Assembly: GCA_964035575.1 (NCBI GenBank)
Contig: OZ037835.1
Coordinates: 248,001 to 312,000, forward strand
From: Rhynchopus sp. YZ270_cl-10
Lineage: Eukaryota
Length of the DNA: 64,000 bases
Reading direction: 5' to 3'
In this document: in pieces, positions 1 through 64,000 of the stretch
How the letters are laid out: every line of letters begins with the position of its first letter
Position numbering within the stretch: the stretch's first letter is position 1
Program-made: the position numbers and the translations under genes
Notes under the pieces: model-generated
The model's database searches: none
Seen by the model: the letters and a program-made list of their open reading frames with translations, nothing else
What the model was told of the DNA's origin: nothing

Positions 1-1152
1 CGACATGCCTGCAAGCGTGAGGCCTTGATAGAAGTATTGGAACACAAGCACCGGGGCGGAGGGGAGGCGCAGCAGGCCCACTACGTCCCGATCCTTGAAG
101 AAGGTGGGGAACAGGCACGTCCCCACGACACGCACGACAGGCACCGCAACGAAGCAGGCAGCTATGAAGGTCGCCAGCATCGCAATGTTGGCGGCGACGG
201 CGCCGACGGGCTTGCTGTTGTCCAGCGAGAAGCCTGTCGGGTGCAGTGCCGTCGAGAGGTCGTGCGAGCAGCCTTTGCTCACCAAAGCCAGACGCAGTGC
301 AGCACCACTGGAGAACCCCGACGCTGAGCTTGCCACAGCGAGTGTCGTGGATGAGTCCTCAAACCCCATCAGGTCCACCTTCACGTCTGCGATGCTCGTC
401 AGAGGCGGTGGTGCAGTGTCGTTCAGAGTGTCCACGAAGTCTGGTGCTGGAGTCGGTGGTGCCAACGTTGCAGGTGCCGGTGTCGGCGGTGAAGGGGTTG
501 GAGGCGAAAGTGTGGGTACCAATGTCGCTGGAGCATCTGTAGCAGGTGCGTCTGTGTCAGGTGCATCTGTAGGTGGTGCTGTTGGCGGTGCATCAGTGTC
601 CGGAGCATTTGTCGCATCGCACGCATAGAACTTGAAGTTCTTGACGGTGCCGTCGAGCGGCGTATCTTGGGCCCACGGGCTGCTCTTCACCTGGTTGATC
701 GTGCGTGTGACCATGAGGGGAAGAGCTGCGACGCCACTCACGCGCTCGACACCATCGATGTAGAGCACAGCCGTCCCTGTCGTAGGGCCCGTGCGTGTGT
801 ACACCAGCACCATAGACATCTCGACACCCAACGGCGAGGCTACGGGGTCCGAGATCCCAACCTGCATTGTGGCGCCGTGGTACACATGGGAGTCCCACTT
901 CCCCTCATATAGCCCAAGCAGCACATTGTCCTGGTCTCGTCCATTCGAAAAGTCAAACACACGTCCCCAAGACGTCACTGCATTCACGGTCACATCCGCC
1001 TCCATCCGGAACCCACCCCCAAAGGTTAGAGTTCGGGTAGAGTCAAGTTCACTGCTGTCTGCGAACGACGTGAGCAGGATGGGATCAGCACACGGCTGTG
1101 GTGGCACAGCTGCAGCACTGCATATCAAAGCAGACAAGAATGCAAATCGCAT
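1..1152 (-). CDS. LamG/ConA-like lectin + Pro/Thr stalk + multi-TM receptor (3'-truncated by window edge)
   Basis: Manual translation from ATG 1152: MRFAFLSALICSAAA (signal peptide), ...WGRVFDFSNGRDQDNVLLG...LYIDG...RTINQVKSSPWAQDTPLDGTVKNFKFY (LamG_3-like), then a short DAP/PTP stalk, then a TM module nearly identical to 8423-8870 and 26309-26764. Absent from the ORF track because it runs off the edge. Confidence 0.85.
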   Translation of the reverse strand, partial: MRFAFLSALICSAAAVPPQPCADPILLTSFADSSELDSTRTLTFGGGFRMEADVTVNAVTSWGRVFDFSNGRDQDNVLLGLYEGKWDSHVYHGATMQVGISDPVASPLGVEMSMVLVYTRTGPTTGTAVLYIDGVERVSGVAALPLMVTRTINQVKSSPWAQDTPLDGTVKNFKFYACDATNAPDTDAPPTAPPTDAPDTDAPATDAPATLVPTLSPPTPSPPTPAPATLAPPTPAPDFVDTLNDTAPPPLTSIADVKVDLMGFEDSSTTLAVASSASGFSSGAALRLALVSKGCSHDLSTALHPTGFSLDNSKPVGAVAANIAMLATFIAACFVAVPVVRVVGTCLFPTFFKDRDVVGLLRLPSAPVLVFQYFYQGLTLAGMS

Positions 1153-1579
1153 TTCTGTAGTGTGGTGTAATGTGGTGGGTTGGAGAGGGTGGGGTGGTGG
1201 GGGGCAGGTGTAGCCGTAATTCCGGGGGTCAAAACCCGCGATCCCCGATCCCCGATCCCCGGCTTAATTTAGGGGGGGGTTTTATGAGGAAAAATCAGGA
1301 AAACGGTAAAAAAATGTCAAAAATCTGTTCGTTTGCACACTGTGAAAAAAATCGCGACCCACCGCTGAAAGCGCAAGGTGTTAACCTTGTGAGAGCCTGT
1401 GAGAGCTTACTGAGAGCTTATGAGGTCCTGTGCTGTGGTAGCGCACAGTACATAGAGTACACACATTGCTTTCTTCAGGGTCTGTTATGTGTGTGATGTA
1501 TTGTACGACTTCGCAACTAGAGTGTTCAGGTCAACGAAGTTCAAAGAATGGGAAAGGGATACTGTGCTCACATTGTTGA

Positions 1580-2720
1580 AATGGGGTTGGGGCTGTGGTG
1601 GGTGAACATGGTCAAAGAAAAACAACACCTCACCAAAGCCGCTTCCTTTGTAGGTAGCCGTACACATTGAGGAGCACTCATGCGCACGTTTTGCGGGGAA
1701 AACATGTCGTTGCGCACTCACTGAGGACTGTTGTGGTGACATGGCTTGACACGTCCAGCTTGTCCAAGTCTTTGCAAAGTGACTTCGATAACGTGTCTAC
1801 CTTTTGCCTGGTGGAATCAGGTCAGAAGTTGTGAAATGGGAAAATGGGGAGAGGGTGACGTTTGCTGAACGAGCGCTATGAGGGGTTTCTTAGAAAAAAA
1901 ACTTGTTTGTTCTCTGCACTAACATCACTTGGCAACATTCATTTTAACCAAAAACCAAAAACTTGCCCACGTGTGAACTCCACGCATTTTCTAATTAGAA
2001 CGGTACGAGACGAGAAGTGAGCAGGCATAGCTTGGGGGTGGGGCCTTGAAAGCTTGGGAAAGGACGAGTCAAGCGGACTGGTCAATTTCTTGACCATCAA
2101 GAAAGAAAAGGTGTGATGAACCTAAGCCTACGTGTGCTTAGTCACCTTTGCACACATTCGGTGTCGCTCATCAAGAAACAACAAAAAAAAAAAGTATGCA
2201 GCAAACAATAGTAATATGATGAAGACAATGACTCTTGCAACAAAAAAAAAATCGGCAGAGGGATTCATCGCAAAATGCCACGTTATGGGTTGCCTTTGCT
2301 GGCTTGCGGAAAAGTAGCCGACCCAAAAACTGTGGTCAAGCGAATTCATTTTCTGCCGGTGCGTTTTGATGCAAGGTACTGCTCCAAGTAAGAAAGCTGA
2401 AAGATGAATGTGCCTCGCGCTGCATAAGGCATACGGCGTGGGGGCAAAATACCGGTTTTGGGGGGGGACAATTTCACGGGGGAGAGTCGGTAAAAAAAAA
2501 CTAAAAAAAGATTGTGGCTCTAAAGGTGTGCGTGTCTCTACAGACGCCACACCAGCAGAAGATGACACGAGGCTGGCTTTGCCATTGTAGCCTTCCCCTC
2601 ATAGCGACGCTGGGAAAGGAACAGGTGGGTTGCAAACTATCGCGCAGGCGCACGGTGCGCTTCGCCACGCTGCATGCTTCCGTTTCCTTCGGCGTTTGAC
2701 CAAGTTCTGGTCTCCCACGG
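1580..2720. repeat. Segmental duplicate of about 15890-17600, including an orphan UBL-LRR 5' flank with no CDS
   Basis: GTTGGGGCTGTGGTGGGTGAACATGGTCAAAG... is identical to the region upstream of ATG 15846; colinear with indels. Confidence 0.85.
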
Positions 2721-3156
2721 TGTGCCCTTGAGCGCGTGAGAAGGGAGGAGCACAAGAGGGTGAAAACAGTTAGAGCGACCGTAGCATTTCCCCTGTCAAC
2801 TTCGTTTGACCATTTTCTTTCCTTACTTCAAAAACTCTCTCTTTTTTAATTTCTAATTATTTGGTTTTGGTTGAGACACATCAATGGTGTCGGTTCTGTG
2901 GAATCACTGAACCACCCATATCCTGTATCACATCGTTGATTATTCTTTCCCTGCGTTGACTGCAGGAAAGTTCGCGAGCTATCGCGACCACCATTTTTAA
3001 AAAAGATGAAAAGCAGAGAGTTAAAAAAGGAGAAAGAACAGCAAAAAACGTTGTGTGAAAAAGTTTTTTCTGTCAAGTGTTTTTGTGCGTTAGCGGAGAA
3101 GAAAACAGTTTTCGATAAAAGGCTCCTGCGTCGGTTTTCTCTTTCACAAAAAAAAA

Positions 3157-3596
3157 ACAAGTAATTGCTATCGGAAAAAAAACGGGGTGTGATGTGGAAC
3201 TCCATCCTGTAGAAATAGTCTACAACACACCCAGCATTCTGCTCTTCTGCAGGTATGCTAACGCTCTTCGTACGCTGCCAGACCCACTGGGACGCCAGCA
3301 TCTGAAACGTTCAAGAAGGGGGGCTGTCCTCTTCGTCCAGCACCATCTGCTCGATAGCGTTGTTGGACGCCCGCTCGGCAGGCTCGGCGTGGTCCAGCTC
3401 GTTTTTGTCCACAGGCTCCCACATTGTCGTCGTCGTTGGAGCAGTGCGGAAGGAACACAGAATGCACAGACTACAACACATCGATCACACCAGGTGCATC
3501 AGCACCTCCAGCAAATCGCCAGGATGCTACGGTGGTTTCGAAAATCGCGCGGAGTTTTCCACAGCACACCCCGCTTTTTCCTTAGCAATTACTTGT
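3157..3596. mobile_element. 440-bp element with imperfect ~45-bp terminal inverted repeats; Helitron/Helentron Rep-like remnant (copy 1)
   Basis: Ends ACAAGTAATTGCTA / TAGCAATTACTTGT; near-identical copy at 44426-44864; minus strand encodes VVDYFYRMEF. Confidence 0.7.
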
Positions 3597-3712
3597 CCTT
3601 GTTGTTATTATTGTTTTCAACCACCTTCCTTCAACCCTTGTAGGATCAGTTCATATTTGTTGTTATTTTTTTCGCGAAAACATAAAATTACACATTTCAA
3701 GAGAACAAATTA

Positions 3713-4499
3713 AAAAGGGTCCTTATTTGCATTTTTGGGCTCCGCCCGTGCAGTGGTGGGGTCAATCTCGAAAATTGGACAATTTTTTGACCACTTAAAT
3801 TTTGAGAAATATGAGCCCGGTTGCTTATACGTGGGGCCCATTTTTGGCCAAAATTTTCCTCAAAATCTGGTTTTGTAAAATTGACCCTTTACTCCCCCCC
3901 CACATCGATTTCAATACTATACCTTACTTCACCTACGGTTGCCCTTACAGGGGGGGTGAAGGAAGGTAAGTTGAAAAGGGTCCTTATTTGCATTTTTGGG
4001 CTCCGCCCGTGCAGTGGTGGGGTCAATCTCGAAAATTGGACAATTTTTTGACCACTTAAATTTTGAGAAATATGAGCCCGGTTGCTTATACGTGGGGCCC
4101 ATTTTTGGCCAAAATTTTCCTCAAAATCTGGTTTTGTAAAATTGACCCTTTACTCCCCCCCCACATCGATTTCAATACTATACCTTACTTCACCTACGGT
4201 TGCCCTTACAGGGGGGGTGAAGGAAGGTAAGTTGAAAAGGGTCCTTATTTGCATTTTTGGGCTCCGCCCGTGCAGTGGTGGGGTCAATCTCGAAAATTGG
4301 ACAATTTTTTGACCACTTAAATTTTGAGAAATATGAGCCCGGTTGCTTATACGTGGGGCCCATTTTTGGCCAAAATTTTCCTCAAAATCTGGTTTTGTAA
4401 AATTGACCCTTTACTCCCCCCCCACATCGATTTCAATACTATACCTTACTTCACCTACGGTTGCCCTTACAGGGGGGGTGAAGGAAGGTAAGTTGAAAA
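3713..4499. repeat. Three identical tandem copies of a 261-bp unit
   Basis: The same ORF recurs at 3821, 4082 and 4343 (period 261; the third differs only where it runs out of the array). A single diverged copy lies at about 46650-46926. Confidence 0.95.
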
Positions 4500-4510
4500 C
4501 AAAAAATTAT

Positions 4511-4610
4511 TACGCATCCATTTGCCGTTTGGATAAAGAAAACAAAGACGAAACGGGTTTTGGGGGGCAGAGTCAAAATTCTTGAACGCATCCCCACACT
4601 CAGTCACACT
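4511..4610. repeat. Dispersed ~100-bp intergenic repeat
   Basis: TACGCATCCA...TTTGGATAAAGAAAAC...CTTGAACGCATCCCCACACTCAGTCA; similar copies near 11235, 18620, 19755 and 61930. Confidence 0.85.
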
Positions 4611-5687
4611 TTCAAACAAAAACACGAAAGTGTCACTTGTCGTTCCCTCACCCCCCTTTCTTGTAGTTGTTTGATGCGTTGACGCTTCCACACATAAAAA
4701 TCACCTGTTGGGTGGTGTTGCGGAGCACGGTTGGGTGAGTGAACGACGTGACACTTTCCGCTCACAAAGTAGTGTGCGTCAAAAAAAAATACCAATAAAA
4801 AAGAAGACAAAAGAAAGAACATTCTCTTCAAGATACGTCTATAGTACTAGGGAGATAATACACTAAGAACAAGAAGGTTGCCGCCAAGCAACCTAGTTCC
4901 ACAAAACCCCGGTTCCCCTGCAGACCAGGTGACCGCACGATGAGAACAAAATTTTTTTTTGTGAGATGATCGACACCTTACAGGCCAGTCATCTTAAGGG
5001 CATACCCTCAAAAGTAAAAATAATGTTTCATGGGTGTGGCCCAAAAAGAAGTCTACACAAAAAAATGGGTTTTGAAGATTAGTATCCTCCTCCTATCATA
5101 GCGAGATCCATTCAAGAGAACAAAGCGTTGGGAGGGACGCAACCACGGTGACCAGTATGATGTGGGAGAGACGTTAAAAAAGTGGACGAAAATACTGGTT
5201 GAGAAATTGCTCTCCCCGCGCGGAGGGGGCAAATATAGTACCAACCAGTATCCGACCCCAGTGTCTGGGAGAGGGTATGCTAATTTTTGACGCTCTCCCC
5301 GCTCATACTGGCCACGTGACTGACACCCCTCTATTCGGAAACGCATCTATGTATCTCAAGGATGAAGGACCAACAGAAGATCAAGAAAACACAGTTCCAA
5401 AATATTTTATAACGCATTCAGATGATTCTTGCACCAAAAAAGAAAAAAAAATGGGCAAATAGAAACTAACTTCAGGTTCTGAATAAAAAGAAACCAAATG
5501 AAAAACAAACTTTTTCGTTTATCGCTCCGCAAGCTTGATGTGTTTTTTCGCTGAAGTGTGTATTGTGTTGTGAGAGAGAAACAATGAGTGAGAAAAACAC
5601 AAGCTGGAGGGCACGCACCTTCCGTCGTTTCTATTTCCTATTGTCAAGTATCTTGACTTACAAAAAAAAAAAAACAAAAACGCCAAA

Positions 5688-5887
5688 GGGAAGGCTAGTT
5701 TTTCCATTTAATATTACAAAGTAACAATAAACCATTTTTTCCAGTGACGCCTCCTATGTAGCACGGAAAAACCGTTTTTCTGAATTGTCATTTATTGTTA
5801 CAACAAGGCGGACGTGCACATCCGAAAACACTTGCATTTGCATTTCCGGTATGCTTTGTAACATTAAATGGAAAAACGAGCCTTCCC
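5688..5887. mobile_element. Short MITE, GGGAAGGCT TIR family (internally deleted)
   Basis: GGGAAGGCTAGTTTTTCCATTTAAT...ATTAAATGGAAAAACGAGCCTTCCC, flanked by AAA on both sides; internal sequence is the inverse of 6307-6667. Confidence 0.7.
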
Positions 5888-6306
5888 AAAAAAGGAAAAA
5901 AATGAGTTCAACCTTACCCTTACTAAAAAGGGAGGGGAAGTTGTGGAAAATAACAAGTTTGGTGCTCCTGACTGACGACGGTACTTCTTGCGTACTTCTT
6001 GCGTACTTCTCACGTACTCAGTGCGTAGTTGTTGCGTACTTGGTATTTTGGATTCCTGGGGTACCAAAGTTTAAAAAAAATTTGGTGGGATGGCGGTTCT
6101 TATTGGTACAAAAAAATAGCACAAGACTGTCAAGGACAAAATAGAAATCGCACAAACAATAAAACAATAAAGACAAAAGGGAGAGGTTGTGGTGAAACGC
6201 ACACATCTCGACCTGTCGGTAAAATGTGGCTCTACTCCAACCCGCCCCAGAATAGAAATTGAAACCACATTTCTACTTTAACTTTTTATGCTTTTCATCC
6301 CCGTAA

Positions 6307-6667
6307 GGGAAGGCTCGTTTTTCCATTTAATGTTACAAAGTAACAATAAAGGGGGGGGAGGGGGTCCGACCGAAATCCGGGGAAAAAACTTTTTTTTTTG
6401 TAACAATGGCGGGAAAAAGTGGCTTTTTCCAACAACAAGAACTTGTCCATTTCGGCAGATTGACCCCACCACAGCGTGGACGGATTCCGGAAATGCAAAT
6501 GCGGGTGTTTTCGGATGTGCACGTCCACTGCGCCTTGTTGTTACAATAAATGAAAATTCGGAAAAACGGTTTTTCCGTGTAACATAGGGGGTGGGGAGGG
6601 GGGGGGGTCACCGGGAAAAATGGTTTATTGTTACTTTGTAACATTAAAAGGAAAAACGAGCCTTCCC
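6307..6667. mobile_element. MITE with ~44-bp TIRs and TAA target-site duplication (PIF/Harbinger- or Zator-like)
   Basis: TAA|GGGAAGGCTCGTTTTTCCATTTAATGTTACAAAGTAACAATAAA ... TTTATTGTTACTTTGTAACATTAAAAGGAAAAACGAGCCTTCCC|TAA. Confidence 0.85.
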
Positions 6668-7203
6668 TAAACAATAAAGCAATAAAAACAATAAAGACAA
6701 AAGGGAGGTTGTGGTGAAACGTGAAAACATGAAGAATGGGGATAAACGAAAATGGGTACTAGGAAATTGGGTACCACCGAATTTACCCTAAAAACAATAA
6801 AGACAAAAGGGAAAGGTTGTGGCGAAACGCACACATCTCGATCTGTCGGTGAAATGTGGCTCTACTCCAACCCGCCCCAGAACAGAAAATAGAAAAAGGA
6901 AGGGAGTAGGGGTACGGTGTTCAAGTTCCTTTTAGCATTGTATTCAAAAAAGGTGCCCCTTCAGTGCACCAGGTACAGAGCATCTTTCAAGAAAATCGAA
7001 CATTAGCTCCGCACCACGCACTCATGCCACCCAAAAATACACATGGTGATCCGGGAGGCACAAAAACAATACCAAAAAAAAAACAAAACAAAAAAAAAAC
7101 AAAAGCTCCCAAGCAATTTGTGAAACGCAATTCTCCTTCTCTCGTCTCTCTCGGACCTTCCAAATGATTTGTGTTGCGAAGGAGACCTTTCCAACACACT
7201 ATG

Positions 7204-10200
7204 CTAGACGCACCAACCCACCCCTCCCGTCTGGTCTGCGTGTGAAGGAGCTATAACTAATCCATTCCCGTGAAACACACTACTGCGACGACGCTGGGAT
7301 CGGGGGCTGTGCTGCCTGCCGTGTCGGGGGGCCTGCAGGGTGCCTCTTCCACGTCCACCTCCTCCGTCTGCTTCTTCTAAGTCGCGACCACTGATGCCTG
7401 TGGTGGTAGGTGCACTGCCACCACCGTAGATGGTAGCACTGCCCCCAGCCTCGTCGGCAAGAAATGAATCCCTCAGCCCTGCCACAAGAGGGGTGAAACT
7501 GTCCCTGTTATCCAGGAAGCCTTCACTGCCACGGCCGCGGGAGTGCGGTAAAAGATGTTTGGTGGGTGTGATGGGGACTTGCCGTGGTGTTTCATGTGCC
7601 CAGTTTTTTGGTGTAGGACAGCTCAAGAGCTCAAGACCGTTTTCGATGTCGACGCTGAGGAGCGAGGCATTAGGCATCTCGGCGCGGGTGTCGCTCTGCC
7701 GATCGGAGGTGTCTGACTGTGTGGTCTCGAGAATGCACCCACCTTGGGGATGTATGAGGAGGGCTGATTTGTTCAAAACGTCTTCCTGAAGGTTGCCCCT
7801 ACGTCCTGATGTGATGACGTATACTTCGGTAAGGATGTCTAAAGCAATTTTGACAACCAGAAGAATGAAGGCCACAGTCAGCAGCTTGGAGGAGACGTCA
7901 AACAGCCATGAGTCCAGCGTGGCCGTGTAGTACCCTGCAGCCATCACCACCATCGCGGCGAGCTGCGTGCCCAGGAGGAGGATGTCCAGCGCAGCATCCC
8001 TGGAGCGTGCGTGAGGCCAGAACAGACCTTCCAGCATCAGGAGAACTAAGAAGACAAGCCCAGAAGCCATCTTGACGTGCCCACACCCTTCGCTTGTCTC
8101 AGGCGCCGTGCTCTGAATCGCGCTCAGCGCGAAGGAAGAGACAAACTCGATAAGAAGAAACCACGTCGCGCCCTGCTTGTACGGGCGGATCACGGTGTAG
8201 CGCTGCACCCACATCGGGTTACGTTGCATGGACACCCACTCCCCTTCGCCTAGGAGCGAGATAAGTGCACGGTTCTGTCTTCCTTCCGCTCTCGCATACA
8301 CACCGTACGCAGGAACACCTTGAGTGATGGTGAGGTGCAACACCACAGGCACCACAGCGCACACCAGCAGAATAGCCACACCCACAGCAGCATGCCAGCC
8401 CTTCTCCGGGTAGAACACAAGCGACATGCCTGCAAGCGTGAGGCCTTGATAGAAGTATTGGAACACAAGCACCGGGGCGGAGGGGAGGCGCAGCAGGCCC
8501 ACTACGTCCAGATCCTTGAAGAAGGTGGGGAACAGGCAGGTCCCCACGACACGCACGACAGGCACCGCAACGAAGCAGGCAGCTATGAAGGTCGCCAGCA
8601 TCGCAATGTTGGCGGCAACGGCGCCGACGGGCTTGCTGTTGTCCAGCGAGAGGCCTGTGGGGTGCAGTGCCGTCGAGAGGTCGTGCGAGCAGCCTTTGCT
8701 CACCAAAGCCAGACGCAGTGCAGCACCACCGGAGAACCCCGCCGCTGAGCTTGCCACAGCGAGTGTCGTGGATGAGTCCTCAAACCCCATCAGGTCCACC
8801 ACCTTCACGTCTGCGATGCTCATCAGAGGCGGTGGTGCAGTGTCGTTCAGAGTGGCCACGAAGTCTGGTGCCACAGTCGCGTGAGGCACTGTGGTTTCGG
8901 GAACGTCTGTGGCAGGGAGTGCAGCAGGTGTGTAGGTCGTTGGTGTTGTGGTGTCCATGGGTGTGTCGGTGGCCAGTGGTGTGTAAGTAGCGGCGTAGAG
9001 TGGTGCTGCAGTGAGGGGTGTGGCCGTGTCTGGTGCAGGTGTCGGTGCTGTGGTGAGTGGTGGCAGGGTGGCAGGCGGGGATGTTGCTGGTGGTGCTGTT
9101 GCCGGTGCAAGCGTCGGAGGTGCAAGAGTCTCAGGTGCTTGTGTTTCAGGTGCCAGTGTGGCTGGTGACAAAGTCGGTGGTGGCAAGGTGGCTGGCGCTC
9201 CCGTCAGTGGTGGGTTCGTCACCGGTGCTGGTGTTGCAGGTGCTTGTGTCGGTGGTGCCGCTGTTGCTGGTGCCGGTGTAAGTGGTGCCAGTGTTGGCGG
9301 GGCTGGAGTCAGTGGTGCAGAGGTCGCAGGTGCCACTGTTGCAGGCACAAGTGTAGGTGGTGCCACTGTAAGTGGTGCAGATGTAAGGGGCGCCGCTGTT
9401 GCCGGTGCCGGTGTTGGTGGTGCCAAAGTTGCCGGCACTGGCGTTGGCGCCAATGTTGGCGGAGCGGGTGTTACTGGAGCTGTTGTAGGTGGTGCTGGCG
9501 TCTGCGGTGCTGGTGTCGGAGGCGCCACTGTCGGTGGTGCTGGTGTTGGTGGTGCCAGAGTTGGCGGTGAAGGTGTGGGTGCTAATGTTGGAGGTGCTGG
9601 CGTCGGAGGTGCTGGTGTTGGAGGTGCTGGTGTGGGCGCCAGTGTAGGTGGTGCCGGTGTTGGTGGTGAAGGGGTTGGAGGCGCGGGTGTGGGTGCCAAT
9701 GTCGGAGGTGCTGGTGTTGGTGGTGCTGGTGTCGGTGGTGCTGGTGTTGGTGGTGCCAAAGTTGGCGGTGAAGGTGTGGGTGCTAATGTTGGAGGTGCTG
9801 GCGTCGGAGGTGCTGGTGTTGGTGGCGCTGGTGTGGGCGCCAGTGTAGGTGGTGCCGGTGTTGGTGGTGAAGGGGTTGGAGGCGCGGGTGTGGGTGCCAA
9901 TGTCGGAGGTGCTGGTGTTGGTGGTGCTGGTGTCGGTGGTGCCGGTGTCTCTGCGTCGTACACAGCTTCGAAGATGCTGTTCCTGTTGCCGCCGCCGCAC
10001 TTTGCGGTTGCATCGCCGTCACACGTGCGCCAGCACTCCGTTTCTGAGTAACTGCCGTACGTACCGTACGTGTTGTCGCAGTAGCACTCACGATGGTACT
10101 GCAGACCGAAGTACCTGAAGGGCGCACCCGTCGCACTCGTTGTGCAGAACGACATACACTTGGCAGGCGAGTTGTACAGGCCTGTCTGCTCAGCATCCCC

Positions 10201-10347
10201 TGTCAGGTCACGTGCCGAGCTCACATCGCCGTAGCACCCTTGGTACACTGCCACGTACGTTGCCCCCTCGCACTGTGGCAGAGCCAGCAGGACGGCCACC
10301 GCACAGAGCACACCTCTCACACTGCTCATGTGCATATGCAATTGCAT
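7204..10347 (-). CDS. WSC-domain, PTPAP mucin-stalk, ~7-TM surface receptor (1047 aa)
   Basis: Signal peptide; WSC signature YQGCYGD...C...C...YFGLQY..ECYC...C...CDGD...KCGG..RNS; ~350-aa P/T/A repeats; seven hydrophobic segments; cytosolic tail. The exact start Met is uncertain (three in-frame ATGs). Confidence 0.92.
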   Translation of the reverse strand: MQLHMHMSSVRGVLCAVAVLLALPQCEGATYVAVYQGCYGDVSSARDLTGDAEQTGLYNSPAKCMSFCTTSATGAPFRYFGLQYHRECYCDNTYGTYGSYSETECWRTCDGDATAKCGGGNRNSIFEAVYDAETPAPPTPAPPTPAPPTLAPTPAPPTPSPPTPAPPTLAPTPAPPTPAPPTPAPPTLAPTPSPPTLAPPTPAPPTPAPPTPAPPTLAPTPAPPTPSPPTPAPPTLAPTPAPPTPAPPTPAPPTLAPTPSPPTLAPPTPAPPTVAPPTPAPQTPAPPTTAPVTPAPPTLAPTPVPATLAPPTPAPATAAPLTSAPLTVAPPTLVPATVAPATSAPLTPAPPTLAPLTPAPATAAPPTQAPATPAPVTNPPLTGAPATLPPPTLSPATLAPETQAPETLAPPTLAPATAPPATSPPATLPPLTTAPTPAPDTATPLTAAPLYAATYTPLATDTPMDTTTPTTYTPAALPATDVPETTVPHATVAPDFVATLNDTAPPPLMSIADVKVVDLMGFEDSSTTLAVASSAAGFSGGAALRLALVSKGCSHDLSTALHPTGLSLDNSKPVGAVAANIAMLATFIAACFVAVPVVRVVGTCLFPTFFKDLDVVGLLRLPSAPVLVFQYFYQGLTLAGMSLVFYPEKGWHAAVGVAILLVCAVVPVVLHLTITQGVPAYGVYARAEGRQNRALISLLGEGEWVSMQRNPMWVQRYTVIRPYKQGATWFLLIEFVSSFALSAIQSTAPETSEGCGHVKMASGLVFLVLLMLEGLFWPHARSRDAALDILLLGTQLAAMVVMAAGYYTATLDSWLFDVSSKLLTVAFILLVVKIALDILTEVYVITSGRRGNLQEDVLNKSALLIHPQGGCILETTQSDTSDRQSDTRAEMPNASLLSVDIENGLELLSCPTPKNWAHETPRQVPITPTKHLLPHSRGRGSEGFLDNRDSFTPLVAGLRDSFLADEAGGSATIYGGGSAPTTTGISGRDLEEADGGGGRGRGTLQAPRHGRQHSPRSQRRRSSVFHGNGLVIAPSHADQTGGVGWCV

Positions 10348-11511
10348 CTGGATGTGGTGAGATGGGTGGTTGGGGAAGCGAGGGCAAGGAGGTGGTTAAA
10401 AATAGAGTGTGTGTGCTGCCTTATATTTAAAAATGCTCGAGAGACTCGTTCCTCTTTGCTTGTTGCTCAAAAGACTATAAACGGGGGGGAAAAAAGTAAA
10501 AGTTGTTTGTTGTTCGCTTCCACTGGCAAAAATTCAGGTCAAAATCACTTTTCCGACTATGCCTCGCGGCACAGTGTGTGACAAAACCAGAAAAAAGTAG
10601 CTCGAATAGACTACAAGCTTCTGGGTTCCGGAGGCGCCATCCCAGATTCACACATACGATAAAGTGATAGTTACTCCACTAAATAAATCGAGCAAAAATA
10701 TGGTGAACTCAGCGGTGCCCAGTTTTAAAAGTGCCAAAAACAACCTCTTTCTTTTGACGCATTGTGACTTCCTCAAATACACTTTTCAAGGGTAAAAAAA
10801 TTCGGGCATGATCCTGGATAAACAACAGCGCACGTCAGTTGTCTCACGTACAGTGTACACACCCTGAAAACGTAACCCCTTCCCTCTAGCACAGACTCCA
10901 TCTTTGGTAGTTGGTCTGCCCTACTGCCTCTTCTGCACCGTAGCTGAGTGCCACGGTGACAGCTTGTACCCACCTGCAAAAGAATGTTCGCAAGGTCCCT
11001 TCTTCTTCTAACGTAAAAAAGCGTAAAAAAACATAACAAAACCACACCACACTAAACATCAGAGCACGTGCCTGCAGATGCACAGTTGTTTCACATACAG
11101 TACACACACCCGACAAGGCAAAGAATACAAACATTTTACACAGACTAAATCTTCATCTTTGTGATCAATATCTTGACAATTCCCACAAAAACGTGGACCA
11201 CATTACAAACTGATGCTACCCTCATGAAATTATTACGCATCCACTCGACGTTTGGATAAAGAAAACCAGAGCTGAAAAGGGGTTTGGGGGGAAGAATCTA
11301 ATTCTTGAACGCATCCGACACTCAGTCATACCAAAAATAATAAAACCTACATTCTTGAACTCTTCTACACGACGTGATTTTCATTGGACGCATCCCCTTC
11401 CACGCAACCATGTTGAAGGAGAGCGGGCTGCGCCGGAATAGGCAAAGGTCTAGCGCTCACCCAGTCCACCTCATCCAAAACAAAAGTGTCTCTGGATCTG
11501 CCCTCAAACGG

Positions 11512-11548
<37 letters not shown>

Positions 11549-11935
11549 GAAAAACGCTAATAACTTTTTGACCCCCCTCTGTAAGTGTTGGTTGAATTGG
11601 AGTCGGGGAGCACAAGCAAAGGGCAATGAAAGGAAAACAATGAATAAAAGAACAAGATAGAAGAGCCAGTATTTATGTCTGAACTACACACACAATTCCA
11701 ATCATTCGAACCGAAGACGCCCAAACATTTCGGTCTGTATTATTTCTTTACAACCGTACGCGTACCGCTTCGTCTGTTGTATACAAAAAAAAAGAGGCGA
11801 CCGGATGGAACGAGAGGTTTTTGGTGCTGTGCTACATAGCGGGCTTCCTCAAACACAAATGGCACGTGAGCCACCACTTGGTACCGCGAACCTCCCCAAT
11901 TCTGAGGCATCTGAAACGATCAGCACACATCATCG

Positions 11936-25092: not shown

Positions 25093-28000
25093 CTAGTCTA
25101 TGGTTGAAGGATCTATAACTAAGCTGTCCCTGTGAAGCACACTACTGCGACGACGCTGGGATCGGGGAGTAAGTTGCCAGCCGTGTCGGGGGGCCTGCAG
25201 GGTGCCTCTTCCACGTCCACCTCCTCCGTCTGCTTCTTCTAAGTCGCGACCACTGATGCCTGTGGTGGTAGGTGCACTGCCACCACCGTAGATGGTAGCA
25301 CTGCCCCCAGCCTCGTCGGCAAGAAACGAATCCCCCAGCCCCACAGCCAGAAGAGGGGTGAAACTATCTCTGCTCTCCCTGAAGCTTTCCCTGAAGCCTT
25401 CCCTGCCACGGCCGCGGGAGTGTGGTAAAGGACGTTTGGTGGGTGTGATGGGGACTTGCCGTGGTGTTTCATACAAAGAAACTTCACCGTTTTTTGGTGT
25501 AGGACAGCGCAAGAGCTCAATACCGTTTTCGATGTCGACGGTGAGGAGCGAGGCATTAGGCATCTCGGCGCGGGTGTCGCTCTGCCGGTCGGAGGTGTCT
25601 GACTGTGTGGTCTCGAGAATGCACCCACCTTGGGGATGTATGAGGAGGGCTGATTTGTTCAAAACGTCTTCCTGAAGGTTGCCCCTACGTCCTGATGTGA
25701 TGACGTATACTTCGGTAAGGATGTCTAAAGCAATTTTGACAACCAGAAGCATGAAGGCCACAGTCAGCAGCTTGGAGGAGACGTCAAACAGCCATGAGTC
25801 CAGCGTGGCCGTGTAGTACCCTGCAGCCATCACCACCATCGCGGCGAGCTGCGTGCCCAGGAGGAGGATGTCCAGCGCAGCATCCCTGGAGCGTGCGTGA
25901 GGCCAGAACAGACCTTCCAGCATCAGGAGAACTAAGAAGACAAGCCCAGAAGCCATCTTGACGTGCCCACACCCTTCGCTTGTCTCAGGCGCCGTGCTCT
26001 GAATCGCGCTCAGCGCGAAGGAAGAGACAAACTCGATAAGAAGAAACCACGTCGCGCCCTGCTTGTACGGGCGGATCACGGTGTAGCGCTGCACCCACAT
26101 CGGGTTACGTTGCATGGACACCCACTCCCCTTCGCCTAGGAGCGAGATAAGTGCACGGTTCTGTCTTCCTTCCGCTCTCGCATACACACCGTACGCAGGA
26201 ACACCTTGAGTGATCGTGAGGTGCAGCACCACAGGCACCACAGCGCACACCAGCAGAATAGCCGCACCCACAGCAGCATGCCAGCCCTTCTCCGGGTGGA
26301 ACACAAGCGACATGCCTGCAAGCGTGAGGCCTTGATAGAAGTATTGGAACACAAGCACCGGGGCGGAGGGGAGGCGCAGCAGGCCCACTACGTCCCGATC
26401 CTTGAAGAAGGTGGGGAACAGGCAGGTCCCCACGACACGCACGACAGGCACCGCAACGAAGCAGGCAGCTATGAAGGTCGCCAGCATCGCAATGTTGGCG
26501 GCGACGGCGCCGACGGGCTTGCTGTTGTCCAGCGAGAGGCCTGTCGGGTGCAGTGCAGTAGAGAGGTCGCGCGAGCAGCCTTTGCTCACCAAAGCCAGAC
26601 GCAGTGCAGCACCACCGGAGAACCCAACCGCTGAGCTTGCCACAGCGAGTGTCGTGGATGAGTCCTCAAACCCCATCAGGTCCACCACCTTCACGTCTGC
26701 GATGCTCATCAGAGGCGGTGGTGCAGTGTCGTTCACAGTGGCCACGAAGTCTGGTGCTGGAGTCGCGTGAGGCACTGTGGTTTCGGGAACGTCTGTGGCA
26801 GGGAGTGCAGCAGGTGTGTAGGTAGCTGGTGTTGTGGTGTCCATGGGTGTGTCGGTGGCCAGTGGTGTGTAAGTAGCGGCGTAGAGTGGTGCTGCAGTGA
26901 GGGGTGTGGCCGTGTCTGGTGCAGGTGTCGGTGCTGTGGTGAGTGGTGGCAGGGTGGCAGGCGGGGATGTTGCTGGTGGTGCTGTTGCCGGTGCAAGCGT
27001 CGGAGGTGCAAGAGTCTCAGGTGCTTGTGTTTCAGGTGCCAGTGTGGCTGGTGACAAAGTCGGTGGTGGCAAGGTGGCTGGCGCTCCCGTCAGTGGTGGG
27101 TTCGTCGCCGGTGCTGGTGTTGCAGGTGCTTGTGTCGGTGGTGCCGCTGTTGCTGGTGCCGGTGTAAGTGGTGCCAGTGTTGGCGGGGCTGGAGTCAGGG
27201 GTGCAGAGGTCGCAGGTGCCACTGTTGCAGGCGCAAGTGTAGGTGGTGCCACTGTAAGTGGTGCAGATGTAAGGGGCGCCGCTGTTGCCGGTGCCGGTGT
27301 TGGTGGTGCCAAAGTTGCCGGCACTGGCGTTGGCGCCAATGTAGGAGGTGCTGGTGTCGGCGGTGAAGGGGTTGGAGGCGAAGGTGTGGGTGCCGGTGTC
27401 GGAGGTGCTGGTGTTACTGGCGCTGGTGTAGGTGGTGCTGGCGTCTGCGGTGCTGGTGTCGGAGGCGCCACTGTCGGTGGTGCAGGTGTTGGTGGTGCCA
27501 AAGTTGGCGGCGCAGGTGTGGGTGCCAATGTTGGAGGTGCTGGTGTCGGCGGTGAAGGGGTTGGAGGCGAAGGTGTGGGTGCCAATGTCGGAGGTGCTGG
27601 TGTTGGTGGTGCCGATGTTGGAGGTGCTGGTGTAGGTGGCGCGGGTGTTACTGGCGCTGGTGTTGGTGGTGCTGGTGTAGGCACCAGTGTTGGTGGTGCT
27701 GGCGTCTGCGGTGCTAGTGTCGGAGGCGCCACTGTCGGTGGTGCTGGTGTTGGTGGTGCCAAAGTTGGCGGTGAAGGTGTGGGTGCTAATGTTGGAGGTG
27801 CTGGCGTCGGAGGTGCTGGTGTTGGTGGCGCCGGTGTGGGCGCCAGTGTTTGTGGTGCCGGTGTTGGTGGTGAAGGGGTTGGAGGCACAGGTGTGGGTAC
27901 CAATGTTGGAGGTGCCGGTGTTGGTGGTGCTGGTGTCTCTGCGTCGTACACAGCTTCGGAGACGCTGTTCCTGTCGTTGCCGCCGCACTTTTCGGTTGCA

Positions 28001-28323
28001 TCGCCGTCACACGCGAAGGAGCACTCTGTGTCTGAGAAAATGCCGTACGTACCGTACGTGTTGCCGCAGTAGCACTCACGGTAGTACTGCAGACCGAAGT
28101 ACCTGAAGGGCGCACCCGTCGCAGTCGTTGTGCAGAACGACATACACTTCGCATGCGTATTGTACAGGCCAGTCTGCTCCGCATCCCCTGAAAGGTCACG
28201 TGCCGTGGTCACATCGCCGTAGCACCCTTGGTACACTGCCACGTACTTTGCCCCCTCGCACTGTGGCAGAAGCAGCAGGACGGCCACCGCACAGAGCACA
28301 CCTCTCACACTGCTCATGTGCAT
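25093..28323 (-). CDS. WSC-domain, PTPAP stalk, ~7-TM surface receptor, paralog 2 (1076 aa)
   Basis: Same architecture as 7204-10347; flanking DNA is also duplicated. Confidence 0.92.
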
Positions 28324-29193
28324 GTTTGCAATTGCATCTGGATGTGGTGTGATGTGGTTGGGGGAGCGAGGGCAAGGAGGTGGTTAAAAATAGAGAGTGT
28401 GTGTGCTGCCTTATATTTAAAAACAAAACGCAACTTGTGGGGGAGGAGCAGTGGGGGAAAGGGTTTTATTTTAATCACCGCGCCACAGGGCTCGTGTGGG
28501 GAACAATCCTCTTCGAGAATGGAGAAGGGTGGAAGGCGAGAGGCGTAGTGGTGTGCATGGAGGGGTGGCATGGGTGGCGCAGTGCAAGGAGTGTGAATGG
28601 GAGGGGAGGTTTGTGTCCTTTGTTTTCATCCCTAACTTTCAACAAACATGCCCCTCACCACTTCAGCAGGTGAAGAACGTTTTCCTACCTTTGGAACAGG
28701 AGCAAGTTCGCAGAGATAGTGGATGCACCATGTGTGCAACACCACCCATCGTTTGATAACAACCTTCGGATTCCCGACACACTTACTTCTGCAACACATC
28801 ACAGTCACCATCTTGCTCCCAACACTTCCACTTGCACTGACGTCTCTTGTCGTGGTGGAAGGTCCAGCAGCAGCAACAGCAGTATCTTGGGTTTGTGCAA
28901 CCAAGTAGTAAAACCACCAAGCAACGCCCTGGACACCTGGACCCCCCTTTTCCACCTTCGTACTTCATTGCAAGAAGATGGATTACAAAACAGAAGGGTT
29001 TCGCTTTGTGTGCATTTTGTTGTGGTGTTTGTTCATGACAATGACACACAAGAGAAGAGAGGGGGAAGAGAGTAGCAAGCTTGTGTAGTGGCAGGAAAGT
29101 GTGAAATACATGGCACGTAGTACGACCGCAGAAAACTACGCCATGGTCAACGATTAAGTGTAACTCATTCTGTTTTTACTTTATTTTGTATTA

Positions 29194-30099
29194 GGGCAGG
29201 GCAATTTTTCTTCTCGTTTCTCATTATGCGCGCGCGCATTATTTTTGAAATCCCAAAAAAAAAACTAGTCTTAAAAAAAACTAGTGGTAAGGTAACGCAG
29301 TTACCTTACCACTAGTTTTTACCTGGGTGAAGGCCCAAAACGTCTTCATGGAGATCACATGTACGTTGTGTGGGAAACACAGGGGAGTATACAGAAAGAG
29401 CGCCGCCCTCGGGGACAAGTACAAGAAGTTCCTGACACCCCTTGTGAAGGAGGCACAGTACAGCTGCTGCAGTGTGTTCCCTCCAGCAGACGCGGAGGGG
29501 GGGAAAGCGGGCAAGCGTATCAAGCTCGACACTGTGTTCGCCGTAAGAGGGAACACAGCTGCATGCTCCCGACGGAGTGGATCCTCTGGACGTGGCGGAA
29601 GAACAGGGGTTTGTGCAACAGATGCGCACACTGTGGGGCAGAAGCCAACCTTCTGGAAGTGCCTTCGTCCTACTCAAAATATGGACAAGTGCAGAAAATC
29701 TGTTCGGGGTGCAACACACGGGGTCTGAAGCCTGTGGGCAAGTGCGAAAAAAAAGCCGACACCCTCGCAAATAGAAGTAGCGCGACCGGCCGGACAGAAG
29801 AACCGCGGCAAGCGACTGCATCAGAGACGACGCCACCCACAACTGCTCCCACCCAACCCACCCTAGCACCCAAAGCCGCTAAGAAGGCACCGCGCAAGGG
29901 CGGGGTGGGGTGGGGTGGGTATAGGGTGGCTCGGGGAGGTTACTCCGCAGCCAACAACGTATCATCATGTTTTTCCCCCACTAAGACCTACGTGGTAGGT
30001 GGGGTATTTTTTTTCGACTAGTTATTTTTTTTTTGCGCGCGCGCGCGCATTTTTTTGAGCTGCAAATAATAAGAAACGAGAAAAATACTTGCCCTGCCC
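29194..30099 (+). mobile_element. 906-bp TIR element, TTA TSD, carrying a frameshifted Cys-rich transposase-like remnant
   Basis: TTA|GGGCAGGGCAA...TTGCCCTGCCC|TTA; empty paralogous site at about 32523-32545; internal CTLCG...YSC..., then after a frameshift CMLPTEW...CAHCG...ICSGC. Confidence 0.88.
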
Positions 30100-30143
30100 T
30101 TACTCAGAAACGGCACGCAGTGTGTACGAAAAGGATCAAGGTA

Positions 30144-31386
30144 TCATTCCATCATTGCTGGTGGCCCAAGAAGATTATCCTGTTCACGAAACCACTCTGT
30201 GAGAAGATTGTTGCAGGCTTCAACATCTTCGTGGCTACATCCCTTTCCCCCTCCAGCTTGGCCCAGGTCTAGGTCAGAGCGTAACGGTGGGTGGTGATGA
30301 TCTCCACCTCGTTCCAATAGGATTCTTCTAATTTTCTCCGTCTCCAACACTGTCTTCCGCACAACCGACAAGTCCTTCTCAGCTCTCTGTGAGTGTATGT
30401 AAGATAAATGACAGTAGTAAAAAACAAGAAAAACTAAACTAACGTTTTGCCAGTTGATTTGCCCTCACAAATCTACTACGTGTGACTTTTTTCGTTGACC
30501 GCAGCACGTCAATACACTGTGCATCAAGGAACACACATGTTGCGAATGGGTGACACTGGGAAGAGAAAATAAAAAGGTGCGTGTGAATAGCAAGGGTCAT
30601 ACGTTTGCCTTCTCCTTGAACTTAGAGATCATGGCACGGTACATGTTGGCCTCGCTATCATCTCCAACATAGACACCACGCTCAGCAGCCTTAGTGTCAC
30701 CACAAAGTTCGCAAACACGACAAACTAACAAATTCGTTATGTCAGTGATCTTCGTATTGCGCGTCGAAAGCCGAGCCTCCAGATGCGCCTTGTACGTTTG
30801 GGCATTTCCAAGTCCGTCAGAGCGTAACGGTGGGTGGTGATGATCTCCACCTCGTTCCAATAGTATTCTTCTACATGTCTCCCTCTCCAACACTGTCTCC
30901 CGCACAACCGACAAGTCCTTCCTAACTCTCTGTAAGTGTGTGCAAAATAGGTGCAAAAAGCAAGTAGACCACTCGCCGTGCCTCCAAAAGGTCTCATGTT
31001 CCCTACGCCACACAGACAGTACAACCACATGTAATGACTCAACTCAAAGGGTGAGTGAATAGAAACTACAAAGAGCTCTACACACGACACACATGTTGTG
31101 AATGGGTGACACTGGGAAGAGAAAATAAAAAGGTGCGTGTGAAAAGCAAGGATCATACGTTTGCCTTCTCCTTGAACTCGGAGATCATGGCACGGTACAT
31201 GTTGGCTTCCTCATCCTCTCCAACATAGATACCACGCTCAGCAGCCTTAGTGTTTCCACGAAGGAAGTGAACACGACCAACTAACAAATTCGTTTCGTCA
31301 GTGATGTTCGTCTTGAGCGCCAAAAGCTCAGCCTGCATATGCACCACGTAAGGATCAGGTGCCACACAGTTGGTGTAGTAAGACAT
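30144..31386 (-). CDS. Predicted 3-exon coiled-coil protein of unknown function (~265 aa; exons 31386-31159, 30929-30603, 30386-30144)
   Basis: Phase-0 introns GTATGA...ACAG at 31158-30930 and 30602-30387 join EFKEKAN|RVRKDLSVV and EFKEKAN|RAEKDLSVV in frame. Confidence 0.7.
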
Positions 31387-31944
31387 ACTTAAAGGGAATG
31401 GGTAAGGATAGGGAACGAGAGAGAAGGGGTTGCACTTCCTGTGGGTGGGTTGATGACATAATATGTGTGGGGGGGATGCTCTTTTGCATCCTTTGTTTTC
31501 ATCCCTAACTTTCAACAAACATGCCCCTCAGCACTTCAGCAGTTGTAGAACGTTTTCCTACCTTTGGAACAGGAGCACACAAGTTCGTATATATATTGGA
31601 TGCACCATGTGTGCAACACCACCCATCGTCTGATAACAACCTTCGGATTCCCAACACACTTACTTCTGCAACACATCACAGTCACCATCTTGCTCCCAAC
31701 ACTTCCACTTGCACTGACGTCTCTTGTCGTGGTGGAAGGTCCAGCAGCAGTATCTTGGGTTTGTGCAACCAAGTTGTAAAGCCACCAAGCAACGCCCTGG
31801 ACACCTGGACCCCCCTTTTCCACCTTCGTACTTCATTGCAAGAAGGTGGATTACAAAACAGAAGGGTTTCGCTTTGTGTGCATTTTGTTTTGGTGTTTGT
31901 ACTGTATTGCATCTATCTTTACGTATATTCCCGCATGAGTGGCT

Positions 31945-32373
31945 TCAAGACAGGTGTGAGATGTCAACAATCTCAACACTCCCATGCCCTTCGTAGACCA
32001 CCACACCACCACAGCTGCTGATTGCAAGACTGTTCTTTTGGCTGCTCTCCTGCTGCAAGAGTTGCTTCCCTGTTGAGATGGACCACAGACACAACGTATC
32101 AAAAGAGTGGGCAGCAACAATGTCGTTCGACACAGCAATATCACCCCAGACGTTTTCTGAGTCGTTTTCAAATACACATTCACCTGTTTCGATGTTCCAG
32201 ACACGCACATAGTGCTCGCAACACGCTGCAATGAAACGCTGGTTTGGTGTCAGTGCTACGTAATCAACATGAGAAGGGCACGTAAGTACAAGCACCTTCA
32301 CCCCTGTTGTGTAGTCCCACACAGTGATGTCACGATTAACAAACGTCGCCACCCTGTCGCCTGACACCACCAT
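31945..32373 (-). CDS. WD40-like repeat protein or terminal exon (142 aa)
   Basis: ITVWDYTTG, VRVWNIETG and LCLWSISTG at about 40-aa spacing; pyrimidine tract + AG just upstream; too short for a full propeller. Confidence 0.65.
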   Translation of the reverse strand: MVVSGDRVATFVNRDITVWDYTTGVKVLVLTCPSHVDYVALTPNQRFIAACCEHYVRVWNIETGECVFENDSENVWGDIAVSNDIVAAHSFDTLCLWSISTGKQLLQQESSQKNSLAISSCGGVVVYEGHGSVEIVDISHLS

Positions 32374-32581
32374 GACGTACTTGCACACAAGAGAAGAGAG
32401 GGGGAAGAGAGTAGCAAGCTTGTGTAGTGGCAGGAAAGTGTGAAATACATGGCACGTAGTACGACCGCAGAAAACTACGCCATGGTCAACGATTAAGTGT
32501 AACTCATTTTGTTTTTACTTTATTTTATATTTCTCGGAAACGGCAGGCAGTGTGCACGAAAAGGATCAAGGTATCATTCTG

Positions 32582-33270
32582 TCATTGCATGGGCCCAAGA
32601 ATATCCTGCTGCAAGATTAAAAAATCTGTGAGAAGATTGTTGCAGGCTTCAACATCTTCGTGGCTACATCCCTTTCCCCCTCCAGCTTGGCCCAGGTCCA
32701 GGTCAGAGCGTAACGGTGGGTGGTGATGATCACCACCTCGTTCCAATAGTATTCTTCTAATTCTCTCCCTCTCCAACACTGTCTCCCGCACAACCGACAA
32801 GTCCTTCCTAACTCTCTGTAAGTGTGTGCAAAATAGGTGCAAAAAGCAAGTAGACCACTCGCCGTGCCTCCAAAAGGTCTCATGTTCCCTACGCCACACA
32901 GACAGTACAACCACATGTAATGACTCAACTCAAAGGGTGAGTGAATAGAAACTACAAAGAGCTCTACACGACACACATATTGTGAATGGGTGACACTGGG
33001 AAGAGAAAATAAAAAGGTGCGTGTGAAAAGCAAGGGTCATACCTTCTTGTCCTCCTTGAACTCGGAGATCATGGCACGGTACATGTTGGCTTTGCGATCA
33101 TATCCAACATAGATACCACGCTCAGCAGCCTCAGTATCACCACAAAGGGCGCAAACACGACAAACTAACAAATTTGTTTCGTCAGTGATCTTCGTATTGA
33201 GCGTCGAAAGCTCAGCCTCAAGACGCGCCACGTCACGCTCAAGTGCCACACAGTTGGTGTGGTAAGACAT
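32582..33270 (-). CDS. Predicted 2-exon coiled-coil protein (~153 aa; exons 33270-33043, 32815-32582)
   Basis: Intron 33042-32816 GTATGA...CTTACAG joins EFKEDKK|RVRKDLSVVRE in frame; paralog of 30144-31386. Confidence 0.7.
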
Positions 33271-33544
33271 ACTTAAAGGGAATGGGTAAGGATAGGGAAC
33301 GAGAGAGAAGGGGTTGCACTTCCTGTGGGTGGGTTGATGACATAATATGCGTGTGGGGAAGGTGGACACAGAGCAAAGGTGTGAAGGTGGAGGGTGGGCA
33401 AAGACTGGATGTGAGGGGAATACTCTTCGAGAACGGAGAAGGGTGGAAGGCGAGAGGCGTCGTCGTATGCATGGAGGGGTGGCATGGGGTGGCAGAGGTG
33501 CAAGGAGTGTGAACCCCCCTTTCCACCTTGGTACTTCATTGCAA

Positions 33545-34200
33545 GACTAGATTGTACGGCGATACAGTCGAAGCAGCTGCCAGTATTACATTTGGACAGT
33601 GGCGTGCTCGAGCTCGCGGAAATGGGAGACACGCGGTGGGTTTCCCATCGTGTGACCTCCGTCCTTGTAAGGGTACTGAAAGGATTGATGTAGGCAATGA
33701 AGGTCCTCTCACAAGCCCGATAACATTGTTGAAAAGGTGCTGTTCACTTAGAGGGTGCACCTGCCGCACCTGGCGCACATGCCGCAGGGATTCAGCGCAA
33801 CTTTGCAGCAAACGTTGCTATCAATGACCTAGTGGAGGGTGAAAGATTACTGGATTGGGAAAATTTCGGGAATCTTGAGGGTCCCTCAGAGGTGTGAAGA
33901 GGTCCTGGAAGGAAACGCTGCGGGGCATGGTGAATGAACCGTGTCGCCCATCTGCAGATGGGTGGAGAGATGTAAACAGTGCTTTCGTACAAAGGTCCAC
34001 GAGACCGAAGTGGCACTGTATGGCATGCGAATTGAGGAGTATTGAGAGGATTGACTGAAGGATGGGACGGTTCTACAGGAGTACTCAGACTACGACGTTA
34101 CTTCGACCACCTAGCAACCTACGGCGTGCAAAGACACGCTTAAAGACACTGACGGACTTTTACGGATAGAAAAGATGCACAGCCTTACGGTGTGAGCACA
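33545..34200 (+). pseudogene. Possible decayed hAT transposase fragment
   Basis: LELAEMGDTRWVSHR resembles the hAT TRW.S motif; the frame has multiple stops; boundaries are approximate. Confidence 0.3.
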
Positions 34201-36187
34201 GTAACTCCACCGATGCTTGACGAACGCAAGTCATTGCATTGAAGCAAGAGCTAGACATGGTGCAATAAGACGCACTGATAAGAACATCAACATTTTTTGT
34301 GAATTGTCCTGGAAAAAAAAAGACTCCAAATCACCCCAAACAAAGGGATTTAAAAAAAATGATGGCTGGATGGATGTGATCGCCAAACAACAAGAAAGAA
34401 TAAATAAAGAAGGGGGCTGTTTTCATTTTTTTTTTTCATTCGTTCAAAACTTCACACATTAGTTTTGGGAGACACCTAAGGTGCCGGGTTCTCATGTACG
34501 GCAACCACACCCTGTACCTGTTTGTCACATTATTTCCCGTACAATACATGAGGAAACGTCTCGCACTCTACTCTCTCTCTAAACTAGGAACACGGACACT
34601 GTAGGTAAAGGTTTTAAAATTTCAGATATTTGCACATTTTTCTGATTAATGAAACGTAAGAAGAGCAACACGCCGATTGGCTGTGCAGAGAGAGCAAAAA
34701 AGAAGAATGTAACATTGTATTCATGCTCCAGAAGGAGGGAACAGCATAAGAACACCAAGTCGAGCGTAGCAGAAATATCGTAATTTTATTTTTCCTTCCT
34801 TCAAAACTTCACACACAACGCTTTTTAGTTTTTGGGAGACACAAGGTGCCAGGTTCTATGATATGCACGGAACCACCCTGCACCTGTTTGTCATATTGTT
34901 TCCCGTGCAATACATGGGGAAACGTTTCGCTGTCGAAACTAGGGAAATAATGACAACACAGGGAGCAGGGGTTCTAAATTTGAGACGTTTGCATATTTTT
35001 CTGTTTTATGACCAAAGACAAGAGAAACGTAAGAAGAGCAACACGCCGATTGGCTGTGTACTGACAGAGCTAAAAGAAGCATGTATCCATGCTCCAGAGG
35101 GAGGGATCAGAGAAACGTTATAAGAACGCCACGTCGAGCGTGGCAGCAATATCTGTAAGAAAAACACATGAAACGCACAGGACAGGCGAGCCCATAAGTG
35201 CTCTGTCCAGCCCACCAAAATCAACACCAGATCTTACGTCAAGCACTACAAGGTATAAACGAAAAGATAGCAAATAGTGTGCGAACAGCATAGAGAGAGA
35301 CAACAGGAAACATCCGAGCATAAATACACAGTCCATGCAAGAGACCACAAGAAACTCTACCCCTGGAAAGACAAGCCTTTTACTGTGCTCAGTCTCTTTA
35401 TCACCCCGGGATCATCAAGATCTCTACGCAAGCAGGGTTACCCAGTATTGGGTCTGTATTCATGTAATGAGAGAAAAAACAAACAGTGTGCGAGCAGCAC
35501 ACAGAGAGGGAGCTAATCAAGCAGGCTAGTCAATGACAATGACAATGAGGAATTTTTAAAGAAGAAAGCAGGGAGCGGAGGGAGGGAAAGCTTTTTTGAT
35601 AAAAAAAAATAATGAAACACAAAAAACCAGCGCGTGTGGAAGAAAGAAGAAAAGGGAAAATATTTTTTCTGATTCAAAAAGTGGTGTTTATGTTTTGGGT
35701 ACGGGGAGGAGAATAAAATCTGTTCGATAAAAGAAACGAAAGCTTTTTGTTTTAACTTGTTCACAAAAAAAAACATGAAACGCACTCTGTCCACAAGAGT
35801 ACTATACAAGAAAAGACTCACCAAAATTCATGTATCAGGGGAGCAAAGGGTGCAAATAGCACCGAGAAAGAAACACGAAATACAACACAGCATCCCGGTC
35901 TGCCCTGCAAGGGACCACATCACGACCCAGGACAGGCGAACCCTAAAGTGCTCTGTCCCATCAACGTGGTCTACTACGAGCACTGCTCAAGCAGGGGCAC
36001 AGATACATACTCATTTGCATTCATGCAGCGCATAGCAAGCACGGTGCAAACAGAAAAGGGTATAAAAAAGAGAAAAGCATTTTAGATGAATGTAAGCCTC
36101 TCGTGCTTTACCTTGAAAAACACATCCAAGAAAAAGCAGAAAAAGAAAAACATCAACTACCCAGTCAAGCCCCTACGGCACTCAGTC

Positions 36188-38302
36188 TCATCGACCGGGA
36201 TCAACAAGATCTCTACCCAAGCAGGTTCGTGTCACACCACTCAATCCTGCAAAGTCGATGGAGGTCAACTTTGTACAGCTTGATAAAAATTCGTCTCCAC
36301 GGTTAGTGACGCTGCTCAAGCCTGCAAAGCTGATGGAGGTTAAAGACGTGCACCGTGCTAAGAAATGGTCTCCAAGGCTGGTGACATTGCCCAATCCTGC
36401 AAAATCGATGGAGGTTAACGACGTGCAACGTGCTAAGAAATGGTCTCCAAGGCTGGTGACACTGCTCAATCCTGCAAAGTCGATGGAGATTAACGACGTG
36501 CAACGTACTAAGAATTGGTACCCAAGACAGGTGACGCTGTCCAATCCTGCAAAGTCGATGGAGGTTAACGACGTGCAACCTGATAAGAAGTTGTTCCCAA
36601 GGCTTGTGACCCTGCCCAATCCTGCAAAGTTGATGGAGGTTAACGACGTGCAAGCAAATAAAAAGCGGTCCCCAAGGCTTGTGACACTGCCCAATCCTGC
36701 AAACTCGAATGAGGTTAACGAAGTACAACCTGCTAAGAAGCGATCCCCAAGGCTTGTGACGCTGTCCAATGCTGCAAAGTCGATTGAAGTTAACGACGTG
36801 CAATCTGCTACGAACTCGTCCCCGAGGTTTCTGACGCTGTCCAATCCTGCAAAGTCGATTGAGGTTAACGACGTGCAACCTGATAAGAAATTGTTCCCAA
36901 GGTATGTGGGACTGCCCAATCCTGCAAAGTCGATTGAAGTTAACGACGTGCAATCTGTTAAGAAGCGGTTCCCAAGGCTGGTGACACTGCTTAATCCTGC
37001 AAAGTCGATGCAGGTTAACGACGTGCAACCTGATAAGAAGTGGCCCCCAAGGCTTGCGACGCTGTCCAATGCTGCAAAGTTGGTGGAGGTTAACGACGTG
37101 CAATCTGATAAGAAGTTGTTCCCAAGGCTTCTGACACTTTCCAATCCTGCAAAGTCGATTGCGGTTAATGACGTGCAATCTGATAAGAAGCGGTTCCTAA
37201 GGCTGGTGACACCGCTCAATCCTGAAAAGTTAATGGAGGTTAACGACGTGCAACCTGATAAGAAGTGGCCCCCAAGGCTTGCGACGCTGTCCAATCCTGC
37301 AAAGTTGATGGAGGTTAACGACGTGCAATGTGATAAGAAGCGCTCCCTAAGGATTGTGACACTGCTCAATCCTGCCAAGTCGATGGAGGCTAAAGACGTG
37401 CAATATGATAAGAAGTGGCTCCCAAGTTCTGTGACGCTGCGCAAGCCTGCAAAGTTAATGGAAGTTAACGACGTGCAACCTGATAAGAAGTTGTTCCCAA
37501 GGCTTGTGACACTGTCCAATCCTGCAAAGTCGATTGAGGTTAACGCCGTGCAACCTGATAAGAAGTTGTTCCCAAGGTATGTGACGCTGTCCAATCCTGC
37601 AAAGTTGATGGAGGTTAACGCCTTGCAATCTGATAAGAAGTTATGCCGAAGCTTTCTGACCCTGCCCAATCCTGAAAAGCTGATTGAGGTTAACGACGTG
37701 CAACCTGATAAGAAGTAGTCCCCAACGCTTGTGACGCTGCTCAATCCTGCAAAGGAAGTTGCAAGGAAGTTGAATGGCTCAAAAGTGCGCAATGACGTGC
37801 AGTTGTGCAGGAAGTACGCACCTATTGTCGTGACGTTGCGCAACCCAGACAAATTTATTGATTCCAATGATGAACATTTATATAAGAAGTAGTCATCAAT
37901 CGCAGTAACAGCCAACGGGGCACTCAGATCAAGGCTACGTAAATTGGTGTGTGCGAGGAACCTGTTCGGAATCGCAGTTACAACTTCTGCCTGCAGAAAC
38001 AACTGCGCTACCGTGGGGTCTTCTACACGTGCAAGTCTCTCTGGTGTGAGGTCTGTCTCACCCAATGCACGAAGAGCTGCAATTGATTGTTGCTTCTTGG
38101 TCTGCGTCAACAGGACTGTGTCGCCAGCACTCAGCGCTGTGATGTTGATGTCCTCTCCTTCGTCGTTCCCTCCGAAGTCCAGGTCAAATTCAGCCAACCC
38201 CGCTGCAGTTGCTACCTTCCGCCGCAGGTCCTTCGCTGTGTCATCCACATCCACCTCGACGACGTACGTCCGACCATCAAATCCCTCAATGTTGAGCTCC
38301 AT
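36188..38302 (-). CDS. UBL + long LRR array protein (704 aa), FAGL-type repeats
   Basis: Start placed at MELNIEGFDG (ATG 38302) by homology with paralogs; more than 20 repeats of FLxxCTSLTSIxFAGLxxVTxL; no NLS or CaaX tail. Confidence 0.9.
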   Translation of the reverse strand: MELNIEGFDGRTYVVEVDVDDTAKDLRRKVATAAGLAEFDLDFGGNDEGEDINITALSAGDTVLLTQTKKQQSIAALRALGETDLTPERLARVEDPTVAQLFLQAEVVTAIPNRFLAHTNLRSLDLSAPLAVTAIDDYFLYKCSSLESINLSGLRNVTTIGAYFLHNCTSLRTFEPFNFLATSFAGLSSVTSVGDYFLSGCTSLTSISFSGLGRVRKLRHNFLSDCKALTSINFAGLDSVTYLGNNFLSGCTALTSIDFAGLDSVTSLGNNFLSGCTSLTSINFAGLRSVTELGSHFLSYCTSLASIDLAGLSSVTILRERFLSHCTSLTSINFAGLDSVASLGGHFLSGCTSLTSINFSGLSGVTSLRNRFLSDCTSLTAIDFAGLESVRSLGNNFLSDCTSLTSTNFAALDSVASLGGHFLSGCTSLTCIDFAGLSSVTSLGNRFLTDCTSLTSIDFAGLGSPTYLGNNFLSGCTSLTSIDFAGLDSVRNLGDEFVADCTSLTSIDFAALDSVTSLGDRFLAGCTSLTSFEFAGLGSVTSLGDRFLFACTSLTSINFAGLGRVTSLGNNFLSGCTSLTSIDFAGLDSVTCLGYQFLVRCTSLISIDFAGLSSVTSLGDHFLARCTSLTSIDFAGLGNVTSLGDHFLARCTSLTSISFAGLSSVTNRGDEFLSSCTKLTSIDFAGLSGVTRTCLGRDLVDPGR

Positions 38303-39001
38303 TGGTGTTTTGTGTGTTTTCTGTTGTGGGAGTGGAGTGGTGCAAAACATAGCAAATGATGGTCTATCCATCCCCTGACCACTGTCGCAGTGTTCGCTGT
38401 GCTGCTCGACATTGCGTCGCTCAGAGGTGTGCGTATGTCCATGACATCCCATGTACTGCGCAAACCCGCAAACCCGCAAACTTTGCGGGTTTACGGGTTT
38501 GTGGGTCTGCCTACGTGCCGGATTACCACGCATTTTTCCTTGAATCAAAGTCTTCAAGAAAAAAAGACCAGGAAGCATCCAAGCCAATATCGTCAACGCT
38601 AACCTCAAGCTGCTCTTGGACATCGAAACTGTAAATCGTAACAAGGTTCTGTTTCGGACGATGATACCTCATCACAAGTATCATATCTCGAAAACCAAAA
38701 AGCTTCAGGCGTTTGAATCATTTCCCATCAAAGCCTTAATACAACAACAACATGCTTGTATCAGTGTACACACGCCAGGATGCAAAGAACTGTGCATAAA
38801 AAACATCGCCAGTTTGTTTTTTACTCTCGTTCTTTGTAGTTTTGAGGATTGGGGGAAAAAAATAAAATAATGGTCAATAGTGAACGTTACAACACCACAA
38901 GGGACATCATAAGTTTCTTGTTTTCAGTAGAGGAGCAAAGTGCAACGTGAAATGTAAAATTCGTTCAATGAGCGCCTAGCTTCTCGAAAGATGCACATGC
39001 C

Positions 39002-39916
39002 TCACATGCACACACATTGACACTTGCGGTCATTGTTATGTACATAGTCCGACACAACTCTGCTCGATCCGGTGACGTTGATGCTGCTTTTAGGTATTTT
39101 GCATCCTTTCAAGAAGTCAGTCTCAAAGTGCGTCACACTCGTCCACCCAGACAGGTCAAGTGTTTTCAATGCGTTGCAGTTGTTCAGGAAGCAGCCCTCT
39201 ATGTGCGTCACATTGTTCCACCCAGAAATATGTAGTGTGGCCAACGCGGTGCAGTCTGATAGGAAGTGCTTCGTGATGTGCGACACATTGGTCCACCCAG
39301 AAATATCTAATGCGGCCAACGACCTGCAGTTGTAGAGGAAGCAGTACCCAACGTGCGTCACATTGTTCCACCCAGACAAGTCAAGGGTGGTCAATGAGGT
39401 GCAGTCCGCGAGGAAGTATTCTGAAATTTCTGTAACATGCTTCCACCCAGATAAATCAACAGTGTGCAGTGAGGTGCAGTAGGATAAGAAGTTGTAGCCA
39501 ATGGCAGTCACACCTGACGCACCACTGAGATCAAGTTGTTCGAAAATGCCACCTCGCAAGAAGTAATGGGGTATCTCAGTCACAACTTCTGCCTGCAGAA
39601 ACAAATGAACCAGCTTGGGATCTGCAAGACCTTCGAACCTCTCTCTTGTCAGCCTTGTCTCACCCAAGTCACGAAGAGCTGCAATGGCGTCGTCCTTCTG
39701 CGACTTCGTCTTCTTCGTCAGCACAACTGTGTCCCCAGCACTCAGCTGCGTGATGTGGTCTTCAGCCAGCACCTTCCCTCCGAAGCTAATGTCAAAGCCG
39801 TCTTCGCGCAACTCTGCTGCAGACGCCACCTTCCGCCGTATGTCCGCAGTTGTATCATCCACACCCACATCGACTGTGTACTTCTCTCCGTCAAAGCTCT
39901 CCACACATATTTCCAT
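39002..39916 (-). CDS. UBL-LRR protein with CaaX tail (RKCQCVCM), 304 aa
   Basis: UBL nearly identical to 11936-13210; LSGW-type LRRs; terminal CVCM. Confidence 0.92.
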   Translation of the reverse strand: MEICVESFDGEKYTVDVGVDDTTADIRRKVASAAELREDGFDISFGGKVLAEDHITQLSAGDTVVLTKKTKSQKDDAIAALRDLGETRLTRERFEGLADPKLVHLFLQAEVVTEIPHYFLRGGIFEQLDLSGASGVTAIGYNFLSYCTSLHTVDLSGWKHVTEISEYFLADCTSLTTLDLSGWNNVTHVGYCFLYNCRSLAALDISGWTNVSHITKHFLSDCTALATLHISGWNNVTHIEGCFLNNCNALKTLDLSGWTSVTHFETDFLKGCKIPKSSINVTGSSRVVSDYVHNNDRKCQCVCM

Positions 39917-40330
39917 GGTTTTGTGTCTCTCTGTTTGCAGGTGTTTTCAATTGGGGGTAAGAGTACGCAAGAGACAACAAAGTTACAAGGGGAGAGGGCT
40001 TTTGTTTTGCTTTTGAAAACGCCGTTGTGTTAGTGTGGACACCCGAGGGTGTGCTCCAGATGTTAACTGTACAAAGGAACTGATGGGAATGCTGATGACT
40101 TGCCTAAAAATGCTGACTATTTTGGGTTGAAAAGCACACCACGATATTAGCAGAATTTATGCACTGTGGAACAGTGTAATGCACAAGAATCTCGCAAGAT
40201 CCAATCTTTGCATATTTTCATCAATACTGAAAAGACCTCTGATTTGTGAACTAAACACAGACCTCATCCCTATGGCCTATCCCCTCTTTACCTTCCCGTA
40301 AAGAAATGCACCAATGAAATAACGAGAAAC

Positions 40331-40732
40331 ACCATGACCATGACCATGACCATGACCATGACCATGACCATGACCATGACCATGACCATGACCATGACCA
40401 TGACCATGACCATGACCATGACCATGACCATGACCATGACCATGACCATGACCATGACCATGACCATGACCATGACCATGACCATGACCATGACCATGAC
40501 CATGACCATGACCATGACCATGACCATGACCATGACCATGACCATGACCATGACCATGACCATGACCATGACCATGACCATGACCATGACCATGACCATG
40601 ACCATGACCATGACCATGACCATGACCATGACCATGACCATGACCATGACCATGACCATGACCATGACCATGACCATGACCATGACCATGACCATGACCA
40701 TGACCATGACCATGACCATGACCATGACCATG
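40331..40732. repeat. Hexamer satellite (ACCATG) x67
   Basis: Direct reading, perfect array. Confidence 0.98.
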
Positions 40733-41385
40733 GAAAGCTCGTGTGGTATGTGGGTTCTCGAGTTTACGGGTTGTGTTCAACCCAGCACGCTCGTGGGTTT
40801 TATATGGTACGCAGGCTGACCAGAACCCCGAGAACCCACATAAAACCCACGAGCATGCTGGGTGAACTGCAAACCCGAGAACCCGCAAACCCACATACAA
40901 CATGAGTGTGCTTGTCAGCCAGACACTGCCACGAGAACACAACCACAATTGCCTGGGTCTGAACTGTCTTTATCAAAACGTTTTGGGACCACTGTCCAAA
41001 AACCACACTTAGTGGGCCAGACTGTCCTTATCCCTAGGAAAGCATTTTGTCTACCCTTACGGAAAAGCAACGATAAAAGACCACACAATCAGGCCATATT
41101 GCAGCTGAAGTGCATACTGCATGATACATTAGTTAAAACAAAAATTGATAGAATAAAAGGGGGACGTGTGCATTCAGCAAGAACTTTGCTTTTCTGTTGG
41201 AAAACAGAAACCAAAACATTGATGCGGGGAAAGACAATTTATTTTTAAAATTTTAAAAAAAAAAACCTCCCCAACAATATTTAGTGAAAAAAAAAACCCT
41301 CCTTTCGCTGTTTAGAATCAACAGAGGCGTAAAGGTTTTAGAATTTGACATCCTACTTACTAGCATTGCCGGCTGACGCACCCGG

Positions 41386-43977
41386 CTAGTGCATGTCCAC
41401 AACCTCTGGTACGTAGGCCTTCTCCTGCACGTACCTGATGAGCTCTTCGTACTGCCCACGTTGGTCAGCAGCCACACCCTCAAGCAGAGCAGAAGCCTGT
41501 CCAAAGTCCTGTTTGATGATGTTCTCAAAAGCTTCGGTCCACAGCGCATGAGGGTTGTTTGCTGCCGACTCCAGCTGGTACATCCACTCCTCGTTCGCCA
41601 CACTGCACAAACCCTTCACAGCGTACACAACCTGTGCCTTGTCACTCAGCTTTGCGAACAGCACCGCACCTGCACAACGCAGTACCACTTGTCCCTCCAC
41701 CTCACGTGACACAGCACGATCAATGACACCAGGCAGGTTGTGCTTCTTGTTCCAACGCTCAAGCACAACCACCCACGACATGGACTGTGCAAGAATCGAC
41801 ACCTTCTTCATCCCGTTGCAGCCCATGTTCCCGACACGTGCCTCGCCTGTCGTGCACCCGTACGAGATCTTGTGCACATCACCAAGTGCTGTTGCTGCTT
41901 CATGTGCAGACTTCACACAGGCAGCACGGTGTGAAGTGCTCGGAACAAAGGCGTTGAAGGTGGCAAGCATCTTGTCCCCTGCGAACGTGTCGCACACACC
42001 TTTGTTGTGCTGCACTGCCACCAGGATCCTCTCCATCACACCACCGTGTGCAGCGAGAACTTCTTCGTCTTTGCGGTTCTTGCAGAAGTCATGCCACGAC
42101 ACGACGTTCATGTGTGCCAGCGACACCTTCTTCTTCTTCAGACCCTCCACACGCAGCAGTGCCTTCTGTGTCTGCATCACCTCTTCGGAACTTTGCGCGT
42201 GCGACAAGGCAGACTGAGAGTTGGAAACCCGTGTGGCCGAGTCTGTGCCAGAGACTTCTTCGCTCTGTTCACTGTCGTTGACAAGCACACTCTGCGGCAT
42301 GTAGTTCCGGTACTCCACCAGGTTCGCCACCATGGTAACAAAGCTGCGCTGCATCATCCCCACTTCACTCAGCTGCGACACTGCACGGCCCGTGTCCACA
42401 GCCTCCAGGTCCATCACAGCCACACTTGCCATCTCACTCCCAAGCCTCAGCAGAGGGGACGTGATGTAGCGTGTGAACACAACAGCAACGGCCAGGAGTA
42501 CCGTGATCGCAATGACTGTGACAACCACCATCACAATCACCGCATCCTCCTTCTGTGCGTCTGCAGAGGACAGATCTGATGCCACCTTCGCACGGATTGC
42601 ATTCGTCGACGCATCAATTGTCTCCATCACAGACGCCCTCGGCACAAGAAGGTTGGCAAAAAATTTAATCGTTTTGTGTTCAATTGTCGACGTGATTGTC
42701 CAGAACTCCGTGCCGTTCGAGTCAGACCACTTCAGGAAGGAGTCCTCTGTCTTCTCCGCAAGGTCTCTGTAGTTCTGTGGGTGTGTGAACACAAACCGTC
42801 CGTGCTCTGCAATCACTGAGGGGATGTGCGACGTGGCGTCTTCCATTGAGTGGTTCGTTATGTTGAAGCCAACCGCAATGTCAAGCATGCCCAGTTCGGT
42901 TAGCGTGGGCACCGTCCAAAGCAGCCGTCCTCTGTTGTACGCGACAACTGTCCCCACTGAGCCCGATGCACGGTCCTCCTCCACCAGGTACAGAGAAGTG
43001 TCCGTCGGGAGCAGCTGTGCACGCACTGCGTCGGTCACCCCGTCCGCAGTCACCATCGCTGCGATAACACCCACACGCTTGCCCTGCTTGGGGTACATCG
43101 TGTACATATCTGGGTGGGTGTAGGTGTAGCTCAGCTCCCATAACATGATGCCCCACTGAAGTTGCATGTGTGTGTAGACAAGCGTATCTGCAGGGTTCAG
43201 TGGTGGCTCGTCGGCACCCAGGTAGTACATCTGTCTCCCACGCTGGGCAGCTGACGCGTCGCCCGAAACCGATTCAGTCACCGTTTGGGGGAACAGGCAC
43301 ATCCCGATTACCTCACCCTTCTCGTAGTCAGGACCCATGGTGCATGGCTCAGAGCTGTACTTGATGTTTCCCAGCGGGTCGACTTCCGTGAAGAGCACCC
43401 AGTCACTCAGTCCATACGACATCGTTATGTGGTCACGTGTCTCGAACCCTGCAAAGATTGTGGTGCCATTAGGCAGAGATTGATTGGCAAAAAACGAGAA
43501 CTGCGAGCCCCACCCTGCAAACCCGTCACCCCTCTTCCACGGAACAGGATGTGCCGCACACCACGGGTACGTTTCGTGAGTCATCTGGAAAACCCCAGAC
43601 GCCAACCCAGGCACAAAAGCAGACAAGACTGCAGGACGCATTACTGAACCAAAGTCGGGGCTCGTGCTGACGTTTGGGTGGTGTGCCTTCGCCAGGGTGG
43701 CCAGCGTCACCACAAGCTGCTCAGGCACCTTCAGGTACTCCTTCACCGCTGTGTCCACGTTGCCAAGGACGGAGCGCAGGTAGCGTGCTGAGACTGTTTC
43801 GATGTCTGTGGTACCACTGTCGAGACACATCCCAAAGCCCTCGTCACCTGTGTCACGTGCCTTCTCCAGAAGGTCGTCCCATGTTGTCAGAGTGAAGCCA
43901 CCGATGATCGCACCTGTCGACAGAATCAGCACCACACACAACAGCACTGTCAGCGACTGGATGCCGCATGACACCAT
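41386..43977 (-). CDS. Receptor-type class III nucleotide cyclase-like protein (TM - ectodomain - TM - HAMP - degenerate cyclase), 863 aa
   Basis: Two TM helices; HAMP ITSPLLRL...SEVGMMQRSF..M; YRNYMPQSV linker; cyclase motifs CDTFAGDKMLATFNA and TGEARVGNMG. Confidence 0.88.
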   Translation of the reverse strand: MVSCGIQSLTVLLCVVLILSTGAIIGGFTLTTWDDLLEKARDTGDEGFGMCLDSGTTDIETVSARYLRSVLGNVDTAVKEYLKVPEQLVVTLATLAKAHHPNVSTSPDFGSVMRPAVLSAFVPGLASGVFQMTHETYPWCAAHPVPWKRGDGFAGWGSQFSFFANQSLPNGTTIFAGFETRDHITMSYGLSDWVLFTEVDPLGNIKYSSEPCTMGPDYEKGEVIGMCLFPQTVTESVSGDASAAQRGRQMYYLGADEPPLNPADTLVYTHMQLQWGIMLWELSYTYTHPDMYTMYPKQGKRVGVIAAMVTADGVTDAVRAQLLPTDTSLYLVEEDRASGSVGTVVAYNRGRLLWTVPTLTELGMLDIAVGFNITNHSMEDATSHIPSVIAEHGRFVFTHPQNYRDLAEKTEDSFLKWSDSNGTEFWTITSTIEHKTIKFFANLLVPRASVMETIDASTNAIRAKVASDLSSADAQKEDAVIVMVVVTVIAITVLLAVAVVFTRYITSPLLRLGSEMASVAVMDLEAVDTGRAVSQLSEVGMMQRSFVTMVANLVEYRNYMPQSVLVNDSEQSEEVSGTDSATRVSNSQSALSHAQSSEEVMQTQKALLRVEGLKKKKVSLAHMNVVSWHDFCKNRKDEEVLAAHGGVMERILVAVQHNKGVCDTFAGDKMLATFNAFVPSTSHRAACVKSAHEAATALGDVHKISYGCTTGEARVGNMGCNGMKKVSILAQSMSWVVVLERWNKKHNLPGVIDRAVSREVEGQVVLRCAGAVLFAKLSDKAQVVYAVKGLCSVANEEWMYQLESAANNPHALWTEAFENIIKQDFGQASALLEGVAADQRGQYEELIRYVQEKAYVPEVVDMH

Positions 43978-44425
43978 TGTGCAGAGGGGAAGAGTGTCCG
44001 TCTGGGGATGTGTGGTGTGGTTTGATAACTAATTTAGAGCAGGAAACGTCTGAACGAACAATAGCCCACTCTTTTGTGGGTTTTTGTATTTTGGAGCTTT
44101 CACGGTCGTCGTGACTTCCATGCGTAGCAGCCACTTCGGCCTGGCAGGGTGGATTCTGCTCCCACATCACAAACACATCTCTGTGGTCTGTGAAGTATTC
44201 ACCACCCGCATGCACGTGAGTACTGACTCTGTATCACTCGGTTCATTACGGGGTTTATGTATCACGCATGAAAATACATTGTCTGGCGACGTGACCGCAA
44301 AATTGGGTGAAATAAGATCGGCTGATAGGGTGGAATGATGTTGAACAAGCACGAAGTGCACATCGGATCGACACTGAATGGGGGAACTAGAAAAAGATTT
44401 TTGATAAAAACTAGCGAAATACAAA

Positions 44426-44864
44426 ACAAGTAATTGCTATCGGAAAAAAAACGGGGTGTGATGTGGAACTCCATCCTGTAGAAATAATCTACAACACACC
44501 CAGCATTCTGCTCTTCTGTAGGTATGCTAACGCTCTTCGTATACTGCCAGACCCACTGGGACGCCAGCATCTGAAACGTTCAAGAAGGGGGGCTGTCCTC
44601 TTCGTCCAGCACCATCTGCTCGATAGCGTTGTTGGACGTCGGCTCGGCAGGCTCGGCGTGTACCAGCTCGTTTTTGTCCACAGGCTCCCACATTGTCGTC
44701 GTCGTTGGAGCAGTGCGGAAGGAACACAGAATGCACAGACTACAACACATCGATCACACCAGGCGCATCAGCACCTCCAGCAAATCTCCAGGATGCTACG
44801 GTGGTTTCGAAAATCGCGCGGAGTTTTCCACAGCACACCCCGTTTTTTCGTAGCAATTACTTGT
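44426..44864. mobile_element. Second copy of the 440-bp inverted-repeat element
   Basis: Near-identical to 3157-3596. Confidence 0.7.
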
Positions 44865-44870
44865 CCTTGT

Positions 44871-46203
44871 GGAGGTACCCTAAATTGGTCAAAAATGGTA
44901 AAAATGGTAAAAATGGTAAAAATGGTAGGAATTTTGGGGGCTTTTTTAGGGGAAAAAAAGGGTGAGGGGAGTTGGGTCCAGTCATAGGGGGTATAGCATA
45001 TTTTTTGGAAAATTCTTCAAAAAATCAAGGATTTTTGCTGGGCACAATGAAAATTTTCAGAAAAATCCCAATTTTCGGCCAAATTTGGAGCAAATTATGG
45101 CCCACCCACCCCGATTTTGGGTCAAAAACCGACTTCATTTTTGCACAGGAGTGCCTACGATTTCGTAAACCAGAGGTCCTCTGGATGCATGCATTGATAA
45201 ACACAACACTGGAAATTGCAAGGAACGGGTCTGCATCTGCGTGTTCTCTAGCCACCACAGTCACAGGGTATGCACAAAATGACCGAAGTGCAATGGCGTG
45301 AACGAAGTGCAATGGCGATAATGGAAAGATAGATGCCGGCATTGGTGAATTGCTGGAGTTCTGCACAGGAAGCTAGCATGACGTAGAATCACTGTGTGAA
45401 CAAAATGACCGTATTTTGGTTGAAAATTTGACTTGAAAATTTTTTTCATAATTTGCCCAATCGAAGGTTTTCCTTGGATTTTTTGGGCCATTTTATGACG
45501 TACCACGCCCGATTTTGGGCGAAAAAAAAATTTTTTTTTTGGTCAAAAATCGCCTTGTATTACCACTGTATTGGTGTAGGCTTGTACACAGAAGTGTGTT
45601 TTGTGTAACCACAGATGGTCAAAACACCCGATTTTTGCATTTTTTTTGCATTTTTTGGTGCCCAAAGACCCACCTCAGTGGTCGAAATTTTCCCGAAAAA
45701 AAAAATTTTTTTTTTGAGATTTTTCGATTTTTCGACAAGGCGCTGGCCCATACAAAGTGCACTGGTGGTACAGAAAATGGCTGGGGAATAAACTCTAGAT
45801 GCTCAAAACAGCCCAATTCTTGCTTTTTTGGACTTTTTGGTCCCAGAAGGGTACCCAGGGTGTAGTGAGCAGGCCTCAAAAGCACTTGTGAAAAAAAAAA
45901 ATTTTTTTTTTTTTTGAGATTTTTCGATTTTTCGCTAAGGCGCTGGCCCATACAAAATGGCTGGGGTGGTACAAAAAATGGCTGGGGAATTGACTTTAGA
46001 GGCTCAAAACAGCCGATTTTGCGACCAATTTTGGCTGGGGAATTTCGGCACCACCTACCTGGGGAAAAAAACGCTAATTGGCGCGAATTTCATACCCTAA
46101 TCGTGTCGCGCCAATTCGCGCCAATTAGCGTTTTTTTTCGCGAAAAAACGGCTAAGTACAAAACGCGAATTGGGGCAACCAGGGCGAATATTAGGGTACC
46201 TCC
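44871..46203. mobile_element. 1333-bp TIR element, 13-bp TIR GGAGGTACCCTAA, 3-bp TSD TGT
   Basis: TGT|GGAGGTACCCTAA...TTAGGGTACCTCC|TGT; empty site at about 3597-3625; internal ~25-bp-arm hairpin near 46064-46138. Confidence 0.88.
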
Positions 46204-48039
46204 TGTTGCTATTGTTGTTTTCAACCACTTTTATTTTTCCTTCCTTCAAAACTACACACACAACGCTTTTTGGTTTTTGGAAGACACACAAGGTGCCGGG
46301 TTCTATGATAAGCACCACCCTGCACCTGTTTGTCATATATATTGTTTCCCGTGCAATACATGGGGAAACGTTTCGCGTCCAAACTAGTGTAAAGCTTTTT
46401 GATAAAAGTTAATGAAACACAAAAACCAAGCGCGTGTGGAAGAAAAAAGAAAAGAAAATATTTTTTCTGATTCAAAGTGGTGTTTACGTTTTGGGTACGG
46501 GGCGGAGAATAAAATCTGTTCGATAAAAGAAACGCAAGCTTTTTTGTTTTATCTTGTTCACTTCCTTCAACCCTTGTAGGGATCTCCCTTGTGGGGATTT
46601 GTTACTTTTTCGCGAAAACATGAAATTACACATTTCAAGAGAACAAATTAAAAAGGGTCCTTATTTGCATTTTTGGGATTCACCCGTGCAGTGGTGGGGT
46701 CAATCTCGAAAATTGGATAATTTTTTGACTACTTAAATTTTGAGAAATATGAGCCCGGTTGCTTATACGTGGGGCCCATTTTCAGCTAAAATTTTCCTCA
46801 AAATCTGGTTTTGTAAAATTGACCCTTTCCCCCCGGAAGTTTCCCCCCCCCACATCGATTTCAATACTATACCTTACTTCACCTACGGTTGCCCTTACAG
46901 GGGGGTGAAGGAAGGTAAGTTGAAAACCAGGGAGTGTGGGTGAGAACACCAAACCGATTCTCCACCCGAGAATACAAAAAAATGAGGGGAAAATAGTGAA
47001 AAAACGGCTTTTTTCAGGTTTTGGCCATTTTGGCAAAATAGCGGTTTTTCAAGCAAAAAAAAAAAAAACAAAAAATGGAATAATGTTTGACATCACAAAA
47101 CCTCCTTCATCCGAAAGAGCCCAATCATTTTCGGTCTGTTTTATTTCCTAACAAACTGTACACGTACCGCTTCGTGCGTTGTATGAAAAAAATTAAAGTG
47201 AAGTTATTAATGCAGGCACCTCCGACTGACCCACGTACGATGCCAGCCATCCGGATGAAAGCACAAGTACCCTGCGGCCAACAACAGAAGATGTAAAAAG
47301 GAAACCTAATGACTGGCCCGTACCGTAAGAGAACGAGGGCGGTTCACAACCGCTCGACAGCCGGCGGCCCACCTTCCGTTGAAGAGTTGTGAGCTTACAG
47401 GTACTGCAGTTCGCTGCACCCAACGCTTGGTGCACGATAGTCTACACAAGAGAGCAGAAACCCAAAAACACAAAAAGGGGTGGGCGGGGGGGGGGTGACC
47501 CGGATGTGGTTTTTGTCAGGGCGTTCGCCCCGGGGCGAAAAATATTTTTTTTCGTTAAAAAAATCTTTTCCTGAAAAAATGACATTTTATTTCGCCCCAG
47601 GGCTTCGCCCCACCGGGGCGAAACCCTGTATAAATAAATAAATAAATAAAAAAAGGGGGGGGGGGGGGAAAGAGAGAGAGAGAGAGATTTCTCCCCACCA
47701 CCCTGTAGACCCCCCCGGAGGGGGGGTCGCAGAGGGGTGTCCACTGTACTCAAAATCATCCGCAAACCCGCCTGCCGTGAGAGGAAGTTTCCCCAGCACT
47801 CCCGCTCGCTCCTCAATCCTGCAGTCTGCTGAAGGTGTACCGTACCCCCTGTTATAGAAGGTGTCACTGCTCGTGTCAACTCTATCTTCAATGGCAGAGA
47901 GTTGAAAATAATCAAAATAAGGATGAAGTCTCATATGACAGATGCCTCTCTCTTGTACATCTGTTTGATTAAACACCACAAAGAGGCCCTCAGTGAGGGG
48001 GGATTGATGAAATTCTCCATCGTTTTGCTGGTTTTAGTA

Positions 48040-49941
48040 AACCCCCCCCCCCCCCCCCCCCGTATAATATTTACATAAATTTATGTAAATAATACGCGTG
48101 TTGTAAATAATAGGCGTCTTTGTAAATAATAGGCGTGTGTTAATAAGAGGCGTATATCGTAGTTTCCTGAGGGTTACTCCGCTCCACTACAGACAATAAG
48201 AAAACAAAGGAAGTATATGTAAAGCCTATATGTGCCTCGTTCACACACATTTTTACAAACAAAGGGTACACAAAATAATTTACAATTTTTCATCGTTCAC
48301 CTACATGCTTGACATTCAATCCCCATACTTTCCATAACGCACACCACCAGAAAGCTATTTATATTTTAAAAAATGTCATCAATCGCAATCCCGGACCCTG
48401 CCCTTTCGACCATGGAGTACTACGTGGAGTACGATTCGGAGGCAGAGTCACTTGTTAGTGACGGGGAGGAGGGGGACGCCCAAAAGCTTCGAAACCCACA
48501 TATTTCCACTGCCGGACCTCACCGGAGGGGACGTGGGGTGGTTTTCGGCACCTTAGAAGAAAAACTGTGCTCCCGGATCCATTTTTTTGAAAGCGTTACA
48601 TTCCTAGAGGAAATCTTACTAAAATCTTACTATTTTCGAAGCCGTTTTTTCGAAAAAAAGTGATTTTTTTTCGAAAATAAACGCTCAGTTTTGGTTGTTT
48701 GGTGTTTCATTAGGCAGAATCGACGAATTTTAGGCCACTTTGGGACCATGTAGACCCACCTTGGCGGGTTTTATGACTTTTTTTCAAAAAATTCTTGAAA
48801 AAACACGAGCGTTACAGAGGGTCCTTAAGGATTTCCTTAAGGTCTGTGCCCCCTACCCCCCCCAAAAAAAAAAAAATCCAAAAAAAAAATAATGTAAATA
48901 ATACGCGTGTGTTAATAATACACGTGAAAGTGGCCTTTTTGTAAATAATATGCGTGTGTAAATAATACGCGTATGTAAATATTATACGGGGGGGGGGGGG
49001 CAGTGTTGGCAGAGTACGTGTACGTTGTACTTTTTGTACTTTGTACTTTTGTACTTTTTGACGTACTTTTTGGCGCCCAAATCCGTACTTTATGACCCTA
49101 TATTTTACCCTGGGAATTCGACACAAGAAGAAGTCCGTTTTGGCTGACCGCTGTGAAGCTGACCCGCATCCCCCCTCACTCGTGCCAGTGCGAGGAAACA
49201 TTCTCCGATATGGGGTTCGTCACTTGTGCACGTCGGCACAATATGGGACCTGTGAACATTCACCGCGCCACCTCGCTGTACAAAAAACTGAGGGCGAACA
49301 GGGAGGAGTGCTGGTGAGGGAGAATCCGGAGGGGGAGAACGAACCACCGACAAAGCGGAGTAAGAAGACTGATGACGCGCCCGTAAGCGAGATTGACTTT
49401 ACTACCATTCTGTGAACCCCATAATCCCATCCCTTTTCCCCCTCCCAACTGTTCGAGGTGTAGTCATCTACCCCCTACTGTATCTCGACTTTGTTGGACC
49501 ACACGTGATCACACGTGACCGACAGGAAACACCATCTCCCATTGCTTCTTGACTCCGAGGCGTCGCTGTTCGAGAACCAGGTGCCGCTGTCTGTGAACCT
49601 GCGAGACCACGCGCACATTCTTGAGAAGCCGTTTACACCTTTGTGCCGTACTATGCCAACCGTTAGTATTTAACGGATTCTTGAAGCCGTTCATAGCTCT
49701 GTACACCCTCCTATTTGTACTTTTTGAGCATTTTCCGTACTATACTGCCCTCAAACCTTTTTTTTTGCCCCCACACTGGTACACCACTTGCACATACCCG
49801 GCCACAAACCCAGATGTACTTTTTGTGTATTTTTTGTACTTTTTACGTACTTTTTGTACTATTGTACTATTGTACTTTTTACGTACTTTTTAAAATTGGA
49901 CACGTACTCTGCCAACACTGGGGGGGGGGGGGGGGGGGGTT
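48040..49941. mobile_element. TA-flanked TIR element with poly-C/poly-G termini, nested in the hAT-like element
   Basis: TA|AA(C)nGTATAATATTTACATA ... TATGTAAATATTATAC(G)nTT|TA once 49001-49920 is removed. Confidence 0.8.
49001..49920. mobile_element. 920-bp TIR element (21-bp TIR CAGTGTTGGCAGAGTACGTGT) inserted in a poly-G tract
   Basis: Perfect TIRs, G runs on both flanks, subterminal GTACTTTT repeats. Confidence 0.9.
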
Positions 49942-50086
49942 TATCAGGAAAGTTCAGCTGTAATATCACTTGTGCTGGGGAAGGGATCACGCGCAAATCG
50001 CAAATTTTTTTTGACCATTCAGTACCAGGGATTCACCCCACGAACTAACTTCTCTCCGGCGGGAAAATTTTTTTTGACCTATTTTA

Positions 50087-50413
50087 CTGGGGGGGGGGCC
50101 GAATACAAGTCCCCTGCCGAATACAAGTCCCCGCCAAATACAAGTCCCCCTTTTATTTTGGCCGTTTTATAAAATATATTTTAGAATACAAGTCCCTACA
50201 CGGAGTACCATAAGGGGGTACTCCAGTGTAGGGACTTGTATTTAGCATACTGTAAAAAAATTAATTTTTTGCGACATGCAAAATCCTTTTAGGGACTTGT
50301 ATTCAACAGATCATAAAATATTTATACAATAATTTTATGTTTGAAAACCCCCCTAAAAAAAGCGCTGACATGGTGAATACAAGGGGGGGGGGCTTCTATT
50401 CGACCCCCCCCAG
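50087..50413. mobile_element. 327-bp TA-flanked MITE (Tc1/mariner-type TSD)
   Basis: TA|CT(G)nCCGAATACAAGTCCCC ... GGGGCTTCTATTCGA(C)nAG|TA; internal AATACAAGTCCC motif in both orientations. Confidence 0.8.
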
Positions 50414-51984
50414 TAAGCACTAGTAAAAAAACGAAAATTTCGGGGTTTTTGGCATTTCGCCACGATCAGGAAAAAACGATGGCGATAGCGAACGCCCTGG
50501 TTTTTGTGTATAAAAAAAATTCAAAATTTTCAGCAAAGACCTAAAGAAAAATGGACTTTTGGCCCCAAAACCCCACGGAAATCACTCTGTGCACACATAT
50601 GACTGGAAAAATCCACTTTTCCTCTTGTTTTGGGCTATTTAAAATTTTTGAATTTTTTGATAAATCGCCCTGTATCAAATCCCCTTAGAAAAGGGGGAAA
50701 TTGGGTGAAAATGCGACAAAAAGTGTCAAAAAATCGGGGGGGAAAGTGCCAGAAAGTGCAAAAAAGGCACCAAAAAGTAAGGAATAGTCCACCAAATGTG
50801 TTTCCTGGGGTGATTTTGTGTTACCGACTGATTTTTGTTACACTTTTTATGATTTTTTCGGGTGTGTTACAGAAAAAACGGCCTCATCGCACCCCCTAGG
50901 GGGGGGGTCACAACATCTCTCTCTTGGCGCCCCATGCTGTACCGACAGTTGGGCCTCACCCTGTCTCTTAGGGATATACATGGACGTCCTTACAGGCAGC
51001 ACACCGTAACCCAAAGGCGTGGCAGAGAGACACCGTAGAGCGACTCTGGCCTGACCGCTGGCCATTTATGCTCCGGGTGCGAGCACCCATCATAGCATAG
51101 GGGGGCCAGCCTGACCCAGCATTTATATACCCTGCCAGGGTGAACTTGCATAAAAGAGGGCAGGGGCGTTTAGACCCTGAGGACTAGGGGAAGTCCCGCA
51201 TACCCCAACAGAAAGACAAAGGCTATGCACTGGTGATATAGGAGGCAGGGTTGCTGAAAAACAAAAAGACCCTGAAGGCACAAAAACGCCCCGCATACCC
51301 CTCCTCGCCTCCTGTTTTGTAATCTCTCAGGTAGGAGACATCGGTTCGAGCGGTCAACACCTTCATAGAGTTTCTGGAGGAACGGACCCCCGGATGCAAT
51401 TTAAGGTCCAGCCCAGGACCAATTAAAAGTTGAGTAAATTATCTGCGAACAACGTCTCCCTCCATGCTGCGGGGGCACTCGTAAACACTAAATGAACAGA
51501 AACAACACACTTCAGCTCTTGTTACACAAGAGAGCTGAACCAAAATAAAAGTTAAGCAAACTCTCTGCTCACGACGTCTCCCTCAATGCTGCCATACGCA
51601 GCTGTGGAAGGTCTCTCGACGAGTTGTCGTCCTGAGTCACGTTATGCAGCACGGGAAGGAGGCTGAGGGAGAAGAAACACATCGACCCTGTCGATACTGA
51701 GCTCCTCCACAACCCTTCCCCGCAAGCCGTGACACAAAGTTGCATCAATCCGATTAGTTTTACTTCCCAACCCAAGAATGACAAAACGTGAAGACAATAA
51801 ATAAAAGCAAAGTGTATTTGAGGCTTGTGAGACACTCAACGAATGTGCCGGCTCTGTGCGCGACTAGGTGAAACAATAGCACAATATTTGCCTATGGGAA
51901 AGTGCAAATTAAAAACGAACCTAAAATGAAATCAAAAGCTGTTTGAACAGGAATGAGCAGCTAGCCCCTCTAGATGCACACGCC

Positions 51985-53067
51985 TCACATGCACACACAT
52001 TGCCACTGCATACGCCCGGTGCGCGCATATTCTGACACAACACTGCTCGATCCGGTGACGTTGATGCTGCATTCATCTAAGTTACACTCATTAAGTCCTC
52101 CTCGCCCGATATGCGTCACACTCGCCCACCCAGACCAATCAAGTGTTCTCAATGCGCTGCAGTTGGAGAGGAAGCAGTCCCCTATTTGCGCAACTTTGTT
52201 CCACCCAGACAGGTTAAGTGTGGCCAATGAGCTGCAGCCCTGGAACAGTTCGCGACCTACGTGCGTCACATTGCTCCACCCAGATAAGTCAAGTGCGGTC
52301 AACGAGATGCATCCGTCGAAGAAGCAGTCTCCTATGTGCTTCACACTGTGCCACCCAGAGAAGTCAACGGTGCGCAATGCGGTGCAGTTGGCGAGGAAGT
52401 ATTTCCGTATGTGAGTCACACTACTGCACGCAGACAGGTCAAGTGTGGTCAACGAGGTGCAGCTGTAGAAGAAGCAGTCTCCTATGTGCTTCACACTGTG
52501 CCACCCAGACAAGTCGATGGTTCGCAATGCGCCGCACCGGAAGAAGAAAGCGTACTCAATGTGCGTCACGTTGCTCCACCCGGATAAGTCAATAGTGTGC
52601 AATGAGGAGCAGCCGCCGAGGAAGTTATTGCGTATTGTAGTCACGCCTAGCACATCACTGAGATCAAGTTCTTCGAACGGGCGACATGAAAAGAATGGAG
52701 CAGGAAGCTCGGTAAGAAGTTCTGCCTGCAGAAACAAATAAACCAGCTTGAGATCGATCGTACGTTGGAACTGATCCAGTTGTAACATCCCTGCAGTCAG
52801 CTCCGTCTCACCCAATGCACGAAGAGCTGCAATGGCGGCGTCCTTCTTCGACATCGTACTCTTCGTCAGGAAGATTGTGTCCCCAGAACTCAGCTGCGTC
52901 ATGTCGTATCCTTCGTCCATGACCTTCCCTCCGAAGCTCATGTCAAAGCCGTCTTCGCGCAACTCTGCTGCAGACGCCACCTTCCGCCGTATGTCCGCAG
53001 TTGTATCATCCACACCCACATCGACTGTGTACTTCTCTCCGTCAAAGCTCTCCACACATATTTCCAT
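51985..53067 (-). CDS. UBL-LRR protein with CaaX tail (WQCVCM), 360 aa
   Basis: Paralog of 39002-39916 with more LSGW-type repeats. Confidence 0.92.
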   Translation of the reverse strand: MEICVESFDGEKYTVDVGVDDTTADIRRKVASAAELREDGFDMSFGGKVMDEGYDMTQLSSGDTIFLTKSTMSKKDAAIAALRALGETELTAGMLQLDQFQRTIDLKLVYLFLQAELLTELPAPFFSCRPFEELDLSDVLGVTTIRNNFLGGCSSLHTIDLSGWSNVTHIEYAFFFRCGALRTIDLSGWHSVKHIGDCFFYSCTSLTTLDLSACSSVTHIRKYFLANCTALRTVDFSGWHSVKHIGDCFFDGCISLTALDLSGWSNVTHVGRELFQGCSSLATLNLSGWNKVAQIGDCFLSNCSALRTLDWSGWASVTHIGRGGLNECNLDECSINVTGSSSVVSEYARTGRMQWQCVCM

Positions 53068-54114
53068 GGTTTTGTGTCTCTCTGTTTTGTGGAGGTGTTT
53101 TCAATTGGGGGTAAGAGTACGCAAGAGACAACAAACAGCTACAAGGGGAGGGGTCTTTTGTTTTGTTACTTTTGTCCAAATATTTGTGAACAGTATTTAG
53201 AAGTGAAAACAGAAACACAAAATTTGTATTAAATCTGAGAGGAAGAGAAGGAGGAGGCACGGCACTGTTCGTGTGTTGTGCCAGGTCCTCCCCCACATTC
53301 CTTCCTCCCAGCCTGGCAGCGACACAGCCGCACTGGCACTAGAGCCAATAAGCTGGCCTGACTCCAAAACTAATGAAAGAAGCAATGCACAAAACCCTAA
53401 CATATGGCGTGCTAATAAAGAAGGGCGACCACCTTGTTTGTTGCCCTTCCTGTCCGCATACACCATCCCCGAATATGCTTTCAAATGACATAGGTTCGTG
53501 ATCCTGGATAAACAACAGCGCACGTCAGTTGTCTCACGTACAGTGCACACACCCTGAAAACGTAACCCCTTCTCTCCAGCACAGACCCCACCTTTGGTAG
53601 TTGGTCTGCCTTGCTGCCTCTTCTGCACCGTAGCTGAGTGCCACTTGTACCTACCTGCGAAAGAATGTTCGCAAGGTCCCTTCTTCTCCTAACGTAAAAA
53701 GCGGAAAAACATAACAAAACCACAACACACCACACTGAATAAACATCAGAGCACGTGCCTGCAGATCCACAGTTGTTTCACATACAGTGCACACACCCGA
53801 CAACTCAAAGAAGACAAACATTTCACACAGCCCAAATCTTCATCTTTGTGATCAAGATCTTGACAATTCCCACAAAAACGTGGACCACATTACAAACCGA
53901 TGATACCCTCATGAACATTAAACAAACATTTGCCAACTGATGTGTCCTCACTAAACTGCCACCATGTCTGCTTTCGTTGACCGCATCACAGCTGCTTTGT
54001 TTTTGGTGCTGTGCTACATAGCAGGCTTCCTCAAACACAAATAGCACGTGCGCCACAACTTGGTACCGAAAACCTTGCCAATTCTGAGGCTGAAACCACC
54101 AGCACACCTCATCG

Positions 54115-54277
54115 TCATTGTGCGTGTCTCTGCCGTTTGTGTGCTTGTTGGGGGGATTCGTCTCTGCTGCGTTTCGGACGGGCTTCAACCACAAGCTTGC
54201 TCAGATCGCACTTCACTACTGCGTCGGAAACAGCACTGCTGCAGCCGGTAAGGTGAATACTCTTCAACGAAGTGCAG
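54115..54277 (-). pseudogene. Orphan 3' fragment of an NLS-type UBL-LRR gene
   Basis: TSLKSIHLTGCSSAVSDAVVK...RPKRSRDESPQQAHKRQRHAQ-stop; homology stops abruptly at about 54277. Confidence 0.85.
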
Positions 54278-54788
54278 ATCCATTTTATTTTGTTCGGGGT
54301 ATCAAAAATGAAACACCCCCTTCTTTATTTCTTTCGTTGTTTGTTGTTTGTTGATCGCATCCATCTTTGAAGTACGGTGGAGAGGTGGAGCACAAAAGGG
54401 GTGAAGAGGAGAACGGTAAGACTCCTGACAACCGAAGAGCGCGTCATTCATTTCCAGACGCATTGCACACTCGTACAAAAGGAAATAAACAAAAAGTCCT
54501 TGAGAGACTCGTTTCTCTTTCCTTGTTGCTTACAGACTATAAACGTGGAGGGGGCAATAAAGGTTCTGTGTTCAGAACCGTATCCCCCGCTGTCAGCCAC
54601 GAGATCCTGAAGGAGAATGCGTGGGTGAGGCCGCTGCCGTCGAGATGGGCGACAGCCTGGTCAGATGCCTCCTCGACCAAATGGGCGGCGATATTCGAAG
54701 GCACACCTGAGCGAGTTGCACAGCTAAGTGAAGCAGCTGTCACAGCGGAGCTGCTCTACGTTCCTTGCCTAGCTTCTCCTGTCCCTCT

Positions 54789-55745
54789 TTACGAAACACT
54801 GCAGCAAGGCAAGGTTGCTTTCGTCTTGTCGCTGCTACGTGTCGGAGGTGCGTCAACCACATACTCCTTCAGCTTGGCTTCACGTACTCGACTGGACACA
54901 GCACTGCTGCAGCCGGCAAGGTGGATGTTCCTCAACCAAGTGTCGTGGTAGTTCGTACGTATCTCACCCATGTGCGTAACATTGCGGAGTGGCGACAGGT
55001 CTAGTCCTGTGAGGTTGCTGCAGTTGTCGAGAAAGCTTGTACCAATGCTTGTAACATTGTTGAGTGGTGATAAGTCCACTTCTGTGAGGCTTCTGCAGAA
55101 GGCAAGAAACTCGTCATCAATGTGAGTAACATTGCTGAGTGGTGATAAATCCACTACTTTGAGGCTGCGACAGTAGGCAAGAAAGCTTCCATCAATTTGT
55201 GTAACTTTGCGAAGTGGTGATAAGTCCACCGCTGTGAGGCTGCTGCAGTAGTAAAGAAAGCCGGTACCCACCCGCGTGAGACTGGTCAACCCAGAAAGGT
55301 CGATGCTCGTCAACGATGTGCACCCGTAAAGGAAAGTGTCACCAACTTCCGTCACACACGACACAGCACTCAGATCAAGTGTTGTTATCGATTGACGCGC
55401 CAAGAATCCTCCCGGAATAACAGTCGCAACCTCCGCCTGCAGAAGCAAACACGCCACCTCAGCATCCTCCACAGTCGCCAGCCTCTCTGCTGTGATGTCC
55501 TCACCCAACGCATGAAGTGCTGCTCTGGCCATGAACTTCTTACTTTCCGTCAGGATGATTGTGTCTCCAGCACTCAGCTGCGTGATGTCGTCTCCTTCCT
55601 CCTTCCCTCCGAAGCCCATGTGGAAGCTGTCCTCAGCCAACCCCACTGCAGACGCCACCTTCTGCCGCATCGTCTCCGTTGTGTCATCCACACCCACCTC
55701 GATCACATACGAGTTGTCTGCACAGTCCTTGATAACTACTTCCAT
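54789..55745 (-). CDS. UBL-LRR protein with CCSVS tail, 318 aa
   Basis: MEVVIKDCADN-type UBL, LSPL-type LRRs, terminal PCCSVS. Confidence 0.92.
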   Translation of the reverse strand: MEVVIKDCADNSYVIEVGVDDTTETMRQKVASAVGLAEDSFHMGFGGKEEGDDITQLSAGDTIILTESKKFMARAALHALGEDITAERLATVEDAEVACLLLQAEVATVIPGGFLARQSITTLDLSAVSCVTEVGDTFLYGCTSLTSIDLSGLTSLTRVGTGFLYYCSSLTAVDLSPLRKVTQIDGSFLAYCRSLKVVDLSPLSNVTHIDDEFLAFCRSLTEVDLSPLNNVTSIGTSFLDNCSNLTGLDLSPLRNVTHMGEIRTNYHDTWLRNIHLAGCSSAVSSRVREAKLKEYVVDAPPTRSSDKTKATLPCCSVS

Positions 55746-56288
55746 TTTGTCTTCTATTCTTTGTGTTGCTCTGTTGTGTGGTCGGGTTGTGGGAGTTGGG
55801 GCTGTGGTGGGTGAATATGGTCAGAGAAAAACAACAACCGTCTTAGCAGCTTGCTGTCGGTTGTTGTACTAATATCCAAAGTGCTGTGGATGATGCAAAA
55901 GGTGCATGAATGAAGCATTCGCACTGAACAGTATGGGAAAGGGGTGCGTCAAAAGGGTCATGTGTGAGAACACAAAGTAGTTGGGAAACATTCAGTTTTT
56001 AGCCTTTGTATGATGCACGAACACATGCCCCAAACCTCCGGAATTCCCAACTTAAACTTTATTTATAACCAGACCCTTATGAACAAACCGTAACATACGA
56101 ACGAGCAAGCAACTGTGCTTTCTGAGTGTCTCACTTACTCCCATTGTCCCACTGTCTCGGTCACAAGCCTCCTAGACCAAATGGGCGGCGATATTCGAAG
56201 GCCCACCTGAGCTAGTTGCGCAGCTGAGTGAAGCAGCTGTCACAGCGGAGCTGCTCTACGTTCCTTGCCTAGCTTCTCCTGACGCTCT

Positions 56289-57554
56289 TTACGAAACACT
56301 GCAGCAAGGCAAGGCTGCTTTCGTCTTCCATCTGCCACGTGTCGGAGGTGCGTCAACCACATACTCTTTCAGCTTGCATTGACGTACTCGACTGGACACA
56401 GCACTGCTGCAGCCGGCAAGGTGTATGCTCCTCAACGAAGTGTCGTGGTTACTCACATCCATAGATTGTAGCTCACCCATGTGCGTAACATTGCGAAGTG
56501 GTGACAGGTCGAGTTCTGTGAGGCTGGTGCAGTGTGCAAGAAAGCTTGTACCAATGTGTGTAACATTGAGAAGTGGAGATAAGTCCACTTCTGTGAGGCT
56601 GCTGCAGTGGCCAAGAAACCAGTCGTCAATGTGAGTAACATTGCTGAGTGGTGAGACGTCTACTGCTGTGAGGTTTCTGCAGTGGTAAAGAAAGCATGCA
56701 CCAAGCCCAGTAACATTGCTGAGTGGTGATAAATACACTACTGTGAGGCTGCTGCAGTAGGCAAGAAACCAGCCATCAATGTGAGTAACATTGCAAAGTG
56801 GTGATAAGTCCACTGCTGTGAGGCTGCTGCAGTGGGCAAGAAATTTGGTACCCATGTGAGTAACATTGCGAAGTGGTGATAAGTCTACTGCTGCGAGGCC
56901 GCTGCAGTTGTAAAGAAAGTGTGTATTAATATGTGTAACATTGCGAAGTGGTGATAAATCCACAACTGTGAGGCTGCTGCAGCTGGCAAGAAAACAGTCA
57001 TCAATGTGAGTAACATTGCGAAGTGGTAATAAGTCCACTGCTGTGAGGCTGCTGCAGTTGCTAAGAAAGTTGGTACCCACCCGCGTGAGACGTGTCAACC
57101 CAGACAGGTCGAGGCTTGTTAACGTTGTGCACCCGAAAAGGAAATTGACAGAAATTTCCGTCACACACGACACAGCACTCAGATCAAGCCTCGTTAACGA
57201 TGAACGCGCCAAGAAGCCTCTCGGAATGACAGTCGCAACCTCCGCCTGCAGAAGCAAACACGCAACCTCAGGAACCTCCACAGTCGCCAGCCTCTGTGCA
57301 GTGATGTCCTCACCCAACGCATGAAGTGCTGCTCTGGCCATGAACTTCTTAGTTTTCGTCAGGATGATTGTGTCTCCAGCACTCAGCTGCGTGATGTCGT
57401 CTCCTTCCTCCTTCCCTCCGAAGCCCATGTGGAAGCTGTCCTCAGCCAACCCCACTGCAGACGCCACCTTCTGCCGCATCGTCTCCGTTGTGTCATCCAC
57501 ACCCACCTCAATCACATACGAGTTGTCTGCACAGTCCTTGATAACTACTTCCAT
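56289..57554 (-). CDS. UBL-LRR protein with CCSVS tail, 421 aa
   Basis: Same architecture as 54789-55745, with more repeats. Confidence 0.92.
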   Translation of the reverse strand: MEVVIKDCADNSYVIEVGVDDTTETMRQKVASAVGLAEDSFHMGFGGKEEGDDITQLSAGDTIILTKTKKFMARAALHALGEDITAQRLATVEVPEVACLLLQAEVATVIPRGFLARSSLTRLDLSAVSCVTEISVNFLFGCTTLTSLDLSGLTRLTRVGTNFLSNCSSLTAVDLLPLRNVTHIDDCFLASCSSLTVVDLSPLRNVTHINTHFLYNCSGLAAVDLSPLRNVTHMGTKFLAHCSSLTAVDLSPLCNVTHIDGWFLAYCSSLTVVYLSPLSNVTGLGACFLYHCRNLTAVDVSPLSNVTHIDDWFLGHCSSLTEVDLSPLLNVTHIGTSFLAHCTSLTELDLSPLRNVTHMGELQSMDVSNHDTSLRSIHLAGCSSAVSSRVRQCKLKEYVVDAPPTRGRWKTKAALPCCSVS

Positions 57555-58143
57555 TTTGTCTTCTATTCTTTGTGTTACTCTGTTGTGTGGTGGGGTTGTG
57601 GGAGTTGGGGCTGTGGTGGGTGAACATGGTGAAAGAAAAACAACACCTCACCAAAGCCGCTTCCTTTGTAGGTAGCCGTACACATCGAGGTTGTATCAGA
57701 GCAAGCTTGGAAGGAGAGCAGTGAAAGCTTTTGGACAAAGCAAAGTTGCGGGGGTGGTGAAACGCACACACCTCGACCTGTCGGTGAAATGTGGCTCTAC
57801 TCCAACCCGCCCCGGATTAGAAAAATGGAAAAAGGATGGGAGTAGGGGTACGGTGTTCTATTTCCTTTTAGCATTGCATGTAATCATAAACATAAGAAGG
57901 AAACCTAGGAGTGCGGCGTCATTGTATTCCAAACCCTTATGAACTGATCTGAACGTGCATGCGCTGTGTGTGTTATTGATTCAGAGAAAGGGCAACAATC
58001 GCGAGAATCGGAATGGTGGGGTTGAGATTGATATGTTGAACGCTCCCCCCTCCATGTCACACTTTGTTTAGAAGCTTTGATGAGGTTACAGCTGTCACAG
58101 CGGAACAGCTCTACGTTCCTTGCCCAGCTTCTCCTGTCGCTCT

Positions 58144-59722
58144 TTACGAAACACTGCAGCAAGGCAAGGCTGCTTTCGTCTTGTCTCTGCCACGTGTCGG
58201 AGGTGGAGGTGGAGGTGCGTCAACCACATACTTCTTCAGCTCGCCTTCACGTACTCGACTGGACACAGCACTGCTGCAGCCGGCAATGTGGATGCTCCTC
58301 AACGAAGTGTAGCTGTTAGCAGGTAGCTCACCAAAGTGCGTAACTCTGCTGAGTGGTGACAGGTCTAGTTCTGTGAGGCTTGTGCAGTCAGAAAGTAAGT
58401 TTGTACCTATTTTTGTAACATTGCGAAGTGGTGATAAGTCCACTGCAGTGAGTCTGCTGCAGCCGGCAAGAAACTGGTCATCAATTTGTGTAACATTGCG
58501 AAGTGGTGTTAAGTCGACTGATGTGAGGCTGCTGCAATGGTCAAGAAAGCTTGTGTCAATGTGAGTAACACTGCGAAGTGGTGATATGTCCACTGCTGTG
58601 AGGCTGCTGCAGTAGGCAAGAAACCGCTCATTAATGTGTGTAACATTGCGAAGTGGTGATAAGTCGACTGTTGTGAGGCTGCTGCACAAGGCAAGAAACC
58701 AGCTATTAATTTGTGCCACACTGCTGAGTGGTGATACGTCTAGTTCTGTGAGTCTCCTGCAGTTGTAAAGAAATCTTGCACTAATGTGAGTAACATTGCG
58801 AAGTGGCGATAAGTCCAGTACTGTGAGGCTGCTGCAGTAGGCAAGAAACAGCTCACTAATGTGTGTAACATTGCAAAGTGATGATAAGTCTACTGTTGTG
58901 AGGCTGGTGCAGTGGGAAAGAAACCGGTCATCAATTTGAGTAACATTGCGAAGTGGTGATAAGTCGACTGCTGTGAGGCTGCTGCACAAGGCAAGAAACC
59001 AGCTATTAATTTGTACCACACTGCTGAGTGGTGATACGTCTAGTTCTGTGAGTCTCCTGCAGTTGAAAAGAAATCTTACACTAATGTGAGTAACATTGCG
59101 AAGTGGCGATAAGTCCACTGCTGCGAGCCTGGTGCAGTCGGAAAGAAAGCTGTTACCTATCCGGGTGAGACGTGTCAACCCAGAAAGGTCGAGGCTTGTT
59201 AACGTTGCGCACCCGTGAAGAAACGCATCGCCAATTTCCGTCACACAGGACACAGCACTCAGATCAAGTGCTGTTAACGCTGTCTGTGCCAATGGTGTGC
59301 GCGCCAGGAACCTATTCGGAATGACAGTCGCAACCTCCGCCTGCAGAAGCAAACACGCCACCTCAGCATCCTCCACAGTCACCAGCCTCTCTGCAGTGAT
59401 GTCCTCACCCAACGCATGAAGTGCTGCTCTGGCCACGAACTTCTTACTTTTCGTCAGGTGGGGGCCCGTTTTCGATGCATGCACCCCTATCCGAGATAGG
59501 TGATACAATACATCGCTTACTTTTCGTCAGGATGATTGTGTCTCCAGCACTCAGCTGCGTGATGTCGTCTCCTTCGTCCTTCCCTCCGAAGCCCATGTGG
59601 AAGCTGTCCTCAGCCAACCCCACTGCAGACGCCACCTTCTGCCGCATCGTCTCCGTTGTGTCATCCACACCCACCTCGATCACGTACGAGTTGTCTGCAC
59701 AGTCCTTGATAACTACTTCCAT
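58144..59722 (-). pseudogene. UBL-LRR-CCSVS gene interrupted by a 73-nt insertion (pseudogene or non-canonical intron)
   Basis: 57 unique nt (59459-59515) between 16-bp direct repeats CTTACTTTTCGTCAGG (59443-59458, 59516-59531); removing 73 nt restores a 501-aa ORF. Confidence 0.85.
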
Positions 59723-60683
59723 TTTGTCTTCTATTCTTTGTGTTGCTCTGTTGTGTGGTGGTTGTGGGAGTTGGGGCTGTGGTGCGTGAACAACGAGGAG
59801 AAGGGAGATGGTATTAAAACAGGTGGGGGTAGGGGGGCCTTTTGATGGAAAACATGTCGTTGCGTACTTCGAGAAGAGGTACGCTCCTAAGGACTCATCG
59901 CTTTTGTTGGAAATGTGCAGAAGGGTGTGGGGAGATCGAGGGTCTTATTTGCGAACCACTCGGGTTTCCTCAACACACGACACCACCTGGCCACTGAACC
60001 ACACCAGGAAGAAAGACCACAAAAGTTGACTTGAAATACAACAGCCCTCTCGGGCACTGTCCCAATTTACCTTTTTGGATGTTTTTCCATTGTTGGTACA
60101 GGGTCGGTGCGATTCCCGAAGCACCATGTTTTCCTTTGCATTCGCACACAAAGCTCTGCACATTTCTCTCCCATGCACCACATTTTAGAAATGGGTCAAT
60201 GCCATTGTCTAGTTACTCGGAGCCTATCACTGTTGAAAACTACTTTGTTTTGTTCTTCCTTTTTGCTTCCAACATTTTTAACCCGCCTCGTGCACCTCGT
60301 GTTACCCCTTTGCTGTGGGGTTGGTCACTACATACAGCCCGTAGACCTGTCTGTGGTCTGTGTGCACCATGGTGTCGTAATAATCGAGCCTCGTTGTATT
60401 AGTGTGGATGTCGTTCCGACACGAAATGGATCTCACGTGTACTGGAGAAGGACGAGCTGTGCAGTATCTTGAGAGAACGCACGTGCACTCCGAGATCGCT
60501 TCACACGGTGTTTGGTTCGCTGGCATGGCACAGTTACGAGAAAGCAACTGTGTTTTCTGAGTGCCTCACTGACTCTCATTCAGACACTGTCTTCTAAGAC
60601 TCATACCGACGTCGCAGAATGGGACAAGCAGCTGTCACAGCGGAGCTGCTCGACGTTCCTTGCTTAGCTTCTCCTGTCGCTCT

Positions 60684-61562
60684 TTACGAAACACTGCAGC
60701 GAGGCAAGGCTGCTTTCGTCTTGTCTCTGCCACGTGTCGGAGGTGCGTCAACCACATACTTCTTCAGATTGCCGGAACGTACTCGACTGGACACAGCACT
60801 GCTGCAGCCGGCAAGGTGGATGCTCCTCAACGAAGTGCAGATGACAGCAAGGCGCTCACCAAAGTGCGTAACTCTGCTGAGCGGTGACAGGTCTATTTCT
60901 GTGAGGCTGATGCAGCCGGCGAGAAAGTTAGTGCCGATTTCAGTAACATTTCTGAGTGGTGATAAGTCCACTACTTTGAGGCTGCTGCAGCCGGCAAGAA
61001 AGTGGTCATCAATTTGTGTTACGTTGCAAAGTGGTGATAAGTCCACTGCTGTGAGGCTGACGCAGTGGGCAAGAAAGTAGAGACCAATCCGGGTGAGACG
61101 TGTCAACCCAGACAGGTCGATGCTCGTCAACGATGTGCACCGGTGAAGAAACTTATCACCAATTTCCGTCACACAGGACACAGCACTCAGATCAAGTGCT
61201 GTTAACGATGTCTGTGCCAAGAAATTGTTCGGAATGACAGTCGCAACCTCCGCCTGCAGAAGCAAACACGCCACCTCAGCATCCTCCACAGTCACCAGCC
61301 TCTCTGCAGTGATGTCCTCACCCAACGCATGAAGTGCTGCTCTGGCCTCGAACTTCTTACTTTTCGTCAACACGATTGCGTCTCCAGCACTCAGCTGCGT
61401 GATGTCGTCTCCTTCGTCCTTCCCTCCGAAGCCCATGTGGAAGCTGTCCTCAGCCAACCCCACTGCAGACGCCACCTTCTGCCGCATCGTCTCCGTTGTG
61501 TCATCCACACCCACCTCGATCATGTACGAGTTGTCTGCACAGTCCTTGATAACCACTTCCAT
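60684..61562 (-). CDS. UBL-LRR protein with RCSVS tail, 292 aa
   Basis: Start placed at MEVVIKD (ATG 61562) by homology; the ORF-track N-terminal extension is probably UTR. Confidence 0.9.
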   Translation of the reverse strand: MEVVIKDCADNSYMIEVGVDDTTETMRQKVASAVGLAEDSFHMGFGGKDEGDDITQLSAGDAIVLTKSKKFEARAALHALGEDITAERLVTVEDAEVACLLLQAEVATVIPNNFLAQTSLTALDLSAVSCVTEIGDKFLHRCTSLTSIDLSGLTRLTRIGLYFLAHCVSLTAVDLSPLCNVTQIDDHFLAGCSSLKVVDLSPLRNVTEIGTNFLAGCISLTEIDLSPLSRVTHFGERLAVICTSLRSIHLAGCSSAVSSRVRSGNLKKYVVDAPPTRGRDKTKAALPRCSVS

Positions 61563-63538
61563 TTTGTCTTCTATTCTTTGTGTTGCTCTGTTGTGTGGTG
61601 GGGTTGTGGGAGTTGCTTCCTTTGTAGGTAGCCGTACACATTGAGGAGCACTCATGCGGACTACGCCACTTTGTGTAATATTGCTCTTTACGTCTTTTCC
61701 TTCTGTAGTATAAAAGGATTCGGCCAACATTGAGCTAGACAGGTGGAGGTAGGGGGGCCTTTTGATGGAAAACATGTTGCTGCGTACTTCGAGAAGAGGT
61801 ACGCTCCTAAGGACTCATCGCTTTTGTGGGAAATGTGCAGAAGGGTGTGGGGTGATCGAGGGTCTTATTTGCGAACTCCTCCCCCTGAGATGACTCCATG
61901 AATTGGGGGGAAACGCAAGAGAAAACATTACGCATCCACTTGCCGTTTGGATGAAGAGATTAAGATAGTATTCTCAATGGAGTTCATCAGTTTATGTGAG
62001 AGGGATCAAGAAAAACAAAGACGAAAGGGGGCTTGGGGGGAAGAGTTTAATCTTTGAACGCATCCCCACACTCAGTCACACGCAAGAGACAACAAACAGT
62101 TTGGAAGTGGAATTCTTCTACTAAAAACGATCATCCAGAATGGCAGATGTGGTGAAACACCATAACTCCCACAACCCTTAGAAAGACACCCCGCAAGCCA
62201 TGCATAGTGGGGCAAGACAAAGCAACCAAAAGAGGAAGAGGACAACTTGCAAGTGTGCAGAAGAGTGTTTGGAAGCTAAGGGTACAAAGGTGCTACACCC
62301 ACGTAGGGGCGAACAACCTTCGTGACCACACGAGGTCTTTAAACAAGCTACAAGGGGTGAGAGGTCTTTTGTTTTGTTTTGCTTTGTATTTTTTTGCAAG
62401 CTTCGTTGTATTAGTGTAGACACCCGAGGAGTGTGCCCCACTATGTTCTCCTTTTGAACTTGGCCACCATCCTTTCGTTGGCTTCACGTCAGTTTTGTAT
62501 TTTCATGACTTTTCAGTTTCTCTATCCTCTGCGATATGACGCGCAAACACGCCATTTTCAATTTGATTCGCAGACCGATACTGACTCACGAAGTTGCTGT
62601 GTCAAAAAGCACCTGCCTCTGACGAGGCGGGATACCACAGCGACAACGTCTATCACTCATGCGCCTATGAGTCGCTCAATGGCGTCATCGCTTTTATCAT
62701 GACTACAGGGGTCCAACCCTGCACATTTCTCTCACAACACGAAAAGCTGAAAACACACAAATGAAAAGAGGAAAGATAATAGCATGTCTGGTGCTCCTGA
62801 CTACCCTGGTATTGCGTACTTCTAGCGTACTTTGGTATTTTGGATTTCTGGGGTACCAATGACCTTTCTTTTGACGTGAACAGACAAACAATAACCCTTT
62901 TTACCCCAAACCGCCCAGAAATGAATGTAAAATGTTAATGTACACACTCTGTTGATTCTAAAAACGGGGTGGGAAAAAAATCGCGAATATAAATTGATTG
63001 AACTAGAGAGAAAGGCGACCAAAAAGTCGCCAATTACAAGAAACCCCCCCAAAATCCGCCAATATTATTTGTATACAACAGACGCGTACGGTTGTAAGGA
63101 AATAATACAAACCGAAATGTTTGGTGTTCTTCGGTTCGAATGATTGGAATTGCGTGTGTAGTTCAGACATAAATACTGGCTCTTCTATCTTGTTCTTTTA
63201 CTCATTGTTTTCCTTTCATTGCCCTTTGCTTGTGCTCCCCGACTCCAATTCAATCAACACTCACAGAGGGGGGCCAAAAAGTTATTAGCGTTTTTCATTT
63301 TAAAAAAGGGGGATGGGTCCAATGAAAATCACTTAGCTCAAGAATGTAGGTTTTATTATTTTGGTCGCCAAGTTTCTTGTCCTACTGTATTCCGGCTTCA
63401 CCTGTGAAGCCGCCATGCCTCCTCGACCAAATGGGCGGCGATATTCGAAGGCCCACCTCAGTGAGTTGCGCAGCTGAGTGAAGCAGCTGTCACAGCGGAG
63501 CTGCTCTACGTTCCTTGCCTAGCTTCTCCTGTCCTTCT

Positions 63539-64000
63539 TTACGAAACACTGCAGCGATGCGCGTCTGCTTTCGTCTTGTCTCTGCAACGTGTCGGAGGTG
63601 CGTCAACCACATACTTCTTCAGCGTGCATTCACGTACTCGACTGGACACAGCACTGCTGCAGCCGGCAAGGTGGATGCTCCTCAACGAAGTGCATTTGTA
63701 AGCAGGAAGCACATCAAGGTGCGTAACTCTGCTGAGTGGTGACAGGTCGAGTTCTGTGAGGCTGCTGCAGTGGGAAAGAAAGCTTGTGCCAATTCGAGTA
63801 ACATTGCTGAGTGGCGATAAGCCTACTGCTGTGAGGCTGCTGCAGTTGTAAAGAAACCAGCCATTAATTTGTGTAACTTTGCGAAGTAGTGAAAAGTCTA
63901 CTGAAGTGAGGCTGCTGCAGTTGTGAAGAAAGCTGATACAAATGTGAGTAACATTGCTGACTGGTGATAAGTCCAGTTCTGTGAGGGTGCTGCAGTCAGC
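63539..64000 (-). CDS. 3' part of another LRR-CSVS family gene (runs off window)
   Basis: LSPL-type repeats ending VDAPPTRCRDKTKADAHRCSVS-TAA. Confidence 0.88.
   Translation of the reverse strand, partial: ADCSTLTELDLSPVSNVTHICISFLHNCSSLTSVDFSLLRKVTQINGWFLYNCSSLTAVGLSPLSNVTRIGTSFLSHCSSLTELDLSPLSRVTHLDVLPAYKCTSLRSIHLAGCSSAVSSRVRECTLKKYVVDAPPTRCRDKTKADAHRCSVS

Follow-up and report, generated by a model that had tools for sequence, protein, structure and literature searches.

Putative exchange of extracellular heads on a shared, predicted seven-helix membrane module in a diplonemid gene family

In the window, that is, the whole stretch of 64,000 nucleotides of Rhynchopus sp. YZ270_cl-10 DNA analysed here, three genes code for proteins in which unrelated heads, predicted to bind sugars, and a repetitive stalk precede what is nearly the same predicted membrane module. 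The reading that we favour, with a probability of roughly 70%, is that these genes belong to a large diplonemid-type family, that their heads were exchanged within the stalk, and that their products would serve, much as proposed for bodonin, as adhesins or contact sensors.

All three open reading frames were confirmed on the minus strand where the initial annotation had placed them (Table 1). The LamG-headed gene, cut by the window edge, can be read to its end in P0011, which is identical at 335 of the 335 overlapping residues and extends through the whole module and tail, with the frame intact to the stop. The WSC or LamG heads are 100-160 aa long, and the stalks consist of 33-39% P, 21-23% T and 20-21% A, with 2-4% S. 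Both WSC heads exceed the PF01822 cut-off of 27.8 bits (48.1 and 54.7 bits; E 1e-12 and 1e-14). The LamG head of the window lies below that of PF13385 (24.1 vs 27.6 bits); the homologue P0040 scores 30.9 bits, and the paralogue P0004, which has two LamG domains, passes at 44.4 bits. It is 90-91% identical to both P0004 domains and 41% identical to the head of P0040, which comes from another genome.

Table 1. Position of the features in the window.
Feature	Positions	Strand	Remarks
LamG-headed gene, 5' part	1..1152	-	running from 1152 to 1, past the window edge; cut after TM2; complete as P0011
Predicted signal peptide, LamG gene	1105..1152	-	by inspection; N-terminus of homologue P0040 similar
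LamG-like (concanavalin A-like) head	619..1104	-	PF13385 Laminin_G_3, E 4.4e-5
Short P/T/A stalk, LamG gene, 57 aa	448..618	-	TDAP-type units followed by PTP-type ones, the latter homologous to the WSC repeat stalk
Microhomology (20/21 nt) with WSC1 9089-9109	572..592	-	P0004 change from LamG-type to WSC-type stalk
Junction, onset of near-identity to WSC genes	447..455	-	between TPAP and DFV; C-terminal end of stalk
Shared module start, LamG gene	1..447	-	two small-residue helices at the N-terminus, a Cys, the LHPT motif, TM1-TM2
WSC1 gene, 1047 aa counted from the first ATG	7204..10347	-	signal, WSC, stalk, 7-TM module, tail
WSC1 head	9958..10263	-	PF01822, E 1.3e-12; Kremen1 WSC, E 1.4e-8
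WSC1 stalk, 362 aa	8872..9957	-	38% P, 23% T, 21% A; 15-nt repeat at 9224-9948
WSC1 shared 7-TM module	7747..8871	-	part searched and folded: 7747-8820
WSC1 predicted cytosolic tail	7207..7746	-	R-R-x-S motifs
Homogenised tract, WSC1	7701..9300	.	97-100% identical to WSC2 counterpart (about 25587-27186); likely gene conversion
WSC2 gene, 1076 aa	25093..28323	-	
WSC2 head	27946..28251	-	protein 80% identical to WSC1 head
WSC2 stalk, 396 aa	26758..27945	-	
WSC2 shared 7-TM module	25633..26757	-	protein 98.3% identical to WSC1 module

The DNA itself is a mosaic. Over window positions 1-455 (458 columns) the LamG gene is 96.7% identical to each WSC gene, and blastn found no match between the LamG and WSC genes in their upstream regions or heads, which bears out the proposal that unrelated heads sit on one module. 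The near-identity asserted in the initial annotation is thus real, but homology already starts within the stalk: the second half of the LamG stalk and the repeat stalk of the WSC genes are homologues (75% identity with WSC1 over 121 nt, and a 30-nt exact match with WSC2 at 479-508), so that shared ancestry sets in some 100 nt ahead of the near-identical stretch. That assembly produced the junction as a chimera, or that the LamG gene is a pseudogene, is scarcely credible, even though the cluster is repeat-rich and a 3-nt deletion in the module of that gene is absent from runs X2 and X4. The passage from LamG stalk to module is recovered in short-read contigs from two studies, being bridged without differences by contig 417-571 in run X2 and by 424-571 in run X4, and loose contig ends at 8871 in X2 and X3 bridge it as well; these contigs are short unitigs, none of which covers a whole gene, one study is possibly the source of the assembly, and X4 satisfies the 31-letter bridging rule for the 455 boundary only. 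The intact reading frame of P0011 and the recurrence of the same layout in other genomes and transcriptomes also speak against the misassembly that had been named as a danger at the outset.

A paralogue also points to the stalk as the place of exchange. A 491,126-bp contig holds five paralogues, with modules 94.9-98.9% identical and tails 78-91% identical. One of them, P0004, has a stalk end of WSC type topped by two LamG heads; its module is 97.5-98.9% identical to the WSC-type genes vs 95.2% to the other LamG gene. Its change of stalk type, a joint known from the protein only and noticed after the fact, falls in the microhomology of Table 1; only 21 of 20,634 in-frame breakpoint pairs (WSC1) and 46 of 22,572 (WSC2) lie inside an exact match of at least 13 nt. 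The tandem-LamG joint was recovered in three of four short-read runs. Shuffling of domains through low-complexity linkers is nothing unusual, and it is likely, as stalk homology and the microhomology switch indicate, that the heads were exchanged by recombination in the stalk, much as first suggested.

When this happened is another matter. Between WSC1 and WSC2, dS is 0.017, 0.041 and 0.012 in the stalk end and module, against 0.083 in the head and 0.092 in the tail (Fisher p 0.005 and 0.001), these values resting on small counts of 2-12 synonymous changes per segment; it is likely that the near-identity of the modules is partly due to gene conversion. The pairings of LamG with module and of WSC with module are both old, since other genomes have them too, with identities of about 41-49%: P0040 has the LamG, stalk and module layout (head 41%, module 42% identical), and P0029 joins WSC to the module (head 46-49%, module 41%). 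As a conversion-like tract homogenises stalk end and module, and as both pairings are found elsewhere, near-identity does not date the swap. One may then suppose that there was no recent swap at all, the LamG- and WSC-headed genes both being old and concerted evolution alone having made their modules alike. We hold this to be unlikely, yet still plausible: beyond the pairings of P0040 and P0029, WSC- and LamG-headed genes coexist on contigs of one length in another assembly (P0029, P0045, P0116, P0021 and P0022), the high-identity tract is bounded, and P0016, which is about 90% identical to all five paralogues but has D35, T46, T277 and R403 in common with the LamG gene only, may be a less-converted counterpart of the latter. 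However, the tail of the LamG gene is 84-88% identical to WSC-type tails, so that its whole 3' part would belong to the same recent radiation, though neither its head nor its upstream region is related to those of the WSC genes, and P0004 holds a second, different joint. To judge from these sequences, the cluster must have seen one or more chimera-forming events.

The three genes are likely members of a large family of cell-surface adhesion or sensing proteins. Searching with the module gave 483 clusters at 50% identity (E<=1e-3), with 202 at <=1e-30, and the named members among 30 looked up were diplonemid in 12 cases out of 12. A named head was found at E<=0.01 in 26 of 81 scanned proteins (WSC 10, LamG 4, PAN 4, PA14 3, LVIVD 2, CUB 1, C-lectin 1, LRR 1), 55 being without one, and many heads are not lectins; a stalk rich in P and T is present in 68 of the 87 proteins with a long N-terminus. 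Propellers also figure in the catalogue of heads, which are predicted to bind glycans or proteins. Such a variety on homologous modules supports the proposed cassette-like family, and single Trinity transcripts in relatives join head, stalk and module, LamG included (P0072, P0080). Head labels are scattered on the module tree, a FastTree reconstruction in which 55 of 152 branches are unsupported and 121 of 155 rows lack a head label: the 34 labelled rows imply 16 head changes, the minimum possible being 7. They are nonetheless more clustered than chance would have it (shuffled mean 19.8; 3 of 500 shuffles as low), and swapping would therefore be occasional, not free.

The predicted model of the module comprises seven long helices (pLDDT 91, pTM 0.88) preceded by two short ones; the stalk is followed at once by a helical stretch of about 60 aa that precedes TM1. 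Together with the charge bias of the loops (K+R 12-22% in those predicted inside vs 3-5% outside), it supports the seven-TM topology first put forward. Both Cys are kept in 105 of 105 rows, polar residues are conserved inside the helices (N71 109/113, Q125 106/116, Q286 104/121, K/R324 112/121, D328 114/121), and the predicted outside parts hold one N-glycosylation sequon. No whole-domain match to the model was found among solved structures, and the family supplies a confident prediction for a membrane fold of this kind. That these proteins are true adhesion GPCRs is very improbable. They have the same overall layout of signal peptide, lectin or adhesion head, mucin-like stalk, seven helices with N-out orientation and tail, and GPCR chains occur among the weak fold matches, but only three helices superpose. 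No sequence match was seen, the model has neither a GAIN domain nor any beta-sandwich before TM1, and the GPS-like patterns used match 0 of 165 proteins, in keeping with the absence of the motif remarked upon earlier. Kinship with adhesion GPCRs beyond analogy is not supported.

The module is probably remotely related to the membrane domains of bodonin/DGF-1 and of PF06011, through links that are weak in both cases. Its top named cluster in the Atlas is DGF-1_C (PF11040), at 0.94 with 216 of 256 features, 45% of the members carrying the family; the PF06011 cluster stands at 0.92, with 21%. Pfam matched no family to the window's own module. Across the family, DGF-1_C was matched in 1 of 72 members (E 0.0012), so that the early lead towards a DGF-1-like C-terminus holds by Atlas placing, with weak profile support. 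PF06011 was weakly matched over TM3-TM7 in 14 of 72 members, four having been added because they already matched (best E 1.3e-6); the best score is 27.4 bits (P0162) vs a cut-off of 28.5, and none of the matches shown row by row reaches that curated cut-off. Fission-yeast Pkd2 presumably belongs to PF06011, which we take to be of the fungal FLC/Pkd2 type. It is conceivable, if rather doubtful, that the module conducts ions under the control of force or ligand, like Pkd2, and that the heads tether or gate it: besides the PF06011 matches and the Atlas value, the polar residues conserved in the helices suggest it, as do the two short helices plus seven of our model beside the nine predicted for Pkd2 (10.1101/2022.08.11.503631). 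Pkd2 is reported to pass calcium in vitro on membrane stretch (PMC9727806). Against this, every PF06011 match shown is below cut-off, and a common ancestor is no proof of conduction. A D. papillatum homologue has the same Atlas placing as the window module (0.94/0.93 to the DGF-1_C cluster for the two), and a DGF-1 preprint reports its hat-TM profile as unmatched in D. papillatum (10.64898/2026.07.27.741050).

Coming back to heads exchanged in the stalks of bodonin-like adhesins or contact sensors, we can picture the following course. Clustered paralogues would cross over unequally where their stalks share short microhomologies, creating chimeras and altering stalk length and head number, and gene conversion would afterwards homogenise the stalk end and module, which would explain much of their near-identity. 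The product, predicted to be N-out/C-in with seven TM helices and an extracellular disulfide, would use an extended, probably O-glycosylated stalk to keep the head off the cell and bind prey or substrate glycans; more speculatively, the in-helix polar residues and the basophilic kinase sites of the tail might pass binding on as a signal independent of G proteins.

Among marine protists diplonemids are abundant, and the family offers named, testable candidates for their food recognition. Showing two distinct joints of recombination within one stalk, the cluster would make a clear natural example of ectodomain reshuffling, and the family suggests that the bodonin/DGF-1 membrane module is older than kinetoplastids. 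It is tempting, albeit improbable in our view, to go further and imagine that bodonin, DGF-1 and fungal FLC/Pkd2 have in common one structurally unsolved seven-helix module, other than that of GPCRs, for signalling or ion conduction, and that a combinatorial set of diplonemid lectin-tethered receptors raised on it, diversified by stalk crossover, fills the role that adhesion GPCRs have in animals.

A variable head on a seven-TM module is already known from bodonin of Bodo saltans, which combines an extracellular domain, a TM domain averaging seven helices and an intracellular domain, and is proposed to supply adhesins for prey and substrate (PMC4728078). By its architecture, the present family is a diplonemid counterpart of bodonin that had not been reported before, and we liken it to bodonin rather than to GPCRs. 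It has the same predicted succession of ectodomain, about seven TM helices and intracellular tail, it is multi-copy with diverse ectodomains, and its Atlas neighbours are Euglenozoan clusters of DGF-1_C type; it differs by its diplonemid host, by compact WSC, LamG, PAN, PA14 or propeller heads, and by stalks of P/T/A (S 2-4%) instead of a repetitive Ser/Thr/Asn-rich ectodomain. DGF-1 of Trypanosoma cruzi likewise sets a large ectodomain on a C-terminal module of 7-9 helices and undergoes recombination and gene conversion, but its seven tandem beta-helix ribs and its Ig-like hat domain of about 150 aa before the helices (10.64898/2026.07.27.741050) have no equivalent here. It keeps one fixed architecture, whereas the family here varies its head. 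The PF06011 'TRP' proteins resemble it in the weak, repeated TM3-TM7 matches, an extracellular N-terminal domain, an odd helix number and a disordered cytosolic tail; no TRP_N/ML-like head was seen here, where a long stalk carries interchangeable heads. Fungal Wsc1-type sensors and Kremen1, finally, also present a WSC head on a stalk, but they cross the membrane once, where the proteins described here are predicted to do so seven times.

The three genes show a modular architecture and a mosaic history: unrelated heads precede a shared and nearly identical stretch of DNA, as the initial annotation had proposed. Window 1-455 is 96.7% identical to 8422-8879 or 26308-26765 (self-blastn), this near-identity of LamG and WSC genes ending between TPAP and DFV, and DNA comparison within the window found no match between them in heads or upstream regions. 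In profile searches both WSC heads scored above cut-off, and the LamG head matched PF13385 below it (E 4.4e-5). The P/T/A-rich stalk joining head to seven-TM module has 57 residues in the LamG gene; its second half resembles the repeat stalk of the WSC genes, at 75% identity over 121 nt and with an exact 30-nt match.

Features of the window, in window coordinates
Feature	Position	Strand	Remarks
LamG gene	1152→1	minus	ORF, open at window edge
WSC1 gene	10347→7204	minus	ORF
WSC2 gene	28323→25093	minus	ORF
Ubiquitin-like + BspA-type LRR family, copies	11936-13243, 14139-15921, 36188-38668, 39002-39946	minus	
Same family, further copies	51985-53100, 54789-61814, 63539-64000	minus	
880-aa ORF	41386-44028	minus	two hydrophobic stretches, weak HAMP match (E 0.013)
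261-nt tandem unit x3	3713-4499		copies identical; related to 46561-46927
Intergenic blocks	1583-2733, 3148-3602, 4782-5334		found again elsewhere in window
Near-perfect long minisatellites	20500-20871 (14 nt), 23604-24065 (8 nt), ~40331-40732 (6 nt)		
Local duplications	28610-33358		short repeated ORFs
WD40-like ORF	31945-32514		weak matches; inside duplicated 28610-33358

That the LamG-module junction might be a misassembly, a refuting possibility named in the initial annotation, is unlikely, and the observation of unrelated heads on one module is real. The junction was recovered in contigs of public sequencing runs from two studies (X2 and X3 belong to one, X4 to the other; the assembly itself may derive from one of the two), none of which covers a whole gene: an X2 contig spans 417-571 and an X4 contig 424-571, each identical to the window there, and others in X2 and X3 depart from the WSC1 module at 8871 with the letters of window 448-477. 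The LamG gene's 3-nt in-frame deletion was not found in X2 or X4 contigs. The protein P0011 matches the window LamG ORF at each of the 335 residues they have in common and continues through the full module to the stop; because it comes from the same assembly, it shows that the gene is complete but is not independent support.

Five paralogues lie on a 491,126-bp contig: P0011 (LamG head), P0004 (two LamG heads), P0012 (head absent from the record), P0013 (WSC1) and P0014 (WSC2), with 94.9-98.9% identity in the module and 78-91% in the tail. In P0004 a LamG-type stalk start is fused to a WSC-type stalk end, at a joint that differs from that of the window LamG gene; a joint giving tandem LamG heads is present in three of four runs. 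At the P0004 switch point the LamG and WSC1 genes of the window agree at 20 of 21 nt (572-592 versus 9089-9109), a microhomology spotted post hoc in a case known from protein alone, and an exact match of at least 13 nt holds for just 0.1-0.2% of in-frame breakpoint pairs. Since two different joints and a varying head number all fall inside the stalk, the earlier suggestion that it is the recombination site appears supported.

Over 7701-9300 the WSC1 and WSC2 genes have 97-100% identity; the value drops to 85-96% in tail, repeat stalk and head, and further in the flanks. Synonymous sites of the two differ less in stalk end and module (dS 0.017, 0.041 and 0.012) than in the head (0.083) or the tail (0.092), with Fisher p values of 0.005 and 0.001 on small counts. 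The LamG module (dS 0.025-0.032 to the WSC modules) is as near to them as they are to each other. Gene conversion leaves such a pattern. Both pairings occur in other genomes, P0040 having a LamG head (41% identity to the window genes) and module (42%), P0029 a WSC head (46-49%) and module (41%); given this and the conversion pattern, the 97% identity provides no date for the swap. The LamG tail, 84-88% identical to WSC-type tails, belongs to the same recent radiation, so that a chimera must have formed within it. Between the WSC heads (9958-10347 versus 27946-28323) dN is 0.092 and dS 0.083, on small counts, so that relaxed or diversifying selection is possible. Runs X2-X4 also contain, at window 393-413 and 8048-8436, a module copy that diverges further (about 8% DNA difference) and resembles the protein P0016.

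In a second expanded family the N-terminal domain is ubiquitin-like (PF00240, matched by one copy at E 1.5e-4) and BspA-type LRRs (PF13306) follow it; these LRRs are built from 75-nt repeats whose number varies, and some of the copies appear split or frameshifted. The 880-aa ORF resembles a receptor-type nucleotide cyclase in layout, but a profile search matched no cyclase family.

Beyond the window, a phmmer search with the module against 1.84 billion representatives gave 483 clusters at E<=0.001 (202 at <=1e-30; 150 of the 483 are among the matches listed). A source was named for 12 of 30 members checked, all 12 diplonemid (Diplonema papillatum, D. japonicum, Lacrimia lanifica, Flectonema neradi, Sulcionema specki), and nine were Trinity transcripts; the organism of the window is therefore probably a diplonemid as well. 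Among 81 proteins picked for a long N-terminus, 26 had a named head at E<=0.01, several below cut-off (WSC 10, LamG 4, PAN 4, PA14 3, LVIVD 2; CUB, C-lectin and LRR one each), and 55 had none at that threshold; 68 of 87 proteins have a P+T-rich stalk ahead of the module. This variety of heads supports the cassette-like family first envisaged. On a FastTree module tree (155 rows, 34 with head label) 16 head changes are needed, the minimum being 7 and the shuffled mean 19.8, and 3 of 500 shuffles required as few; well-supported branches alone require at least four changes for WSC and at least five for LamG. Exchange of heads has been repeated, but not free.

Microhomologies in the stalk would allow unequal crossover, swapping or duplicating heads and resizing stalks, and conversion would then make the modules uniform; there is good evidence that the stalk is the joint and that the module underwent conversion. 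WSC, LamG, PAN, PA14 and C-lectin domains are frequent glycan or protein binders, and P/T-rich stalks are extended spacers. A 7-TM surface topology is predicted. The proteins most likely serve to attach to prey or substrate and to sense it; signalling or ion flux is speculative.

In the literature searched, which covers few subscription papers, we found no account of this family, and the main text of the D. papillatum genome paper mentions no bodonin, GPCR, lectin, WSC or receptor (PMC10161547). Other sources describe a reduced GPCR system in trypanosomatids (PMC3971589), recombination or conversion in DGF-1 (PMC9967923), and hat-TM domains present in bodonids with no match in D. papillatum (DGF-1 preprint, 10.64898/2026.07.27.741050). 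Bodonin is described as having an extracellular part, some seven TM helices and a tail; its canonical copies number 394, their TM domains resemble DGF-1, and a role in attachment to prey is speculated (PMC4728078). The window family would work in the same way and may be a member, though its stalk differs in composition; we can understand it as a large family of diplonemids whose bodonin-like 7-TM proteins have exchangeable heads.

Follow-up and report, generated by a model that had tools for sequence, protein, structure and literature searches.

The insertion and its host gene

The window studied here is the whole 64,000-nt stretch of contig OZ037835.1 from Rhynchopus sp. YZ270_cl-10 (positions 248,001 to 312,000), and all coordinates are counted from its first letter. 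On its minus strand, a gene of the BspA-type LRR family is interrupted by 73 nt. The features of the locus are as follows.

58144–59722, minus strand: host gene for a BspA-type LRR protein (PF13306), frameshifted by 73 nt and otherwise intact
59516–59531, minus strand: upstream copy of the 16-bp target-site duplication (original coding sequence), from repeat comparison and paralogs
59459–59515, minus strand: copy of a mobile element, 57 nt (58–59 nt if the next C or CC is included)
59473–59515, minus strand: predicted RNA stem-loop of 43 nt, with 19 pairs (3 of them G-U) and a 3-nt loop; its foot is the 5' end of the element
59459–59472, minus strand: 14-nt 3' tail, a C-run and then CCA at the end, without poly(A)
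59443–59458, minus strand: downstream copy of the duplication, beginning at the presumed first nick
59443–59506, minus strand: hypothetical GT-AG intron of 64 nt, from the GT at 59506 to the AG at 59443, which on paper would restore the frame and add 3 codons

Positions 59443–59458 and 59516–59531 form a perfect direct repeat of 16 bp, with no further matching letters at either border, and the two copies enclose the 57 nt of 59459–59515. Both the duplication and the insert agree to the letter with a preliminary description of this DNA. In 64 kb of random DNA, such a 16-bp repeat with copies no more than 600 bp apart would occur with a probability of about 0.008. After removal of the 73 nt, the first 330 nt of the gene aligned without gaps to four paralogs in the window at 97–98%, and these four carry the empty site. 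The low chance of the repeat and the gapless alignment show that the 73 nt are an insertion. The 16-mer target occurs in single copy in the paralogs at 55539–55554, 57348–57363 and 61356–61371, with 0–2 mismatches. The first one or two C of the downstream duplication copy may be shared with the 3' end of the element. No second copy of the element was found within the 64-kb window, and the window's own 5' junction (59521–59531) had no cover in the four public runs used for junctions; the exact locus was thus not met in them, and such a gap is no evidence against it.

The N-terminal domain of the host gene is assigned to the ubiquitin Pfam family (PF00240) in some paralogs. Judged by its sequence, the window copy is young, with a core identical to a high-depth public contig and no other stop in the gene. 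The gene that it interrupts, which is one of a large LRR family, is most likely inactivated.

Reading frame and splicing

The preliminary description had stated that exact removal of the 73 nt restores the frame. This was borne out: the resulting frame of 501 codons (501 aa) is free of stops, and the unspliced gene stops at codon 93. Removal of the insertion from the mRNA would also account for its recurrence in coding sequence. Splicing could proceed exactly, as for a non-canonical intron, or through an internal GT and the duplicated AG, which would take out 64 nt and leave three extra codons. We consider either form quite improbable. The restored frame speaks for it, as does one register with the ends CG..AG, which PMC12621601 gives among the commonest hemistasiid intron ends. 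The duplicated target also offers a CTGAC branch-point-like word and an AG, and the remainder of the gene is intact, although a young insertion would be expected to leave it intact anyway.

The pairing of the ends argues against splicing. Paired intron ends are presented in PMC12621601 as a general property of diplonemid non-canonical introns, and in the 9+9-nt test of that study the ends of the insertion scored 0 in 16 of the 17 registers and 0.33 in the remaining one. The non-canonical intron that had been proposed earlier thus lacks its defining feature. For conventional introns, exact removal has 17 possible registers and gives GT-AG ends in none of them, in line with the earlier statement that no such pair at the repeat boundaries restores the frame; that statement has to be qualified, because 18 GT-AG pairs away from the edges work on paper. 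With 18 such pairs near the site, any one of them is not special. The donor is unlike the GTATG that PMC12621601 reports for Diplonemidae, the acceptor reads AAG instead of CAG, and use of a closer AG would not keep the frame.

The first minus-strand frame of the element is free of stops over its 19 codons, and copies whose length plus duplication is divisible by three would add an in-frame peptide. Comparison of the translated element with 187 stored proteins gave only one 8-residue chance match. A protein search with residues 53–92 returned 21 candidates, none of them at E ≤ 1; as it missed even the known paralogs, it carries no information on this point.

Dispersed copies in public contigs

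Eleven public runs share words with the region, the best of them 63%. These runs appear to be DNA, given that their long unique contigs have an even depth. Copies and junctions of the element were read from the contigs of runs X1–X4 and X6; X7 gave no contigs, which does not show that the element is absent there. Over 59330–59650, the depth of the insert in X1–X4 was far above that of single long contigs. Within the 89-base target, depth climbed at 59458–59460 and dropped at 59513–59515 (X1 and X3).

In X1, 44 contigs match the 89 bases. Among the eight X1 pieces listed, four are long contigs (422–2719 nt, depth 66–114) that carry the whole element with 2–5 differing letters, and their flanks are unlike those of the window. 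Another piece has the element at the contig end, one is ten letters short on the 3' side, and the remaining two are short contigs. One of these two, 47 nt long and identical to 59466–59512, has a depth of 6000, which is 53–91 times that of the four long contigs; such a depth cannot be read as a number of copies, and this value may partly reflect one high-copy replicon, for example mitochondrial DNA. About ten or more loci were seen directly. The element is also present in four contigs of X6, which belongs to another study, and it was found at other loci in runs from three studies altogether (X1, X3 and X4; X2; X6). Two X6 contigs end on one locus, and a word of 18 bp is common to their loose ends; this is a second duplication of another length. 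The duplication is fully readable at two loci only, in the window (16 bp) and here (18 bp). A copy number of about 84 estimated from one X6 contig was rejected, since it depends on assumptions and the data could equally be a 5-copy continuation.

Five contigs run on past 59515, and they agree with a score of only 0.51; 2–3% of the matched sequence runs on unlike. No shared upstream body was seen among the 12–13 partial contigs per run. Longer copies of the element are rare or absent from the contigs sampled, which is compatible with a rare long parent. The insert belongs to a multi-copy dispersed family with fixed ends, and it is not a single captured RNA end.

These data bear on a one-off copy of a viral RNA end, which the preliminary description had offered as one source, and on an assembly error. 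Some RNA viruses have C-rich 3' ends, which would suit the tail of the element. The occurrence at other loci in three studies speaks against both a viral copy and an artefact. Viral contigs gave no 20-mer match, and all 16 of the 15-mer matches failed to extend (6–16 of 42 letters alike outside the seed); the collection is an incomplete test for RNA viruses. The searches therefore lent no support to a viral source, and we judge a viral copy or an assembly error to be extremely unlikely. Metagenomes gave no 22-mer match and four 19-mer matches, in which 5–10 of 36 upstream letters were alike, as by chance. There was no 21-mer match in prokaryote genomes.

Fold and ends of the element

The minus-strand RNA of the element was predicted to fold at −23.4 kcal/mol with a z of −2.84 (1 of 200 shuffles as good), and its first 43 nt gave a z of −5.39 (0 of 200). 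The z of the plus-strand RNA was +0.46. Three of the 19 pairs in the hairpin are G-U. Folding of both strands favours the minus-strand RNA only, which upholds the hairpin of RNA type with G-U pairs that had been described for this strand.

The element had also been said to end in CCA. The CCA is there, but its position as the end partly depends on where the boundary is placed, as the next C often matches. The base after CCA is 59458, a C on the minus strand. At least 51% of the depth in X3 and at least 61% in X1 agree with it, against 25% by chance. Where the duplication is 18 bp long, it does not include the C that follows the terminal A, and some copies have two C after CCA. From the C outside the 18-bp duplication and the 51–61% of matching depth, we take the constant 3' end of the element to be CCA plus 0–2 C. 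This is the whole tail seen, with neither poly(A) nor a tandem-repeat tail; it could be part of a CCA repeat.

At the other end, loose ends fall at 59513, 59514 and 59515, which is the foot of the hairpin with a variation of 1–2 nt, and one contig lacks 7 nt of the 5' end. Two contigs with loose ends at 59470 and 59483 lack part of the 3' end, so the polarity of the truncations is not clean.

Target preference

In addition to the junction in the window, as many as seven further types, with differing flanks, place the 3' end of the element at this codon in LRR paralogs. One of these was read directly from a loose end, and six were reconstructed by combining table rows that had the same depth, in different runs. 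It is possible that some of them are duplicates of one older insertion copied with the gene. At 5–10 bases past the 3' end, 4–8% of the element depth matches the window flank, compared with less than 0.7% for random flanks. For an assumed copy number, paralog number and genome size, uniform insertion would give 0.001–0.003 expected hits at this site over 300–1000 paralogs. Under the same assumed values, insertion restricted to R-T^S-Y-T-G-A would give 0.6–2. Three 3' junctions outside LRR genes were resolved; one of them fits this motif, another fits it roughly and the third does not. Complementarity between target and RNA end amounts to at most two shared C at the window site, and there is none at the 18-bp locus; 2–18 nt are expected of tailless retropseudogenes.

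Mechanism and source of the element

The insertions have duplications of variable length within 8–30 bp (readable at two loci), dispersed copies and empty homologous sites, as expected for target-primed reverse transcription (TPRT), whose duplications are given as 8–30 nt in PMC5322556. TPRT is favoured by the long duplications of differing length, the ragged 5' end, the strand-specific RNA fold and the absence of terminal inverted repeats. The earlier idea of a retro-copied RNA end therefore stands as far as TPRT is concerned, but the event was not a one-off. The preliminary description also held that a match to a plain DNA repeat would refute an RNA origin. That rule does not work, because a retroposon family is itself a DNA repeat.

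A 3' stem-loop is described as the feature recognised in stringent LINEs and their SINEs (PMC3747384, PMC4176376), and about 2500 retroelement gene models are counted in a diplonemid genome (PMC10161547). From the signs of TPRT, the stem-loop and tail form and the diplonemid retroelement frames, we concluded that the element may be the recognition end of a LINE-type element. On balance we lean towards the reading that the insert is a copy from a dispersed 57–59-nt family with fixed ends, which was likely pasted by TPRT and is likely a 3' stem-loop and tail recognised by a LINE-type reverse transcriptase. The minus strand would be the RNA. An endonuclease with a loose preference for about R-T^S-Y-T-G-A on the sense strand would nick the opposite strand, and the freed 3' OH would prime copying from the 3' end of the RNA (CCA plus 0–2 C). 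Copying would stop at the hairpin foot, and a second nick 16–18 bp away would yield the duplication. The enzyme and the source sequence would both stem from a non-LTR retrotransposon at another genomic site. A short template may account for the fixed 5' end, either a processed LINE RNA or a stub master copy. It counts against a LINE source that neither a parent LINE nor a reverse transcriptase was found in 59 frames of the window, that no shared upstream sequence was seen among the contigs sampled and that poly(A) is absent. Pfam assigned no reverse transcriptase, endonuclease or transposase to these 59 frames, which comprise 56 of the 70 intergenic frames of at least 110 aa and 3 genes; the 14 frames excluded were mostly simple-repeat or gene-overlapping.

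The main rival to the LINE-tail reading is that the same route used a stand-alone small RNA without LINE ancestry as the template. This would be a structural RNA of the host or of an organelle, or else a self-contained micro-SINE, which ends in CCA(CC) and was copied whole, without a tail. A second CCA can be added to the 3' end of an RNA, and this would suit the 0–2 C after CCA. The uniform ends and the missing A tail favour such an RNA: old copies have the same fixed ends as young ones, and the listed contigs share no continuation. Tailless retropseudogenes as characterised in PMC5322556 likewise have duplications of 8–35 nt and no A tail. The tailless copies published there are, however, 3'-truncated known RNAs primed at A-rich stretches, and the end of the element is unlike theirs. 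Comparison with Rfam at E ≤ 10 gave four rows, all at chance level and far below the gathering score, and no ribozyme family. Since no RNA family and no tRNA matched, and the tRNA geometry and Pol III boxes described below were poor, we regard a stand-alone small RNA as possible but doubtful.

The preliminary description had likened the 3' end to that of tRNA-Pro. In a tRNA, 16 nt are expected from the T-loop to the 3' end. The element has 11 nt after its T-loop-like word and 3 of 5 T-stem pairs, so the T arm fails. ARAGORN found no tRNA in the element or in the window. The likeness to a tRNA was thus contradicted by geometry, ARAGORN and Rfam. On the minus strand, which is the folding strand, the Pol III A box and B box each differ from the consensus at 2 positions; on the plus strand they differ at 1 position each, and B comes before A. 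A SINE was rejected because there is no head from tRNA, 7SL, 5S or snRNA (Rfam, ARAGORN) and no ordered Pol III boxes. A hammerhead was considered as well, as the target has CTGACGA and GAAA follows the hairpin; the spacing and the closure of the stem fail. Simple descriptors, used with no positive control, detected no hammerhead or HDV-like core on either strand or in tandem.

A bolder proposal, somewhat less credible to us than the stand-alone template, is a self-contained RNA parasite of 57–59 nt without a LINE, tRNA or 7SL body, promoter boxes or an A tail. Its CCA(CC) end would prime directly, and it would home to a short motif and repeatedly disrupt one LRR family.

Insertion at the DNA level is improbable, whether of a MITE-like hairpin, of mitochondrial DNA or of a fragment taken up at staggered breaks. 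In its favour, the first 43 nt are an imperfect palindrome, and the core with the high depth may come from an organelle. Diplonemid genomes are noted in PMC10161547 for many NUMTs and for dispersed repeats that are unexplained. Against this, the palindrome ends 14 nt short of the 3' terminus, where the tail begins, and the element has no terminal inverted repeats. Folded as DNA it was no better than its shuffles (z −0.80). The duplications of 16 and 18 bp are long and of two lengths, not short and fixed; those of the introner and MITE cases treated in PMC11282704 are 3–5 nt. Capture at breaks would not yield identical ends at many loci.

Comparison with known systems

Close parallels are 5'-truncated copies of stringent LINEs and LINE-tail SINEs (ZfL2, UnaL2 and plant L1/RTE pairs), which share a stem-loop with a short tail, long variable duplications and some target preference (PMC3747384, PMC4176376, PMC6007223). 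The element differs from them in that no parent was found, in its near-uniform 5' start among the listed copies and in having no poly(A) or clear tandem-repeat tail. The upstream T-stretch described for RTE (PMC6007223) is absent at the site in the window. Tailless retropseudogenes, which PMC5322556 describes in therians and lizards, share with the element the missing A tail, a duplication of 8–35 bp and a short structured RNA. Their source RNA is known and their priming internal and A-rich, whereas no source was found for the element in Rfam and its end is C-rich.

Among short SINEs, Platy-1 is likewise short and multi-copy with a duplication of about 15 bp (PMC4864456). It is given there as the shortest primate SINE, at about 100 nt; the element, at about 58 nt, is about half that length, and unlike Platy-1 it has no A tail, no convincing A/B boxes and no 7SL, tRNA or 5S head. 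The trypanosomatid RIME, NARTc, SIDER and CRE/SLACS elements, as outlined in PMC12278014, share the euglenozoan non-LTR route, duplications and site preference. INGI-type elements have a 77-nt 5' signature and poly(A), and CRE has poly(A) and targets the spliced-leader gene (PMC12278014); the element has neither poly(A) nor that target. Non-canonical introns of euglenids and hemistasiids and introners are also structured coding inserts with flanking direct repeats (PMC12621601, PMC11282704). Compared with the cases in these two sources, the ends of the element are unpaired, terminal inverted repeats are missing and the repeat is much longer. From these comparisons, the element appears to behave like a LINE-mobilised retroposon, yet it is excluded from the SINEs by its lack of a head, boxes and an A tail, and it is a putative LINE fragment.

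We found no description of the element or of the 15-letter top of its hairpin in the literature searched, which left most subscription papers outside. The supplements of PMC10161547 searched gave no match; its Additional file 1, with a repeat section that may bear on novelty, lay outside that search. Rigorous identification of mobile elements in diplonemids is still due according to PMC10161547, and the element is too short for most repeat annotation to detect. A tailless family of 58 nt with fixed ends would define the minimal RNA needed by a non-LTR reverse transcriptase, and with its recurrent hits at one codon as markers, the turnover of a large family of LRR genes could be followed. If a parent LINE is found, the family would be an extreme case of hairpin-foot stubs. 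If it is true that no parent exists, it would be a new kind of minimal retroposon, among the smallest, and a new class of template for TPRT.

Other features of the window

At least ten intronless LRR genes or fragments lie on the minus strand between 11936 and 64000. Further members of the family are numerous on other long contigs from this source (1036 proteins at E ≤ 0.001). An LRR paralog at 14139–15846 is 97% like the disrupted gene over its first 330 nt, and its start is out of frame with the LRR ORF at 14139–15470. Its repeats apparently belong to another subfamily, and it is possibly broken or chimeric.

A 16-letter word like the 3' end of the element was seen on the plus strand at 3833, 4094, 4355, 22487 and 46771, with a period of 261 bp over 3833–4355. 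The likeness is limited to that word and is probably due to chance in low-complexity sequence.

Large predicted membrane proteins with long Thr-Pro-Ala-Pro repeats are encoded at 7204–10347, 25093–28323 and 1–1152. The 863-aa protein at 41386–43977 is cyclase-like and belongs to a large paralog family; among its 67 matches, the only named relative is from Rhynchopus euleeides, at 36% identity. A perfect 45-bp inverted repeat with a 5-nt spacer lies at 23026–23120, and further MITE-like inverted repeats are at 24198–24348, 5688–5887 and 40738–40906. Tandem arrays of 14 bp and 8 bp, and a duplication spaced by 556 bp near WD40-like fragments, were observed at 20500–20870, 23604–24050 and 30660–33200.
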